Positions 1 to 64,000 of a stretch of DNA of 64,000 nt are shown here, one piece after another. The notes beneath the pieces are model-generated. The model was not told the DNA's origin. It made no database searches and saw only the letters and a list, made by a program, of their open reading frames with translations. Within the stretch, counting starts at the first letter, position 1; the number at the start of each line of letters is the position of its first letter. The DNA comes from Cyanobacteria bacterium J06626_4 (GTDB taxonomy: Bacteria; Cyanobacteriota; Cyanobacteriia; Phormidesmidales; Phormidesmidaceae): the NCBI GenBank assembly GCA_038523235.1, contig JBCBJQ010000006.1, forward strand, positions 11,387 through 75,386. Direction: 5' to 3'. Position numbers and translations under genes: made by a program.

Positions 1-3
1 AAC

Positions 4-726
4 TTATTCAGCGGTGGCGAGCTCAGTGCTGCCGCGACGACGACGGTTCGCTAGCGTGTTAAATAGCATCTGACCGATCGCCTTCACCAAGTTGCCCTCA
101 AGCTCTTGGAACATTTCCATATTGAGGCCAAAGGCATCATTGGCTTCTTCCACAATTTGGTCAGCCATCGCTTCACTGACGTCGATTTCATCGAGCGACT
201 GGCGATAGGTGGCCTTAAACGCCTTCTCGTCGTCAATGGCGTCAAATTCATAAAACGCGGTGCCTTCCCCCTCTGACAGGTTCATGGCGCGCTGAGCAAT
301 GCCCTTAAGAATCTGCCCACCAGACAAATCGCCTAAGTAGCGCGTGTAGGAATGCCCCACCAGCAGCTCCGGCTGGTTATTGGCCACTTCGCGAATGCGA
401 TCGACGTACTTCTGCCCTGATGTCGACGGGCTGATTTGCTCTTGCCAGTTGGCCCCGTAGTAATAATGCAAGTCTTGCTCTAAGGTTTGCTTGCGATGCA
501 GCTCGGGGAAATAGACCTTCGAGACGACGGGGTGGTCTTTATGGCGCTCTAATTCTTCTTCCATTGCGGTGTAAGCAAAGTAGAAGTTAGCGACGAGCTT
601 ACGATAGGAATTCTTTTCTACGACACCACGTAGAAAGCATCGGACGAAGCCGACGTTTTCAGCCATCGTGTGGGCTTTCTTAGTACCTTCTCGAAGCTGA
701 CTTGCTAAATTACTGCTCATGCTCAA
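4..726 (-). CDS. ho1: heme oxygenase (biliverdin-producing)
   Basis: Complete 240-aa ORF. Full-length resemblance to cyanobacterial HO-1 (LREGTKKAHT..AENVGFV near the N-terminus, HSYTRYLGDLSGGQIL distal-helix motif). Confidence 0.95.
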   Translation of the reverse strand: MSMSSNLASQLREGTKKAHTMAENVGFVRCFLRGVVEKNSYRKLVANFYFAYTAMEEELERHKDHPVVSKVYFPELHRKQTLEQDLHYYYGANWQEQISPSTSGQKYVDRIREVANNQPELLVGHSYTRYLGDLSGGQILKGIAQRAMNLSEGEGTAFYEFDAIDDEKAFKATYRQSLDEIDVSEAMADQIVEEANDAFGLNMEMFQELEGNLVKAIGQMLFNTLANRRRRGSTELATAE

Positions 727-997
727 GATTCCAATGTGTATTTAAGCCGATATGGCGGCGGCGTCCTTAAATAAAGATTTAAAGCCATAACCGTTACAGT
801 AAGGGGGATTGATGAGGGTTTTCATTACATTTTTTTACGCCCAGATACATATAGTTACCTAATCTCGTGCCTGCGAGGCGGCGACGGTCACGCTCAAGGC
901 TAAGACGGTAGCCCAACAGACTATTCGGCAGCCGCCAAATAAATCTGCTTGACGTTTGTTCACATAAGGCCAGGCCAAACTCAGCTACAGGCGATCG

Positions 998-1687
998 CTA
1001 CAGGGGCCACGGCTCAACGGGCAGCTCACTGCGACTGCGATCGCGATCAATCGCCGACAAAACTTGGTTGGCCGCCCGCTCTGACCGCAAACATTGAATC
1101 ACCAGATCGGCCACATCCAGACGGCTGATGCTGCCCGCCGCGCGAACATCCGCCGTCAGGAGTCCATGACCACTCGCGGGCTCGTTGAGCAAACCACCCG
1201 GACGCACAATCGTAAACGGCAACCCGCTGGCGAGCAGATGTTCTTCCGCTTTGGCCTTGGCCAGCAGGGCCGGACGGAGCGTATCGAGCACTTGGGCGGG
1301 CAGGGCGATCGCGCTCTCCCGCACGCCAATGGAAGACACCAATAAGAATCGCTCACATCGCAGTGGCTTGGCCGCATCAATCAAATGGCGATTGCCCAAA
1401 TAATCGGAGCGCGGTTCATCGCGGGTCATGCCTTTGCCACCAATCGTCGTCACCACAGCAAAGGGGGCATCGCCAAAGCCCTGCAAGGCTGTCGTCATTT
1501 GCGCAGCATCCAGGGCATCGCCCAACTGCACTTGGGCTCCCAGCGCTTCGAGGTGCGATCGGGTATCATCCGTCCTAATCAGCGCTGTGACGGTGTAGCC
1601 GTGAGCTCGGAGTCCTTTCACAACCTCAAAACCGACGCCGCGACTGGCTCCGGCCACAAAACAATTCGGCAGCGTAGATTGTGTCAT
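998..1687 (-). CDS. NAD(P)H-binding atypical short-chain dehydrogenase (NmrA-like)
   Basis: ORF trimmed to the ATG at 1687. N-terminal Rossmann motif FVAGASRGVGFEV. The longer 280-aa ORF only adds unlikely sequence upstream. Confidence 0.8.
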   Translation of the reverse strand: MTQSTLPNCFVAGASRGVGFEVVKGLRAHGYTVTALIRTDDTRSHLEALGAQVQLGDALDAAQMTTALQGFGDAPFAVVTTIGGKGMTRDEPRSDYLGNRHLIDAAKPLRCERFLLVSSIGVRESAIALPAQVLDTLRPALLAKAKAEEHLLASGLPFTIVRPGGLLNEPASGHGLLTADVRAAGSISRLDVADLVIQCLRSERAANQVLSAIDRDRSRSELPVEPWPL

Positions 1688-1986
1688 AACGGTCTCAGTA
1701 GTACCTGATAAATAATGCCTTTGGCAGAATGACTGCTTGGTTAGAACTGACGCATAGCCCCCTTGCATCCTCCAATTCTGGGGGAAATTGCATCCGGTTG
1801 CCCCAGAATTGGGGGCTCGGGGGCCAAAACCGGATGCCACTGAGTAAGTCCGGTTGGTTTAAGCTTAGCGGGGACTGATCGCTCGGGGCTACACCGTTTA
1901 GCGGGTTGGTAGCGTTGCCAGTGCCTCGCTACCACCTTCACTTCCTGTTCACGCTTGATGTCCTTTTGTGATGACGCCTCCTTGCG

Positions 1987-2577
1987 ATGACGCTGATTAT
2001 TTGCCCTGGCATGCATTCTGTAGCCTTGAGCGATCGCTTTATCGCTGCCCTCCAGCGTCAGTTACAGGCAAATTCTCCACGCCCCAAACCGCCACGCCCT
2101 CAGCCGGTAGGCCTGTTGCCGACACAGCGCTACGCTCCCTTCAGCGGCTTTTCTGTCTGGTCATATCTGCAGACAGTAGCGGCTCCCCCCGTGCCCTTGG
2201 TGCTCATCGGCTTTAGCGCGGGTGTGGCCGGAGCGCTTGCTGCCGCGCAGCTGTGGCAAGCGCAGGGGCGGACGGTAGCGGCGCTGATTGCGATCGATGG
2301 CTGGGGCGTGCCGCAGCTGGGTGATTTTCCATTGCATCGCATTAGTCACGACCACTTCACCCATTGGAGTTCAGCGCTCTTAGGGGCGGGCCATGACAGC
2401 TTCTACGCTGACCCACCCGTAGCGCATTTAGACCTGTGGCAAGCCCCCGATCGCACATCGGGATGGTGGCTGTCGGATCCGGCAGTGCCCTCATCGCCCG
2501 GGCGCACCACCGCGATCGCCTGCATTGCCCAACTGCTGCGGCAATATGGCTGCGGCACTCAGCTAGAGCGCCTTTAG
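1987..2577 (+). CDS. alpha/beta-hydrolase-fold protein, function unknown
   Basis: 196-aa ORF with a GFSAG nucleophile elbow (G-x-S-x-G). Stop overlaps the stop of the convergent lipase gene. Confidence 0.6.
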   Translation: MTLIICPGMHSVALSDRFIAALQRQLQANSPRPKPPRPQPVGLLPTQRYAPFSGFSVWSYLQTVAAPPVPLVLIGFSAGVAGALAAAQLWQAQGRTVAALIAIDGWGVPQLGDFPLHRISHDHFTHWSSALLGAGHDSFYADPPVAHLDLWQAPDRTSGWWLSDPAVPSSPGRTTAIACIAQLLRQYGCGTQLERL

Positions 2578-3566
2578 GATCGGACGGCGGTGCTCTGAGG
2601 GGGCGTAGTAGTCAGATGGGTCTGCGGCGTCAGCAACTCGCGCTCGATCGCCTGAATGTAACCGGCGATTGCATGGGCCAGGGTGGTTTTGGGTTTACGC
2701 AGCCGCAAGGTGAGAAAAAACAAAATGGCATCTAAGTGCAGCAACAAAATAACGACCAGATCGTTGCGCATCTGCCGTTTACCGGACACTCGACCGCGCA
2801 CCGGGTCGAAATAGACCAACTGCTCAATATGGGTGTAATTAAACAACGGCGGCACTCGCGGCACAATGTCGTCGCCGTGGACGCAGCGGTAGGAGCGATC
2901 GCGCAAAACCGTCGTAATTTTTTGACTGAGGGGATGATTGACCACGCGAGGGCTACCAAAGGTGTAGAGATAAATGTCGGGGTGATAGGTCGCGGCATGG
3001 TAGGCCATCAGGGTCGCGATCGCACCGCCTAAGCTGTGCCCCGCCACAAATAACGGCATTTCTTGACCGCAGATTTTATCGTGAATAACGTCGCTGACGC
3101 CCCGTGGCCCCACCCATTCACTCTCATCCATTTGATTTTGAATCGCATGGGGCAGGGCCGAACCCCAAATCGACTGAAACGCCTGCAAAAATCCGGCATG
3201 GGCAAATAATGGCCCTTCGCCATAGGTCTTATCGGCTAAATCGGGCAGCTTGTTCCGAAAAATGATGATATCCGTGAGGATGTCGATGTAGTTTTTTTCT
3301 GTGCCGCGAAACGCCAGCGCCGCAAATCGCTGCCCGTTGCCTGGATGCAGGGCCAAAAAGCCTTGCGTGCCACGCATATCAAAGTAGTAAAGGCGATCGA
3401 ACCCAGCCCGTTGCAAGTTCGTCGCGATGTTGAGCTTCGAATCGTAGGCCAACCACGAACATTGGGCCAGCCACCAAGCAGTATGCGGCTCATAATTCCC
3501 GCTTTTAGTGGGCAGCGCGATGTTTTCGCAATTAGCAAAATAGGGGGGAGAAGACGGAGTATTCAT
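2574..3566 (-). CDS. class 3 lipase family protein
   Basis: 330-aa ORF. FVAGHSLGGAIATL nucleophile elbow typical of Lipase_3. Hydrophobic C-terminal segment. Confidence 0.85.
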   Translation of the reverse strand: MNTPSSPPYFANCENIALPTKSGNYEPHTAWWLAQCSWLAYDSKLNIATNLQRAGFDRLYYFDMRGTQGFLALHPGNGQRFAALAFRGTEKNYIDILTDIIIFRNKLPDLADKTYGEGPLFAHAGFLQAFQSIWGSALPHAIQNQMDESEWVGPRGVSDVIHDKICGQEMPLFVAGHSLGGAIATLMAYHAATYHPDIYLYTFGSPRVVNHPLSQKITTVLRDRSYRCVHGDDIVPRVPPLFNYTHIEQLVYFDPVRGRVSGKRQMRNDLVVILLLHLDAILFFLTLRLRKPKTTLAHAIAGYIQAIERELLTPQTHLTTTPPQSTAVRS

Positions 3567-3682
3567 ACGGCAAGAACTGAGGTAGATGCGACCAAAACCA
3601 ATAGCTCCAGCATAGGCGCGGGGGCCTCTCGTAATGGCAAAGTGTTGTAATCAGAAAAATAGATCTTGAGAGGTTTGGGCCG

Positions 3683-4759
3683 GTGGCAAGGGTTCCTTCA
3701 TGGCTTCGCAACCAGCGGCGATCGCGGATATTCTTGGGGGTTTTCAGCTGCCTGATTATCCTCGTGCTGCCATTTTCTTCGGTCGCGATCGCCAATATGG
3801 CTTCCCCTTCACGGGCCGGTGATTTGCTCAGCGAACCCTGGGCCGATGTCAGCACCCTCGACATTCTCCACGAAGATTTGGTCTTCGATTTGCGCCCCCT
3901 CGCGGCACAAGAGCCCGCCCAAATCGCCGCGACCTATCAAATCAATAATCCTGGTGCGGCCACGGCGATCGAGCTGCTATTTGTCGCCCCAGGATTAGCC
4001 ACTGGGCAAGTGCTGTTGAACGATCAGCAAGAAATCGCCGCCACCCGCATCGAAGCCCCTGAAATTCCCACAGAGTGGAACATTGATGGCCCGCAGCCCG
4101 TGAGTGGCTTACAGTTTCAGGTGCCCTTGAGCCCTGGCGAACAGGCGATCACCGTGCAGTACACCGGCCAGCCTGACAGCGACGATCGCGATATTTACCG
4201 GGTTTATGACCTGACCTATTGGCTATCGCCCGCCCGCCAGTGGCGCTCCTTCGGCACGCTCACCGTTGATGTGTTCGCCCCTGCCGGTTGGCAGGCTGAG
4301 TTTGCGCCCGACCTGCCATTGCTCAATCAGCAGCATTGGCAAGCCACCTTCACCGGGCTACCCGCCGATCAGCTCACGTTAACCACCTATCTAACCCCAT
4401 CTCGATGGCTGAGCCTGCTGCGGTTAGCGTTACTGGGGGCTGGTTTAGCGGCGGCGGCAGTCATCACCTGGCGAGCGTACTATCGGCTGGGGCGCTTCTC
4501 TCAACACGCCCAGTGGTCAGGGGGCTTGCTGGTGCTGGCCTGTTTATTCTGTATCCCCCTCAGCATTCCGCTGGTGTGGGGCATTTCAGCGTTAGGAGCC
4601 GGGGCCGCTGAACAATTATTAGACCAGCAGCAGTTAGCTGTGGGCTACAGCTATAGTCGAGCCATCTTGTGGGTGATCGTGGGGTTGATGGAAGCGCTCA
4701 TTGCGCCCGTAATCGCCAGTGTGCGATTTGGGGCTGGACGCCGGGCGGCTCAAAACTGA
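3683..4759 (+). CDS. hypothetical membrane protein (N-terminal signal/anchor, C-terminal TM bundle)
   Basis: 358-aa ORF with a GTG start. Hydrophobic N-terminus (IFLGVFSCLIILVLPFSSVAIA) and 3-4 hydrophobic helices in the last ~110 aa. Start codon uncertain. Confidence 0.6.
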   Translation: MARVPSWLRNQRRSRIFLGVFSCLIILVLPFSSVAIANMASPSRAGDLLSEPWADVSTLDILHEDLVFDLRPLAAQEPAQIAATYQINNPGAATAIELLFVAPGLATGQVLLNDQQEIAATRIEAPEIPTEWNIDGPQPVSGLQFQVPLSPGEQAITVQYTGQPDSDDRDIYRVYDLTYWLSPARQWRSFGTLTVDVFAPAGWQAEFAPDLPLLNQQHWQATFTGLPADQLTLTTYLTPSRWLSLLRLALLGAGLAAAAVITWRAYYRLGRFSQHAQWSGGLLVLACLFCIPLSIPLVWGISALGAGAAEQLLDQQQLAVGYSYSRAILWVIVGLMEALIAPVIASVRFGAGRRAAQN

Positions 4760-5037
4760 TTTCCAGGGATGAGCGCCCACGCTTGCTCAAACCGATGCCC
4801 ACGCTAGTCATTTGCAGGCAAATTAGGGCATTCGAGTTTGGGTAGCGATCGCCCGCCCCATTCCGAACAAATTTGTTGGCGAAAAAGAAATTCAGCGATC
4901 GGCCATCATCTCGCCAGCCGTGATCTAAAACACAAAAGCGGCAGAAAGTCTTGATCCCCCCTTGCCAATGGGGACTCACCATCACACACTGAAAGGTGTA
5001 AATCCAAGGGTAGTCACTGGCAGTTGCGAGGTTCCTG

Positions 5038-6327
5038 GTGAAAAGAGTTTTATCTATCATCCTTGGTGGAGGGGCCGGTACCCGCCTTTACCCACTCACC
5101 AAGTTTCGAGCAAAGCCAGCAGTGTCTCTAGCGGGTAAATATCGTTTGATTGATATTCCCGTTAGTAACTGCATTAATTCCGAAATTCATAAAATCTACG
5201 TTCTGACGCAATTCAATTCGGCGTCTTTGAATCGTCACATTTCGCGAACCTATCAATTCTCTCAATTTAGTGAGGGGTTTGTTGAGGTATTGGCCGCGCA
5301 GCAGACCCCCGATAGCCCCAGCTGGTTTCAGGGCACCGCTGACGCTGTGCGCAAGTATCTGTGGATGCTCAAAGATTGGGATGTCGATGAATTTCTCATT
5401 CTGTCAGGTGACCATCTTTATCGGATGGATTACTCGCTGTTTATCGAGCGTCATCGCAGCACCAACGCGGACATGACCCTGTCAGTGGTGCCCGTCACCG
5501 AAAAGTTGGCCTCCAGCTTTGGCTTGATGAAAATCGATGCCGCTGGCCGCGTAGTCGATTTTTCAGAAAAACCTAAAGGCGATGCTCTGAAGCAAATGCA
5601 GGTAGATACATCGACCCTCGGGTTAACGCCAGAGCAGGCCAAAGAGAACCCCTACATTGCTTCAATGGGTATTTACGTCTTTAAGAAAGACGTCCTGATC
5701 GATTTGCTGCGCAACAATCCTGAGCAAACGGACTTTGGCAAAGAGATCATTCCTCACTCGGCCAAAGACTACAACGTTCAGGCGTATCTGTTTGACGGCT
5801 ACTGGGAAGATATTGGAACGATTGAGGCCTTTTATCACGCGAATCTGGCGTTGACGATACAGCCCCAGCCACCGTTCAGCTTTTACCAAGAAAATGCGCC
5901 GATCTATACGCGATCGCGCTATTTGCCGCCCAGCAAACTGCTCGACTGTCACGTTACCGAATCGATCATTGGCGACGGCAGTATCTTAAAAGACTGCCGG
6001 GTCAGTCACTCTGTCATTGGCTTACGACAGCGGATACAGGGCAACTGCGTCATCGAAGATGCCTTGCTGATGGGGGCTGATTTTTATGAGCCGCTGTCAG
6101 AGAGCAGCAAGCACCTGACTCGGGGCAAAATACCCATTGGCATTGGTGAGGGCTCGGTTATCCGCAAGGCCATCATCGACAAAAATGCTCGCATTGGTCG
6201 CAATGTCCAAATTGTGAATAAGGAAAACGTCGAGGAGTCCGAACGCGAAGATCTCGGTTTCTACATTCGCAGTGGCATCGTGGTCATTCTCAAAAACGCG
6301 GTGATTCCTGACGGCATGGTGATTTAA
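5038..6327 (+). CDS. glgC: glucose-1-phosphate adenylyltransferase
   Basis: 429-aa ORF. N-terminal [14 protein letters not shown] nucleotidyl-transferase motif and full-length GlgC resemblance. GTG start. Confidence 0.97.
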
Positions 6328-6373
6328 GCCACTGGGTCTTGCAACCAGCCTGAAATCAGCCTGAATAACGTGA

Positions 6374-6426
6374 TAGCGGCTATGCATTTTCTCTCTTGAG
6401 AAAGCGCGTAGCCGCTAATTTTTTGT
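6374..6426 (+). terminator. rho-independent terminator candidate downstream of glgC
   Basis: Inverted repeat TAGCGGCTATGC (6374-6385) / GCGTAGCCGCTA (6406-6417), followed by ATTTTTTGT. Confidence 0.6.
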
Positions 6427-6623
6427 GGGCACAGCAGAATGCGGAATGTACAGCAACGTTAATTAGGGTTAAGCAACTGAGCAGTATTTTCCCCTCCATC
6501 AGAGGGGTGTCCGTAGGACGGGGTGGGTTTTCTGATGTGTTTGCCCCCTAGACCCTCCCGAGAGGGGAATTGCCCTGGTCATCAACGAGCCTGATGTAAT
6601 CAGAAGCTTATCCCGAACTCAGG

Positions 6624-7976
6624 TTAGGCCAGCATCGTTTGGCAAAGGCGGCGGAAATGATCGCCGCGCACTTCGAAGTTGGGATATTGATCAAAGCTGG
6701 CGCAGGCCGGTGATAGCAATACCGTTTGAGCGCCGAGTTGGGGGGCGAGTTCGGCGCTGCGGCGCACGGCCTGCTCCATCGTTTCGACAATTTCATAGGA
6801 GTCATAGCCAATCGCGCTCAGTCGTTGAGCAAAGGTCTCAGCAGCATTACCAATCAGCAAAACACTCACGGCCTTAGCTTGAATCTCGCTGAGCCAGGCG
6901 GCATCATCCCCCGCTTTGGCCTCGCCCCCGGCAATCAAAATGGCCGGAGCGGGCACGGCCTGTAGCCCTACCACGGCCGCATCGTAGTTGGTCGCCTTGC
7001 TGTCATTGATATAGGCGACGCCCTGCCAGGTGCCCACCGCTTCCAAACGGTGAGGCACGCCAGGGAAGGTTTTTACCCCTTGAGCGATCGCGCTAGGCAC
7101 CAATCCGGCCAAGTGAGCGGCAGCAACAGCCATGAGTAGATTCTGTTGATTGTGCTCGCCGACCATGTTGAGCGCAGCCACAGCCACGATAGACGTGCCA
7201 GCCACTTTGACCCAGCCCGCTTCGATATAGGCCAGGGGCACCAGGGGCGCGATCGCCTCAGGGCCTTGCGTACTCGTCCAATAGGCATCGGGAAACTGCG
7301 CTGCCGCCTGGGTGCGCAGGGTCGGATCATCGCCGTTGAGCACTGCCCGCTTCGATTGGTGCAGCAGCTTGGCTTTGATCTGAAAATAGTTGTCGAGGGT
7401 TTTGTGGCGGGCCAAATGATCGGGCGTAAAGGTTGTCCACAGACCGATGTCAGGTGACAGGGTGGATGCCGCTTCAATTTGGTAGCTGCTGAGTTCAGCA
7501 ATCACCCAATCGGGATGGGTGGGCGCGAGGGCCAATTCACCAATTGCCTCGCCAATGTTGCCGCAGGCGGGGGCGCTCAGTCCGGCAGCTTGAAAGATCG
7601 CGGCGGTCAGGGCCGTAACAGTCGTCTTGCCGTTGGTACCGGTGATGCCCACCCAGGGGCGATCGCGCAGATGACGCCAGGCCAGTTCTGCCTCCCCAAT
7701 TACCTCAATCCCCTGCGCCCGCGCCGCCACCAGAGGGGGAATGTCCCACGGTACACCAGGGCTAACGACGACCAAATCAGCAGGATCGGCATTGATAGCA
7801 AAGCTGTGGTCGAGGCAAACCGTGATCCCGGCTGCTGTTAGCGGTGGAATGGCAGCCTGCATTAGAGGCTGGGAATTGCGATCGCTGAGCACAACGGCCC
7901 AATCGGCCTGCTGCAATAGCTTGGCCGCGGCAATGCCAGAGCGACCTAACCCAATCACATGAGCGCGTTTTTCCAT
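6624..7976 (-). CDS. murD: UDP-N-acetylmuramoylalanine--D-glutamate ligase
   Basis: 450-aa [12 protein letters not shown]-terminal Rossmann motif, [10 protein letters not shown] Mur-ligase P-loop, C-terminal MurD-like domain. Confidence 0.95.
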
Positions 7977-8003
7977 AATTTCGGATAGTTGGGGTAGCCC
8001 TGA

Positions 8004-10160
8004 TTAGCCTTTGACGATCGCGCCAAACTCTGCCAGCACCCGCGCATGGTTGCGCAGCAGGCCCAGCAGATTTAATCGATTTTGCTGGATGGCGGCATCT
8101 TTGTCCATCACGAGGACGCTGTCGGGGCCGTCAAAAAAGCGGCTAACAATCGGGGCGGCGGCTTCGAGCCCTGACACCAGCTGACGATAGTCGCGATCGC
8201 GCTGGGCGGCCACGGTTTGCGGCAGCAGCGCCTGCAGAGCTGCCAAAAAGGCTCGTTCCGACGCTTGCTGAAACCGATTTGGGTCAACCACAGTGGTCGG
8301 ATCTAGACTGCTGGCATCTAAGTCGCCCTGGGCCGCCAGTCGGGCCGCGCGGTTGACTGTTTCATAGATGCGGGCAAGGGTGCCATCTTGCCGCAGACTC
8401 TGCAAAAAGACCGCGCGATCGCGCGTATCCAGCAGGTCACTCAGCGCCCGCTGGGTATAGGCGGGGTCGTCGTCACCCACCACGGCATTCACCAAGTCAT
8501 AGTCGATAGTTAACTCGTCCTGCAACAGCGTTTGCACCCGCTGCTTAAAGAAGTCCTGCAGCTGCGATCGCAGCGGCTCTGCTTGCTCAACCGTCAAATC
8601 CGGATTTTGCACAAAGGCCGTCACCACCTGATCGAGCAGCTCGTGCAGATTGATCGCTAAATCCGCGTCCCAGGTGACGGCGATGATGGCATTCGCCGCC
8701 CGGCGCAGCGCAAAGGGATCGGACGACCCCGACGGCAGCATGCCCAGGCTAAAAATGCCCACCAGGGTATCTAGCCGGTCGGCCATGCCCAAGAGCTGAC
8801 CTACCAGGGTTTGCGGCAGGCTGTCGCTAGCACCGCGCGGTCGATAATGTTCGGCAATCGCCACGGCAACAGCTTCGGGCTCACCACTGTGACGGGCATA
8901 CTTTTCGCCCATGATGCCCTGCAGTTCGGGAAATTCCCCCACCATTTGGGTGACGAGGTCAGCCTTGCAGAGCTGGGCGGCCCGCTGCAGCTCCTGTCGC
9001 ACGGTGGCGTCTAGCGCCAATTGAGTCGCGATCAACTCAGCGATCGCCCCAATGCGCTCGACCTTGGCTCCCATAGAACCTAACCGTTCTTCAAAGGTAA
9101 CGGCATCGAGCTTGGGCACAAAGGCCGCCAGCGGTTGGGCGCGATCGGCATCAAAAAAGAATTTGCCATCTGCCAGCCGAGCGCGAATGACGCGACCGTT
9201 ACCTTCGGCAATCAGCGCCGACTTTTGCGGGTCGCCATTCGATACGGTGACAAAGTAGGGCAACAGTTCGGAGCTGGCGGCCCTGGCCAACACCGGAAAA
9301 TACCGCTGATGGCTCTCCATTTCCATCATGGCGACTTCGGCGGGCAACTCTAAAAAAGCGGGCTCAAACTCACCCACTACTGCCGTCGGCCATTCCACTA
9401 AATTGGCCACTTCGCTCAGCAGGTCTTCGCTGACGTGGGCTTGGCCTTTGACCGACTGCGCCGCCTGCTCCACCGCTGACCGGATGTCGGCCTGCCGCTG
9501 TTGACCATCGACCTCGACAAAGGCCGATCGCAGCTGGGTGGCATAGTCTTGAGCGTGGTTGAGCGTAATGGGCGCCGGATGCAGGACGCGATGGCCCTGG
9601 GAAACGCGATCGCTGACGCACCGCTCGGAGCCGTTCTCTAGCGTTAGGGGAATCAGCTGATCATCCAGCAGCGTGACCAGCCAGCGAATCGGACGCGGGA
9701 ATTTGAGGTCGCCGTCGCCCCAGCGCATAAACCGCTTGCCCTCTAGTCCCAAAATCCACTGGGGAATCCATTCCTGCAGCAGGTCAGTCGCCGCTCGACC
9801 CGGAATCTGATGCTGTACGTAGACGAAGGCACCTTTGTCAGTTTCGCGAATTTCGAGATCTTCTACCGCAACATTTTTCGAGCGGGCAAACCCCTCGGCG
9901 GCTTTCGTCGGCTGACCGTCTTTGAAAGCCGCTTTCGCGGGGGGACCTTTGGCTTCTTCTTCGCGATCGGGCTGGCGGCTGGGCAAATCCGTCAGCAGCA
10001 GAGCCAATCGTCGGGGCGTGCCGTAGTAAGCGATCGCGCCCGGCGTCAAATGGGCTTCTGCCAGCTCGGTGGGAATGCGATCGCGCCACTGGGCGAGGGC
10101 TTCTTGCACAAAGCTGGCAGGGAGTTCCTCAGTGCCGACTTCTAATAAAAACGTTGCCAT
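8004..10160 (-). CDS. glyS: glycine--tRNA ligase beta subunit
   Basis: 718-aa ORF beginning [15 protein letters not shown], the characteristic GlyS N-terminus. Full-length resemblance. Confidence 0.97.
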
Positions 10161-10481
10161 AACCTCGATGTCGTCTTCCTACAGTGGGGTATCTCTGGTC
10201 ATTCAAGATGGGCGGGGGCGATCGCTCGCCCTCATTTAGCCTCTAAAGAGCGGAGTCAGCTGGCCCATAAGCACCGTTCAGCAGGGGGCAGCTTGACTGA
10301 GTTAGCCGCTCGTCGCCCGGTCTCAGACGCGCCGCGCCGATCGCTTTGCCAGCGGCGAAAAATCAGCCCCGGCAGAGAACTCACAGGCAATGCTCTCATC
10401 GCTCCTGAACCGGCTCAGACGATGTTCTCTGATGGGTCGCCAGACCTCAATCAGTGTATCGCGATGGCGGCGGGCTAACGC

Positions 10482-11717
10482 TTAAAGCCGGCCAACCAGA
10501 TAGTAAGTTTTCATCGGGCCTTTGCCTTTGACGGGGATCTCCGGGCCGGGCTGAAATTCAAAGCGATCGGACAGGCGGGCATAGGTCGTCTCGGTGACCT
10601 GAATCTTGCCGGGTTGGCCTTGCGATTCCATGCGGCTAGCCACGTTGACAGTGTCGCCCCACAGGTCATAGCTAAATTTTTTAATGCCAATCACGCCCGC
10701 GACGACACTGCCCGTATTAATGCCGATGCGGAGCCGCAGGGGGGTGCGATTATCAAGGCTAAACTCGCTGACCACCTCGTGCATCGCTAATGCCATATCG
10801 GCCACCGCCGCCGCATGACCCGGTCGGGCAACGGGCACGCCGCCCACCACCATGTAGGCATCGCCGATAGTTTTGATTTTTTCCAAGTGATAGTGCTCGG
10901 CCAAGCGGTCAAAGGCAGAAAAGATTTGATTGAGTAAGTTCACCAACTCTAAGGGACTGTACTGCGCCGCCAGCGGGGTGAAGTTAACAATGTCGGCAAA
11001 CAGCACCGTGGCATCGTCAAAGCGCTCTGCCAACGACCCTTGAAACTGTTTGAGCTGCTCAACCACTGCTTCCGGCAAGATGTTGAGCAACAGCTTTTCA
11101 GATTTTTGCTGCTCTTGACGCAGCGCCAGTTCCGCCTCTTGGCGTTCATCAATTTCCTGCTGCAGGCGGTCATTCTGCTCTTTGAGCCGCAGGGTTTGCT
11201 GGTGCAGCGCTCGTTGCAGGTTGGCCAACAGCGGTGACGGGCTGTGATTGGCGATCATTTTTTGGGTGCGCGTTTGCAGCCGCTGCTGGGTTTCGCGACG
11301 GGCGACCTGCAGCTTAATGCGAGCCACCACCTCGGCGGGCCAATAGGGTTTGGGAATATAGTCAGCACCGCCAACCGCAAAGGCTTGCAGGCGATCGCCC
11401 TGAGCCTGCCCCTGCCCCCAAAATAAAACAGGAATGGATTGGGTTTCGAGCCCTTGCTGTAGCTGTTGACAAAAGTCGAAACTGCTCGCCCCCAGCAAGG
11501 AGGCTTCAAGCAAAATCAGGTGCGGCAATCGCCAGGCCAGGCAGGCCCACGCCTCAGTCACCGACCCCACGGTATAAACCACCAGCCCTTCACGGGCCAA
11601 CGCTTGCAGTAGCGCGGCCTGCTGATAGCCAGTGGGATCAACCACTAATATGTAAAACCCCGTATCGACTGCGGGAGGAGTCATCGGGCTGGTAGAGTGC
11701 CAACGCGCCCGCCCCAT
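10482..11717 (-). CDS. atypical receiver domain - coiled coil - class III adenylate/guanylate cyclase
   Basis: REC-like N-domain (ILVVDP...LILLEASL...IPKPY), a Q/E-rich coiled coil, and a CHD catalytic domain (VLFADIVNFT, KTIGDAYMVV, WGDTVNVASRMES). I chose the first ATG (11717). The ORF opens at GTG 11756. Confidence 0.9.
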   Translation of the reverse strand: MGRARWHSTSPMTPPAVDTGFYILVVDPTGYQQAALLQALAREGLVVYTVGSVTEAWACLAWRLPHLILLEASLLGASSFDFCQQLQQGLETQSIPVLFWGQGQAQGDRLQAFAVGGADYIPKPYWPAEVVARIKLQVARRETQQRLQTRTQKMIANHSPSPLLANLQRALHQQTLRLKEQNDRLQQEIDERQEAELALRQEQQKSEKLLLNILPEAVVEQLKQFQGSLAERFDDATVLFADIVNFTPLAAQYSPLELVNLLNQIFSAFDRLAEHYHLEKIKTIGDAYMVVGGVPVARPGHAAAVADMALAMHEVVSEFSLDNRTPLRLRIGINTGSVVAGVIGIKKFSYDLWGDTVNVASRMESQGQPGKIQVTETTYARLSDRFEFQPGPEIPVKGKGPMKTYYLVGRL

Positions 11718-12031
11718 TGCTGAAACATCGTTGCACCTGGAATAAGTGGAATACACCGAGAATCCTTTATCTAAAACTCCTGCCCAATCTTTAACGATGG
11801 TGTGATTTGTCGATGCCCCTAGCCCGATGGCGGTTGGCCTATTATGCCCATCGACTACGCCCAGTGGCGATCACTCACCGACGGCGGTCGCTCAGCGATC
11901 GCCGCAACAGGGGCCAACCGGTGACCCCACGGTCATCTCTACGAGTTCATTGCGGCCTTTTCCGGGAATGGCGCTGAACCGGGAACGTCGCCGCATAGCA
12001 GCGGCAGGAGCCAGAGCCGCCGCATGGTGGC

Positions 12032-12712
12032 CTATGGGCGATCGCGCAAAACCATTTCCGCCAGGCTGAGATCTTCGGGCGTGGTGATTTTGAGGTTGGT
12101 TTCTTCGCCCGGCACGATTTTGACCGGCAGGCCGCATTTTTCAAACAGGGCGGCGTCATCGGTCACCGTCCATCCAGCGGCTTTGCCCTGGGCGTGAGCA
12201 GCTTTGAGCTTGGCGACGTGGAAGCCCTGCGGGGTTTGCGCCGCCCATAAACAACTGCGATCGGGGGTCTGTTGAATGAGGCCATCATCCCCCACGACCT
12301 TGATGGTGTCTTTGACGGGCACCGCGGCAATCAGACCAGGGCAGGTTTGCAGCGCTTGAGAGCAGCGGTCAAACAGATCAGGCGTGGCTAAACACCGCGC
12401 GCCATCGTGAATCAAGACTTGCTCAGCCGCTTCTGGCAGTGCCTGCAACCCGTTATACACCGACGCTTGGCGGGTGCTACCACCGAGAATCAGTGTGACC
12501 GGTGTCTCCAGCGGGGTGACCTGCAAGATCTGGAGAATGTCGAAGCGATCGTCGGGTTGGCAAATGATGCCAATCCAAGCGATGGTTGAGCTGGCGTTGG
12601 CCGCCTGCAGCGTCCAGGCCAGCAGGGGTTGGCCATGCAGGGTCAGCAACAATTTGTTGCGATCGCTGCCCATGCGTCGCCCTACCCCAGCGGCAGGAAT
12701 CAGCAAATGCAT
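12032..12712 (-). CDS. ispD: 2-C-methyl-D-erythritol 4-phosphate cytidylyltransferase
   Basis: 226-aa ORF. N-terminal [17 protein letters not shown] motif and VLIHDGARC motif typical of IspD. Confidence 0.95.
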
Positions 12713-12880
12713 GGTGGGCCTCCTCTCGGCAATTTTCCTTTTTCACCCTACCGCGAATTTTTGCCGTCCCAGTAGCGCCATCGATTCAACGGTGAATTAT
12801 TAAGAGTTTTGTTGGCAACAACGCATTCTTACGGCCCGCGTTCCTCTAGAATGTGGAACGGACAAGCAGGACAGATAGCT

Positions 12881-13846
12881 ATGCAAGTACTGGCTCTCGT
12901 TCCGGGTGGAGTTAGCGATCAGCTTCTTTTTTTCCCGACGCTTGAGACGCTCAAGCAATCATTTCCGCAGGCCGAAATTTCGGTCGTCGTAGAGCCTACG
13001 GCAACGGCAGCTTATCGAGTATCAAAGATCGTTGAAGCGACGATTCCGTATCCGTTTAGCAATAACAACAGTCCCGCTGACTGGGCTAACCTCTTGGGCA
13101 TCGTGCGTGATCGCGAATACGAAGTCGTGATCACCGCGACTCAAGACTGGGCCACTGCGCTGATGCTCTGGCTTAGCGGCATTCCCACCCGCATTGGCTA
13201 TCAGAGCAGCGCCAACAATCGCTTTCTGACGGCAACCGTGCCCTGCAAGCCAGAACAGTACAAAGCTTTTCAATATCACGATCTGCTCGCCCCACTGGGA
13301 GACTCAGGGGCCTGTACGGATATCGCGATCAATGTGCCCCAAAGCGACATTGGCTGGGTCGACAACCAAATCCAGGCTCAGGGCCTGGGCGAGCAGGGCT
13401 ATGTCTTGATGCATCCCGGTGCCGATGAGGGCAATCCGAGCACTGCCTACCCCCCAGAAAGCTGGGTGGCCATCGTGCAAGACTTTCAAAAGCGTCAGCC
13501 GGGCTTGCCCCTCGTGATGCTGCAGCGGCCAGAAACCGCGAATGCCGTCAAAATCATCGCCCAGCAGGTGCCGAGCGTTAAGGTCGTGCGGCCTGACAAC
13601 TTGGGGCAAACGGCGGCGCTGATCGCCGGGGCCAATCTCTTGCTCACAACGGATAGCGACGTCTCAGAGTTGGGGGTGGCCCTCAACGTGTTTACGCTGG
13701 TGCTCTTTGGGGCTAATCAGCCAGTCTATCGTCTGCCGCCGGTCGAGGGCTCCGAGCAACGGTTCCTTAGCGTCACCGCCTCCAGCCAAATGCTGGCCGA
13801 TATTCCCGTTGAGACTGTCCTCAAAAAAGTGTGGGGTGAAGCCTGA
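12881..13846 (+). CDS. glycosyltransferase family 9 (heptosyltransferase-like)
   Basis: ORF trimmed to ATG 12881 (MQVLALVPGGVSDQLLFFPTLETLK). GT9-like two-domain layout with the LLLTTDS motif. Confidence 0.8.
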   Translation: MQVLALVPGGVSDQLLFFPTLETLKQSFPQAEISVVVEPTATAAYRVSKIVEATIPYPFSNNNSPADWANLLGIVRDREYEVVITATQDWATALMLWLSGIPTRIGYQSSANNRFLTATVPCKPEQYKAFQYHDLLAPLGDSGACTDIAINVPQSDIGWVDNQIQAQGLGEQGYVLMHPGADEGNPSTAYPPESWVAIVQDFQKRQPGLPLVMLQRPETANAVKIIAQQVPSVKVVRPDNLGQTAALIAGANLLLTTDSDVSELGVALNVFTLVLFGANQPVYRLPPVEGSEQRFLSVTASSQMLADIPVETVLKKVWGEA

Positions 13847-13901
13847 ATAGATCGCGCGATCGCCCCCTCAATATCACCGCCTGATTAAGGAGTCCAAACC
13901 C

Positions 13902-14408
13902 GTGGAGAAAATCAAAGGCCAAGCCAGTCGAGTTAGCGAGTTGGTGTTTGCCGCTGATACCGCAGCGACTTACCAAAGAGCCCTGGTGCTCACGCTAAAC
14001 ATCCTGCGAGAAACTGCAGTGCTGCTGTGGTTAGCCATCTGCTTGGTTTTTGTCGGGGGCGAATGGTTTTGGAAAAATTCCATCAGCCTAGGACGCAAGG
14101 GCCGAGACTGGTACAACGACTTGCAAGCCCCTAGCACCGAAGAGCCGAAATCAGCGACGGCGATCGGCCAGTCCGCCTTGACCGCGATCGGCTCCAGCAC
14201 CGAAACGCTACTCTACAAAGCGAAACAGCAGCTCGGTATCGATGCCGAGCCACCAGCCCCCAAGCCGGTTACACCGACCGTCACCGCCACACCTGAGCCC
14301 GCTGCCCCGGCACCCCCGCCAGCACCTCAAGCAATCGCTGCACCCCCCACGGCAGAGGCCCTGTCAACTGACAGCGAAGGTTTAGAAGATGACGACAGCG
14401 AACTCTAA
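13902..14408 (+). CDS. hypothetical membrane protein with Pro/Ala-rich acidic tail
   Basis: 168-aa ORF with a GTG start. One strong TM segment (AVLLWLAICLVFVGGEWFW). C-terminal PAPKPVTPTVTATPEPAAPAPPPAP followed by DSEGLEDDDSEL. Confidence 0.55.
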   Translation: MEKIKGQASRVSELVFAADTAATYQRALVLTLNILRETAVLLWLAICLVFVGGEWFWKNSISLGRKGRDWYNDLQAPSTEEPKSATAIGQSALTAIGSSTETLLYKAKQQLGIDAEPPAPKPVTPTVTATPEPAAPAPPPAPQAIAAPPTAEALSTDSEGLEDDDSEL

Positions 14409-14490
14409 CTGCAAGCCAAGGCTGAGGACGGCTTGACCAACTAGCAAACGCCATTCATCGGAATCGCTTCAAGCATCGGCATTGGCCGCG

Positions 14491-14535
14491 ATTAACAGCA
14501 CCCCTACCGTGAATCACGGTGGGGGTGCTGTTAAT
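14491..14535 (+). terminator. 45-nt perfect stem-loop (terminator or RNA element) between the 13902 gene and dps
   Basis: ATTAACAGCACCCCTACCGT-GAATC-ACGGTGGGGGTGCTGTTAAT forms a 20-bp stem (one G-U pair) with a 5-nt loop. No U-tract follows. Confidence 0.45.
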
Positions 14536-14897
14536 AATGGACGCTATTCCTAGTATTTGAATAGCGATAGGAGCTTCAGAAACTGAGGTAGCCCCGTCCA
14601 CCTCAAAATAGAGGTTACTGGAGCACAAGATACAGAGATATCGCGGCCCCATCGAAGAGACTACAGCAAGCCGCAGCGCTCAAACAGCAGACGGAGTGCA
14701 TTACAAATAGCAGCACCGCAGCGCGTCACAGGCCGACAATGAAGGACAACATCAAGCCTTGCAGCCGACAATACCGACCCCTTGCAAGTCGTACTCATAA
14801 CGAGTATGATTTAATCAATGAGGAATGTTGAACCGTTGTACTGTATTGATGTTCCCCTGAACGATTTCCACTTACAGCATGCCTAAGGAGGCAACTC

Positions 14898-15422
14898 ATG
14901 GTTGCAACCCCGACTAAATCAACCGTTCGGTTTTACCCCACGCGCAACGACCTGCCTACCGATGTGCGAGAGCAGGTGGTCGCAATTTTGAATAAGAGCC
15001 TAGCAGCCACCTTGGACCTCAAAACGCAAACCAAGCAGGCTCACTGGAACGTCAAAGGCAAAGACTTTTATCAGCTACACGAGCTGTTTGATGAAATGTC
15101 CGGTGAAATGGAGGAATACGTTGATATGGTGGCCGAGCGAGTGACGGCACTCGGCGGTACGGCGCTTGGTACAGCTCGCATGGCTGCAGATGAGTCCATT
15201 CTGCCCGAGTATCCGGTTGATGCCATTGATGGCAATGAGCATGTCATGGCCCTAGCCGATCGCTATGCCGCCTATGCCAAGCATGTTCGTGAAGCCATTG
15301 ATGCCACTGATGCTGCCGGTGATGCTGACACCGCTGATCTTTACACTGAGATCTCTCGCACCATTGATAAGCGTCTGTGGTTCTTAGAGTCACATTTAAT
15401 CAGTCGTGACGATCTCGTCTAA
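14898..15422 (+). CDS. dps: Dps family DNA-protection/ferritin-like protein
   Basis: 174-aa ORF. Ferroxidase-site motifs (KQAHWNVKG.DFYQLHELFDE, VDMVAERV). Strong RBS AAGGAGG at 14885-14891. Confidence 0.93.
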   Translation: MVATPTKSTVRFYPTRNDLPTDVREQVVAILNKSLAATLDLKTQTKQAHWNVKGKDFYQLHELFDEMSGEMEEYVDMVAERVTALGGTALGTARMAADESILPEYPVDAIDGNEHVMALADRYAAYAKHVREAIDATDAAGDADTADLYTEISRTIDKRLWFLESHLISRDDLV

Positions 15423-15474
15423 AAACGACAGGCTTAAAGCTTCTCTGGTTTGAAGTTTCTGTCTTGTTTCAATA

Positions 15475-15530
15475 GGCTGCTGGCTTTGATTCGCTATCGA
15501 ATTGCCGCCAGCAGTTTCTTTATTTTGGGC
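15475..15530 (+). terminator. rho-independent terminator downstream of dps
   Basis: CTGCTGGC (15477-15484) pairs with GCCAGCAG (15507-15514), with an inner ATTCG/CGAAT pairing, followed by TTTCTTTATTTT. Confidence 0.6.
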
Positions 15531-16079
15531 TATTCAAACGGGCAGAGGCAAAGTTCCCAAAATTCAGTCCACAGCCGAAAAGTATTTTCAACACTCTATA
15601 TAATCGCCGCCCGTTTAAGATGTTTGGCGATTTCAGAGGAGCACCTAGTGCTGCCTAGCACCAATCTCCCCAACCGGGGGCGGTTCACCCTTGAATCTTA
15701 AATCGTTGATCTCGAACCCCAGTCATCGCAAACATATGGCGGATATATTGAGATCGCACTCTACCAGCGATAATCCAACACCGTCACCGCAGCTGCATCA
15801 CAGCAATTGCATTGAGTATGAATAACGATTTTCTTAATGAATAATATATTGCCAGCCACTCGATCCCACCTTAAGCATCTCCTTGAAATCAGGGCTTTGA
15901 ACCCAAAGTAGCGATGCAGACAGCCAAGCTTGCATGACATTAACGGTTGTTGCTGGTTTCAAAAGACACAAATCTCTCAACTGAATAAATATTGAGAGAT
16001 CGCTCTTATTGATACCGAGAAACATTGCTTCGAGACCAGGCAACTGGTTCAGAGCGGTTAGATTTCACGAGAGACGAGC

Positions 16080-16274
16080 TTAATAGCTAGAGACCAGACT
16101 GATTAGCCCAGAGTCCATTGATTCCATGAGTAACTCTAAGGCTTCAGCATCAGTGTCAGGGAGATATCCTAAACGTGTCAACTCAGTGTTGATAGCGTTT
16201 TCTAGGTCAGGAGTGAGTCGGTGAATGGCGATCGCCTGACTCACCAGCGATCGGATACTACTAGAGGGCTTCAT
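16080..16274 (-). CDS. small hypothetical protein (64 aa)
   Basis: ATG-initiated ORF in a low-GC islet. It resembles short helical proteins common in cyanobacteria. No function can be inferred. Confidence 0.45.
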   Translation of the reverse strand: MKPSSSIRSLVSQAIAIHRLTPDLENAINTELTRLGYLPDTDAEALELLMESMDSGLISLVSSY

Positions 16275-16383
16275 AGTGCACGATAATCAGGGACAGTACT
16301 AGATTACTGATCGATTATCGGTCATCTTCATCGATGTCTCTGTGATCCCATTAAATCTTCCTTGTGATTTCAGGCGAGAATGG

Positions 16384-16399
16384 CGTGATTTAAATCACA
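16384..16399. promoter_or_regulatory. CRP-family operator candidate (cGTGA-N6-TCACA)
   Basis: Perfect 14-bp palindrome GTGATTTAAATCAC at 16385-16398. It matches the TGTGA-N6-TCACA consensus at 9/10 positions. Two further TGTGA half-sites lie at 16341 and 16363. It sits in the divergent intergenic region between 16274(-) and 16589(+). Confidence 0.35.
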
Positions 16400-16588
16400 A
16401 TTGCTTTTGTAGCTGAAAATACCTTACGTAGAATCACTTAACTGAAACTTTATATAGGCCGGACTCGGTATCAAGATTGTGAAAACTAGGCCGATTTGGA
16501 TGGGCGAAGTCGAGCAACTGCTTTAACTTCGGAACATCGGTTTACACGCCTTTATAAGCAAACGCAAGAGATTTGGAGTGTATCAGCT

Positions 16589-16909
16589 ATGCAAGGTATT
16601 CAATCAGCTTTGACTGTGGTTCAGCCCAGCGGTGCTTGGAACGCAGCCAATGCCTACGACTTACAATCTCAACTTTCTGAATATATTTTTGCTGACACCT
16701 CTACCGGTCTCATGGTAGATATGAGCCGCGTTGAGTCGCTCGATAGCGCGGGCTTGGTTTCCTTGATTTCAGCACTGCGCACTGCTCGCAACCTCAGCAA
16801 GCGCTTTTGCCTCTGCTCCGTGCCGCCTTCCATTCGCATCGTTTTTGAGCTAACCCAGCTTGACCAGGTATTTGAGTTTGCGGATGAGCTATCCGTACAA
16901 GCCGCTTAA
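16589..16909 (+). CDS. STAS-domain anti-sigma-factor antagonist
   Basis: ORF trimmed to ATG 16589, preceded by GGAG. STAS/SpoIIAA-like core (VDMSRVESLDSAGLVSLISAL, conserved Ser in DSAG). Confidence 0.85.
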   Translation: MQGIQSALTVVQPSGAWNAANAYDLQSQLSEYIFADTSTGLMVDMSRVESLDSAGLVSLISALRTARNLSKRFCLCSVPPSIRIVFELTQLDQVFEFADELSVQAA

Positions 16910-17312
16910 GTCGCAGCGAAAACGCCTGCTCGTTGGTCTCGATGCATGACCGCAGCACTCACAGCACTCTAGGAGGCATCGTTTGTGGCTCCATCAATAG
17001 AAAACGATTTGGCTGACGGATAGCAACTCGCTGTCTGTCAGCCAAAATTCTTCTTTAAGCAATTTCTCTAAAAGGATAGCCTGACGCGGGGTGAAGCTCG
17101 GTGCCCGTAGCGCCATGGCATGGTTGGGAAAGGAACCCTCAGCTTGACCGGCTCCAGCCAGCGCTCTCGCGATCGCAAACCACAGTTGGGTCAAGATATC
17201 CCAGATTGCTGAAGCAGTGATTTAACCGGTATCTCAATTCCGATCAGCATGCCAACTCCCGCGATATCTCGCGCAATCATCAGTGATCGACATCGTGAAC
17301 TGACGCCCCAGT

Positions 17313-18659
17313 CTAGTTGTCTTGGCTGGGCGTGATTTGGAGCACGCCATAGGCTTGGGGTGAGAGATATGCCTGCGCAGCCGCTTGAATATCCGCTGGG
17401 GTAAACTGCTGCACCCGGCTGGGATAATTGAGCGCATGGTGGAGCTGGCCCGTCAGCGTTTGATAGTAGCCATACAGACCAGCGCGATCGCTGGGGCTTT
17501 CGCTGCCAAAAACATATCGGTTAGCAACCTGAGTTTGCACTCGCTGCAGTTCGCTGTCCGTGACCGGCTCCTCGCAGATTTGAGTGATCTGTTCAACAAT
17601 GGCGGCTTCCACTGTGGCCAAGTTTTCGGGCGGTAACTGCGCCGAGATACTAAAGACACCCTGCTGCCAGTAAGACATATTGCTAGCAGAGATGCCGGTC
17701 ACGAGCTGCTGATCTTCTCGCAAGTCGCGCACGAGGCGAGACATGCGGCCTCGGCCCAAAATAGATGACAAGACATCGAGAGCGTCGGTTTCTTCGACCT
17801 CAGCCAGCCCCGGCACTCGCCAGTTGAATACGAGGCGCGCCTGCTGCAAAGCCGGATCAACATACGCTTGACGCTGCACGGTGGTGAACGGCGCTTCGGG
17901 GGCCGAGCGATAAACGTTGGCATCACCGTAGCGCTGGGTACGGCTAGGCTGACGGGCCGCTAAGGCCTGGTCAAAGCTATCCGCAACGGTTTGGATCAAG
18001 GTTTCTGTCGGCAAATTGCCGATCGCCACGGCGGTCATGCGCTCCGGCTGATACCAGTAGCGATGAAACGCCTGCATCTGTTCAGCAGTGAGCTGTTCGA
18101 TCACGGCAGTAGGGCCTAACACGGGACGACGGTAAGGCAAGCGCTCAAAGGCCAACGCCATAGAACGGTAGAACGTGCGTCGCCGAGGATTATCTTGGGC
18201 GCGTAAAATTTCTTCGAGAATGACCGGGCGCTCTCGCTCAAATTCCGCCTCTGACAAGAGCGGATTCATCACCAACTCAATTTGTAGCGGGGCGAGGGCG
18301 GCAAAATCTTGGGGCGCAGTCGTAATAAAAAATTGGGTGTAGTCCTGACTGGTCGCGGCGTTAGTCACCCCACCCTGGGCCTCGATGCGGCGTTCAAACT
18401 CGCCCATAGGCAACTGCGAGGTGCCCTTAAAAATCATGTGCTCTAAAAAGTGGGCCATGCCGTTGATGGCACCGGACTCGACGGCCGACCCGACCCGGAG
18501 CCAGAGGCTTAGGTTAACGACGTCGACGGGCATCTGCTGGGCAATGATGGTCAGCCCATTGCTGAGCCGCTTCACCGTGGGGGCCGTTAGGGCAGCCGGA
18601 TAAGCATTAACGGCGATCGCTGGGGTCATGGTCGGCGGTTCCAGAGTCTTGGCCTTCAC
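17313..18659 (-). CDS. M16 family zinc peptidase (insulinase/pitrilysin-like)
   Basis: 448-aa ORF. Inverted zinc motif HFLEHMIFKGT (HxxEH). Start is either GTG 18659 or ATG 18629. Confidence 0.9.
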   Translation of the reverse strand: MKAKTLEPPTMTPAIAVNAYPAALTAPTVKRLSNGLTIIAQQMPVDVVNLSLWLRVGSAVESGAINGMAHFLEHMIFKGTSQLPMGEFERRIEAQGGVTNAATSQDYTQFFITTAPQDFAALAPLQIELVMNPLLSEAEFERERPVILEEILRAQDNPRRRTFYRSMALAFERLPYRRPVLGPTAVIEQLTAEQMQAFHRYWYQPERMTAVAIGNLPTETLIQTVADSFDQALAARQPSRTQRYGDANVYRSAPEAPFTTVQRQAYVDPALQQARLVFNWRVPGLAEVEETDALDVLSSILGRGRMSRLVRDLREDQQLVTGISASNMSYWQQGVFSISAQLPPENLATVEAAIVEQITQICEEPVTDSELQRVQTQVANRYVFGSESPSDRAGLYGYYQTLTGQLHHALNYPSRVQQFTPADIQAAAQAYLSPQAYGVLQITPSQDN

Positions 18660-18983
18660 TTATCTTAACGGGTGGGTGAGATAAACCCTGATGCTGCTCT
18701 AAGTTTTGATAAGGAATTGCCTCCAATTGTGAAAAATCAGGGCGATATTCTAGCCAAAATGTCCAATTAGCCGACGTCAGCTGAGAAAAATCCCGCAGAA
18801 GTAGACTTTTTCGAATTTCAGTGGATTTTTTCAGCTAGTTCCTGCACTACTCGCCAGGCATGTGAATTAAACTGGGGCAGCTAGTGGCGCTTGTCTGTAT
18901 AGCGCTGTGGCCAGCCGATTGATGATGTGGCTGTCGGTTACCCTTACCACTCATTTGGGCCACGCACGTCAGGGAGAATCTCC

Positions 18984-19688
18984 ATGGGTACCTGGATCAA
19001 GGAAACAAGTAAAGCGATATACCTGATGGAAGGGGGGTATTGGATTTCCAAACTGTCCAAATATCCTTCCTCAACGAATCCTAAAGAGATGGTGTTGAAC
19101 ATCGCGGCGATTCGGTCTTGGTTTACCCGCGCTGACTATCCTCGGGCGATGACGGTATCCCTCACCACCCACAGTGAACCGCCGCCCAAACCCGCTCCAC
19201 CGCCCCCCCCACCCAGCTCTGGCACTGATCACATCAGCAGTGACGGCCTGACGCTCGTCAAGCACTTTGAAGGGCGAGAGCTGCAGGCCTATCAAGACTC
19301 CGTTGGCGTGTGGACGATTGGCTATGGCCATACCTCAGCGGCTGGCCCCCCCACCGTGTATGCCGGTCAAACCATTAGCGAAGCCGAAGCGGAGAGCATT
19401 CTCCAAAAAGATCTAGAGCTATTTGAAAACGGCGTCCGCGATTTAGTCACGGTGCCGATCAACGGCGATCAGTTTTCAGCGCTCGTCTCGTTTAGCTTCA
19501 ATTTGGGATTAGGGGCTTTGGGCGGCTCAACTCTGCTGCGCAAGCTCAACTCAGGCGACTACCAAGGCGCTGCTAATGAGTTTCCGCGCTGGGTTAATGC
19601 GGGGGGGCAACCGTTACCAGGTTTGGTGCGGCGGCGCGATGCCGAACAGGCGCTTTTCCTCAGCCAAGATTACACCCGATTTTTGTGA
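18984..19688 (+). CDS. GH24 (T4/lambda-type) lysozyme with unknown ~60-aa N-domain and Pro-rich linker, copy 1
   Basis: ATG 18984 preceded by GGGAGA. Lysozyme core LVKHFEGRELQAYQDSVGVWTIGYGHT carries the Glu/Asp/Thr catalytic signature. No signal peptide seen. Confidence 0.85.
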   Translation: MGTWIKETSKAIYLMEGGYWISKLSKYPSSTNPKEMVLNIAAIRSWFTRADYPRAMTVSLTTHSEPPPKPAPPPPPPSSGTDHISSDGLTLVKHFEGRELQAYQDSVGVWTIGYGHTSAAGPPTVYAGQTISEAEAESILQKDLELFENGVRDLVTVPINGDQFSALVSFSFNLGLGALGGSTLLRKLNSGDYQGAANEFPRWVNAGGQPLPGLVRRRDAEQALFLSQDYTRFL

Positions 19689-19781
19689 GGTTGAGAGAGG
19701 GGTCAACCTCATCGCGATGGCGCGATCGCCCCCCGGCTTGACTAACGACTTGAGCTCACTATTGACCGCAGGCATATCGAC

Positions 19782-20504
19782 ATGGGCACCTGGATTAAAG
19801 AAACAAGCAAAGCTATCTACCTCATGCAGGGTGGGTACTGGATTTCGCGACTGACGAAGTATCCCTCATCGACTAACCCGGAAGAGCAAGTCCTCAATGT
19901 GACCGCGATTCGCTCTTGGTTTACCCGTGAAGACTATCCCCGCGCCATGACCGTGTCTCCCGAAGGGGCCGAACCGAACATGATTCCCGCGCCCCCGAAG
20001 CCGCCAATGCCCACCACGCCCCCGTCCAGCGCCGGCACTGATCACATCAACAGCGATGGGTTAACCATTGTGAAACGCTGCGAAGGGCGAGAGCTGCAGG
20101 CCTATCAAGATTCCGTCGGGGTTTGGACGATTGGCTATGGTCATACGTCTGCAGCGGGGCCACCAACGGTGTACGCCGGTCAGACGATTAGCGAAGCCGA
20201 GGCCGAGAGCATTCTCCAAAAAGATCTAGAGCTGTTTGAAAACGGCGTGCGCGACTTAGTTAAAGTGCCGATTAATAGTGACCAGTTTTCGGCCCTTGTC
20301 TCGTTTAGCTTTAACCTGGGATTGGGCGCGTTGGGGGACTCAACCCTGCTGAGAAAGCTCAATGCGGGTGACTATCAAGGGGCCGCTGATGAGTTTCCGC
20401 GCTGGGTGAAAGCGGGGGGACAAACCTTGCTCGGCTTAGTTAAACGCCGCGATGCGGAGCGAGCCTTGTTTTTGAGTCAGCCCTATGCGCACTTCTTGCC
20501 GTAA
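19782..20504 (+). CDS. GH24 lysozyme with unknown N-domain and Pro-rich linker, copy 2
   Basis: Tandem paralogue of copy 1, roughly 85% aa identity by eye. Same MGTWIKETSKAIYLM N-terminus. Catalytic VKRCEGRELQAYQDSVGVWTIGYGHT retained. Confidence 0.85.
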   Translation: MGTWIKETSKAIYLMQGGYWISRLTKYPSSTNPEEQVLNVTAIRSWFTREDYPRAMTVSPEGAEPNMIPAPPKPPMPTTPPSSAGTDHINSDGLTIVKRCEGRELQAYQDSVGVWTIGYGHTSAAGPPTVYAGQTISEAEAESILQKDLELFENGVRDLVKVPINSDQFSALVSFSFNLGLGALGDSTLLRKLNAGDYQGAADEFPRWVKAGGQTLLGLVKRRDAERALFLSQPYAHFLP

Positions 20505-20609
20505 TCTGAGACCAGTGGGTTAGTAGCTCGCTTACGGCGGGACGGGGTATTGCGGCCGATTGTTCTAAAATTTTTCGACCCTCAGGTTTTTTGATCGAGG
20601 TTGCTTGTC

Positions 20610-21008
20610 ATGTCTGACGCTCAAGATGTCTCTACGCTCCAAACGGCAGAAGCCCTCTGCCAAGCCTATGTTGCGGGTCAGCGGGCGTTTTCGGGATTGA
20701 GTCTAAATCAAGCGGATTTGCGCGAGCGTGATCTCAAGGGGGCCGACCTGAGCTATGCCGAACTCAGCGACGCTGACCTGACCCGCGCTAACCTGCGGGG
20801 AACTGATCTCAGCTATGCCTCTTTGCGATCGGCTAATCTCACAGAGACTGACTTAAGAGGTGCGATGCTCATCGGCACCGATTTGCGCCAGGCGCGGCTG
20901 ACCGGTACCCAACTGCATGATGCCGACTACGATCCGGCGGAAACGCTCTTTCCTAAAGGTTTTGACCCGGCTCAAGCCGGGATGAAGCAAGATCGCCAGC
21001 CGTCCTAA
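20610..21008 (+). CDS. pentapeptide-repeat protein
   Basis: Tandem A(D/N)LxX pentads (ADLRERDLKGADLSYAELSDADLTRANLRGTDLSYASLRSANLTETDLRGAMLIGTDL). ATG at 20610. Confidence 0.85.
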   Translation: MSDAQDVSTLQTAEALCQAYVAGQRAFSGLSLNQADLRERDLKGADLSYAELSDADLTRANLRGTDLSYASLRSANLTETDLRGAMLIGTDLRQARLTGTQLHDADYDPAETLFPKGFDPAQAGMKQDRQPS

Positions 21009-21652
21009 CTTTGGAGCTGATGCCCGCAGTTGGCACAAAAGCGATCGCTCGGCTGTACTGCCGCGCCGCACTGACTACAAAAGTTGGCGACCTTAGGGGC
21101 AGCATTTGCGGCTGGCAAAGGGCTCGACGGAGCCGCCGGCGGCGTGGTCTCAGCGGCGGCATTACCCATCTGCATTTCCATATTGCCCATGCGCATTTGC
21201 ATCGGGTTGGCATTCATTTCCATATTGCCCATGGTCATCGGCGCTAGCGGCGGTATCGGGTCGATCGGCTGCATGGGGGGCATCGGTGGCATGGGATCCA
21301 TCGACGGCATGGGGGGCATTGGCGGCATCGGTGGGGGACTATTGGGCATGGAGGTAGCGATGCCCATCTGCATTTGCTGAGCGTTTCCTAAATTGGGAGT
21401 TTGGACCATGAGGCCCAGTTGGTTGCCCTGCAGTTGAATGTGATGGTTGCCCTGGGCGGTCGTCAGCCGAATGACCAGGCCTTGCACTGTGCGAAACAGC
21501 TCTGGTGGTGCCGTCCAGACGCCGGTGGTGAACTGACTGCCTGACTGCTGCTGTTGCCCAGCGCTACTCGTCGCCAGCGTGATGGTGGTTTGTTCGCCGA
21601 CGTTGTTTAAGAAGACTCTTTGGCCAGAGCCCAAATCACAGGTATATGCCAT
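21005..21652 (-). CDS. zinc-ribbon protein with Met/Pro-rich low-complexity core
   Basis: 215-aa ORF. C-terminal CSQCGAAV..FCANCGHQL zinc-ribbon. Central 71 residues contain 20 Met and many Pro. Confidence 0.7.
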   Translation of the reverse strand: MAYTCDLGSGQRVFLNNVGEQTTITLATSSAGQQQQSGSQFTTGVWTAPPELFRTVQGLVIRLTTAQGNHHIQLQGNQLGLMVQTPNLGNAQQMQMGIATSMPNSPPPMPPMPPMPSMDPMPPMPPMQPIDPIPPLAPMTMGNMEMNANPMQMRMGNMEMQMGNAAAETTPPAAPSSPLPAANAAPKVANFCSQCGAAVQPSDRFCANCGHQLQS

Positions 21653-21830
21653 GGTAATAAGCTGTCACTATCCTTCCTTTGAAACATCGAGGCGGCTAAG
21701 CGCAGGATGACGCTGCGTTCATCCGTTGCTTACTCAGTGCTGTGGTATTGGTAAACTCCGTTGCCCAAAAATCTATCCTAAAGACATCTGATCAAAACTG
21801 AAAAATTTGTGACTTTATCAGCTCAGTAAT

Positions 21831-23672
21831 TTAGAAATCGCCGTGATTCGCGATCGCGCTGGTCAGCCGTTCCATCACTTCATCGACGAGAATGGCCCCC
21901 AGTTCACCAGCGGCGCGGGTGCGAATGCTGAGGGCATTGGCCTCCTGCTCTTTGGCTCCCACAATCGCCATGACCGGGATTTTGCCTTTTTCGCCATTGC
22001 GAATCAGCTTGCCGAGGCGATCACCGCTGGTATCCACTTCGGCACGAATGCCTTGGCCTACCAGGCGATCGCACACCTGCTGGGCATAGCCCATAAGTTC
22101 GGTGGTGACGGGCAGCAGGCGAATCTGCACCGGCGCCAACCAAACGGGAAAATCGCCCGCATATTCTTCAATCAGAATGCCGATCAGGCGCTCTAGAGAA
22201 CCAAAGGGCGCCCGGTGAATCATCACCGGGCGCTGGCGGCTGCCATCTTCGGTCACATATTCCAGCTCAAACCGTTCGGGCAGATTGTAGTCAACCTGCA
22301 CAGTGCCCAACTGCCATTCGCGATCCAACGCATCGGTGAAAATAAAGTCGAGTTTCGGGCCGTAAAACGCCGCTTCGCCCACGCCCTCAAAGTAGTCCAT
22401 ACCCAATGTTTCTACCGCGCGTCGAATGGCATTCTCCGACGTTTCCCACACTTCATCCGAGCCGATGTATTTGTCAGAATCGGGATCACGGAAGCTGAGC
22501 CGCGCCTTAAACTGCTTAAGTTGTAGGCTCTTGAACACGGTGAGGATTAAATCCACCACTTTCAAAAACTCATCATCGAGCTGCTCGGGTGTCACGAACA
22601 GGTGCGCATCATCGACGGTGAAGCCGCGCACGCGGGTCAGCCCGCCCAACTCGCCCGACTGCTCGTAGCGATAAACGGTGCCAAATTCCGCCAGGCGAAT
22701 CGGCAGCTCTCGATAAGACCGCAGCTCACTCTTAAAAATCTGAATGTGGAACGGACAGTTCATCGGCTTCATGACAAAGCCCAGTTCGTCAGCGCGATCG
22801 CCGTCATCCTCGGCCATCATTGGGAACATGTCTTCTTTATACTTTTGCCAGTGCCCCGAAGTTTTGAAGAGATCCGTGCGGGCGATATGGGGCGTAACGA
22901 CGGGCAAATAGCCCCGCTTGAGCTGCTCCTTCTTCAGGAAATCTTCTAGAGTCGATCGCAAGAGAGTGCCTTTGGGTGTCCACAATGGCAATCCCGGCCC
23001 GACGATATCGGTGAAGATAAACAGCCCCAGCTCTTTCCCCAATTTGCGGTGGTCGCGGCGTTTGGCTTCTTCGCGGCGGCGCTTATATTCCGCCAGCTGT
23101 TCGGGAGTTTCCCAGGCGGTGCCATAGATGCGCTGCAGCTGCGCCTTGCTGGAATCACCGCGCCAATAGGCTCCCGCGACCGATTCCAGTTCAAAGGCCT
23201 TCGGGTGCAAATCTTTGGTGGTTTCTACGTGGGGGCCAGCGCAGAGATCCCACCAGTCCTCACCCAGGTGATATATCGTAATCGGGTCTTCCAGCCCTTC
23301 TAAGATCTCTAGTTTGTAAGACTCCCCGAGTGCTTGGATGCGGCGCTGAGCTTCTTCCCGGCTCACCTCTTCCCGCTCAACCGGCAAACCCTTATTGATG
23401 ATTTTGATCATCTGCTTTTTAATCGCCTTGAGATCCTTTTCGGTAAAGGCGTCAGGGCTATCGAAGTCATAATAAAAGCCGTAGTCAATCGACGGGCCGA
23501 TGGTGACCTGCGCCTTGGGAAACAGCTTTTGCACCGCCATCGCCATCACATGGGAAAACGTATGGCGAATGCGCTTAAGCTTTTCCGACTCGTTGGTGCG
23601 AGGAAGATGAATCTTTTCGGGCAGGTCGTCGGCTTGATCCATAGTGAGCGGGTGAGAGGATGGCGAGGTCAC
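21831..23672 (-). CDS. thrS: threonine--tRNA ligase
   Basis: 613-aa ORF. Class II motifs (FRDPDSDKY.., HRAPFGSLERLIGILIEE) and an anticodon-binding C-domain. Confidence 0.97.
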   Translation of the reverse strand: MTSPSSHPLTMDQADDLPEKIHLPRTNESEKLKRIRHTFSHVMAMAVQKLFPKAQVTIGPSIDYGFYYDFDSPDAFTEKDLKAIKKQMIKIINKGLPVEREEVSREEAQRRIQALGESYKLEILEGLEDPITIYHLGEDWWDLCAGPHVETTKDLHPKAFELESVAGAYWRGDSSKAQLQRIYGTAWETPEQLAEYKRRREEAKRRDHRKLGKELGLFIFTDIVGPGLPLWTPKGTLLRSTLEDFLKKEQLKRGYLPVVTPHIARTDLFKTSGHWQKYKEDMFPMMAEDDGDRADELGFVMKPMNCPFHIQIFKSELRSYRELPIRLAEFGTVYRYEQSGELGGLTRVRGFTVDDAHLFVTPEQLDDEFLKVVDLILTVFKSLQLKQFKARLSFRDPDSDKYIGSDEVWETSENAIRRAVETLGMDYFEGVGEAAFYGPKLDFIFTDALDREWQLGTVQVDYNLPERFELEYVTEDGSRQRPVMIHRAPFGSLERLIGILIEEYAGDFPVWLAPVQIRLLPVTTELMGYAQQVCDRLVGQGIRAEVDTSGDRLGKLIRNGEKGKIPVMAIVGAKEQEANALSIRTRAAGELGAILVDEVMERLTSAIANHGDF

Positions 23673-23908
23673 AACAGATAGTCTACAAGGGAAGGTTAAA
23701 GTCCTACCGGGTTCTGCTGCTGCTTTTATCCTAATCGGTGAGATCGCGGTTGGGGGCGGCGATCGCGTCTAGTCCCAGCGAATCCACCCCTTGGATGTAG
23801 CCGTGAAGGGCCAGGGGTGAATTTTGACCTCAACCCTCGTCCCAAAGTCGTCAAGAGGGGGGCGTTTCTCCTCAGATTTCGGCAATGTGTTGACTAGTGG
23901 AGCCGCGC

Positions 23909-23937
23909 TTGACAGCACTCACCCAGCACCCTAAGGT
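23909..23937 (+). promoter_or_regulatory. sigma70-type promoter candidate
   Basis: TTGACA (23909-23914), a 17-nt spacer, then TAAGGT (23932-23937), ~90 nt upstream of the 24024 ORF. Pattern match only. Confidence 0.3.
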
Positions 23938-24023
23938 CAAAGCCTAGTGACTCAGCGGGCGATCGCTGCCGCTGACCGTCGCCCTGCCATTGCTCCCGCC
24001 CTCTTACAGGAATTTAGCCGCCC

Positions 24024-24320
24024 ATGCGTTGCACTATCATTAGCCGTGCCGGACAAGTTCTTGCCCACGGACGGCTGTTTATCAGTCATGAAGAAGACGG
24101 CCTGCGACTCAATTTAGAAACAGATCGCGGTCTGATTTTGCCGGGTGGTCTGCTCGAAGACGATGGCGACATGACGGTGGCGAGCGGCGTGCTGGCAGAT
24201 CAGTTTTTTGATGTGTGGGGCATGAGCGACCTCACCTTGAGCATTCAATGCGGCCATCAAGGCGATGCCCCCAACGGCATGTTGCCGCCCTCTGGCGATA
24301 TCGATATGTCGCTGCTGTAA
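24024..24320 (+). CDS. hypothetical protein (98 aa)
   Basis: ATG ORF immediately upstream of the NACHT gene on the same strand. No recognisable motif. Confidence 0.45.
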   Translation: MRCTIISRAGQVLAHGRLFISHEEDGLRLNLETDRGLILPGGLLEDDGDMTVASGVLADQFFDVWGMSDLTLSIQCGHQGDAPNGMLPPSGDIDMSLL

Positions 24321-24388
24321 AAATCATTCAGTCCCCATCGCCGCGCAAAATTTGGCGCTATCGTTGGCCTTAAGCGTTGGAGCAAGCG

Positions 24389-26590
24389 ATGGCTTTTTGG
24401 GAAAGTGCAATTAGTGGCATCGCGGTCACAATTGTTGAGCAATCAATTAAAGCTGGTGGTTGGGTCGGCAACCAAATGAAAAAAGCCTACCAAGACACTC
24501 AGCAGTGGCAAAGGCTTGACCAAGCTAATAAGGACTACGTGCAGCGCTACGAAAAGCGCCACTGCCAGGTGAAGATGATGCCGGGGCTGATGAAGGAGCC
24601 CTTGCCCCTAGAAGATATCTACACGGCGGTGAAGCTGCTGGATGATGACAGTATTGGCGCTTTTATCCGGGTAGATGACCTAGAAGAAACCTATCGGGCC
24701 AAAGGGCGACGTAGCTTTGGCCGAGATGAGGGGGAGCGACAAGACGGTATCCCGGTTGCCAATGCCGAGCCGTATTTGATGGTGCTGGGCGGCCCTGGTA
24801 TCGGTAAATCGACCTTTTTACGCAAGATTGGCCTGGAAGCGCTGAAAAAAGACGGTCAGATTAAGCGCGACTGCATTCCGGTGCTGATTGAGCTGAAGGA
24901 ACTGCGCGATGAAACCGTTGACCTGAAGCAAAAGCTGGTGGCGGAGTTTGAGACCTGTGGCTTTCCGGCAGCGGCGGCGTTTACTGCAGCCTCGTTAGAG
25001 CAGGGCAAACTGCTGGTGCTGCTGGACGGGCTGGATGAAGTGCCCACCCGTAACCTCAACACGGTGATTGAGCACATCGAAGATTTTGTCGATGCCCATG
25101 ACCAAAATACGTTTGTCGCCTCTTGCCGCATCGCCGCCTATCGCGGCAGTCAGGGCACTTTCTTTCAGCGCTTTACCGATGTCACCCTGGCCGAGTTTGA
25201 TGACGAGCAAATTGAGCAGTTCATTCGCCGCTGGTTTCGTTCAGAGCTGGATCAGCAGACCGGTACCGCTGACAAATATTGGGAGCTGTTGCAAAAGGAC
25301 GAAAACCAAGCCACGAAAGAACTGGCTCAAACGCCGCTGCTGCTGACGTTTCTTTGTTTGGTTTACGATCGTCAGCAAATGCTGCCGACCCAACGCAGCA
25401 CCCTGTATGGCAAGGCGCTCGATATTTTGCTGTCGGAATGGTCGGCCCAAAAGCGACTAGAGCATGATCCGATTTACGAAGGCTTTCACCCCGATTTAGA
25501 AAAGGTGCTGCTGGCGCAGATTGCCTACGACAGCTTTAAGCAAGACCAACTGTTCTTTTTGAAGGATGATATTACCCGCCGCATCGGTGAGTTTTTGGCC
25601 GATACGTTGGATGCACCCAAGCACTTGGATGGAGCAGCGGTATTAAGCGCAATTGAACGACAGCAGGGTATTTTGGTCGAGCGAGCTACCGATATCTATT
25701 CGTTTTCACACCTGACGCTGCAAGAATATCTCACGGCATTTCATATTGTGGAAGCGCGGTTAGAAGCTGAGGTAATCAAGCAGCATTTGACTGACGAGCG
25801 CTGGCGCGAGGTGTTTTTGTTGATGTCAGGCCTAAGCGGCAATCGCGCCATCGACCTGCTGCAGGGGCTATATAGTCAGTCACAGACCTACCGGCAAGGG
25901 TATCTTAGGCTTGGCCAACTGCTTCAGTGGACCAGCGATAGTACTGCTGGTTCTGGAAACATGTACTTACCACTAGCTAAAAGAGCCAGTGCGCTGGCGA
26001 CAGCGATCTCGTTCACCTTTGCCTTTGCTAGCGCCATCGCCAGAAACAGCGACAGCGACAGCGCCATCTCCTTTGCCAGCGCCAGCGTTCTCGACAGCGC
26101 CATCTCCATCGCCAGAAACAGCGACAGCACCATCATCAGAAACATTTTCGACGACCCCTTCGAAAGCGATATCGCCAACGACATCGCTTTCACCATTGCC
26201 TTCGGCGTCGCCAATGCCAGCACCAACCCCAGAACCAGCGCTAGGGCTAGAATCAGCGCTAGAGTCAGCAATGTTGCTAACGACCTTGAGCATATATTTG
26301 AAAGCCCTAAATTTGCAGATTTGCCCGCTCAGTCAAAACAGCTGTCAGATCAGGTGCCTGACGAGAAAGATGCTCCCGAAGCTTGGCAAGCCTGGGCCGA
26401 TGAGCTGGAAGCACTCTGGTTAGATGCCCTTGACCTTGATCGCGCCGACCTGACCTTCACACAGGAAGAAACCGAAGCTCTACGCGACTATCTGTACGCG
26501 ACGGAGCTGCTGATTTGCTGTAAGGATGCGGCGGTGCGCATTCCTAAGCAGGCATGGGCTGAGCTGGAGGCGCGTTTGCTCATGGTGTAG
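24389..26590 (+). CDS. NACHT-domain STAND NTPase
   Basis: Walker A MVLGGPGIGKSTFL, Walker B KLLVLLDGLDEV, a downstream winged-helix/helical region, a C-terminal A/S/D/I short-repeat block, and a terminal helical domain. ATG 24389 (the ORF opens at TTG 24377). Confidence 0.9.
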   Translation: MAFWESAISGIAVTIVEQSIKAGGWVGNQMKKAYQDTQQWQRLDQANKDYVQRYEKRHCQVKMMPGLMKEPLPLEDIYTAVKLLDDDSIGAFIRVDDLEETYRAKGRRSFGRDEGERQDGIPVANAEPYLMVLGGPGIGKSTFLRKIGLEALKKDGQIKRDCIPVLIELKELRDETVDLKQKLVAEFETCGFPAAAAFTAASLEQGKLLVLLDGLDEVPTRNLNTVIEHIEDFVDAHDQNTFVASCRIAAYRGSQGTFFQRFTDVTLAEFDDEQIEQFIRRWFRSELDQQTGTADKYWELLQKDENQATKELAQTPLLLTFLCLVYDRQQMLPTQRSTLYGKALDILLSEWSAQKRLEHDPIYEGFHPDLEKVLLAQIAYDSFKQDQLFFLKDDITRRIGEFLADTLDAPKHLDGAAVLSAIERQQGILVERATDIYSFSHLTLQEYLTAFHIVEARLEAEVIKQHLTDERWREVFLLMSGLSGNRAIDLLQGLYSQSQTYRQGYLRLGQLLQWTSDSTAGSGNMYLPLAKRASALATAISFTFAFASAIARNSDSDSAISFASASVLDSAISIARNSDSTIIRNIFDDPFESDIANDIAFTIAFGVANASTNPRTSARARISARVSNVANDLEHIFESPKFADLPAQSKQLSDQVPDEKDAPEAWQAWADELEALWLDALDLDRADLTFTQEETEALRDYLYATELLICCKDAAVRIPKQAWAELEARLLMV

Positions 26591-26768
26591 CTACCGTGCC
26601 GTTTGGGCACTGCGTCGATCGCTCACGCTGGGAACAATCCTTTGCCGCGATCGCTCTACAAATGCAAGTAGGGTGAGCATCGCCACACGATTTGTTGTGT
26701 TGAGTCTTGATGGGGACTGACTGCTCTACGCTGAGTGAGTGCCCCTTTATACTTACTGCATTTATTTG

Positions 26769-28049
26769 ATGATTAACTTCAACGCTTTACGTCACCTGGC
26801 GAGCGGCCTGGCCCTTTCTCTCACCGTCGGCCTGGTGACCGGAACCGCCACCCCAAGCCCGAGTGAGGCAAACGAATTGCCGCCTCAACTGGCCCAAGCC
26901 ACGGTGGCCTTTTCCGATATTAGCGGCAACCTCTATGAAGCCGAAATTATTCGAGCGGCGCAGCTGGGCCTGATTGCTGGCCCGGGCGATGGCACTTTTC
27001 GCCCCAACAACACCGTCACCCGTGAGCAAGCCGTGTCGATTATTTTGGCCTACGGCGGGGTCACCAATGCCGCGACCAGCGAGGCGACCAATCCCTTTAG
27101 CGACGTGCCAGCGGGCCGTTGGAGCGCCGACAAAATTGCCTATGCGGCGCAAATCCGCATTGTGGCGGGCCGAGGCGATGGTCGTTTTGACCCGACGGCC
27201 ACCGTCACCCGCGCCGAGCTGATGTCGATGCTCGACAATGCCCAAGATTTTTTTGCCGCGCCACGCGAGCCTTTCCCTGAGCCTAACTTCACTTTTTCCG
27301 ATATGACGGGTCATTGGGCAGCGGATACCGTCGCTTGGATGACTCAATTTTGTGACGGTGTGGCCCGGCCCCTCAACGAGTCGGGCACGGCCTTTGCCCC
27401 CGATGCCGGTGCCACCCGTGCCTACACAGCGGCGGCGGTGACCCGCTTAGCGGACTGTGCTGACTACGAAAATGGCACGGCACCCTCGGGTGCGATCGCC
27501 CCCGAGGTGAGCCAACCGCCGCCGCCAGAGACGCCACAGGTGGCTGGGGCGATCGATCAAACGACGATCACGGCCCTGCTAGAGGCCCACAACCGTTACC
27601 GCGCCGAGGTAGGGGTGCCGCCGCTCACCTGGTCGCCGACCTTAGCGGCAGGGGCCCAAGCCTGGGCCAATGCTTTAGTGTTTGAACATAGCAGTGGCAG
27701 CGGCGTGGGCGAAAATCTGGCCGTCGATGTGGGCTCTGACGCCAGCCTGACGTCGATTTTGGGGCTAGTCGATAATTGGGCGGTGGAAAAGAACAATAAC
27801 TATATCCCCGGCATCTCCTTTAGTGAAGCAAGGACCCGAGCGTCTGGCGTAATTGGGCATTACACCCAAATGGTTTGGCGCGATACGACGGAGGTCGGCT
27901 GTGGGGTGGCGCGAGGCGTGCATCGCGATGGCAATGGCGGCGTGCTGTTCCCGAGTTTTGTCGATCAGGCGGGAAATCCGGTGCCGGGTAATTATTTGGT
28001 CTGCCGGTATAGTCCCCAAGGCAACATCTTGAATCAAGTGCCGTACTAG
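26769..28049 (+). CDS. secreted SLH-domain (x3) protein with C-terminal CAP/SCP/PR-1 domain
   Basis: Signal peptide (ATG 26769). Three SLH-like repeats (FSDI..AG.GDGTFRPN..VTREQ, FSDVPAGRW.., FSDMTGHWA..). C-terminal CAP motifs (HNRYRAEVGVPPLTWS, GHYTQMVWRDTTEVGCG, YLVCRYSPQGN). Confidence 0.85.
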   Translation: MINFNALRHLASGLALSLTVGLVTGTATPSPSEANELPPQLAQATVAFSDISGNLYEAEIIRAAQLGLIAGPGDGTFRPNNTVTREQAVSIILAYGGVTNAATSEATNPFSDVPAGRWSADKIAYAAQIRIVAGRGDGRFDPTATVTRAELMSMLDNAQDFFAAPREPFPEPNFTFSDMTGHWAADTVAWMTQFCDGVARPLNESGTAFAPDAGATRAYTAAAVTRLADCADYENGTAPSGAIAPEVSQPPPPETPQVAGAIDQTTITALLEAHNRYRAEVGVPPLTWSPTLAAGAQAWANALVFEHSSGSGVGENLAVDVGSDASLTSILGLVDNWAVEKNNNYIPGISFSEARTRASGVIGHYTQMVWRDTTEVGCGVARGVHRDGNGGVLFPSFVDQAGNPVPGNYLVCRYSPQGNILNQVPY

Positions 28050-28191
28050 GGGCTGTCATCAATTAGCGGTTAAGTCCTAATGCTGAAAGCAGTTCAGCCC
28101 CTAGCCAATTTTACAGAGCGGGCGCGGTAATGCCTATACCGAAAGCATTCTGGGTTTAATTGATAACGCGCCCTAAGGGAAGGGGGCTGTT

Positions 28192-29835
28192 CTACAGGTT
28201 TAGTACTAGCTGGTCAACCGACGATTGCGGCTGGGGCTGGCGTTTGCGCGCTTTGGGCGGCGTGATGTTGGTGTGGGCAACAAACCAGGTGCGGAGTGCC
28301 CTCGCCTGGGTGGTATCCAACGTGGCCAAATCGAGGGGCGGCGGAAACAGGGTTTCGGTCGGGGTATTGGCCCAAGTGACATCGCTGGTATAGCGATCGC
28401 TGCCAAAGGGGGTAACGTCATCCGGTAGGGCGGCCAGATAGGGCACTACATTGGTTTGACTGAGGAAGCGACCGCGCTGGGTTTCGAGCTGCGCAACTCG
28501 CTTTTGTCGGGCGGCGGCATAGTCCAAAATGGGGGCGGGGTAGCTATCCACCGGCGGCGGCGTGCCCAACTGCTGGGGCGAGAGCTGGGCCAGCTCCGGC
28601 ACCCAGCGTTTGATGAATTGGCCTTCGGGGTCGCAGCGATCGACTGCCACCTGCCCCGGATTGTAGATGCGCGTCCACGACTTATCGAGGCAGTGGGTGA
28701 CGCCCGACTGCATGGCCCACTGGTAATGATCGATCGGGCAGTCGCCATCGATCAGGTGTCGCATAAAGTGCAGCGCCCCCAGTCGCCAGTCCATCCCCAA
28801 CAAATTGCCTAAAAAGCTGGCATAAATTGCCCGCGATCGAAAGTTGAGCGCTTGCCAACCGCCGGTCGCCTGCAGGCAACGCGCCGCCGCATCCACCATG
28901 GGAAAGCCCGTTTGCCCCACCTGCCAGGCGCGATAGCGATCTTCGTCAAACTCCCAGCCATCTTCATCAAAGACGGTGTAGAGCGATCGCAGCTCTAACT
29001 GCGGCAAATAGCGAAAGCGTTGGGCAAAACCGCTGCCCCAGCGCAGGCGAGCTAACAGCTGCTGCTGACTGCGCTTAATGCGAAAGTCGCCGTGGTCAGG
29101 CGCTTGCTGCAGGGTCTGCACGCATTCCCGCACGGAGATCGCCCCAAACTTAATGTGGGGACTCAGCCCCGTCGTCGCCTCGGCACTGGGATAGGAAAGT
29201 TGCCAATAGTAGCGATCGCTTTTGTCAGTAAAAAATTGCGTCAACAGCTCACGGGCCGCAGCGGTGCCCCCGGCAGGAATCAGCTTGTCATCGGGCACAT
29301 GGGCTAAATCCGTGAGGGCAGGCAGAGCATCGCTGGCGATTTCTGGGGGCACTTCGATGCGCGGCGGTGTCGGCACTGGGGCGGCTGCCATATCTCGCCA
29401 CCAGCGCGATCGGTACTGCGGATAAGCCATCAAGTCGGGCCGGCTAGCGGGCGGTTCAAACCAGCGAATCTTCATGCCGCGATCGGCTAAGGCGGCGTTA
29501 AGCCGAGCGTCGCGCACGCGGCCATAAATGCGTTCGCAATCGGTGTAGGCGTAGATGCCTTCGGCCCCGGTCGCGGCGACCAAATCGGGGAGGACCGTGA
29601 CCGGATCGCCCGATCGCAAAATCAGACGTCCTCCGCGACTTTGCAGATCGGCATCCAGCGAGGCCAGGCAATCCAACATAAAGGCCACCCGCGCTGAGCC
29701 CGTTTCTGGATGCAGCAGGAGTGATCGATCAAAGACAAAAATCGGTATCACCAAACCGCGCCGCGCCGCTCGAAACAGAGGCTCGTGGTCACAAATACGC
29801 AAATCTCGGCGAAACCAAACAATCGTGCGATTCAT
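28192..29835 (-). CDS. cryptochrome/photolyase family protein
   Basis: 547-aa ORF. N-terminal IVWFRRDLRICDHEPL photolyase alpha/beta domain and a FAD-binding helical domain. About 85 aa of C-terminal extension. I could not assign a subclass. Confidence 0.9.
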   Translation of the reverse strand: MNRTIVWFRRDLRICDHEPLFRAARRGLVIPIFVFDRSLLLHPETGSARVAFMLDCLASLDADLQSRGGRLILRSGDPVTVLPDLVAATGAEGIYAYTDCERIYGRVRDARLNAALADRGMKIRWFEPPASRPDLMAYPQYRSRWWRDMAAAPVPTPPRIEVPPEIASDALPALTDLAHVPDDKLIPAGGTAAARELLTQFFTDKSDRYYWQLSYPSAEATTGLSPHIKFGAISVRECVQTLQQAPDHGDFRIKRSQQQLLARLRWGSGFAQRFRYLPQLELRSLYTVFDEDGWEFDEDRYRAWQVGQTGFPMVDAAARCLQATGGWQALNFRSRAIYASFLGNLLGMDWRLGALHFMRHLIDGDCPIDHYQWAMQSGVTHCLDKSWTRIYNPGQVAVDRCDPEGQFIKRWVPELAQLSPQQLGTPPPVDSYPAPILDYAAARQKRVAQLETQRGRFLSQTNVVPYLAALPDDVTPFGSDRYTSDVTWANTPTETLFPPPLDLATLDTTQARALRTWFVAHTNITPPKARKRQPQPQSSVDQLVLNL

Positions 29836-30056
29836 GGTGACAGCGGCTAGACAGACCAGAGAGACAGGAAAATACTCGTTTTGTCACCTTAGCAAATCTT
29901 CAAAATCGTGACCTCTTAGGCGAGCCCCTTTACTAGTTGAATACACTTGTACTACTATTGACATAGATTCAATCCCCGCTCTGAAATCGTTGCCTGAGTT
30001 TGCGACCCAGCGCTGACCGATTTAACGAGCTTCACCGTTGTTGAGGAGGGCAAATC

Positions 30057-30635
30057 ATGACCCCGCATCATCCTCGTAATCCCGCCCGAGAGCAGTACAC
30101 CAGCTATTTCCCAAACGCGCAAACATCGGGGGCTTACCCCACTGACTTCGCACCGCCTTCGCGCCCGACTCGCGTCATGTCCCGCCCCCCGGTGGCTCGT
30201 TCGCAGCCATCAAGGGCGACAGCGCCCCGGCGATCGCGCGCCGCTCAGCCGCCGCGGCGATCGCGGCAGGCGTGGCTAGCGGGCGGGGGCATGTTAGCCC
30301 TCGCCGCCTTGGTGGTGGTGCCGAAGCCCAGCCTGCCGCAGGCTGAGCAATCGGCTAGTGCTAACGTCGTCTGTCAAGAAACGATCAAGTCTGAATCGGT
30401 ACTGTCGCGAGCGGAACTGTCAAAACTCCTCGCCATCGCTGAACGGGCTCCGAAGGCCGACATTCAGGCCGTCATTGATGAGCCCTACTGCACCCTGCCC
30501 CCGGTCAATGTCAGAGAAGGGGTGGTCTCTAATCGCGAGGCGTATCCGCTAGAGTTCAATCCCCAAACCTGGTTCATCGTCCTCTACGAAGACGGGGAAT
30601 ATGCCGGTTTCGACTTTAGCTTTGAGCGCGATTAG
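30057..30635 (+). CDS. hypothetical membrane-anchored protein
   Basis: 192-aa ORF. Pro/Arg-rich N-terminus, one TM segment (GGMLALAALVVV), and a C-terminal globular part. Confidence 0.6.
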   Translation: MTPHHPRNPAREQYTSYFPNAQTSGAYPTDFAPPSRPTRVMSRPPVARSQPSRATAPRRSRAAQPPRRSRQAWLAGGGMLALAALVVVPKPSLPQAEQSASANVVCQETIKSESVLSRAELSKLLAIAERAPKADIQAVIDEPYCTLPPVNVREGVVSNREAYPLEFNPQTWFIVLYEDGEYAGFDFSFERD

Positions 30636-30685
30636 CTCAACGGATTGAACAGAGTCAGTGAAATTTCGACAACTGCAGGTGATTT

Positions 30686-31153
30686 ATGCGATCGCGTCTA
30701 CCGTTTAACCTGAAGCCCTTCAAACTGGCGGGGCCACTACTGCTGTTGGGGTTGACTGCTTGCACCCTGACCCAGGCACAGGTACCCCCCCGCAATATTC
30801 CCATCCATCAAAATTGGGTGCTTCAGCCCGGCAGCAAAGTCGGCAACTTTTCAGTTGTGGGCAGCCTGGGCGATGTCTCCATCGATCTGGATGGCCATAA
30901 GATCAAAGCCCCCTTTGACGGTCAGGTGCAGCCCGCCGAGCATAACTGCATCGCCTTCACCAGTCCCGAAATTCCCGCCTATTTGTTTCGGCTGTGTGGC
31001 GTCACTCGCCCCCGCCTGGGCGACGTCAAAGCCGGTACAGTGATTGGCCGAGGGAATGTCTTGCAGTTCGCCGCCATGCGCCGTCAACCGGATGGCACTT
31101 GGGCAATGGTGGAACCCGCGATCGATGTGCTCGAAAAGACGTTTGCCAAGTAG
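30686..31153 (+). CDS. putative lipoprotein
   Basis: 155-aa ORF. Signal peptide with lipobox-like LGLTAC. Weak resemblance to a degenerate M23/lipoyl-like barrel (KAPFDGQV, GDVKAGTVIGRG) without catalytic His motifs. Confidence 0.6.
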   Translation: MRSRLPFNLKPFKLAGPLLLLGLTACTLTQAQVPPRNIPIHQNWVLQPGSKVGNFSVVGSLGDVSIDLDGHKIKAPFDGQVQPAEHNCIAFTSPEIPAYLFRLCGVTRPRLGDVKAGTVIGRGNVLQFAAMRRQPDGTWAMVEPAIDVLEKTFAK

Positions 31154-31257
31154 GGATTGGGCAGTGCCAAACCCCTACAAAAATTTCCTGTTTTAAAGAC
31201 GCTACTCAAGCACGGCTCCCCAATGCTGGTGCAGATCCCCTTGAGCGAATGGTGACG

Positions 31258-32070
31258 TTAGCCCCGCTGACGTTTCGATAGCTGGCTCACCGTGACGTAG
31301 GCCAAGATGATCATCGTGAAGGAAAACAGGGTCGTGAGCGTGCCGAGGGCATAGAGCGCGGGCGAGGTCACGTTTGTCGTCATGCCAAAAATTTCCAATG
31401 GCAGCGTGTTGTACTGGCCCGAGACCAGCGACGTGCGCGTGAACTCGTCGTAGGAGAGGGTAAATGTCAGCAGGCTGACCCCGATTAGACTCGGCAAAAT
31501 GAGCGGCAGCACAATTTCCCAAAAGGTTTTAGGGTCGTTGGCGCCCAGATCTTTCGCAGCCTCTTCATAGGTGGGGTTAAAGCGATTAAAGATGCCCAGC
31601 ATGATCAGAAAGGCGATTGGCAGCGCCCAAGTAAGGTGCGCCCCGAGCCCTGAGGTCAGCCAGCTAGTCGACCAGCCCAACAGCTGAAACATCACCCCCA
31701 AGCCGAGGGAGATCAGGATGCTCGGCACAATCAGGGCAGCGATGGAGAGGTAAAACAACACCGTTGACCCGCGAAACCGCTGCCGAAAGGCCATGGCGGC
31801 CAGGGTCGACATGCTGGCGACGAGGCCCGTGACGATCAGCCCCAGCACGATCGAGCGCTTAAACGGTTCCACAAAGTTGCCGACGCGCTGTTCTTGAAAG
31901 ACTTGCCCTAGCCAGTAAAAGCCAAAGCTGCGAATGGGAAACGTCAGCGTGCCGTCTGGCCCCTGCAGCGACAGGATAAAAATCGTGATCATCGGGCCGT
32001 AGAGAAACAGCACAAATAGGGCGAAGAAGGCCGCCAGCAGATAAAAAGAGAGCGATCGCGATTTCATCAT
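31258..32070 (-). CDS. ABC transporter permease (PotC-like)
   Basis: 270-aa ORF with six hydrophobic segments. EAA-type loop (YEEAAKDLGANDPKTFWEIVLP). Confidence 0.9.
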   Translation of the reverse strand: MMKSRSLSFYLLAAFFALFVLFLYGPMITIFILSLQGPDGTLTFPIRSFGFYWLGQVFQEQRVGNFVEPFKRSIVLGLIVTGLVASMSTLAAMAFRQRFRGSTVLFYLSIAALIVPSILISLGLGVMFQLLGWSTSWLTSGLGAHLTWALPIAFLIMLGIFNRFNPTYEEAAKDLGANDPKTFWEIVLPLILPSLIGVSLLTFTLSYDEFTRTSLVSGQYNTLPLEIFGMTTNVTSPALYALGTLTTLFSFTMIILAYVTVSQLSKRQRG

Positions 32071-32098
32071 CGTTTAGCCAGCCCAGCAGGGGAACAGA

Positions 32099-32956
32099 TC
32101 AAAGTTCTTTGCGAATGTTGATCACCCGCAAAATCGAGAACACCACCACCAGCGTCACCGTCAACAAAATAATGGCGTTGGCCGCCGCCAGCGGATACTG
32201 CAAGCTGCCAATTTGCGTTTGAATCAGCTTGCCAATCGAGGCCGCTTGGCCACCGCCCATCAGTCGCACGGTCACAAACTCGCCCATCACCAGCGTCACG
32301 ACAAAAATCGAGCCGATCGCGATGCCGGGGGCCGACAACGGCAGAATGATTTCTTTGAAGACGTCAAACCCGGAGGCACCCATGTCTTCAGCAGCGGTAA
32401 TCAGGGTGCGATCAATACGCATCAGACTGTTGAAAATTGGCGCAATCATAAAAATGATATAGAGATGCACCATCCCCAACACCACCGCAAAGTCTGAATA
32501 CAGCAAAAACTCTAGCGGCTGGTTGATCAGGCCAACACCCATGAGCAACTGATTAACCAGCCCCGCTTTGCCGAGCAGCGGCACCCAAGAGATCATCCGA
32601 ATAATGTTCGACGTCCAAAACGGAATGGTGCAGATCAGAAACAGCAGCACCTGCCACTTCAGCTTTCTGATGTGAAACGACAGAAAAAAGGCGACCGGAT
32701 AGGCGATCAGCAGTGTCGCCAGCCAGACCATGCCGACAAACTTAAAGGTGTTGAGATAAGTTCTGAGGGTGACCTGAGAGGTAAAGATGCCGATGTAATT
32801 GTCCAGCGTAAAGGCTGGCGTCATGGAATAGCCGTTGAACTCCCAAAAGCTCACGACCCCAATCAGCACAATCGGGAAGACCAAAAAAACGGCCAGGGCG
32901 ATCGCCTGAGGGGCGGCCAGCAGGTAGGGCTTGAAGGCTGTCCAGGTTTTAGACAT
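32099..32956 (-). CDS. ABC transporter permease (PotB-like)
   Basis: 285-aa ORF. EAA-type loop (ITAAEDMGASGFDVFKEIILP). Confidence 0.9.
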   Translation of the reverse strand: MSKTWTAFKPYLLAAPQAIALAVFLVFPIVLIGVVSFWEFNGYSMTPAFTLDNYIGIFTSQVTLRTYLNTFKFVGMVWLATLLIAYPVAFFLSFHIRKLKWQVLLFLICTIPFWTSNIIRMISWVPLLGKAGLVNQLLMGVGLINQPLEFLLYSDFAVVLGMVHLYIIFMIAPIFNSLMRIDRTLITAAEDMGASGFDVFKEIILPLSAPGIAIGSIFVVTLVMGEFVTVRLMGGGQAASIGKLIQTQIGSLQYPLAAANAIILLTVTLVVVFSILRVINIRKEL

Positions 32957-33130
32957 ATGAAAGCCAAATTTCCCACAGGGGAAGTCAATGAATTTTGTAC
33001 CAGGAGGAATCGTAGGTGGGATCTGACACTGTCAAATTCCCGAGAGTAGAACTACTTTGGGGCATTGCCCACCAACGATTCCGGCCATTCCTAAAACACC
33101 GAGTTTTAGGCAATTAGAACGGCGGCAGTG

Positions 33131-34438
33131 CTAGGAGGCAATGAACTCATTCCACTTTTGAACGAGGTAAGTGTTCTCTGCCATCGTGGAATTCCAGCAA
33201 ACAATGTTGCCAAAGCGCTCCTTAAAGGCCCCGCCATCGCGAACGTTTCCTGACTTGGCCAGCGTCTTACCAAACGGATCCACCATGTCTTCAGAGGCTG
33301 GTTGGCCCTCATACCAGTAGGCCCATTCTGCCTCTGACATGTACTGCTTAGAATTCTCCGGGGCCGCACTGTAATAGCCCTGACGACCCAAAAAGGCCCC
33401 CACCCAGCCCTCTAGCATCCAGTTCAGATACTCATAGGCGGCATCTAGCTGAATGCCTTCCAGATTCTTCGACAGGCCGACGCCGCCACCCCAGCCGCGA
33501 TAGCCCTCTTTGAGCGGCGCGTAAACGCAGTCAATGCCTTGCGATTGCACAGCCGCCACCGCTGGTGACCACATGGACTGTAAGATGACCTCTCCTGAAG
33601 CCATCAGGTTGACCGACTCATCAAAAGTCTTCCAAAAGGCGCGGAACTGACCGGCGGCCTTTTGCTCTTTGAGGATGCCGATAATCTGATCGATTTCGGC
33701 CTTGGTCATGTTGCCTTTGTCGGCAAACGTCATCAGCCCCAACGACTCGGCCACCAGGGCAGCATCCATGATGCCAATTTGGGGAATGTCGAGAATCGAC
33801 GTCTTGCCCCGAAACTCTTCGTTGAACAGCTCACCCCAGGTTTCGATCGGGCGGGTGATGAGGTCGGGGCGATAGCCCAGCGTATCGGCGTTGTACTGGA
33901 AGGGAATCAGCGTGGCAAAGTCGGTGGGGGTATCCGAAAACTCGGTAGAATCTGGCCCGGTCAGGTACATCACCTTGTAGGGCGCAGTCCCCTGAGAAGC
34001 CTCAACGGGCATGCCCTCGTACTCGCCACTGGTGAAAAAGGAGACGATTTTGTCCCAGTCACTGACCTTAGAAATCTCAATCGGTCGCAGATTGCCCGAC
34101 GGCACCACCAGCGGCAAGCTGAAATACTCGCCATCGAAAATGTCGTACTGATCGGGCTGAGTAATGGCGATTTGGTTGTTTTCTTCGGTGCTCAGGGCGC
34201 GCATGTCGAGACTGAAACCCAGATCTTCTTGGGCCTTATCGCGAATCTCGTTGATCTGAGAGACGCCGGTACCGATCAGGCGGAGGGTGACATCTTTAAT
34301 CTGGTTGGTATTGACCTCGGGTCCGGTCGCTGGATTGTTTGGCGTCCCTTCGGGAGCACTGCCGCAGCGGGCAGCCGCCACAGCCGCCCCCGCTGCCAGC
34401 CCAGTTCGAAGCACGTAACGACGAGAAACATTAGCCAT
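33131..34438 (-). CDS. periplasmic solute-binding protein (PotD/polyamine-type family) with twin-arginine signal
   Basis: ATG 34438 preceded by AAGGAG. N-terminal SRRYVLRTGLAAGAAVAAARC (Tat-like RR motif plus a possible lipobox Cys). Family 1 SBP-like body. Confidence 0.88.
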   Translation of the reverse strand: MANVSRRYVLRTGLAAGAAVAAARCGSAPEGTPNNPATGPEVNTNQIKDVTLRLIGTGVSQINEIRDKAQEDLGFSLDMRALSTEENNQIAITQPDQYDIFDGEYFSLPLVVPSGNLRPIEISKVSDWDKIVSFFTSGEYEGMPVEASQGTAPYKVMYLTGPDSTEFSDTPTDFATLIPFQYNADTLGYRPDLITRPIETWGELFNEEFRGKTSILDIPQIGIMDAALVAESLGLMTFADKGNMTKAEIDQIIGILKEQKAAGQFRAFWKTFDESVNLMASGEVILQSMWSPAVAAVQSQGIDCVYAPLKEGYRGWGGGVGLSKNLEGIQLDAAYEYLNWMLEGWVGAFLGRQGYYSAAPENSKQYMSEAEWAYWYEGQPASEDMVDPFGKTLAKSGNVRDGGAFKERFGNIVCWNSTMAENTYLVQKWNEFIAS

Positions 34439-34518
34439 GAGAACTCTCCTTGCAGAATTGAGACGATTTAAGGGCAGATTAAGACGATTCGTCAACAGTC
34501 CGAACAATCACAGTCCGA

Positions 34519-35703
34519 TCAATCTGCCAGAAACACGCAGTCGTGCGCCGACCAGCGCAGGGTAACCGCCTGACCTTCGCTGATACCGGCGTCCGCCCAG
34601 TCAGCCGTGCGCACTTTGTACAGCAGCTCTTGGCCAGTGGCTTCGGTCAGTAGCCCCACGCGGGTGACGTAACCGGTCAGCTCGACATCAACGACTCGGG
34701 CCGTGAGGTGATTCGCCTGGGGCGAAGGCGCGCCGTCCGCCGTTGACACGATGGTGAGCAGATCAGGGCGCACTGAGCAGGCAGCCGTTTGCCCCACCGC
34801 TGTGGCCTGCCCCTGACTAAAGATCGATCCAAGGCCTGCCACCGCCAACTCGATCATGTCGAGGCCATCGCTATCGGGGACGGCGTTCAGCACGGTGCCT
34901 TCAAAAATGTTGTTGTCGCCAATAAATTTCGCCACAAATTTTGAAGCAGGTTTCGCAAATAGGTCACTGGGGGTGGCGACCTGGTCGATATGTCCGTGAT
35001 CCATCACGACAATTTGATCGGAAAGGGAGAAGGCTTCTTCCACGTGGTGGGTGACCTGAATAAAGGTGAGGCCAAACTGCTTTTGAATATTGCGAAGTTC
35101 GCTGCGCATCCGCACTCGCAGGTTTTCATCGAGGGCGCTGAGGGGCTCATCCAACATCAATACTTGGGGGCGCGTGACCAAGGCGCGAGCGAGGGCAATG
35201 CGCTGCTGCTGCCCGCCGCTAAGCTGATCTGGCTTGCGATCGCTCGTCTGGCTTAATCCCACCAGTTCCAAAATCTCACCGACGCGTTGGCGACGTTCGG
35301 CGGCGGGCACCTGCCGCATCCGCAACCCAAACTCAACGTTTTGCCATACCGTTTTGTGGGGAAACAGGGCGTAGTTTTGAAACATCATCGCCGTGTTGCG
35401 CTTGGCGGGTGGCAGGGCATTAACGCGGCGATCGCCAATATAGATATCGCCACTCGTGATCGACTCGTGACCGGCAATCATCCGTAACGTGGTGGTTTTG
35501 CCACAGCCGCTCGGCCCTAACAAACAACAATAAGAACCCGCCGGAATGTCTAGCAGGAGGTTTTCGACTGCGGTGAAGCTGCCATATTTTTTGGTCACCG
35601 AGCGCAACGAGACGCCTGCGGCCCCCTGGGCCAGCACTTGCTTAATATTCTTTTCAGACTCTGCAGCAGCAGGCTGAATCATATCTCGAGCATCTAATAC
35701 CAT
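34519..35703 (-). CDS. ABC transporter ATP-binding protein (PotA-like)
   Basis: Walker A GPSGCGKTT, signature LSGGQQQRIALARAL, Walker B VLMLDEPLS, and a C-terminal TOBE-like regulatory domain. Confidence 0.93.
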   Translation of the reverse strand: MVLDARDMIQPAAAESEKNIKQVLAQGAAGVSLRSVTKKYGSFTAVENLLLDIPAGSYCCLLGPSGCGKTTTLRMIAGHESITSGDIYIGDRRVNALPPAKRNTAMMFQNYALFPHKTVWQNVEFGLRMRQVPAAERRQRVGEILELVGLSQTSDRKPDQLSGGQQQRIALARALVTRPQVLMLDEPLSALDENLRVRMRSELRNIQKQFGLTFIQVTHHVEEAFSLSDQIVVMDHGHIDQVATPSDLFAKPASKFVAKFIGDNNIFEGTVLNAVPDSDGLDMIELAVAGLGSIFSQGQATAVGQTAACSVRPDLLTIVSTADGAPSPQANHLTARVVDVELTGYVTRVGLLTEATGQELLYKVRTADWADAGISEGQAVTLRWSAHDCVFLAD

Positions 35704-36046
35704 TACGCTTCACAGGTAATCGTTGCCAACTTATCAGAGCAGCCCGATAGAGCGCCTAGAGGCCATGCTCAAGGGCTCACCAGGAGCCAATTCACCCTTA
35801 TTTTCCAGCTCGCCCAGCAAGCGAGTACCGTATCGACGCCTCGGACATGAGCGGTAGGTAACGGAGGCCGCATTAAGGTCTGGCCCAAACCTGGACAACT
35901 TTGGAACATGTTTACTGTATGCATCTCGATCAGCGGCAAAGGTGTCGAACTATACCTTTTGGCGGAATGATTGCCGTCTGATTTTCGCTGCCCGGGTCAA
36001 AACCCGTTTTCGCGATGGGTTCTGCCCCTGCCCCTGGCGATCGCCC

Positions 36047-36077
36047 ACAAAAAATCCCCCCAATAAATTGGAGGGAT
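36047..36077 (-). terminator. rho-independent terminator downstream of gltA
   Basis: On the minus strand: ATCCCTCCAAT-TTA-TTGGGGGGAT hairpin (one mismatch), followed by TTTTTTGTGGG. Confidence 0.6.
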
Positions 36078-36148
36078 AGAGTTCCTGAAAATCGTCACTG
36101 CCTTAATATCGGTGCTAAATCGCACAGTGACAAGAGGGGTACAACCCA

Positions 36149-37327
36149 TCACTGGTCATGTCCGTTGGCCAGCGATCGATCCCAAATTTGGGGGCGCTCA
36201 GCCAAGGGCACATACTTTTGGCCATGGGAGCCGGTATAGATCTGGGTGGGTCGAAAGATCCGGTTTTCTTTGATCTGCTCTTTCCAATGCGCCAGCCAAC
36301 CAGCGACGCGGGCGATCGCAAATACCGGCGTAAAGAGATCGGTAGGAATACCCAACCGCCGATACACCAGTCCCGAATAAAAATCGACGTTGGGATAAAC
36401 GCCTTTGTCGCCTAAACGCTCTGTGACGACCTGCTCAAGTTCTAGAGCAATGTCGTAATATTCATCGCCGCCAAATTTTTCAAACAGCTGTTCGGCTAAC
36501 TTTTGCAAAATCTTAGCGCGCGGGTCTTTCACCTTATAGACGCGGTGGCCAAAGCCCATGATCTTTTTCTTGTGGGTGACACAATCGTCCACAAAAGGGC
36601 GCACATTGTCGACGCTGCCAATCGCCTCCAGCATGGCAATCACCTCTTCGTTCGCGCCACCATGCAGCGGCCCCGCCAGCGTGCCCACGGCCGAGGCGAT
36701 GACCGCATAGGGGTCCGTCAGCGTCGATGCCGTCACCATCGCGGAGAAGGTGGAAGCATTGATGGTGTGTTCGGCATGCAGGGTCAAACAGATGTCAAAA
36801 ATGCGCGCGGCCAGTGGGTCGGGCTCTTGCTCATTGAGCATGTACAAAAAATTGGCGGCATAGTCCAAGTCATCGCGCGGGCGCACGGGGTCGTTGCCCT
36901 TCCGCATCAGTTGAAAGGCCGCGACCATGGTGGGAATTTTGGCCAGCAGTCGCACCACAGCCTTTTGAATATAGAGGGGGTCGTTTAACGCCCGTTTTGA
37001 GTAGAACAGCCCCAAGGCCGCTGCACAGGCCTGCAGGGCATCCATCGGGTGGCCGCCCTCCGGGAAGCACTTCATCATGTCACGGATGCGATATTTCAAC
37101 CGTCGATGGTTGCGAATCTCGTGTTCAAAGTCTTCCAGGGCTTGTTTTGTCGGTAGCCCGCCCCAAATCAGCAAATAAGCCGATTCTAAGAACGTACTTT
37201 GGTGGGCCAACGCTTCGACTCGAATGCCGCGATACTCTAAGATCCCCTGTTTGCCATCGACGTGGCTGATCGCCGATTGGGTTGCCGGAATTCCCTCCAG
37301 ACCGGGCTTGTAGTCACAAACTGTCAT
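36149..37327 (-). CDS. gltA: citrate synthase
   Basis: ORF trimmed to ATG 37327 (MTVCDYKPGLEGIPAT). Catalytic region GPLHGGANEEV and MGFGHRVYK motifs. Confidence 0.95.
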   Translation of the reverse strand: MTVCDYKPGLEGIPATQSAISHVDGKQGILEYRGIRVEALAHQSTFLESAYLLIWGGLPTKQALEDFEHEIRNHRRLKYRIRDMMKCFPEGGHPMDALQACAAALGLFYSKRALNDPLYIQKAVVRLLAKIPTMVAAFQLMRKGNDPVRPRDDLDYAANFLYMLNEQEPDPLAARIFDICLTLHAEHTINASTFSAMVTASTLTDPYAVIASAVGTLAGPLHGGANEEVIAMLEAIGSVDNVRPFVDDCVTHKKKIMGFGHRVYKVKDPRAKILQKLAEQLFEKFGGDEYYDIALELEQVVTERLGDKGVYPNVDFYSGLVYRRLGIPTDLFTPVFAIARVAGWLAHWKEQIKENRIFRPTQIYTGSHGQKYVPLAERPQIWDRSLANGHDQ

Positions 37328-37667
37328 CTTTGGATCGCTCCCATATAGTTGATATGCGCCACTATTTGCCTGCCTCGCGATCGGTCTCTGCGGCAAAGCC
37401 CCCAGTCGGATGCCATTTGACTGGTATGAACCTTAGAACACTGAGTGGCCGATACTGCGTAGTCGCTTCAGGGTCGCTTTCGGTTGGATTGGCTTAAGAC
37501 CTTTCAATACCAGACTTTGGCTTGGTCATTCTGTACTGCAGGACGCTGCTACAGGAAGGAGCTTGTGGTCTAGCCGCCAAGGAGCATGGGCTCGCCGCAT
37601 TTCCCCTGACAACAGCAATCGTTGGATTGCAGCCTACCACTTAGGCAGCGATTGCATCTACTCATCC

Positions 37668-38192
37668 TCACAACAACAACCGCGGGGAAGTGAGCCAAAA
37701 CAGCTCGCTGTTGCCGATCGCCGTCGCCGCAGCGGGCACGTGCAGGCCAATCACACCCGCTTTTTTGAGCCGCCAGCGATCGCTAACTTGCCCCGTAACT
37801 AACTGCTGTGCCCAATGGCTCAAGTCGGGTTCGTGCCCCACCAGAGCCAACCGCCCTGAAGACTGCGCCTGCCACTGGGCGAGCACTGGTAGCCAGTCTG
37901 CCAACTTGCCACCGGGGGCGAGGGCGGCGCTGAGTTCGACGGTGGAAGCCATCCCCACGTCTAAAAGAATCTCAGCCGTTTGCTGGGCTCGCACTAAAGG
38001 ACTCGTCAGAATTTTGTCAACTTGGCAGCCGACCGCCAGCAACCGCAGCGCCACGGCTCGGGTCCGCGCGCTCCCGGCATCAGTCAAAGGTCGTTCGTCA
38101 TCCACGCGATAGGTACCACGCTCAGCCGCAATGCCGTGACGGATCAGGTACAGCTCAGTCAGCGGCAATTTAGTCGGTGGAAATAAGGCCAT
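37668..38192 (-). CDS. sixA: phosphohistidine phosphatase SixA
   Basis: 174-aa ORF. N-terminal LYLIRHGIA (RHG catalytic motif) and a short HP-phosphatase layout. Overlaps the upstream gene by 23 nt. Confidence 0.85.
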   Translation of the reverse strand: MALFPPTKLPLTELYLIRHGIAAERGTYRVDDERPLTDAGSARTRAVALRLLAVGCQVDKILTSPLVRAQQTAEILLDVGMASTVELSAALAPGGKLADWLPVLAQWQAQSSGRLALVGHEPDLSHWAQQLVTGQVSDRWRLKKAGVIGLHVPAAATAIGNSELFWLTSPRLLL

Positions 38193-39462
38193 CTTCGGGG
38201 TTCACCAGTCGCCACAGCTTCTGTTTGACCTGGGTATCAAAGACTTCCCACTTTAAGCGGTTGTAGTCGCCATTTTCATAGAAGCCAGAGAGGAAGCCGA
38301 TGGGAATCTCAAACCCGCCTGCGGTGGTGCGACCGCCGCCAAAGAAGCGTCCTTCAGGATCTTGACCAAAGGCTTCTTTAATAAATTCGTCGGGGTCGAG
38401 GGTGATTTTACTGGTGCGTAGCGAGCCGATCACCACCTCTAACTCTTCGTCTTCATCGTGAACGATGCCGTAAACCACAGCGGTGTGCACGTTTTCTTCG
38501 GTGACTAAGAAGTCAGCCGCTTGGGGAATGGCGTCGCGATCGTCGTAGCGCAGATAGCCCACCCCCGCTATCGACACGTTGTTTTGGACTTTGCGGTTAC
38601 GCAGCGATCGCTCGATCACGTCCATCACTCGTTTCGACCGCGAGGCCCGTAAAATCGCGGCCAGCAACTGCGGGTCATAGTAGTTGCTCAGGTACGCTGC
38701 CGCACCAAAGTCGGCCTCGCCCGCATGCATCAGGTTACTGGTGTCAGAGCGGATGCCATGCATCAGCGCCGTGGCACATTTGACGTGGGTGCTGTTGCTT
38801 TTATCCAGCACAAGCAGCTGCTCACTCTGCAAATACTGGGTCATGATCGTGGCCGTCGCGCGAATCTGGGGGCGCAGGTCCACCAGATTGGCTTCGATTT
38901 CTTTTTGCGGCGCGTGGTGATCGACCACCAAAAACAGCGGGAGCTGAGAGGCTTCTACCGTACGAATCAGCTGGCAGGTCGTACCCTGAGTATCAAGCAG
39001 GACATAGGCCTGATATTTGTTGAGGTCTGGCCCGGTTTTGGTTTGCGGATTCCAGCGTCGTACCGGCAGTCCTGACAGGCGCACCAGAGTGATATTTTCC
39101 TGATGGCTGAGGGTGCCGCCGTAGTAAATGTCGCAGTCAATATTGTAGTTTTTGCAAATCAGCTGATAGGCCCAAGCCGACGACAGCGCATCCGGGTCAG
39201 GAAAGTCTTGAATCAAGACTAGGTGGCGATCGCCCGACCGCTCTAGCAGCAGCTTTTCTAACGCTGAAACGACGCTGGCATGGTCTGGCTGATACGTTCC
39301 CGCGATCGCTGATTTGCCCATCAAGGAGGGAATCGCTTTGGCGGCTCCATGTTTTGAGGTGGGCAGCGTTTCTAAAGCAGCATTGGGCGAAGCGGTAGGA
39401 TCAGGCACAAGCAATTCAATAGCGTCTATTACTAAGATAGCTCTCCCTATAACCCCTGACAC
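38170..39462 (-). CDS. DHH-family phosphoesterase
   Basis: 430-aa ORF. DFPDPDALSSA (DHH motif I/II region), VVDHH motif, and a C-terminal GGGRTTAGG DHHA1-like motif. Start uncertain (GTG 39462 or ATG 39321). Confidence 0.8.
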   Translation of the reverse strand: MSGVIGRAILVIDAIELLVPDPTASPNAALETLPTSKHGAAKAIPSLMGKSAIAGTYQPDHASVVSALEKLLLERSGDRHLVLIQDFPDPDALSSAWAYQLICKNYNIDCDIYYGGTLSHQENITLVRLSGLPVRRWNPQTKTGPDLNKYQAYVLLDTQGTTCQLIRTVEASQLPLFLVVDHHAPQKEIEANLVDLRPQIRATATIMTQYLQSEQLLVLDKSNSTHVKCATALMHGIRSDTSNLMHAGEADFGAAAYLSNYYDPQLLAAILRASRSKRVMDVIERSLRNRKVQNNVSIAGVGYLRYDDRDAIPQAADFLVTEENVHTAVVYGIVHDEDEELEVVIGSLRTSKITLDPDEFIKEAFGQDPEGRFFGGGRTTAGGFEIPIGFLSGFYENGDYNRLKWEVFDTQVKQKLWRLVNPEDGLISTD

Positions 39463-40172
39463 CTCTGTCTAGGGGCGCAGAAACCGCCCGCTCTAGAGAT
39501 AGGAGGCACGCCTCGCCGAGCACTGCCAAGTAGGCAGACACAATCTCTTGCCGACGAGTTTTCTCCTGGCGGAGACGCTTCGCGTTGGTCTTGCCTGCCC
39601 ATAGAACTTACGACTCCGCTCAACCCTCAACTTCCTACCTGGCCCGCCATCTCGCTGATTTCGACTCCGCTCCATCAGCGACTGGTTTAACATTTGATTC
39701 GGCCCGGCTTTGCCATTTGCAGGCCGACACCGCCGGGTTTAGAGATTGAGCCTGGCCCTGCAGTTGGTGGGCGATGAGATCGCGCCAACGCTGTAACCAG
39801 GGCAGGCTTACCCAGTCAAACTCTATCGGCTGATAGATGACAATCGCTGACCAGCCGATATCCTGTTACATAGATGGGCAGCTCCAACAACAGAATACGG
39901 CTAACCGATCAACTTTTTGTCGTTGAATGCTGTTTCTTGTGTTATGTTGTGCAACTGGAAGCGAAATAAGCAGCATTTCAATAGTTTCAGAAGCTGTTTA
40001 GAGAATTTTTGCCATCGTCGCGAACGGGCATGACCCAAGGTTTTAAGCACAGCTATGCAGGTGCTGATGACCTGTTTGAGCCTTGAGTGGCGAAAAAATT
40101 CTCTCTGGTCACTTCGTTTGATCACCGCTTCGCTGTTTTTGTAATTTCTAAAGGTTTTTTAAAAACTTGAAT

Positions 40173-40406
40173 ATGAGCGAAACGACTATGAGCCAACAGG
40201 TTGCTCACCCGATGGCGAAGTTTCAACGGCAGGTACAATCACTCGTCAAACGCAATGTCGTCAAGCCGAGCGATAGCATTTGGAAGATTGCGTTTTTGTT
40301 TGGCGATGAATGGTCTCACTGGCGCAAAGAGCTGGAAGATTTTGAATTTTCCACCAAAGATCCGATCAGCGATCTGCTCGCAGTCGACTGTTGGGAAGAA
40401 GATTAG
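40173..40406 (+). CDS. small hypothetical protein (77 aa)
   Basis: ATG ORF at the edge of a low-GC, ORF-poor region. No motif. Coding status uncertain. Confidence 0.35.
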   Translation: MSETTMSQQVAHPMAKFQRQVQSLVKRNVVKPSDSIWKIAFLFGDEWSHWRKELEDFEFSTKDPISDLLAVDCWEED

Positions 40407-40579
40407 ATCCAGCGCCGGGCTTCTCCTTGGTGGATACCCAGAGAAGCCCCTAATTTACTGGGAGACGCATCGAGATGGCGCTCCCGATGCTGAGCCGGAC
40501 TCGACGACCATAAAGAGGGTAGAGGGCGTCAAATTTGGAACCGGCTACCGGCTCCTAGCGAGATCGCCGAAGCCTGCGG

Positions 40580-41449
40580 TCAAGCAAACACGACGGTACG
40601 GTTGCCATAGACCAAGACTCGGTTTTGCAAATGCAGCCGTACGCCACGTGACAGCACAATTCTTTCTAAATCTTTGCCTTTGCGAATGAGGTCTTTGACA
40701 TCATCGCGGTGAGTGATTCGCACCACATCCTGCTCGATGATCGGGCCCGCATCGAGCGCTTCGGTGACATAGTGAGCCGTCGCGCCAATAATTTTGACGC
40801 CCCGCTCATGGGCACGGTGATAGGGTTGCGCCCCCATAAATGCGGGCAAAAATGAGTGGTGAATATTGACGACATTGGCAAATTGCCGCAAAAAGTCGCC
40901 ACTTAAAATCTGCATGTATTTAGCCAGTACGACTAAATCAATGTCGTATTGCTTGAGGAGGGCAAGCTGTTGCGCTTCTTGCTCAGCTCGAGTGGCCTTG
41001 CTAATCGGCACGTGGTGAAAGGCGATGTTGAACTGGTCGGCGATGGGCTTTAGGGTCTCGTGATTGCTGATAATCAGCGGAATTTCGGCGGCAAACTCCT
41101 GAGCCTGATGCCGCCACAGCAAATCTAGCAGGCAGTGATTTTGGCGACTGACCCAGATGGCCAAGCGCGGCATCGCGTCAGAAAAACAGAGCCGCCAGTC
41201 AGCCTGCAGGGGCTGCGCGATCGCGTTAAATGCGGGGCCAATTAAGTCGCGGGGCAGATTAAACCCGGCCAGACTCCATTCAATGCGCGACAAAAATAGG
41301 CCGCTGGCCCCATCACGATGCTGATCGGCATGGATGATGTTGCCGCCATTAGAGTAGATAAAGTTGGCAATTTTAGCCACCAATCCCTGCTGGTCAGGGC
41401 AAGAAATCAGCAGCGTAGCAGAAGGATAAAGCGTCGGTGGCGTCGTCAT
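40580..41449 (-). CDS. purU: formyltetrahydrofolate deformylase
   Basis: 289-aa ORF. N-terminal ACT domain (LLISCPDQQGLVAKIANFI) and a formyltransferase core (NIHHSFLPAF.GA.PYHRA). Confidence 0.95.
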   Translation of the reverse strand: MTTPPTLYPSATLLISCPDQQGLVAKIANFIYSNGGNIIHADQHRDGASGLFLSRIEWSLAGFNLPRDLIGPAFNAIAQPLQADWRLCFSDAMPRLAIWVSRQNHCLLDLLWRHQAQEFAAEIPLIISNHETLKPIADQFNIAFHHVPISKATRAEQEAQQLALLKQYDIDLVVLAKYMQILSGDFLRQFANVVNIHHSFLPAFMGAQPYHRAHERGVKIIGATAHYVTEALDAGPIIEQDVVRITHRDDVKDLIRKGKDLERIVLSRGVRLHLQNRVLVYGNRTVVFA

Positions 41450-41540
41450 AGCAATTGGACCAGTTGGGCCGGTTGAGTCCCTGAATAGCCATTAACCAGA
41501 GTACCTGCAAGCAGCTTTTTGAGATCCTTTGCCGCTGGGT

Positions 41541-42308
41541 TTAGGAGTCGTCCGGCTCGTCAGGAGGAGAGACATCGTCAGACTCAATGGCATCATCCGG
41601 TTCCTCACTGGCCTCACCATCATCAGCGGGGGCGGCTTCGCTGTCAGCCGCCGCTTCGTTATCTGGGGCAGCATCGTCAGGATTAGTCGCATCTGCAGGG
41701 TCGGTATCATCCTCGGCGGCGGGCGCTTCGTCGATCACGGCCTGCCACTCTTCTAAAGGGCGATCGACGCCGTTACGAATATTTTCTGTAACGATGGCGG
41801 CGTCGAGGTCGCCGGTGGTTTCAGACAGCGGCAGAGTTTCAGGGTCGATCAGCGCGTAATAGTTGCGACCACTAAAATCAGCCGCGCCTAGCACCAACTG
41901 GTGAGTCGTTGCGTCCGCCAGGGTGAGATCCACCGTGGCAAAGGGGGCATCAAGGCCAAACTCGGCCGGGTCACTGACTTCAATTGTCGTGGTCTGAACT
42001 AAACCATCGGTTGTTAAACGACTGAGCAAAAAGGCGATCGCGGCTTCCTCGGCAGGCTGTTGCTGAGGTTGCGTCATCTGCCAAAAGCCGCCTTCACCCC
42101 GCTCAAAAACCACGGTTTGATCCTGGGTTTCGATGCTTAACCCCACCACGTCGGCTTCTTTAAACTCAAACACTGGGGTCGCGGCGGCATTAGACTGCCC
42201 GGTAGTTGACCGAGTGGGGTTGCCCTGGCGGGCTTGCGTAAACAGCACTACGCCCCCCATCACCAGGGCAGTCGCCACCAAAATCATCGTGCTGCGCTGT
42301 AGTTTCAT
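41541..42308 (-). CDS. DUF4340-like periplasmic protein with acidic tail
   Basis: 255-aa ORF with an N-terminal anchor. It sits directly downstream of a GldG-like gene, as is typical for DUF4340. The last ~65 aa are D/E/A/P-rich. Confidence 0.75.
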   Translation of the reverse strand: MKLQRSTMILVATALVMGGVVLFTQARQGNPTRSTTGQSNAAATPVFEFKEADVVGLSIETQDQTVVFERGEGGFWQMTQPQQQPAEEAAIAFLLSRLTTDGLVQTTTIEVSDPAEFGLDAPFATVDLTLADATTHQLVLGAADFSGRNYYALIDPETLPLSETTGDLDAAIVTENIRNGVDRPLEEWQAVIDEAPAAEDDTDPADATNPDDAAPDNEAAADSEAAPADDGEASEEPDDAIESDDVSPPDEPDDS

Positions 42309-42312
42309 CGGT

Positions 42313-44283
42313 TTACCGTCGCCGCCAGGCCATCAAAATTGCCAATGCTAGCCCCGTCGCCGGCAGCACCAACAGCGAAAAAATGCTCAGCCCCCAAGCC
42401 TGCTGCCCCGTCATTGACAGGCGGCGATCAGTGACGGTTTTAGGCCGAATCGAAAGGGTGGCATCGCTCTCTTGCCCTAACCAGTTCACCGCATTGAGAA
42501 ACACGTCGCCGTTGAGCTGTTGGTCAAAGGAACCATCGATCGCGAAGCTGGTGTTGCCAATCACCACTAGGCGAGATTCATCGGCTAGTGACTCAGTCGC
42601 CGTCGGGTCTGTCGAGTCTTCTTCTGCCAACGGGGCTGCACCATCGGGAGCGTCCGGAGAGGCCGGGTCATCGGGGACAGCTGCCGTCGTCGCGTCTGAA
42701 TCGGTATCTTCTGCCGCTGCTCCTTCAGTGGCCAGAGATTCTGTCTCGGGCTCAGGCTCGGCGTCACCGGCTTCATCCGTGACGCTTTCATCGGTCACGG
42801 CGCTATCGGCTTCTGGGTCAGCAGTCGGGGCGGCCTCAGGCTCAGCGGCCTCAACTGCGGCAGCAGCATCAACGGCGGATTCCGTTTCACTTGCCTCGGC
42901 CCCCGGTGCCGCTGCGTCCACGTCGCCCTCATTAGCCTCAGCGTCCTCGCCCTCATCAGCCTCGGCCGTCACTGGTGCAGGCGTCATGGCAGTGGGATCG
43001 GCAGGACGACTGAGAGCCACACCCAACACATACGGCCCATCAGCCGGGGCATTGGGGTCAAAATTGAGATCGCCCGTATCCGAAATTGCTTCGGCGCGGC
43101 TTTGTGGATCGGTTAGCAAGAGCGGCGTGGTAGTGGTATCAGGCAGCTCTCGGCTTTCGATCGGGCGCGCTAGCGGAAAAAAGGAACGACCATCACCAAA
43201 GTCTTGGGTAATGGGGTGATCGCCATAGTTGCTCACGATGGGAGCTGCTGGGCCAAGCCCGACAAACTGACCGGCCCCCGAGGTGTCGAGCACCAGTCGA
43301 TCGTCTAAAACAACGCCCCAATCATCGAGCAGGACATTGAGCCCCCCGTCCGATCGCGGATCAAGCATCAACAGCAGCCCGCCCCCGGCTGAGAGATAGG
43401 CTTCCAGCGCCGCCACTTCGGCAGCGAAAAAATCTTGAGCTGGGCCCGCCACGACGACGACATCGGCATCGGCGGGCACCGTGCGCGCAGCGGCCAAATT
43501 CAGGGTCTGCACCTGGTAATCTTGGCCGGTCAGGGCCGCTACTGCTTGCCCCAGTTGCGCCTCTGGCCCTTCAATCAGCGGTTCGTCATGGCCTTGCACA
43601 AAATACACCGCCAGGGTGCGATCGCTGACAATTTGGTCGAGGGCATTGGTGAGCTGCCGTTCTGACAGGGTGGCGGCAGCGCCCGGGTTGGCCGCATTGG
43701 CCGTGCTGCCAATGGTTTGCAAAAAGCGGCGCTCTTCACCCACCACCACAAACACCATGCCTGCTTGGGTTGCCCCAAACGCTTGCGATCGAGTGGGATT
43801 TGCCACCGGATCAACATATTCAAAGGTGAAGTTGTTGCTGGCCTGACGATAGCTTTCCAGGAGCTGGACGTCCTGAGGATTTTGCACCGCGTCAAAGACC
43901 ACAACCTGCACCGGCGCTTCCAGCGCTTGCACAACTGTCTTCGAGGCGGGAGCCAGCGTAAACAGCTGGGTTTCGGTGAGGTCAAACCGGGCGGCATTTT
44001 GTACGGCGACAAAGTTCACCAACCCGAGAATCACTAGGACTGCGAGGGTGGCGATCGCGGCATTGGTCCCAGCCTGAGTCGAACGCTGCTGCCAAAACGC
44101 CCCGGCTGATTTGCCGCTAAAGCTCAACCCCAGCAGCAACAGGGCCACTCCCGCCACGAGCAAAATCGTCGGCAACAGCTGCCAGCCCGAGAGGTTACCC
44201 GCGACGAATCCCGCCGTGGCGCTGGCGAGCCCTGGCCAGGTGAGAAACTTGAGCCACTTTTCTGAAACTGCAATTCGTTTCAT
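42313..44283 (-). CDS. GldG-like ABC-transporter auxiliary component
   Basis: 656-aa ORF with N- and C-terminal TM anchors and a GldG-type periplasmic body. It contains a ~135-aa acidic low-complexity insert. Confidence 0.8.
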   Translation of the reverse strand: MKRIAVSEKWLKFLTWPGLASATAGFVAGNLSGWQLLPTILLVAGVALLLLGLSFSGKSAGAFWQQRSTQAGTNAAIATLAVLVILGLVNFVAVQNAARFDLTETQLFTLAPASKTVVQALEAPVQVVVFDAVQNPQDVQLLESYRQASNNFTFEYVDPVANPTRSQAFGATQAGMVFVVVGEERRFLQTIGSTANAANPGAAATLSERQLTNALDQIVSDRTLAVYFVQGHDEPLIEGPEAQLGQAVAALTGQDYQVQTLNLAAARTVPADADVVVVAGPAQDFFAAEVAALEAYLSAGGGLLLMLDPRSDGGLNVLLDDWGVVLDDRLVLDTSGAGQFVGLGPAAPIVSNYGDHPITQDFGDGRSFFPLARPIESRELPDTTTTPLLLTDPQSRAEAISDTGDLNFDPNAPADGPYVLGVALSRPADPTAMTPAPVTAEADEGEDAEANEGDVDAAAPGAEASETESAVDAAAAVEAAEPEAAPTADPEADSAVTDESVTDEAGDAEPEPETESLATEGAAAEDTDSDATTAAVPDDPASPDAPDGAAPLAEEDSTDPTATESLADESRLVVIGNTSFAIDGSFDQQLNGDVFLNAVNWLGQESDATLSIRPKTVTDRRLSMTGQQAWGLSIFSLLVLPATGLALAILMAWRRR

Positions 44284-44335
44284 AAATGTAATGACGTCGT
44301 GATGACCAACGGTATAAAAGGAGGCTGAGCCAGCC

Positions 44336-45151
44336 TTAATTGCGCTGAAACCGCAAGGCTTCGATGGACTGAGCCGTCAAAAAAAGTCCTAACAGAATAT
44401 AGGACAAAAACAGCACGACACTGCTGGTGTCGAGAATGCCCTGGGTGAAATCGTTGAAATGCTGCAGCATCGATAAATGGTTGAGCGCTGTCCCTAAACC
44501 ACCGGGAATCGCGCGAGCCACAGCATCCACAATCCACAAAAAGATCACTAGCGCAAAGGTCAAAATCGCCGCGATGACTGTGCTGCTCGTGAGGGAAGAG
44601 ACAAACATGCCCAATGACAGGATGCTAGTGGCCAGTAAGATCAGCCCCAGGTTGCCGACAACTAGCAGGGTTGGAGCTACGGCAGGCTCGGCGGTGCCCA
44701 GGGCGATCGCCACGCAAAGCATGAGCGGCAGCACCATGCCGATGTAAAACGTCACCACCGCCAGCAACTTGCCCAGCGCCACGACCCAGTTCATCACCGG
44801 TGACGTCGCCAAGAGTTCTAAAGTTCCTTGCTTGCGCTCTTCGGCATAGAGCCCCATTGAGAGAATCGGCAGCACAAACATCGACAGCGAACCTAAGACA
44901 CCTAAATACCCGCGCAGAAACTCATAGGCGATATCGATCGGAGCCAGGGCAACCCCCATCTGCAGGGCCTGGTCGCGCTGGGCCACCTGGGCTAACAGCC
45001 CCTCTGGACTAAACAGCACCAGCACCAAAAAGAAGCCCCCCAGCAGCCAAAAAATGGCGGCAATCACATAGGCCAGCGGCGCCGCAAAGTAGCTCTGCAG
45101 CTCCCGCCGATAGACCGCGAACAAACTGCTGATAACCTGTTTTACTGCCAT
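44336..45151 (-). CDS. ABC-2 type transporter permease (GldF-like)
   Basis: 271-aa ORF with six hydrophobic segments and an ABC-2 N-terminus (RRELQSYFAAPLAYVI). Confidence 0.85.
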   Translation of the reverse strand: MAVKQVISSLFAVYRRELQSYFAAPLAYVIAAIFWLLGGFFLVLVLFSPEGLLAQVAQRDQALQMGVALAPIDIAYEFLRGYLGVLGSLSMFVLPILSMGLYAEERKQGTLELLATSPVMNWVVALGKLLAVVTFYIGMVLPLMLCVAIALGTAEPAVAPTLLVVGNLGLILLATSILSLGMFVSSLTSSTVIAAILTFALVIFLWIVDAVARAIPGGLGTALNHLSMLQHFNDFTQGILDTSSVVLFLSYILLGLFLTAQSIEALRFQRN

Positions 45152-45178
45152 AACACTCCTGGGAATGACTGCTGAGGA

Positions 45179-46243
45179 TTACGGGGTCTCGGTGGAAATT
45201 GAGGCATCCGTCTGAGGGGTCGACGGCGCCGCCTCAGCGGGCATACCCGCCGCGCTAGCCTTCACCCCGGCGGATGGGGTAGACGGCGCGACCGATGGTT
45301 CGACCGCTTCTTCGGTCGTCAGGTTGAGAAACACATCTTCTAAGCTGGCCTGATGACGGCGCAGCTCGCATAGGCCAAAGCCAGCTCGCACTAGCGTTGC
45401 CGCGATCGCCTCACCCGGGTCACGCGCCGCGGCCTTGAGCGTAAACCGATAGCGCGAATCCATCTGCGTTGACGAGGTGGAGAGGGCCACAGCGGCCACC
45501 CCCGGCACCGCTGCCAACGTCTGCTGTACGGCGGCAGGGGCCCCGCGCACCTCGAGGTCGTAGCTCACGGCTCCCGTCAGCTGCTCCATCAGTGCCCCCA
45601 GCTTGCCAGCGGCGACGAGCTGGCCGCGATTAATGATGGCGACCCGATTGCAGGTGGCATCAACCTCCGGCAGGATGTGGGTTGACAGAATGATGGTGTG
45701 ATCACCCGCTAAACTGCGAATGAGCTCTCGCACCTCGCGATTTTGACGCGGATCAAGACCGGAGGTCGGTTCGTCTAGCACGATGACTGGCGGATCGTGG
45801 ACGATCGCCTGGGCGATACCCACCCGCTGCCGATAGCCCTTCGAGAGCTTGCGGATTAACACGGACTGCTTTTCTTCTAAGCCACAGCGGCGAATCGCGT
45901 GGCTCACCCGTCCAGGGCGATCGCCCGCCGCGACCCCTTTGATGCGCGCCACAAAGTGCAGAAAGGCGGTGACCGTCATATCGGGATACAGCGGCGGGCG
46001 TTCGGGCAGGTAGCCGATCCGCTGGCGCACCGCTAGCGAATCAGTGTGCACATCAAACTCGGCCACGCGGGCTGTGCCGCTGGTAGCCGGCAGATAACCG
46101 GTCAAAATGCGCATGGTGGTCGTTTTGCCGGCGCCATTGGGCCCCAAAAAGCCCAAAATTTCACCGGGCTCCACGCGAAAGGAGACGGCCTGCAGGGCCA
46201 CCGTAGAACCGTAAACTTTATGGAGGTCGTCAACTTCAATCAT
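45179..46243 (-). CDS. ABC transporter ATP-binding protein (GldA-like)
   Basis: Walker A GPNGAGKTT, signature LSKGYRQRVGIAQAI, Walker B VIVLDEPTSGLD, and an Ala/Ser/Pro-rich C-terminal tail. Confidence 0.93.
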   Translation of the reverse strand: MIEVDDLHKVYGSTVALQAVSFRVEPGEILGFLGPNGAGKTTTMRILTGYLPATSGTARVAEFDVHTDSLAVRQRIGYLPERPPLYPDMTVTAFLHFVARIKGVAAGDRPGRVSHAIRRCGLEEKQSVLIRKLSKGYRQRVGIAQAIVHDPPVIVLDEPTSGLDPRQNREVRELIRSLAGDHTIILSTHILPEVDATCNRVAIINRGQLVAAGKLGALMEQLTGAVSYDLEVRGAPAAVQQTLAAVPGVAAVALSTSSTQMDSRYRFTLKAAARDPGEAIAATLVRAGFGLCELRRHQASLEDVFLNLTTEEAVEPSVAPSTPSAGVKASAAGMPAEAAPSTPQTDASISTETP

Positions 46244-46483
46244 GGGCCAAGGACAGTCCTAACTGGGCTGGCGCGTTTTACAGTATACGTATAGCGATGT
46301 GTGCGATCGAAGGGTTCTACATTAGCAGCTCTCGTTAAAATTGGGCCGATTGCTCAAGGCGATGCCGTTAATTCCAGTGACGTCTGACCCGAGGGCGATC
46401 GCAACCCTGGCAGACGCTGACGTACAGTAAGCTCAAATCCTTCCCTTGCCCGCTGACCGCAACCTTGTCTTTTTCCCAAACTC

Positions 46484-46954
46484 ATGACCGAAACGCCTGA
46501 TTCGCCTATTACCGCTGATTCGTCCTTGGATGAGGAACTGCCGATTGGGCCGGGGGCATCTTTCACCTTCCTCTATTACTTCTCCACGGCGGCTTTCATC
46601 ACCGCTTTGTTCACGGCAAGAACCCTAGGCGTTGGCATCATGACGCCTTTGCCAGTGGAATTTGCGGTGGCAGGCGGTGCCATCGGCAGTGCCTTAGGCG
46701 TCATTTTTAACCGCTCCAGTACGCTGACCATACCGGTGACGAGTCCCAAAAAGTTTCGCCAAGAGGTGACTCGGGTGCTGGGTGAAATGGGGTACTCACT
46801 GCAGGCGACTGAGGGTAGCGTCTCACGCTATCAAAAAGCCAACGCCAGTCGTTTTTTTGCCGGGGATATCTATGTGCAGCCGCGACCAGACACGACGGTT
46901 TTTGTCAGTCGGGCCAGCAATATTCGCACCCTCAAGCGGCGACTCTCGCCTTAG
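46484..46954 (+). CDS. hypothetical membrane protein
   Basis: 156-aa ORF. Two hydrophobic segments followed by a soluble C-domain. Confidence 0.55.
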   Translation: MTETPDSPITADSSLDEELPIGPGASFTFLYYFSTAAFITALFTARTLGVGIMTPLPVEFAVAGGAIGSALGVIFNRSSTLTIPVTSPKKFRQEVTRVLGEMGYSLQATEGSVSRYQKANASRFFAGDIYVQPRPDTTVFVSRASNIRTLKRRLSP

Positions 46955-47364
46955 TCTCAGCAGATTTCTGGAGTCGACCACTCAGGAGGAGCTGGTGCAT
47001 GATGCGCAGCCGTACGCCCCGGCAGCAAGAGTGCTGGCCTGAGCACCGCCCTGATCAACGAATCCTGGAAATTAGTAGAGTCCACAGATAGCCCTAGCAT
47101 CCTCGAATTCTGCAAGCAGCTGCATCTGGTTTTTCCAGGACTTTAGAGGTGAGGAACCCAAACCGGACACAACTGCGGAGATCCTGAGGAGGAAGCAGGC
47201 AGGATTGTTTTATGGTGACAAGAGAGAAAACAGGTGACCGTCCCCTGCCGATCGGTCGGGACGCCGGACTGAAATGCTGAGCCGGTTGTGAAATCAGCAT
47301 CTGACCTTTCTGGCTCACAAATGCCGCCACTGTTAAGGATGAGAGAACGAGAGCGATCGCGCCC

Positions 47365-47610
47365 ATGGCCAAAAAACAAAAGTTTCCCCACTTAATCGGG
47401 TCAAAATGGACAGCGCAGCAAAAAACCTTTGGCTGGCGGCACTTTCACGTCGTCAATCGCAAAAATCAAGACGGCTTAGTCTTTGCTGAAATGGTAGCTG
47501 CCTGCGACCCCGAAGTCCGCTTTTGGGTCAATGCTAAGGGCCTCAAAAATCCGACCGTCTGGACGGCCGGGTGGAAATCTCGCCAAGAACAAGCAAGCCC
47601 CATTATGTAA
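47365..47610 (+). CDS. small Trp-rich conserved protein (TIGR02450-like)
   Basis: 81-aa ORF. KFPHLIGSKWTA...GWRHFHVVNRK pattern, recalled from the Trp-rich family. From memory only. Confidence 0.6.
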   Translation: MAKKQKFPHLIGSKWTAQQKTFGWRHFHVVNRKNQDGLVFAEMVAACDPEVRFWVNAKGLKNPTVWTAGWKSRQEQASPIM

Positions 47611-47659
47611 AAAATTGTTAAGCTACAGAAGCAGCAAGTTGAGACGATTTTCTTAAGTT

Positions 47660-47989
47660 ATGTTCTCTCCCGACTCTTCGCACCCGCCCGAGCAGCCCTT
47701 AGTGCAGACTGTGCTTGAGCCTCTGCTCGAAGACTTTGAGTACTGGTTTGGTGAAACCCTAGTGCTCCTAGCTTCTGTGCCCGCCCAGTGCCTTGAGCCC
47801 GATGAGCGAGCAGCACTCACGACGCAACTGATGACAGCGCAACAAGAGGTGGCGACGGCCAAAACCCTCTTGCTAGCTACAGACGGCCAAGCGGGCGTCG
47901 ATATCGCGATCGTCGGTCAGTGGCACCGATTGGTCAGCCGCTGTTGGCAAACCTCCCGATACGTTCGCCAGCATCGTCAAGCCGATTAA
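47660..47989 (+). CDS. conserved cyanobacterial hypothetical protein (DUF2605-like)
   Basis: 109-aa ORF. The LLEDFEYWF motif is reminiscent of that family. Unverified. Confidence 0.55.
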   Translation: MFSPDSSHPPEQPLVQTVLEPLLEDFEYWFGETLVLLASVPAQCLEPDERAALTTQLMTAQQEVATAKTLLLATDGQAGVDIAIVGQWHRLVSRCWQTSRYVRQHRQAD

Positions 47990-48224
47990 GGTCCGAACCG
48001 AGCAGTCTCTGGTTTCAATTCTTGCCTTCAACCTTGGATTCATCTCTCCGTGCTCAGACAGTGGCAAAGTTGTCTCAAAATCAACGTTTTTGCAGATGAC
48101 CTAAAATTGAGCGGCGGCTTTCGATAAACTGAAGCTAGAGATGCGTTGCGATCAATCTGCTCTATTCGTTTGGTCATCCAACCTTTCCATTGCAAAGCCC
48201 TTAGGGAGCAACCTTTACAAAACT

Positions 48225-48524
48225 ATGCTGCACGCTCTTTATCTCATTGCCTTCACAGTTTTGTCGGCATTGGCAATCAGTAATCTGATTCGCAATATCA
48301 TGATGTTCGGCACTGATGCCCGCCGCGACCCGCGTCAATCCTCCAACAAATCATCGAATCGTTCGACACCTCACCCCGAAATGCTGAATGACAAAGGGCA
48401 GGTTTTGGATGAACCGCTATTAGTGATGAAGTCCATCTCGCTCGAAGATGCCCGCGAGCAGCTGGATGCCCTTTACGATGGGTCTTCGAATGGGGCTGAC
48501 AGTGCGGCTGACGAAGAGGCCTAG
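48225..48524 (+). CDS. small membrane protein (DUF2973-like)
   Basis: ORF trimmed to ATG 48225 (MLHALYLIAFTVLSALAISNLIRNI). One TM segment plus a charged tail. Confidence 0.55.
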   Translation: MLHALYLIAFTVLSALAISNLIRNIMMFGTDARRDPRQSSNKSSNRSTPHPEMLNDKGQVLDEPLLVMKSISLEDAREQLDALYDGSSNGADSAADEEA

Positions 48525-48770
48525 CAACGAGCACGAACGCTGGAGGCGATCGCGAGATTAGGCAGTCGCTCAAGAGCAGTTGCCGGGTCTCAGGCGAGCC
48601 CTTGGGCAATACTCTTTCCCCGAAAATTGAAATGGCTACATGAGTCAGCTTAATTTGCCTTGATGGCTAAATGAGCTGACTTTTGTTGATCTGAGCAGAA
48701 CTCCTCAGTCCTCCCGCTGAGAGTGGTTCAACCCACCCCATTCGCCCCTCCCCAGAGGGAAAAGAAACGG

Positions 48771-48811
48771 GAGTGTCTGACCGAACTGGCGTTCAGTTCG
48801 GTCAGACACTC
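48771..48811 (-). terminator. 18-bp perfect hairpin at the 3' end of the surface-protein operon
   Basis: GAGTGTCTGACCGAACTG-GCGTT-CAGTTCGGTCAGACACTC. On the minus strand it is followed by a T-rich run (CCGTTTCTTTTCCC). It lies between convergent genes. Confidence 0.6.
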
Positions 48812-48918
48812 CAGAGTGCTGAAATCGTGATGCGACGAGCCTCCCAATTTCGCATTCCGATCGCGGCATTCCGTCGGGTCTTGCCCGGCGCGACGGATAT
48901 TCTGCTTCACTCCTCAAT

Positions 48919-50970
48919 TTAAGGCAAGCGAACGCGGAAGCGAATCGCCCCAAACTGATTGGCCGGGACGTCAAAGGCACCCGCCACCACGCCACCGCCG
49001 GCACCAACGCCCAGGCCACCAGTGGGACCGGGTGGCCCCAGCGGAAAGCTCCCCGGTGCCGAGAGACAAGAACTCTCTAACGGCGCGCCGGGCGATCGCC
49101 CCTGCACCTGCGATCCGCCGCCGAAAAATAGCGGCGGCGATAGCGGCCGAACCGACGAGAGCTGGAGCCCTGCTGCGGTGTTGAGCACGCTAGGCGGCTG
49201 TAACTCGTCACACACTTGGACCTGATTCACGGTGCTACCGCCGTTGTTCCAGAAGTAAATGGTGTATTCCACTTCGTCATCAGGCTGCAGGGCAAACCCG
49301 GCAGGCAAGGCCACAATACCCGGCAGAGCGTTGCCGCCCCCCAGAGCCGAGTTCAGCGCATTATCATCGACAAACCCAGCTTGGTCGTTAAATTGAGTCA
49401 GTCCAGTCACCGCCACTGGTGCTCCCTGCCGGAAAACATTGCTGATCCGTTTGACCACCACGAGGTTGGGGCCGGTATTAACAAACAACGTCGTCGGCGT
49501 GTTGTTGTTGTTGGGGTTGCCATCGTTGTCGGGGTCAACATTGTTGCCATCTTGAGAGACATCCGTCACCGGATCGCCCCCGCCGAGGGGTGTTCCACTG
49601 GCCGCCGCCAAGTTTTGCGCTTCTAAGATGCCGTCATTGAGTCCGTCAACTGACGGTCCCGCTCCCGTTGCGCCCAAGTCGGCCTGCACGGTCACGACCA
49701 CCGTGGCCGATTCTCCCGGGGCAAATTGATTTGCACTGGTGGCATCAAACAGCGTTGTGACCGACACCCCGTTGTAGACAGGATTGGCAACTGGCGCGAT
49801 GGCAGGTGTCCCCGCCGGGAAGCTGACCGCCACATTTTGGACAGTAAAACTATCCGCGCGGTTGAAAGCATTCGTAATCAAAACCGCCTGCAAATCTTCC
49901 GTTAACTGAACGTTATCCAACGCAATGGTGCCAGTATTAACAACCGTGATGGTGTAGGTAAACTCATAGGTGGTGCCCCCAATCAGCGTGGCTGGACTGA
50001 CAGACTTAGCCACGCCAATGCTCGGAATGCGAATGCGGTTAGACGTGTTGTTGTTAGTCGGGTCACCATCCCCGTCGGGGTCAACATCACTACCGGCTTG
50101 AGACACATCCGTCACCGGGCCGACGCCAGGGGGCGTCCCTGTAGCGATGGCACTGTTGTCAATATCGACGCTGTTATCAGAGGACAGATCTAAGCGGGTC
50201 GTAATCGTGATGATGGCGGTGTCACCAGGATTGAAGTTGCTGCCGGTGCTGAATAAACCAACATCCGTATTGCCGTCATAAGCACCGTTGAAGGTGGGCG
50301 CCGTGCCGGAACCGGTAAAAGTGATCGGGTTGGTCAGGGTGACGCTGACGATGGCATCGGCACCGTCGCTGGGGGCACCGTTGACGGTGGGATTATCGAC
50401 AAAAACCTCTTGCAGATCTTCGGCAATTTGCACGTTGGCCAGGGGCGTATTGCCGGTGTTTCTCACGACAAAAGTGAGATCGACATCGAACAGGCCGGGC
50501 GACCCCGCAACGGGCCGCAGCGCTGAGTTGGTTTTAGCCAGGCCAATACTCGGGGCCGGAATCAGCGTCCGTTTGACCACGGACTGGGTCGTGGGAGTTA
50601 GCGTCGCGCCCGGCACTCCTTCATTCACGGCCTGCTGTCGCACCCGAGCATCGACAAAGGAGGTGCCAGTAATCGTCGTGACATCGACCGGCGGGGCTCC
50701 AGCTTGGGGCGTAACACACAAAAAGAAGGTGACCGATTGGCCCGGTAGCAAAACACCCGTATCGACGACCCCATCACCATCGCTATCGGTCAACGGATTG
50801 CCGTTGACGTCTCTCAACTGGGCCACCACGTTGGCGGCGGTGCCCGTGGCGACGAGGTTGACGATGTCGTTGGTAAAAAAGTTGTTGGTTACCGTGAACG
50901 GGTGACAGACCTCGCTGCCAATGGTGGTGGTCAACGTCGTGTCTTCGACAATGGTAAAGTTACCTGCTCG
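48919..50970. repeat. ~2.05-kb direct repeat, copy A (3' two-thirds of paralogue A)
   Basis: Colinear with 52194-54245 at a constant offset of 3275 nt, with no indels. Roughly 90% nt identity by eye. Identity drops sharply beyond ~50970. Confidence 0.85.
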
Positions 50971-51942
50971 AACCGGTGGCCCATCGAGCACCGGCAGCCC
51001 TCTCAAATTACTATTCGCCTCTAAAATTATCTGGTTGTTTCGGTCGTAGTTGTCAACCACAAAATCCCATCGGCCCGCATTGGCGAGAGGGTCGGCGCTG
51101 ATGTCGATGACATCAGCGCCTGTGTTGAGATCACCACCGTTGTTCCAAACGGCATCACCACTGGTGGTACCGGCGATGGCCGCACCTGTGGGCGACGTAT
51201 AAGAGACAGTAACGTTCGTATCAAACTGGTTATCTAAATCAAAGTTGCGGAGCTGCAGCTCAGTCGCATCAGGGCCAACAATGAAAAACAAACGAAGCCG
51301 CGTCTCTGCATCTGTGCCATTGAACTGAAAGCTACCCTGGAGTTGGCCAATCAACAGGTCATCAACGGGCACAACGATATCGAAAGAGTTGTCGTCGTTG
51401 TTGAGATCAAGCGTGTTGTCACCCAAGATCGGGATGCCCCCCGTTTCACTCGTCACCGTATAGGTGCCGGGTTGGGAAATACCAGTAAAGGTGAAATTAC
51501 TCCCATTAGGTGAACCCGTCGGAAAATCAGCCGTTTGGATAATATTGCCCGCCGGGTCAAGCAAGCGGAACCGAGTGGGGTCCTCAAGGCCATTCACCTC
51601 GTCAGGCACAGCATTGCTCTCACCATCTTCAATGGTAATAGCCACATTGCCCCCAGCCGCATCGATATCAGCTTGACTGATATCGACAAAAATGCGGTGT
51701 ACTGGATCGGTGCTCGCCGTTGTCGTGTTGGTGTACCAGTCGCCAATTGTAATGGCTCGCAAGGGAGCACTGGTTTGAAAGTCTAGACCAGGGACGGCAG
51801 GTAATCGGGTTTGGGCGATCGCGCTAGCCGTCGTCGCCAGGGTGGCTATGGTGGCGAGACTCAACGTGCTAGCCAGACGACTAAGGGCAAATAGGTTGAC
51901 GGATGAGAAAGGAGGAGGGACAGAAAACACAGCTTTTTTCAT
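48919..51942 (-). CDS. large secreted DUF11-repeat surface protein, paralogue A
   Basis: ATG 51942 gives a signal peptide (MKKAVFSV...ATTASAIAQ). It has several DUF11/TIGR01451-like modules (IGLAKTNS..VVRNTGNTPLANVQIAEDL; IGVAKSVS..ITVVNTGTIALDNVQLTEDL) and Asp/Asn-rich DPDGDGDPTNNN loops. Confidence 0.85.
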   Translation of the reverse strand: MKKAVFSVPPPFSSVNLFALSRLASTLSLATIATLATTASAIAQTRLPAVPGLDFQTSAPLRAITIGDWYTNTTTASTDPVHRIFVDISQADIDAAGGNVAITIEDGESNAVPDEVNGLEDPTRFRLLDPAGNIIQTADFPTGSPNGSNFTFTGISQPGTYTVTSETGGIPILGDNTLDLNNDDNSFDIVVPVDDLLIGQLQGSFQFNGTDAETRLRLFFIVGPDATELQLRNFDLDNQFDTNVTVSYTSPTGAAIAGTTSGDAVWNNGGDLNTGADVIDISADPLANAGRWDFVVDNYDRNNQIILEANSNLRGLPVLDGPPVRAGNFTIVEDTTLTTTIGSEVCHPFTVTNNFFTNDIVNLVATGTAANVVAQLRDVNGNPLTDSDGDGVVDTGVLLPGQSVTFFLCVTPQAGAPPVDVTTITGTSFVDARVRQQAVNEGVPGATLTPTTQSVVKRTLIPAPSIGLAKTNSALRPVAGSPGLFDVDLTFVVRNTGNTPLANVQIAEDLQEVFVDNPTVNGAPSDGADAIVSVTLTNPITFTGSGTAPTFNGAYDGNTDVGLFSTGSNFNPGDTAIITITTRLDLSSDNSVDIDNSAIATGTPPGVGPVTDVSQAGSDVDPDGDGDPTNNNTSNRIRIPSIGVAKSVSPATLIGGTTYEFTYTITVVNTGTIALDNVQLTEDLQAVLITNAFNRADSFTVQNVAVSFPAGTPAIAPVANPVYNGVSVTTLFDATSANQFAPGESATVVVTVQADLGATGAGPSVDGLNDGILEAQNLAAASGTPLGGGDPVTDVSQDGNNVDPDNDGNPNNNNTPTTLFVNTGPNLVVVKRISNVFRQGAPVAVTGLTQFNDQAGFVDDNALNSALGGGNALPGIVALPAGFALQPDDEVEYTIYFWNNGGSTVNQVQVCDELQPPSVLNTAAGLQLSSVRPLSPPLFFGGGSQVQGRSPGAPLESSCLSAPGSFPLGPPGPTGGLGVGAGGGVVAGAFDVPANQFGAIRFRVRLP

Positions 51943-52193
51943 GAGCAAGGAAAACTCAAAACGAAAACAGCGATCGCGCAAGGGCAATCCTTATTTAGCT
52001 AGTGAACTCATCGTGAGCACTGACAACACACCCGGCTTATTTCAGCAGATTTACGAAATAGCCTGACGGCTGATCAATCCTCGGTGATGGGACTTCCTGT
52101 ACAACTCAAAAATACTGAGAGGTTAGAGACTAAACCTCGATACACAGCTACGGATGGCAGTTGGCTGATTGCCATCCACAGCGATCCTTCCAC

Positions 52194-54245
52194 TTAAGGT
52201 AGGCGAACGCGGAAGCGAATCGCCCCAAACTGATTGGGCGGTACATCAAAGGCACCCGCCACCACGCCACCGCCAGCACCAACTCCTAAACCACCCGTGG
52301 GGCCGGGTGGCCCCAGCGGAAAGCTCCCCGGTGCCGAGATGCAGGAACTGTCTAACGGTGCACCCGGCGATTGCCCCTGCACCTGCGACCCGCCGCCGAA
52401 GAATAGCGGTGGCGAGAGCGGCCTAACCGATGAGAGCTGGAGCCCCGCTGCGGTATTGAGTACGCTAGGCGGCTGCAGCTCATCACAAAGTCGCACTTGG
52501 CTCACAGCACTGCCGCCGTTGTTCCAGAAGTAAATGGTGTATTCCACTTCGTCATCGGGCTCAAGGGTAAACCCAGCCGGTAAGACAAACACCCCTGATA
52601 GAGAGTTGCCGCCCCCCAGAGCCGAGTTCAGCGCATTGTCATCGATAAACCCAGCTTGGTCGTTAAATTGAGTGAGCCCAGTAACCGCCACTGGTGCTCC
52701 CTGCCGGAAAACATTGCTGATCCGTTTGACCACGACGAGGTTGGGGCCGGTGTTGACAAACAACGTCGTCGGCGTGTTGTTGTTGTTCGGGTTGCCATCG
52801 TTGTCAGGGTCAACATTGTTGCCATCTTGAGAGGCATCCGTCACCGGATCACCCCCGCCAAGGGGCGTGCCGCTGGCTTCAGCGACGTTTTGCGCTTCCA
52901 AGATGCCGTCATTGAGACCGTTAACCGATGGCCCTGCCCCCGTTGCGCCCAAGTCAGCCTGCACCGTCACGACGACTGTGGCTGATTCTCCTGGGGCAAA
53001 TTGATTCGCACTGGTGGCATCAAATAGCGTTGTGACCGATACCCCGTTGTAGGTAGGATTAGCGACCGGTGCGATGGTGGGTGTTCCCGCCGGGAAGCTG
53101 ACCGCCACATTTTGGACGGTAAAACTATCGGCGCGGTTGAAGGCGTTCGTAATCAACGCTGCCTGCAAATCTTCCGTGAGTTGTACGTTGTCTAAAGTGA
53201 TGGTACCAGTATTGACGACAGTGATGGTGTAAGCAAACTCATAGGTCGTCCCCCCAATCAGCGTGGCTGGACTGACTGATTTAGACACGCCAATACTGGG
53301 AATGCGAATGCGATTCGGCACATTGTTGTTCGTCGGGTCGCCATCGTTGTCGGGGTCAACATCACTACCGGCTTGAGACACATCCGTCACCGTACCGCCG
53401 CCCGGGGGTGACCCTGTAGCGGTGGCACTGTTGTCAATGTCAACACTGTTATCAGAGGAGAGATCTAAGCGGGTCGTAATCGTGATGGTGGCAGTGTCAC
53501 CGGGATTGAAGTTGCTACCGGTGCTAAAGAGGCCAACATCCGTATTGCCGTTGTAGGCCCCGTTGAAGGTCGGGGCCGTGCCAGAGCCGGTAAAGGTGAT
53601 CGGGTTAGTCAGGGTGACGCTGACGATGGCATCGGCCCCATCGCTGGGGGCACCATTGACGGTGGGATTGTCAACAAAGACCTCTTGCAGATCTTCGGCA
53701 ATTTGCACGTTGGCCAGGGGCGTGTTGCCGGTGTTTCTCACCACAAAGGTGAGATCGACATCAAACAAGCCGGGCGAGCCGGCCACAGGCCGCAGTGCTG
53801 AGTTGGTTTTAGCCAGGCCAATGCTGGGGGCTGGAATCAAGGTGCGCTTGACGACGGACTGCGGCGTCGGGGTCGCAACTGCCCCCGGTACACCATTAGC
53901 TACCGCCTGCTGTCGCACCCGAGCATCCATAAACGAGGTGCCGGTGATGGTGGTGACATCGACCGACGGAGCTCCGGCTTGGGGGGTGACGCACAAAAAG
54001 AAGGTGACCGATTGCCCAGGTTCTAAAATGCCCGTATCGACAGCACCATCACCATCGCTATCGGTCAGGGGATTGCCGTTGACATCTCTCAGCTGCGCCA
54101 CTACGTTAGCGGCAGTACCAGTAGCAGCGAGGTTAACGATGTCGGTGGTGAAAAAGTTGTTGGTCACCGTGAAGGGGTGACAGACCTCGCTGCCAATGGT
54201 GGTGGTCAACGTCGTGTCTTGCGTAATTGTGAAGTTACCGGCTTG
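52194..54245. repeat. ~2.05-kb direct repeat, copy B (3' two-thirds of paralogue B)
   Basis: See copy A. Identical antisense ORF artefacts (50288-50905 and 53563-54180) confirm colinearity. Confidence 0.85.
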
Positions 54246-55301
54246 AACGGGTTGCTGATCAAATAGCGGGAGTGGGCCATCTTCGCTGTTGGCTTCAACA
54301 ATGGTTTGATTATTATCCGTAAAATTGTCAATGTTGTAAGTCCATAAACCGGCATCGGCTGTTCCAGTCTGATCAACATCGACTACGTCGGCCCCGACGT
54401 TGAGGTTGCCCCCTCCATTCCAAACCCCGTTGGCACTAGCAGTGCCGGGGCTTACTGCGCCAGTCGGCGCTTCGTAGGAAACAGTGCCGCCACCATCAAG
54501 GTCAAAATTACGCAGAAATAGCTGATCAGTCGCTGGCCCAACCAAGAAAAACAGCTCTAAATTGATATCCATTCCTTCGTTCTGTTGCAGAGAGCCGATT
54601 TGCTGACCAATCAAGAGGTTGTCAATAGGAACAGAAATACGAAATGAATTGTCGTCATTATTGGTTTCAAAAGTCGTATCAGTGCGACCAGACAGATAAA
54701 AGCTGCCCGTTTCGCTTCTTACCTGATAATTGCCTGGGGCATTAATCGCCGGAAAACTAAACGTAGACCCTGGCGTTGTCGCAATTGTGCCTGGGCCATT
54801 ATTAAACTCCTGAGATTGAATGAGTATTCCATTCGGGTCAAATAAGGTAAAACGAGTTGGATCCGTAGTGTCATTGATCTCATCAGTAGCCGGATTATCC
54901 GATCCCGGATCTTGGATGCTAATCACGATTGGGCCATTAGCCAGGTCGGCCTCTGTGATACTAATAAAAAAAGTATGAAATCCAGGCGCACCCACCGTAT
55001 CTGCGGTACCCCCCAAAGCCGTTCCACATGACCCGGTGGCATTATTTCCGGCACCGAGGGTCGTATACCAGTCACCAATGTTGGCACAACGACGGGCACC
55101 ACTCGTTTGAAATCTCAGATCCAGAGCAGGATCAGGCAAAACAGTATTTTGAGCATTGGCTGGAGCGCCTGACAGGATGGCTAAAAAGATTGTCAATGCG
55201 CCGAGTTCACGTTTGCCCAAGCGATCAGAGGCAAGCGATTTCACGCTTTGCGGAAGTCGATCATTGCAAGTCAGCAGCAAGTTACGCATCAGGGCAAACA
55301 T
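52194..55301 (-). CDS. large secreted DUF11-repeat surface protein, paralogue B
   Basis: Same architecture as A. Start ATG 55301 or 55289, then a signal-like LGALTIFLAILSGAPANAQ. The C-terminal ~690 aa are nearly identical to A. The N-terminal ~340 aa are divergent but homologous. Confidence 0.85.
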   Translation of the reverse strand: MFALMRNLLLTCNDRLPQSVKSLASDRLGKRELGALTIFLAILSGAPANAQNTVLPDPALDLRFQTSGARRCANIGDWYTTLGAGNNATGSCGTALGGTADTVGAPGFHTFFISITEADLANGPIVISIQDPGSDNPATDEINDTTDPTRFTLFDPNGILIQSQEFNNGPGTIATTPGSTFSFPAINAPGNYQVRSETGSFYLSGRTDTTFETNNDDNSFRISVPIDNLLIGQQIGSLQQNEGMDINLELFFLVGPATDQLFLRNFDLDGGGTVSYEAPTGAVSPGTASANGVWNGGGNLNVGADVVDVDQTGTADAGLWTYNIDNFTDNNQTIVEANSEDGPLPLFDQQPVQAGNFTITQDTTLTTTIGSEVCHPFTVTNNFFTTDIVNLAATGTAANVVAQLRDVNGNPLTDSDGDGAVDTGILEPGQSVTFFLCVTPQAGAPSVDVTTITGTSFMDARVRQQAVANGVPGAVATPTPQSVVKRTLIPAPSIGLAKTNSALRPVAGSPGLFDVDLTFVVRNTGNTPLANVQIAEDLQEVFVDNPTVNGAPSDGADAIVSVTLTNPITFTGSGTAPTFNGAYNGNTDVGLFSTGSNFNPGDTATITITTRLDLSSDNSVDIDNSATATGSPPGGGTVTDVSQAGSDVDPDNDGDPTNNNVPNRIRIPSIGVSKSVSPATLIGGTTYEFAYTITVVNTGTITLDNVQLTEDLQAALITNAFNRADSFTVQNVAVSFPAGTPTIAPVANPTYNGVSVTTLFDATSANQFAPGESATVVVTVQADLGATGAGPSVNGLNDGILEAQNVAEASGTPLGGGDPVTDASQDGNNVDPDNDGNPNNNNTPTTLFVNTGPNLVVVKRISNVFRQGAPVAVTGLTQFNDQAGFIDDNALNSALGGGNSLSGVFVLPAGFTLEPDDEVEYTIYFWNNGGSAVSQVRLCDELQPPSVLNTAAGLQLSSVRPLSPPLFFGGGSQVQGQSPGAPLDSSCISAPGSFPLGPPGPTGGLGVGAGGGVVAGAFDVPPNQFGAIRFRVRLP

Positions 55302-55361
55302 TGGCAAAGTTTTAAAACTCGTGGATTAAGACAACAATCAAGTGACAGAAATGAGCCAGGA

Positions 55362-57419
55362 TTACTCGATTTGCAGATCGGTTTCGACAGCTTCAAAGAT
55401 GATCTCGACGCCTTGGGTATCGCTAAACTCAAACTCAACGCGGCGATCGCGGGCGTAATCTAACCGGGTGCTGCCGGTGGTGCGGCGCTGAGTTTCCCCC
55501 AAGGGGGTAATGCGCATGCGCTCGGGGGCGACGCCCTGTCGCACCAAATAGTCGCGAGCTGCCAAGGCGCGGCGCTCACTCAGGGCCTGGTTGTAGGCGT
55601 CACTGGCGCGGGGGTCGGTGTGGCCCCGCAGCTCGACCACGAGCGAGGGGTAGGTGATCATCGCCGCCGCGATTTGGTCGAGAATCTCGGCACTGGCCGC
55701 ACTGATATTCGACTGATCGAGGGCAAAGTGCACGTTGCGCGGTACTCGCAAGCGAATCGGCTCAGGCGGTGGCTCTGGTGGTGGCGGCTCCACGGCCACC
55801 GGCGGAAAGCAGGTGGCATCGTAGGGAGCAGGCGTGGCTGAGGGGGCGGGTACTTGGCCATCAGCCCCAACCACGCTAATTACCGGTGAGGGTTCGGAGG
55901 TGCCATAGAGCGGATCGGAGGCGATCGCGCTGACCCAATCACTCGCCCCAGTTTCCCAGGTAAAGGCAAAGTTGCCTTCATCATCAGCGGTGGTCGTCAT
56001 CAGCGGTTCGCTGAGGGGACTGTAGACACCGGTATGATCTTTGACGCGATACAGATCGACGCTGCTGCCGGGGTCGGCAGAGCCGGTAAGGGTTAAGGAA
56101 CCGCCCTCGTCAGTAAAGGTATAGGTCGTGAATTCAGGTGCATTAATTGCCCCATTGGCCGTATCGGTGCGGCGATGGTGGGAGTTTCGCGGCGGGTTGG
56201 GGCCATCGGCTCGTTGAAAGTTAACGACGGTATCGCGGCGGGCGGCCAGGTCAATACTGAGGCCGTCGAGCTGCGTAAACTCGTTGTCGCGAATCAGGTT
56301 GCGATCGCTGAGGGGATAGGCCGCGACTGCGACCCCCGCGCCCGGCTGATAGCCGATCGTGTTGCCCAGCAGCTGATGCCCGCGCCCCATGACATACACG
56401 GCAGGCCGCTCAAAGCGACGACCGTTAAAGATCACCTCATTGTCTTGAATGACGGTGCTGCCCTCAGGCTTAAAGAGAAAGATGCCACTGCCGTCGTTGG
56501 CACAGACCAGATTATTGGTGATGGCAGCACCCTCTAAATCCCCTTCTAACCGCACGCCATCCGGCATGCCCGCGACGCCGTTGGCAATAATCGCATTGCC
56601 GGTGAGCTGCAGTCCAGCCGCCCGAAACCCGGTGAGCACGCCGCTGCCCTCATGGTGCTGAATGAAATTATCGGCCACCCGCACGTCAACCCCGTTGAAC
56701 ACGACGACGCCAAAGGCCGATCGCTGATCGGGAATCGACTCATCGGGGCGGAACCCCAACCAGTTTTTCTCAATCACGGCTTGTTGGGTGGCCTGGGTGG
56801 GGTCATCGAGGACAAAGGTCTCAACCGCCGGGGCATCGGGGCTGGAATCGGCTGGCGGCGGCGCATTGGCGATAAAAATATCGGCGGCGGGAGTGGTCAA
56901 GGTCGCCCGCGCCGCTGACCAAAAGCCGTAGAGGTTGAGGCCACGCACGGTGATGTTATCGCCGGCCACGGTAAGCCCGCGAAATACTTCGCTGCCGGGG
57001 GCGGGAGTGAGACTCACCACCGGTCGCGGAATCTCGGGCAGATAGGGCAGCGCTTCGCCATAGCCTGGTTGCGTGGTGCCGTCGATGGTTAAACCGGTGG
57101 CCACCAAGGGCGGCAGCAAACCAGTGAGCACAATAGTGGTGTCATCAGCGGGCAGATCAAAGGCAATACGGCTCTCGGCTGCTGGTGTGACTTGGGCCTG
57201 CTCCAGTGCTGAGAGCGCAGTGACGGGCAGAGTGCCGTTGGCGATCGCGATCGCCTCACGCAGGGTCAGCGCATCATCGGCGATCGGCGCGCCGTCAGCG
57301 GCACTATTGACGGTAATGTCAAAGCCCGTTGGGGGCGGGGTTGAGTCTTGCGCTTGGGTGGCCAGCGCCACCAGACTCAGACTCGGGCTCAGAGCAAGAA
57401 CGGTCCACAGGGTTTTCAT
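55362..57419 (-). CDS. right-handed beta-helix protein with C-terminal OmpA-like peptidoglycan-binding domain
   Basis: Signal peptide MKTLWTVLALSPSLSLVALATQAQ. Parallel beta-helix-like repeats (GNAIIANG.., NNLVCANDGSGI..). C-terminal OmpA_C motifs (LRGHTDPRASDAYNQALSERRALAARDYL). The ATG overlaps the upstream stop (TAATG). Confidence 0.85.
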   Translation of the reverse strand: MKTLWTVLALSPSLSLVALATQAQDSTPPPTGFDITVNSAADGAPIADDALTLREAIAIANGTLPVTALSALEQAQVTPAAESRIAFDLPADDTTIVLTGLLPPLVATGLTIDGTTQPGYGEALPYLPEIPRPVVSLTPAPGSEVFRGLTVAGDNITVRGLNLYGFWSAARATLTTPAADIFIANAPPPADSSPDAPAVETFVLDDPTQATQQAVIEKNWLGFRPDESIPDQRSAFGVVVFNGVDVRVADNFIQHHEGSGVLTGFRAAGLQLTGNAIIANGVAGMPDGVRLEGDLEGAAITNNLVCANDGSGIFLFKPEGSTVIQDNEVIFNGRRFERPAVYVMGRGHQLLGNTIGYQPGAGVAVAAYPLSDRNLIRDNEFTQLDGLSIDLAARRDTVVNFQRADGPNPPRNSHHRRTDTANGAINAPEFTTYTFTDEGGSLTLTGSADPGSSVDLYRVKDHTGVYSPLSEPLMTTTADDEGNFAFTWETGASDWVSAIASDPLYGTSEPSPVISVVGADGQVPAPSATPAPYDATCFPPVAVEPPPPEPPPEPIRLRVPRNVHFALDQSNISAASAEILDQIAAAMITYPSLVVELRGHTDPRASDAYNQALSERRALAARDYLVRQGVAPERMRITPLGETQRRTTGSTRLDYARDRRVEFEFSDTQGVEIIFEAVETDLQIE

Positions 57420-60400
57420 TAGATATCTCCAGCGCTCGGTGCATCGGTGACATCAGCGGGGGATGCCGTCAAGTCATCAGCCGGCGAGGCGTCAGTCGGC
57501 GGCTCGTCCGCCGCTGACTCAGTCGTCGTTTGGTCAGTTATCGTCGAATCATCAGCCGTTGTTTGGTCAACCGTGTCATCGTCAGCGGCCGTCCCTGCTT
57601 CGGGGGCTAATCCTGCTGTCGGGGTGGCCTCATCTCCCGGCGTGGTGGCCGTATCGACATAGGATTCTTCTTGCTGAGCGGGGCTGACCGGCTGCTGCAG
57701 GCCAAAGTCATTCAGCAGCTCATTCACCTTGAGCTGAATGCCCAGATAGGGGCCGCTGGCTGAGCGATAACCGCCACCAAAGCCGTCATTGTCAACGCTG
57801 CCAAAGCTGTAGCCCACCCCGACCCGCAGGTCAGGCGTCAAATAGTAGCCCAGCTCCAGGGAGGTGCCGACTTCATTGAAACTGGCTTCTGGCTGGGTGA
57901 TATAGCGTACCTCGCCCAAAATATCCCAGCGATAGGCAAACTGATAGGCAGTGCGGAACTGCATCAGGTGAATCGAGTTCGAGAACCCGAAATCTTCCGC
58001 CAGCGTCGCATCGCTAATCCGAAAGGCGTATTTGCCGTAAAACTCCCACTGCCAGTTGGGCGCATAAATCGCTTCCAAAGCGAGGGTGTGATCCGAGGAG
58101 CTAATGCCGCTATCAATCAGCAGCGTATCGGGCGTCGTCGATGGGTTACGCCGGTATTCGTAGCTCATCAGCGCGTTCCACTGGTCGCTGATCGGGTTGC
58201 GATAGGCCATGCCCAGCTTCAAGTCGATCGAGTTGCCCAGATTGCCGGTAATTCGCTGGTTCGCAAAGTTAGCCTGCTGATAGCGAAACAGCGTGGTCAG
58301 GGAATTCGTGATCTTGCCGGCCGCTGCCGCCGTGAGGACAGTGTTGCTGCCCACCGATGAGTTCCGATGCTCAATCCGCGCACTGGCTTGAAAGTCAGGA
58401 TTCGCCGTATATTCCAAGCCGACGGAGTAGGAGGTGCCGCCGATAATGCCCAGGGCGCTGGCTCCTGCCCCGACAGCAAAGGGCTGTTCAAACTGATCAC
58501 CCGCTCCCGTTTCATTGAAGGAATCGTCAATCACGTGCTCAATGCCCACGGTGGCTCGCAAGCCGGGGGCCAACACAATGCGGTGATTCAGCCCCAGAGC
58601 GGCCTGACCAATTAACCCGCCGTAGCCGCCAATGAGAGAGTAGCGACTGCGCAGCGAGGTGTTTTCGCCCAATTCATAATCCACCAGGGTGTCCAGACTG
58701 GTGATGTTGCGCAGTTCGTCGCCGCCGATAAACTGCTGCGACAGGCGCATGGTGACGCCTGGCTGCACGGCCCAGTCCAGCGCTAGGGTAGTGCGATCGG
58801 GATACAGGGTGTCACTATCACCGCCCACATTGATTTCGCTCTGGGCGCGGAAGCTGAGGTCAGGCGAGATGGGAATCGCCAGCTGCGGCACAAACTGCTG
58901 AGAGTTGGTCGTTTCATTGTCGAGGCGATCGCGGCGGTTGCGGCTGACATAATCAAGCCCAATATTCACAGTGCCGATTTCCTGCCAGACACCGGCGCGA
59001 TAGGTGGTTAGGGTATTGTCTACCCGCTCACCTGGCTCCGAAAACTGGCCCGGATTAAAGAGGTCTACCGCGTCCGTCGTCACCTCCGGCGCACGGCCGC
59101 GATTAATCTCTTGATCAAACTGGGCGTTAAGGCGGGTCGTCGGCCCAACTTGGGCATTGACCCCAGCCCCCCAACGCGTTTGACCGGGGCGAAAGCTCGT
59201 CGTCGCCGTGTTGGCAAACCCACTATCGGCGCTGCGCAGATAGGCGCGCCCCTGCACGGTGGGCGCAAACAACGCCCCTTGAGCTTCTAAGCGATAGGCA
59301 CTGCCGTCAGCGGATTCACCAAACCGATCAAAGGAGGACCGGGCATATTCTCCGGTGAAGTAGCCGGTGTCGCCGAGGGGAATCTGCAGGTCGGCGCCGT
59401 ACAGCGAGAAGTCTTGGTCACCCTGATCTTCCGATAGCCAGGTGACGCCGGCCCAACCGCCGAGGGTAGGTTGGCCGGCTTTAAAGTTGTACTGCAGCCG
59501 CCCCGCATAGAGATTGCCATTGCCGCCCCCATCATCCACCTCGTAAGTGGCGACAATCCGACGCACCAGGGTTTTACCGAGGGGGTCAACCGACGTGCGA
59601 TAAATGGGCTGACGAAACAGCAGCGTGCCGCGATCGTAATCAATCTCGTAGTCGCTAACCCGATTTAAAGCTTGTCGCTCAATTACCGTGCCAGGACGAT
59701 TGATTTCTTCGGTCTCGATAAAGACGTTTTCACTACCGGGCAGGATGACCCGCCGCGAGAGGAAATAGAAGCCACTGGTGCCATCAGGGGCGATCGTATC
59801 GCGCTGAAAGGGCCGCAGATTGTTGGCATACATCGCCGTCAGCTGCAGATTGCCCAGCGTGTAGTTGCCCTTAAAGCCGTGAAGCTGACGCGTGATCGCC
59901 GTAAACTCTTGGGACGATCGCGCAAACTCCGAAGTTTCGTAATCGCCCCACATGAAGTAATCGACCTCGCCGCCGGGCACCAGCGCATCGCGCTGAAACC
60001 GCACAAAGAAGCTATCGATTGAGGGCGTTAGATAATCAACCTGAGAACTATCGCCGTAGACCGGGTAGGTATTTTCGCAAAACTGATCATCGCGAAACAG
60101 GCGGTTGCCATCACAGGTTTCATTCAGGGCGCGGCGGGTATTGAGGGCACCGGTAAACTGCCAATCGCCCAAAGTGCCGGTCGCAAATAGCGCCGCCCCC
60201 AAGTCAAACTCCGTGTCGCCAATGTCGTCAGGGTTGAGAAAGTCCTCAAAGCTGCCCCAAAAGTTGGTGCCGCCTGGCCCAATGCGCAGATCAACAACGC
60301 CGGAAACCAATGAAGGCCGCAGGTTAGTGACAAACTCAACCTGGGTGAAAGTTTCGAAATCAGGGAGCGGCTCCAAGGCGATGGGTTCGTCTTCCCCCAG

Positions 60401-61135
60401 CACAGCAGCGGCGGGCGCAGCAGCCCGAACGCGCACCTGCTGTGCCTCAAGGGTGGACTGCAACACCGCCTCAAACTGACCTTGGCGAGCCAAAACTTGG
60501 AACCCGGCGTTGTCGGTATCGTAGTCAGCCCCCTGAAATTCACCAGCACCGGTGGTTAGCGTCACCACCACATCGCGGGGGATGGGGGTCCCGGCAGCAT
60601 CAACGATGCGCCCCTCAAATCGCACCGTCGATCGCTGGTTGGCGGGGATGACGGGACTGGTAAGCGCAGTGAGTTCAATCGTAAATTCCGGCTCGGTGGC
60701 CGCTGGGTCCGCCGCATTAGGCGGGATCGGGGGCACCGGAGTGGGGTTGGACTGAGCCGTTAGCGGCCCGTCTGCCGCCTCTGCTCTCGTTTCGGCAGCG
60801 AGCGCCAGATCGGCGAGCGTGACCGGTCGCAAGTTGCCGGTCAACGCCGGAGAGGGGGCATCAGCCACCGGCAACGGCGAACTATCGGCGGTCAGCAGGG
60901 ATGAAGCCCCCACGGCTGACTCAGACATGGCATCGGGGGTTGAAGCCAGTGCCCGAGGGATTGTCTCGGCGGCCTCAGGAGCTGTGGTTGATTTGGGCTC
61001 CGCCTTACGCCTCGGACGAGTCGCGGCATCAGTAGGACCTTCGTCAGTCGATTGGGCGTTCGCGACGCCCAACATATCCGTGGCGATCGCGCTGATCATT
61101 AGCCAGCCAATCATGGCAATGAGGGTTTTCATCAC
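57419..61135 (-). CDS. 1238-aa predicted outer-membrane beta-barrel protein with Ig-like N-domain and acidic C-terminal tail
   Basis: Signal peptide ending VANAQ. P/A/T-rich linker. Ig-like module (TVRFEGRIVDAAGTPIPRDVVVTLTT). About 850 aa of alternating-hydrophobicity strands rich in Y/G/N/R/D. The last ~90 aa are D/T/A/E/P-rich. The ATGA start overlaps the upstream gene. Confidence 0.8.
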   Translation of the reverse strand: MMKTLIAMIGWLMISAIATDMLGVANAQSTDEGPTDAATRPRRKAEPKSTTAPEAAETIPRALASTPDAMSESAVGASSLLTADSSPLPVADAPSPALTGNLRPVTLADLALAAETRAEAADGPLTAQSNPTPVPPIPPNAADPAATEPEFTIELTALTSPVIPANQRSTVRFEGRIVDAAGTPIPRDVVVTLTTGAGEFQGADYDTDNAGFQVLARQGQFEAVLQSTLEAQQVRVRAAAPAAAVLGEDEPIALEPLPDFETFTQVEFVTNLRPSLVSGVVDLRIGPGGTNFWGSFEDFLNPDDIGDTEFDLGAALFATGTLGDWQFTGALNTRRALNETCDGNRLFRDDQFCENTYPVYGDSSQVDYLTPSIDSFFVRFQRDALVPGGEVDYFMWGDYETSEFARSSQEFTAITRQLHGFKGNYTLGNLQLTAMYANNLRPFQRDTIAPDGTSGFYFLSRRVILPGSENVFIETEEINRPGTVIERQALNRVSDYEIDYDRGTLLFRQPIYRTSVDPLGKTLVRRIVATYEVDDGGGNGNLYAGRLQYNFKAGQPTLGGWAGVTWLSEDQGDQDFSLYGADLQIPLGDTGYFTGEYARSSFDRFGESADGSAYRLEAQGALFAPTVQGRAYLRSADSGFANTATTSFRPGQTRWGAGVNAQVGPTTRLNAQFDQEINRGRAPEVTTDAVDLFNPGQFSEPGERVDNTLTTYRAGVWQEIGTVNIGLDYVSRNRRDRLDNETTNSQQFVPQLAIPISPDLSFRAQSEINVGGDSDTLYPDRTTLALDWAVQPGVTMRLSQQFIGGDELRNITSLDTLVDYELGENTSLRSRYSLIGGYGGLIGQAALGLNHRIVLAPGLRATVGIEHVIDDSFNETGAGDQFEQPFAVGAGASALGIIGGTSYSVGLEYTANPDFQASARIEHRNSSVGSNTVLTAAAAGKITNSLTTLFRYQQANFANQRITGNLGNSIDLKLGMAYRNPISDQWNALMSYEYRRNPSTTPDTLLIDSGISSSDHTLALEAIYAPNWQWEFYGKYAFRISDATLAEDFGFSNSIHLMQFRTAYQFAYRWDILGEVRYITQPEASFNEVGTSLELGYYLTPDLRVGVGYSFGSVDNDGFGGGYRSASGPYLGIQLKVNELLNDFGLQQPVSPAQQEESYVDTATTPGDEATPTAGLAPEAGTAADDDTVDQTTADDSTITDQTTTESAADEPPTDASPADDLTASPADVTDAPSAGDI

Positions 61136-62142
61136 CCTTGCTCCTCCCCAAATGCGGGTGTGACCCCAAAGTTCATCCGTGCCAGTCCGCCTGGCGATAA
61201 CCGCACCAGCCGAGACTGGCTATTGTCTGCCAGTCGGTAAAGATTCGGAGCGAGGGTGTAACCTGGCAGGCTGGTCAGATCAAGCGTGCCGACGCGGTTC
61301 CCCGACAAGACGTTAATCACTGAGAACAGTCCATCCGGGTCAGTCAAAATCCGGTTGCCATCATCTAAAAAGACGATGGCGTTAGGCACACCCGGCTCAC
61401 CGGCCTGCTGCTCGCCGTCAAAGTTTTTATCCACAAACACGCGGCCCACCAGGGTGCCACAGTCGGCCAAAATGCCGGGTCGAATCGCCAGCTCGTAGGT
61501 AGCCGTACTGCTTGCCCCAGGGGTGATCGCCTGCGCCACGTTACGCCCTGAGCCGCGCACCGCATCGGGGGTCGCTAAGGCCGCATAAACCACCGATAGT
61601 TCTTGCCCCGGCGCGAGTGAAGCACCGCCAAAATCGAGGGTAAAGGTGCGGTTACTGGTCGTCACATTGGTGAACTGCAGGGGGGTGGTGTTGACCGAGT
61701 CTTCAATGAACTGCATCCCTAACGGCAGCTCGTCCACGATGGTGATCGGGCCAGCCGGCTGATCGGAGGGATTGCGTACCAGCAATCGATAAACGACCAC
61801 GTCACCGGGTTCGGCAGCCCCCCGATCAGCAGTTTTGATGATGGTCAAAGCCGCTGATGAAGCGCCACTCGCCTGCAGAGTAGTCGGATTCGACTGCACC
61901 GATTGAACGGTTCCTGCGGCGTCAGTAAACTGCGCCCCAGCCTGGTTTTCAACATTAGTCGTTTGAGCATACGCCGGGGCAAAACCCCATCGAGGCGCAC
62001 TGTTGGCCCAAGCTAGCACCTGCACCAGCAAAAACGCGATCGCAGCGACCAAAAAGTATTTGCTTTTACGAAAACCGGCTAGGCGCCTGAACAATTTCGC
62101 AATGCGATCGAGAATGGAATTAATCCAAACAAGTTGCGACAT
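61132..62142 (-). CDS. DUF11 domain + SdrD-B/carboxypeptidase-regulatory-like domain protein
   Basis: 336-aa ORF with an N-terminal anchor/signal (YFLVAAIAFLLVQVLAWANS). DUF11-like LTIIKTADRGAAEPGDVVVYRLLVRNPSDQPAGPITIVDELP. SdrD-B-like GRVFVDKNFDGEQQAGEPGVPNAIVFLDDGNRILTDPDGLFSV. Confidence 0.8.
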   Translation of the reverse strand: MSQLVWINSILDRIAKLFRRLAGFRKSKYFLVAAIAFLLVQVLAWANSAPRWGFAPAYAQTTNVENQAGAQFTDAAGTVQSVQSNPTTLQASGASSAALTIIKTADRGAAEPGDVVVYRLLVRNPSDQPAGPITIVDELPLGMQFIEDSVNTTPLQFTNVTTSNRTFTLDFGGASLAPGQELSVVYAALATPDAVRGSGRNVAQAITPGASSTATYELAIRPGILADCGTLVGRVFVDKNFDGEQQAGEPGVPNAIVFLDDGNRILTDPDGLFSVINVLSGNRVGTLDLTSLPGYTLAPNLYRLADNSQSRLVRLSPGGLARMNFGVTPAFGEEQG

Positions 62143-63335
62143 TCTTTTAAAGAGACAACGTCCACACCCTCACACCGCTTACCCTCAGAAAGCTGCAAAG
62201 CTTTCCTCGGAAGCGATCTTTACCTGACACACAACCATGATGGTAGATAGCTTGTCCGTGCCCATTCAGTAGCTAACGAACGAAACTAAACTTTTTGTCT
62301 CTAAGCGTATAGCAGAGACGCCAGTAAATATACCTCATAAAATCTCAGGCAAAAATAAATTCATTCTGATTACAGGGAAAATATCGTGTGAAAGCCAGCC
62401 CTATCAAGGTGGATGGGGCACTTAATTTTTTTTAATCAAGCACTCTTGAACAGTGGAAAACCGCCCCAAAACGATCTGTTTGTGCTGATGCCGGGAGTAA
62501 ATACAACGCTGAAAAATGCCTAAGCTGAAGCGTTTAGGGAGTCAAAAGTTATCTCGAAGAACGTTCAAAAAGGGATCGATTAGGGCTCGAAGCAAGTTTG
62601 AGTTTACCCACCCTAGAATCACCTCCAGCAAGCGCTGGTCGATGGGGCTCCAGCATGGCTTTGAAGCAGCGTCGATTACTCCGTTATAGCCGCGATGAAG
62701 TCAGCCACTGCCGCTTGCATTCAGGCAATGACTGAATGCAATACGCCTAAATTTCACCCCTGAACGATCGATCAACAAATGCGGCCAGAAGGTCACAAAG
62801 AACGATTTATTTCACAAGTCGCCACAACTCCTAACTTTGGTGAGGACTTGCCCTTTTAGCTGGAAGCATTTGATGCACCAACTAATTTTAGAGGCTGACT
62901 CAGGCGGTCAACCGCCCGCCTAGCGGCCCGATTTTGTCTTAATCAATCAGCGCAATCATGAGGCCAGTGCCCGAGCGATCGCCTGCAATTCCTAGCATCC
63001 ACTCATGTTTGCCCCAGCTTTATCAGCGCCGATCTGCCCAGATGATAGTCGTATTAGCGCCAGTTGGCACATTATCTAACATCCCAGTCGGGTTGATCTT
63101 GAGCGTTGTCTATATCAATTTCTGTCTGTGAATTCGAGAAGCCTATCGTCACTGTCAGTGATCGAAATCAGTCCCCCTCAACCGGCGTGAATCGGACGCC
63201 CTGATCGACCTCGACATTGCCCGCTGCCCACTTTCCGGCGATCGCCCATAAAAAAAGTCCCTGATTGCCCTCTCCCCACTGGCGAAAACGCAGCAGGCTA
63301 AGGGCGGTCAGAGACCGTGTTCAGGACTTTAGTGA

Positions 63336-64000
63336 TTAAACCGGGGCCGTGGGTTCAACCATGCGGGGATTCCAGCGAGATCGCGATTCCTCGATGTGCA
63401 TGTTTTTCTCATCCTTTTTCAGATGTCGCGGGCTACTTTCAAACGAGAGAGAAGATGGCAACGGGTCGGTACCGTATTCTGCCTCGATGAAAGCAGATAC
63501 GACTTCGTAACTAGGAGAAAACGGCTCGTCGCCTAGCTCAGACAACGCCGGGCTGGATTTCAGCGTGGCCGAAAATAACCCTGTACCATCATCAAAGAAC
63601 CGCTCTGTGGTCGCCCCGTAATCCGCATAGGGATGGAACGCTAGATCCGCCGGGGCAATGGCCGCCACCCAGGAAGAGTAGATCCAATATTCGCCATAGG
63701 TGCCGAACTCATTAGCCGATCGCATCATCAGCTTGAGCCAGTGCTCAGTAGACCCGTAGTAAGCCTGCACTCGCTCGGCCATCGCCCGCAGATGCGACTG
63801 TTTGAACCACATGTGGTGGGGAATAAAGGTCCCCGCCGCGTCTGTGATGGGTTCCACCTTCAACACCGAGCGAATCCAATTAGCCCAGGTATCGACGATT
63901 TTGGCGTTGCCGGTTTCGTTACTCTGCAATAAAGCAAAAGTGTGCTGTACCGGGCCGCCAACCGCTTGAAAAATGGGCCAAGTTGCCACAGGCAGCAGGT
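63336..64000 (-). CDS. hypothetical protein, probably 5'-truncated by the window edge
   Basis: The reading frame stays open from 63336 to the window end. The listed GTG at 63989 may be internal. There is a weak resemblance to glycosyltransferase-like DUF proteins (FGTYGEYWIYSSW), which I cannot substantiate. Confidence 0.5.
   Translation of the reverse strand, partial: LLPVATWPIFQAVGGPVQHTFALLQSNETGNAKIVDTWANWIRSVLKVEPITDAAGTFIPHHMWFKQSHLRAMAERVQAYYGSTEHWLKLMMRSANEFGTYGEYWIYSSWVAAIAPADLAFHPYADYGATTERFFDDGTGLFSATLKSSPALSELGDEPFSPSYEVVSAFIEAEYGTDPLPSSLSFESSPRHLKKDEKNMHIEESRSRWNPRMVEPTAPV

What the first reader, a model, noticed from the sequence alone, without database searches (positions are those of the whole stretch)
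48919..62142. Five-gene envelope operon: candidate undescribed surface-fibre/adhesin export and anchoring system
Seen in the sequence: five co-directional genes run from 62142 to 48919. The first three are translationally coupled (ATGA overlap at 61132-61135, TAATG overlap at 57419). The gaps before the last two genes are 60 and 206 nt. A 1.2-kb ORF-free region precedes the operon and an 18-bp hairpin closes it. All five products start with signal- or anchor-like hydrophobic segments. The products, in order, are a DUF11 plus SdrD-B-like protein (336 aa), a 1238-aa protein whose central ~850 aa look like a very large beta-barrel, a beta-helix protein ending in an OmpA-type peptidoglycan-binding domain, and two ~1030-aa multi-DUF11 proteins. 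Established knowledge: DUF11 (TIGR01451 conserved repeat) and SdrD-B/Cna-B folds build Gram-positive pilins and adhesins and chlamydial OmcB, and OmpA_C domains tether complexes to peptidoglycan. Inference: no sortase, usher/chaperone, T1SS, TpsB/T5SS or T9SS component is present. The giant barrel is therefore the obvious candidate for the pore or anchor that gets the DUF11 fibres across, or fixed in, a diderm outer membrane, with the OmpA protein as the periplasmic tether and the small DUF11 protein as an adaptor or base subunit. I cannot name a described secretion or assembly system with this composition.
Basis: partly seen in the sequence, partly recalled or inferred. Interest (0 to 1): 0.8.

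Follow-up and report, generated by a model that had tools for sequence, protein, structure and literature searches.

The report
Giant-barrel envelope system for isopeptide fibres
A cyanobacterial five-gene operon encodes a roughly 38-stranded outer-membrane barrel, a small tightly conserved partner, a cell-wall tether and two large fibre-like proteins; the same parts travel together, sometimes fused into one protein, in many bacterial phyla, yet they match no described secretion, pilus or uptake system.

Summary
Domain calls are confirmed: g1 is DUF11/CLIPPER plus an SdrD_B-like domain, g3 is a beta-helix plus OmpA_C, and g4/g5 are CLIPPER_2 proteins. g2 hits no Pfam or NCBIfam model and no PDB sequence. 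AlphaFold gives g2 an Ig-like domain followed by about 38-40 long beta-strands; Foldseek finds only generic large barrels (TM 0.15-0.30).

Synteny is very strong. A g1-like gene abuts the barrel gene in 72 of 72 cyanobacterial loci, a beta-helix gene follows in 43 of 63, and a DUF11 protein with a conserved C-terminal domain follows in 49 of 53.

Distant relatives in Desulfobacterota and Proteobacteria are about 2000-aa single chains. These fuse a g1-like DUF11-CnaB segment, often an OmpA or SLH wall-binding domain, the Ig domain and the barrel. This supports the adaptor and tether roles.

The NCBI label "TonB-dependent receptor" fails its defining features. Usher, T5SS, T9SS, LptD and sortase membership also fail.

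Best reading: an uncharacterised, widespread outer-membrane platform that passes and anchors isopeptide-locked fibrillar proteins and transfers load to peptidoglycan. Export itself is inferred, and a purely periplasmic scaffold remains a live rival. The only prior mention found is a table entry for unstudied "38-stranded, invasin-D3" barrels in Deinococcus.

The parts
61132..62142 (-). g1: 336-aa secreted CLIPPER(DUF11) + CnaB/SdrD_B-like protein, the constant partner of the barrel
   Evidence: PF01345 scores 33.3 bits (cut-off 24.6), TIGR01451 42 bits, and SdrD_B is a weak hit. A g1-like gene abuts the barrel gene in 72/72 loci. g1 is homologous (E 1e-16 to 4e-37) to the segment just upstream of the barrel module in fused homologs.
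61486..61848 (-). g1 CLIPPER domain (res 99-219) with invariant K103/D137/N201 isopeptide-type triad
   Evidence: AF2 pLDDT is about 90. The best Foldseek hit is the CLIPPER crystal structure 9IFR (TM 0.75, E 1.7e-8), followed by Gram-positive shaft and basal pilins. The triad is invariant in 46 sequences.
61135..61485 (-). g1 C-terminal CnaB-like domain (res 220-336), nearly invariant, with a single invariant Cys228; candidate barrel-binding or plug element
   Evidence: Mean column identity is 0.89, yet AF2 pLDDT is only 26-45. SdrD_B is a weak hit at residues 234-282.
57419..61135 (-). g2: 1238-aa outer-membrane protein: signal peptide, Pro/Ala-rich linker, Ig-like domain, giant barrel, acidic tail
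   Evidence: No Pfam or NCBIfam model is hit above threshold and no PDB sequence is hit. More than 578 species genomes carry a relative, and there are 1985 clusters at E<=1e-3.
60416..60688 (-). g2 N-terminal Ig-like domain (res 150-240; Big_1/Invasin_D3-like)
   Evidence: AF2 gives a beta-sandwich with pLDDT 80-92. Homologs give weak Invasin_D3, Big_1 and GH2_C5 hits.
57716..60358 (-). g2 giant beta-barrel region (res 260-1140), about 38-40 long strands
   Evidence: DSSP on the AF2 model (pLDDT 76, pTM 0.64). Foldseek finds only generic large barrels such as SlpA, MtrB, SprA, LptD, TBDTs and FimD at TM 0.15-0.30.
60011..60139 (-). g2 conserved Cys loop (res 333-375; C341 and C353 invariant; motif YPVYGDSS)
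   Evidence: Column identity is 0.80 and pLDDT is 29-37. The invariant columns are listed. Both cysteines are absent from the fused homolog P0328.
59573..59809 (-). g2 conserved small beta subdomain inserted in the barrel (res 443-521; motif DGTSGxYFLSR...DYEIDYDRGTLLF)
   Evidence: It has the densest run of invariant columns and column identity 0.79. The motif is also conserved in the 24%-identical Geomonas homolog.
55362..57419 (-). g3: 685-aa secreted beta-helix + Ig + Pro-rich linker + OmpA_C peptidoglycan-binding protein
   Evidence: OmpA PF00691 scores 63 bits, Beta_helix 31.5 bits, NosD 23.8 bits, and Big_6 is a weak hit. PDB OmpA/Pal C-domains match at E 1e-13. A g3-like gene follows the barrel in 43/63 loci, 38 of them with an OmpA domain.
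55452..55727 (-). g3 OmpA_C-like domain (res 565-656)
   Evidence: The motif TDPRASDAYNQALSERRA is readable.
52194..55307 (-). g4: 1037-aa fibrillar CLIPPER_2 protein (variable head, two CLIPPER_2 domains, conserved C-terminal domain); the start is probably ATG 55301
   Evidence: DUF7507 scores 54 bits and TIGR01451 40 bits.
48919..51987 (-). g5: 1022-aa tandem paralog of g4 with a diverged head; the start is probably ATG 51942
   Evidence: 78% identity overall; heads 57% and the remainder 93.5%. Repeat period is 3275 nt.
52197..52766 (-). g4 C-terminal ~190-aa CLIPPER-like domain ending ...NQFGAIRFRVRLP; the candidate docking or anchor module
   Evidence: It is conserved at the extreme C-terminus of the downstream DUF11 proteins in 49/53 loci, with consensus ending GF[VI]RFR[VA][RK][VI]x.
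48922..49491 (-). g5 C-terminal domain (same module as in g4)
   Evidence: 91.5% identical to the g4 copy.
48770..48812 (-). intrinsic-terminator-like 19-bp hairpin plus T-run that closes the operon
62143..63335 (-). 1.2-kb AT-rich non-coding leader or promoter region
   Evidence: GC is 0.47. There is no ORF of 80 aa or more and no Rfam hit. Weak sigma-70-like sites lie at 62407-62363.

Best explanation
The operon encodes a conserved, so far uncharacterised outer-membrane machine.

Proposed parts and roles:
- g2 is a BAM-inserted barrel of about 38 strands. Both of its termini are periplasmic, and it carries a periplasmic Ig-like domain.
- g1 is a CLIPPER plus CnaB protein and a permanent subunit of the barrel. 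It is probably a periplasmic adaptor, and its invariant C-terminal domain probably docks on or plugs the barrel.
- g3 ties the complex to peptidoglycan through its OmpA_C domain.
- g4 and g5 are the cargo. They are Sec-exported fibrillar proteins built of isopeptide-type Ig-like domains.

Proposed mechanism: the conserved C-terminal domain of the cargo is recognised and retained by the g1/g2 platform, while the variable N-terminal head is passed through the very wide barrel lumen and displayed on the cell surface. Pulling forces on the fibre would then be transmitted to the cell wall rather than to the lipid bilayer.

Shown here: gene structure, domain identities, the lack of membership in known barrel families, synteny, cross-phylum fusion of the g1-like, wall-binding and barrel modules, and the contrast between a conserved cargo C-terminal domain and a variable head.

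Inferred, not shown: physical complex formation, passage of cargo through the barrel, surface exposure, and load transfer to the wall.
For: - Synteny: g1-g2 are adjacent in 72/72 cyanobacterial loci. A g3-like gene follows in 43/63, and a DUF11 protein bearing the C-terminal domain follows in 49/53 (annotated examples).
- N-terminal fusions: relatives of about 2000 aa in Syntrophales, Geomonas, Polaromonas, Steroidobacteraceae and others have the order signal peptide, CnaB, DUF11, SdrD_B, then OmpA_C or SLH in many of them (Polaromonas and Steroidobacteraceae lack a detectable wall-binding domain), Ig, barrel. g1 aligns to exactly the segment before the barrel module (E down to 4e-37). The barrel aligns end to end with the Geomonas protein (E 1e-42).
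- C-terminal fusion: a barrel followed by OmpA also exists (P0128).
- Neighbours: the fused loci also carry separate DUF11 proteins next door that end on the same type of terminal strand.
- Barrel size: about 38-40 strands, in line with "38-stranded, invasin-D3" barrels predicted in Deinococcus. The standard barrel-geometry formula gives a backbone diameter of about 70 A, which is wide enough for a folded Ig-like domain (inference).
- Cargo pattern: heads vary between species (g4N-like heads occur only in close relatives; LTD and FlgD_ig heads in Nostoc) and between the two paralogs here (57% against 93.5%). This is the pattern expected of exposed functional tips on a constant stalk.
- g1 fold: the g1 CLIPPER domain matches 9IFR and Gram-positive pilins and keeps the K/D/N triad. 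CLIPPER domains are characteristic of fibrillar surface adhesins (PMC12617251) and form surface fibres in Chloroflexota.
- Candidate interfaces: the g1 C-terminal domain and the g2 Cys loop are the most conserved yet least confidently modelled parts.
Against: - There is no localisation, interaction or phenotype evidence, and no co-fold could be run.
- In the fused homologs the wall-binding domain lies between the DUF11-CnaB segment and the barrel. The simplest topology therefore keeps that segment, and by homology g1, in the periplasm. By itself this also fits a wholly periplasmic assembly.
- g3 is missing in about a third of cyanobacterial loci, and OmpA is missing in more.
- The conserved terminal strand of the cargo may simply be the last strand of a CLIPPER fold, carrying the isopeptide Asn, rather than a sorting signal.
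- The strand count and barrel closure could not be checked on coordinates.
Confidence: 0.5

Rival explanations
1. Periplasmic scaffold or outer-membrane-to-wall connector. The barrel is mainly a membrane anchor, as in SlpA/OmpM. g1, g3 and the large DUF11 proteins stay in the periplasm and form a rigid, isopeptide-stabilised layer or strut between outer membrane and peptidoglycan, comparable to chlamydial OmcB.
For: - Fused homologs place OmpA_C (Geomonas P0328, residues 843-941) or three SLH domains (P0186) between the DUF11-CnaB segment and the barrel.
- The top Foldseek hit of the barrel is SlpA, an OM-PG connector.
- Several fused homologs hit Chlam_OMP6 (PF03504).
- An OmpA domain is also fused C-terminal to the barrel in P0128.
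Against: - A barrel of about 38 strands is far larger than anchoring needs, and the SlpA match is generic (TM 0.23).
- Cargo heads are hypervariable and include LTD and FlgD_ig-type modules, which is unusual for a periplasmic lattice.
- CLIPPER repeats are typical of surface fibres.
- The wall tether is dispensable in many loci.
Confidence: 0.2
2. Anchor for an S-layer or sheath. g4/g5-type proteins form a two-dimensional coat or sheath layer rather than discrete fibres or adhesins. The barrel complex is their membrane-embedded base.
For: - DUF11 proteins are annotated as COG1361 S-layer family in some homologs.
- The family is abundant in sheathed filamentous cyanobacteria.
- There is usually only one cargo gene, at most three, per locus.
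Against: - There is no evidence for lattice-forming contacts.
- The heads differ strongly between paralogs in the same cell.
- This is mechanistically a sub-case of the best explanation: it still needs export through, or anchoring on, the barrel.
Confidence: 0.12
3. Glycan export or modification. The barrel exports a polysaccharide, the g3 beta-helix (NosD/CASH-like) binds or modifies it in the periplasm as AlgG does, and the DUF11 proteins bind the polymer.
For: - Beta_helix and NosD hits in g3.
- Glycosyltransferase, pyruvyl-transferase and sulfotransferase genes lie near some homologous loci.
Against: - No Wza, PgaA, BcsC or AlgE-like hit for the barrel.
- g3 is absent from a third of loci and from the fused systems.
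- The invariant partners are DUF11 proteins, not glycan enzymes.
- The neighbouring glycan genes are not conserved.
Confidence: 0.06
4. Ordinary nutrient channel. g2 is a TonB-dependent receptor or porin, as NCBI labels its homologs, and the neighbouring DUF11 genes are functionally unrelated.
For: - The NCBI name "TonB-dependent receptor" appears on most homologs.
- Weak Porin_4 and DUF2490 similarity at the C-terminal strands.
- TBDTs appear among the Foldseek hits.
Against: - No Plug (PF07715) or TonB_dep_Rec (PF00593) hit and no NCBIfam hit.
- About 38 strands rather than 22.
- 72/72 adjacency with g1, and covalent fusion to DUF11-CnaB segments in other phyla.
- Foldseek TM to TBDTs is only 0.15-0.27.
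Confidence: 0.03

Closest known systems
Chaperone-usher pilus pathway (FimD/PapC ushers)
   Same: An outer-membrane barrel with a periplasmic N-terminal beta-sandwich domain and a small conserved beta subdomain inserted within the barrel. It is encoded in an operon with Sec-exported Ig-like subunits. There is no ATP source in the periplasm.
   Different: About 38 strands rather than 24. No Usher, PapC_N or PapC_C Pfam hit and no periplasmic chaperone gene. The subunits are complete CnaA/CnaB-type isopeptide domains and very large proteins, not incomplete Ig pilins. Foldseek TM to FimD is 0.16-0.30.
Type IX secretion translocon SprA/Sov with CTD cargo
   Same: A single-chain giant barrel (36 strands in SprA) able to pass folded proteins. 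Cargo shares a conserved C-terminal domain and has variable N-terminal functional parts. DUF11-type fibres (GhpA) are T9SS cargo in Aureispira.
   Different: No sequence relationship. No PorV/PorK/L/M/N or T9SS-type CTD. The hosts are Cyanobacteria, Desulfobacterota and Proteobacteria rather than Bacteroidota. A DUF11-CnaB adaptor and a wall-binding domain are integral parts here. Foldseek TM is 0.17-0.19.
Type V secretion (autotransporters, two-partner, intimin/invasin)
   Same: In the fused homologs an N-terminal Ig-repeat region and a C-terminal barrel share one chain. The cyanobacterial form is split into two genes, as in two-partner systems. Intimin likewise combines a wall-binding domain, a barrel and Big_1/invasin-type Ig domains.
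   Different: T5SS barrels have 12 or 16 strands. There is no POTRA, Autotransporter or ShlB hit. The wall-binding domain sits between the "passenger-like" part and the barrel. Separate large cargo proteins are present.
SlpA/OmpM outer-membrane-peptidoglycan connectors
   Same: A large barrel (the SlpA barrel has 30 strands and is the best Foldseek hit) coupled to a periplasmic wall-binding module. One distant homolog (P0186) carries three SLH domains before the barrel.
   Different: The window protein has no SLH or coiled coil. Wall binding is supplied by a separate OmpA_C protein. DUF11 partners are obligatory. The structural match is generic (TM 0.23).
Sortase-assembled Gram-positive pili and CLIPPER fibrillar adhesins
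   Same: CnaA-like (CLIPPER) and CnaB-like domains with a Lys/Asp/Asn triad. The g1 domain superposes on 9IFR (TM 0.75) and on shaft and basal pilins such as LrpA, EbpB and PilB. The Acinetobacter CLIPPER adhesin also ends in an OmpA-like anchor.
   Different: The host is diderm. There is no sortase and no LPXTG signal. A dedicated giant barrel is encoded alongside.
Uncharacterised "38-stranded barrels with N-terminal invasin-D3 Ig domains" of Deinococcus radiodurans (PMC9388160, Table S3)
   Same: The same predicted architecture: an Ig (invasin D3-like) domain followed by a barrel of about 38 strands.
   Different: They are only listed, and no function, partners or family definition are given.

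Membership tests
TonB-dependent receptor (the NCBI name for g2 homologs) | N-terminal plug domain (PF07715) with a TonB box | tested here: not met
   No PF07715 hit in g2 or in 7 homologs at E<=0.1, and no NCBIfam hit at E<=0.01. The N-terminus is a Pro/Ala-rich linker followed by an Ig-like domain.
TonB-dependent receptor (the NCBI name for g2 homologs) | 22-stranded barrel (PF00593) | tested here: not met
   No PF00593 hit. The AF2 model has about 38-40 strands. Foldseek TM to TBDTs is 0.15-0.27.
Fimbrial usher (chaperone-usher pathway) | Usher domain PF00577 with PapC_N and PapC_C, and a 24-strand barrel with a plug | tested here: not met
   No such Pfam hits. FimD Foldseek TM is 0.16-0.30. 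A small inserted beta subdomain exists, but its position relative to the lumen could not be checked.
Fimbrial usher (chaperone-usher pathway) | Cognate periplasmic PapD-like chaperone gene in the operon | tested here: not met
   None of the five genes, nor the 30 other window ORFs scanned with Pfam, is PapD-like.
Type V secretion (autotransporter / TpsB / intimin) | 12- or 16-strand translocator domain (PF03797, PF03865 plus POTRA, or PF11924) | tested here: not met
   No hits, and the barrel is about three times larger.
Type IX secretion | SprA/Sov translocon, and cargo with a T9SS C-terminal domain (TIGR04183/PF18962) | tested here: not met
   No Pfam or NCBIfam hit on g2, g4 or g5. SprA Foldseek TM is 0.17-0.19. 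The host is a cyanobacterium.
LptD | OstA/LptD N- and C-terminal domains (PF03968/PF04453) | tested here: not met
   No hits. LptD Foldseek TM is 0.12-0.28.
Sortase-dependent pilus | Sortase gene, and an LPXTG-type C-terminal sorting signal on subunits | tested here: not met
   g1, g4 and g5 end without LPXTG or a hydrophobic tail. No sortase was found among the window ORFs scanned.
CLIPPER (DUF11, PF01345 / TIGR01451) isopeptide domain family | HMM match above the curated cut-off, and a CnaA-like fold | tested here: met
   g1 scores 33.3 bits on PF01345 (cut-off 24.6) and 42 bits on TIGR01451. g4/g5 score 53-54 bits on PF24346. The g1 model matches 9IFR at TM 0.75.
CLIPPER (DUF11, PF01345 / TIGR01451) isopeptide domain family | Lys / Asp(Glu) / Asn isopeptide triad | tested here: met
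   K103, D137 and N201 are invariant in 46 g1 homologs, with spacing close to 9IFR K715/D748/N806. Actual bond formation was not tested.
OmpA_C-like peptidoglycan-binding domain | PF00691 match above cut-off, with the conserved TD...N..LS..RA motif | tested here: met
   63.2 bits against a cut-off of 27.2. Pal and OmpA C-domain structures match at E 1e-13 to 1e-11. The motif is readable.
SlpA/OmpM-type OM-PG connector | N-terminal SLH domain plus coiled-coil stalk fused to the barrel | tested here: not met
   No SLH or coiled coil in g2. Only one distant homolog (P0186) has SLH domains.
Deinococcus "38-stranded / invasin-D3" barrels (PMC9388160) | Ig (invasin D3-like) domain followed by a predicted 38-strand barrel | tested here: inconclusive
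   The architecture matches. Sequence homology could not be tested because those sequences are not held here.

The most novel reading that the evidence does not exclude
This is a new, phylogenetically widespread outer-membrane secretion and assembly pathway of diderm bacteria. A barrel of about 38 strands, with a built-in or separately encoded CLIPPER-CnaB adaptor and a peptidoglycan-binding module, passes pre-folded, isopeptide-locked Ig-domain proteins to the surface. It retains them by their conserved C-terminal domain. This would be the diderm counterpart of sortase-built fibres, working without sortase, usher, T5SS or T9SS parts.
Probability: 0.35. Interest if true: 0.9.

Novelty: categorically new. 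Interest (0 to 1): 0.78.

Why it matters
How Gram-negative and other diderm bacteria place the very common DUF11/CLIPPER fibrillar proteins on their surface is unknown. The 2025 CLIPPER survey describes the domains but no export route.

A dedicated giant-barrel platform would add a new entry to the short list of outer-membrane secretion and assembly systems. It would also:
- explain about 2000 protein clusters now labelled "hypothetical", "TonB-dependent receptor" or "repeat protein";
- give a handle on adhesion, aggregation, sheath or mat formation in filamentous cyanobacteria;

Even under the rival reading, a periplasmic scaffold, it would be a new kind of envelope-stabilising structure. The split (cyanobacteria) and fused (Proteobacteria, Desulfobacterota) forms make the hypothesis directly testable in genetically tractable hosts.

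Tried and rejected
- An exact-sequence look-up of g2 found no contig. Homolog contigs were used instead.
- A profile search of the 1.84-billion-protein library with alignment A1 failed because the profile exceeded 1200 positions. It was rerun with the single core sequence.
- A Pfam scan of the whole alignment, and of 8 homologs at once, exceeded the size limits. It was rerun on 7 homologs.
- PDB sequence searches of g1, g2 and g4 gave nothing.
- Rfam found nothing in or around the operon.
- Literature searches for DUF11/CLIPPER together with cyanobacteria, outer membrane, barrel, isopeptide, Nostoc, Geobacter or Deinococcus found no description of this gene set. Hits were irrelevant.
- The GldAFG-like ABC cluster downstream was considered as part of the system. 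It was rejected because it is not syntenic in other genomes.
- The conserved cargo C-terminus was considered as a PEP-CTERM, LPXTG or T9SS signal. It was rejected: there are no matching motifs or HMM hits, and it looks like the final strand of a CLIPPER-type fold.
- Co-folding g1 with g2 was not possible with the tools (single chains only, and coordinates are not returned). Plug position, lumen and exact strand number therefore remain unchecked.

Full report
**Observation.** The translations are. g1 and g2 overlap: the junction reads GGG TGA TGA AAA, so g2 starts at GTG 61135 or ATG 61132. g2 and g3 overlap as TAATG. g4 and g5 most likely begin at ATG 55301 and ATG 51942, after gaps of about 60 and about 250 nt. 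A 19-bp GC-rich hairpin with a T-run at 48812-48770 is the strongest terminator-like site in the region. The 1.2 kb upstream of g1 is AT-rich and ORF-free, with no Rfam match. Each product begins with a hydrophobic segment ending in an AxA|Q-type cleavage site. In g1 that Gln is invariant among homologs. The organism is a Leptolyngbyaceae-type cyanobacterium; the nearest homologs are 95-98% identical.

**Domain content.**
- g1 hits DUF11/CLIPPER above threshold and SdrD_B weakly.
- g3 has Beta_helix/NosD, a weak Big_6 Ig domain, a Pro-rich linker and a strong OmpA_C domain.
- g4 and g5 have two CLIPPER_2 (DUF7507/TIGR01451) domains and a DUF7619-like C-terminal domain. Their first ~40% matches nothing.
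- g4 and g5 are a 3275-nt tandem duplicate. The stalk and C-terminus are 93.5% identical, but the heads are only 57% identical.
- g2 matches no Pfam or NCBIfam family above threshold and no PDB sequence.
- The 30 other large window ORFs scanned with Pfam are mostly housekeeping genes, and none is a sortase, usher or chaperone, T1SS, TpsB or T9SS gene.

**The barrel.** An AlphaFold2 model of g2 residues 150-1145, built with 78 homologs, has pLDDT 76 and pTM 0.64. It shows an N-terminal Ig-like sandwich followed by 39 long strands by DSSP. The strands are interrupted by two conserved elements. One is a poorly modelled Cys-containing loop (protein residues 333-375). The other is a small, highly conserved beta subdomain (residues 443-521, motif DYEIDYDRGTLLF). 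The parity of long and short connections flips twice, so I give the count as 38-40.

Foldseek against the PDB returns only generic large barrels at TM 0.15-0.30: SlpA (30 strands), MtrB (26), SprA (36), LptD (26), TonB-dependent transporters (22) and FimD (24). Seven homologs show only weak Big_1/Invasin_D3 hits at the Ig domain and weak DUF2490 or porin hits at the last strands. The NCBI name "TonB-dependent receptor" carried by most homologs therefore fails both defining features of that family.

[quoted passage not shown] The architecture is the same, and no function is given.

**Conservation and synteny.** The barrel family is found in at least 578 species genomes of the GTDB set. The best 80 are all cyanobacteria, from Leptolyngbya and Nodosilinea to Nostoc, Calothrix, Microcoleus, Coleofasciculus and Waterburya. 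Six-frame BLAST over these loci gave the following:
- A g1-like gene abuts the barrel gene in 72 of 72 loci that have upstream sequence.
- A beta-helix gene follows in 43 of 63 loci, and 38 of these have an OmpA domain.
- A downstream DUF11 protein carrying the g4-type C-terminal domain is present in 49 of 53 loci.

Annotated examples from Geitlerinema PCC 7407, Coleofasciculus and Leptolyngbya PCC 7375 show the same order. Some Nostocales lack g3, have a larger g1, and have cargo with other heads such as LTD and FlgD_ig.

**Rosetta-stone fusions.** A search of 1.84 billion representatives found 1985 clusters at E<=1e-3. The distant ones (27-30% identity over the whole core) are proteins of 1900-2900 aa whose last ~900 residues are the barrel. 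Their order is: signal peptide, CnaB/CarboxypepD_reg, DUF11, SdrD_B, then in many an OmpA_C domain or, in one, three SLH domains, then Ig, then barrel.

The Geomonas limicola protein aligns with g2 from residue 16 to 990 of the core (E 1e-42), including the signature motifs. g1 aligns (E 1e-16 to 4e-37) precisely with the DUF11-SdrD_B segment that precedes the barrel module in eight such proteins. A closer relative (P0128, 49% identical) instead has OmpA fused after the barrel. Wall-binding domains thus occur at both ends of the barrel, as expected if both termini are periplasmic.

These fused genes occur in Syntrophales, Geomonas, Polaromonas, Steroidobacteraceae, Methylophilaceae and Rhodanobacter. 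In the two loci examined in detail (Geomonas, Polaromonas) they are flanked by separate DUF11 proteins, small and large; a third fused locus, from an unnamed assembly, is preceded by one truncated ORF that ends on the same kind of strand. The association of a giant barrel, a DUF11-CnaB adaptor, a wall-binding domain and free DUF11 proteins is thus ancient and cross-phylum.

**Cargo signature.** The last ~190 residues of g4/g5 form a CLIPPER-like domain (KRIT..., GDEVEYTIYF, two Cys). This domain is conserved at the extreme C-terminus of the downstream proteins in about 65 loci and ends GF[VI]RFR[VA][RK][VI]x. The N-terminal heads are unrelated between lineages. Neighbours of the fused barrels in Geomonas and Polaromonas end on the same kind of strand. 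Part of this conservation is simply the final strand of the fold, including the probable isopeptide Asn. Still, a conserved C-terminal module combined with a variable head is what a recognised or anchored cargo would look like.

**g1 in detail.** g1 is unusually conserved for an Ig-repeat protein. Its CLIPPER domain is modelled at pLDDT about 90. It superposes on the CLIPPER crystal structure 9IFR (TM 0.75) and then on Gram-positive shaft and basal pilins. K103, D137 and N201 are invariant. Its C-terminal CnaB-like domain is the most conserved part (column identity 0.89), yet it is modelled at pLDDT 26-45. The g2 Cys loop behaves the same way. I read these two regions as candidate mutual interfaces that fold only in the complex; this is inference. 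The single invariant Cys of g1 and the two invariant Cys of g2 are all missing from the fused homologs. A disulfide may therefore replace the lost peptide link; this is speculation.

**Mechanism.** The best-supported reading is a stable outer-membrane platform made of g2, g1 and usually a wall tether (g3). It serves the large CLIPPER proteins.
- *Why export and anchoring is the most likely function:* barrels of more than 24 strands in known systems enclose or pass proteins (LptDE, MtrCAB, SprA). A 38-strand barrel has a backbone diameter of about 70 A by the standard geometry, enough for folded Ig domains. The cargo has Sec signals, variable heads and mechanically locked domains typical of surface fibres. 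A wall tether makes sense as a load path.
- *The main caveat:* in the fused proteins the wall-binding domain lies between the DUF11-CnaB segment and the barrel. That segment, and hence g1, is therefore most simply periplasmic. This fits a periplasmic adaptor or plug, but it equally fits a wholly periplasmic scaffold akin to chlamydial OmcB or an SlpA-like connector.

I put export and anchoring at about 0.5, the periplasmic scaffold at 0.2, an S-layer or sheath base at 0.12, glycan export at 0.06 and a plain nutrient channel at 0.03.

**Comparison and novelty.** The system works most like a chaperone-usher or T9SS-type arrangement: a barrel plus Ig-like cargo with a conserved terminal module. 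In its fused form it looks superficially like an autotransporter. It nevertheless fails the defining features of each of these families, and of TonB-dependent receptors, LptD and sortase pili (see the membership table). Its domains do belong to the CLIPPER and OmpA_C families. I found no paper that describes the gene set. The only prior trace is the Deinococcus table entry. I therefore rate it as lying outside the known kinds of envelope systems, with the function still to be demonstrated.

Noticed in passing
window 41541-46243 (-): A four-gene ABC-2 cluster: ABC_tran, ABC2_membrane, a GldG-like ABC_transp_aux and DUF4340. It resembles the GldAFG gliding-associated transporter. It lies about 2.7 kb downstream of the operon but is not syntenic with it in other genomes.
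   Followed up: partly
window 18927-19688 and 19782-20504 (+): Two tandem paralogous Phage_lysozyme (GH24) genes, each with an ~100-aa N-terminal extension.
   Followed up: no
window 26739-28049 (+) and 24377-26590 (+): A protein with two SLH domains plus a CAP (cysteine-rich secretory) domain, next to a NACHT-family NTPase.
   Followed up: no
window 62143-63335: A 1.2-kb AT-rich (GC 0.47) stretch upstream of g1 with no convincing ORF and no Rfam match. It could hold a long leader or an unknown regulatory element. The usual upstream neighbours in other genomes (ndhL, DUF3007, trpA) are not seen here; a 217-aa ORF with no Pfam hit (63336-63989) takes their place.
   Followed up: partly
g1 residue C228 (window ~61459-61461); g2 residues C341 and C353 (within window 60011-60139): Three invariant cysteines occur only in the split cyanobacterial form. 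Fused homologs from other phyla lack all three. A disulfide may substitute for the missing peptide link.
   Followed up: partly
window 57422-57700 (-) and 60689-61054 (-): g2 carries a ~93-aa acidic Thr/Asp/Ala/Pro-rich C-terminal tail, and a ~120-aa Pro/Ala-rich N-terminal linker after the signal peptide. In some relatives the N-terminal region extends to 500-850 residues with no Pfam domain.
   Followed up: partly
window 61122-61132 and 57409-57419 (-): g2 (from its ATG) and g3 begin with the same 11 nucleotides, ATGAAAACCCT (MKTL).
   Followed up: no
public annotation of g2 homologs (P0001-P0120): Most NCBI records call this family "TonB-dependent receptor" although no plug or TBDR model matches. 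This is probably a propagated misannotation.
   Followed up: yes
window 52119-52138 (-): A weak terminator-like hairpin with a T-run lies in the g4-g5 intergenic gap, so g5 may be partly uncoupled from the upstream genes.
   Followed up: no
L085 7343-7888 (+): In one fused-type locus, from an unnamed assembly whose closest named relatives are Syntrophales/Deltaproteobacteria MAGs, the barrel gene is followed directly by an OmpH/Skp periplasmic chaperone gene.
   Followed up: no
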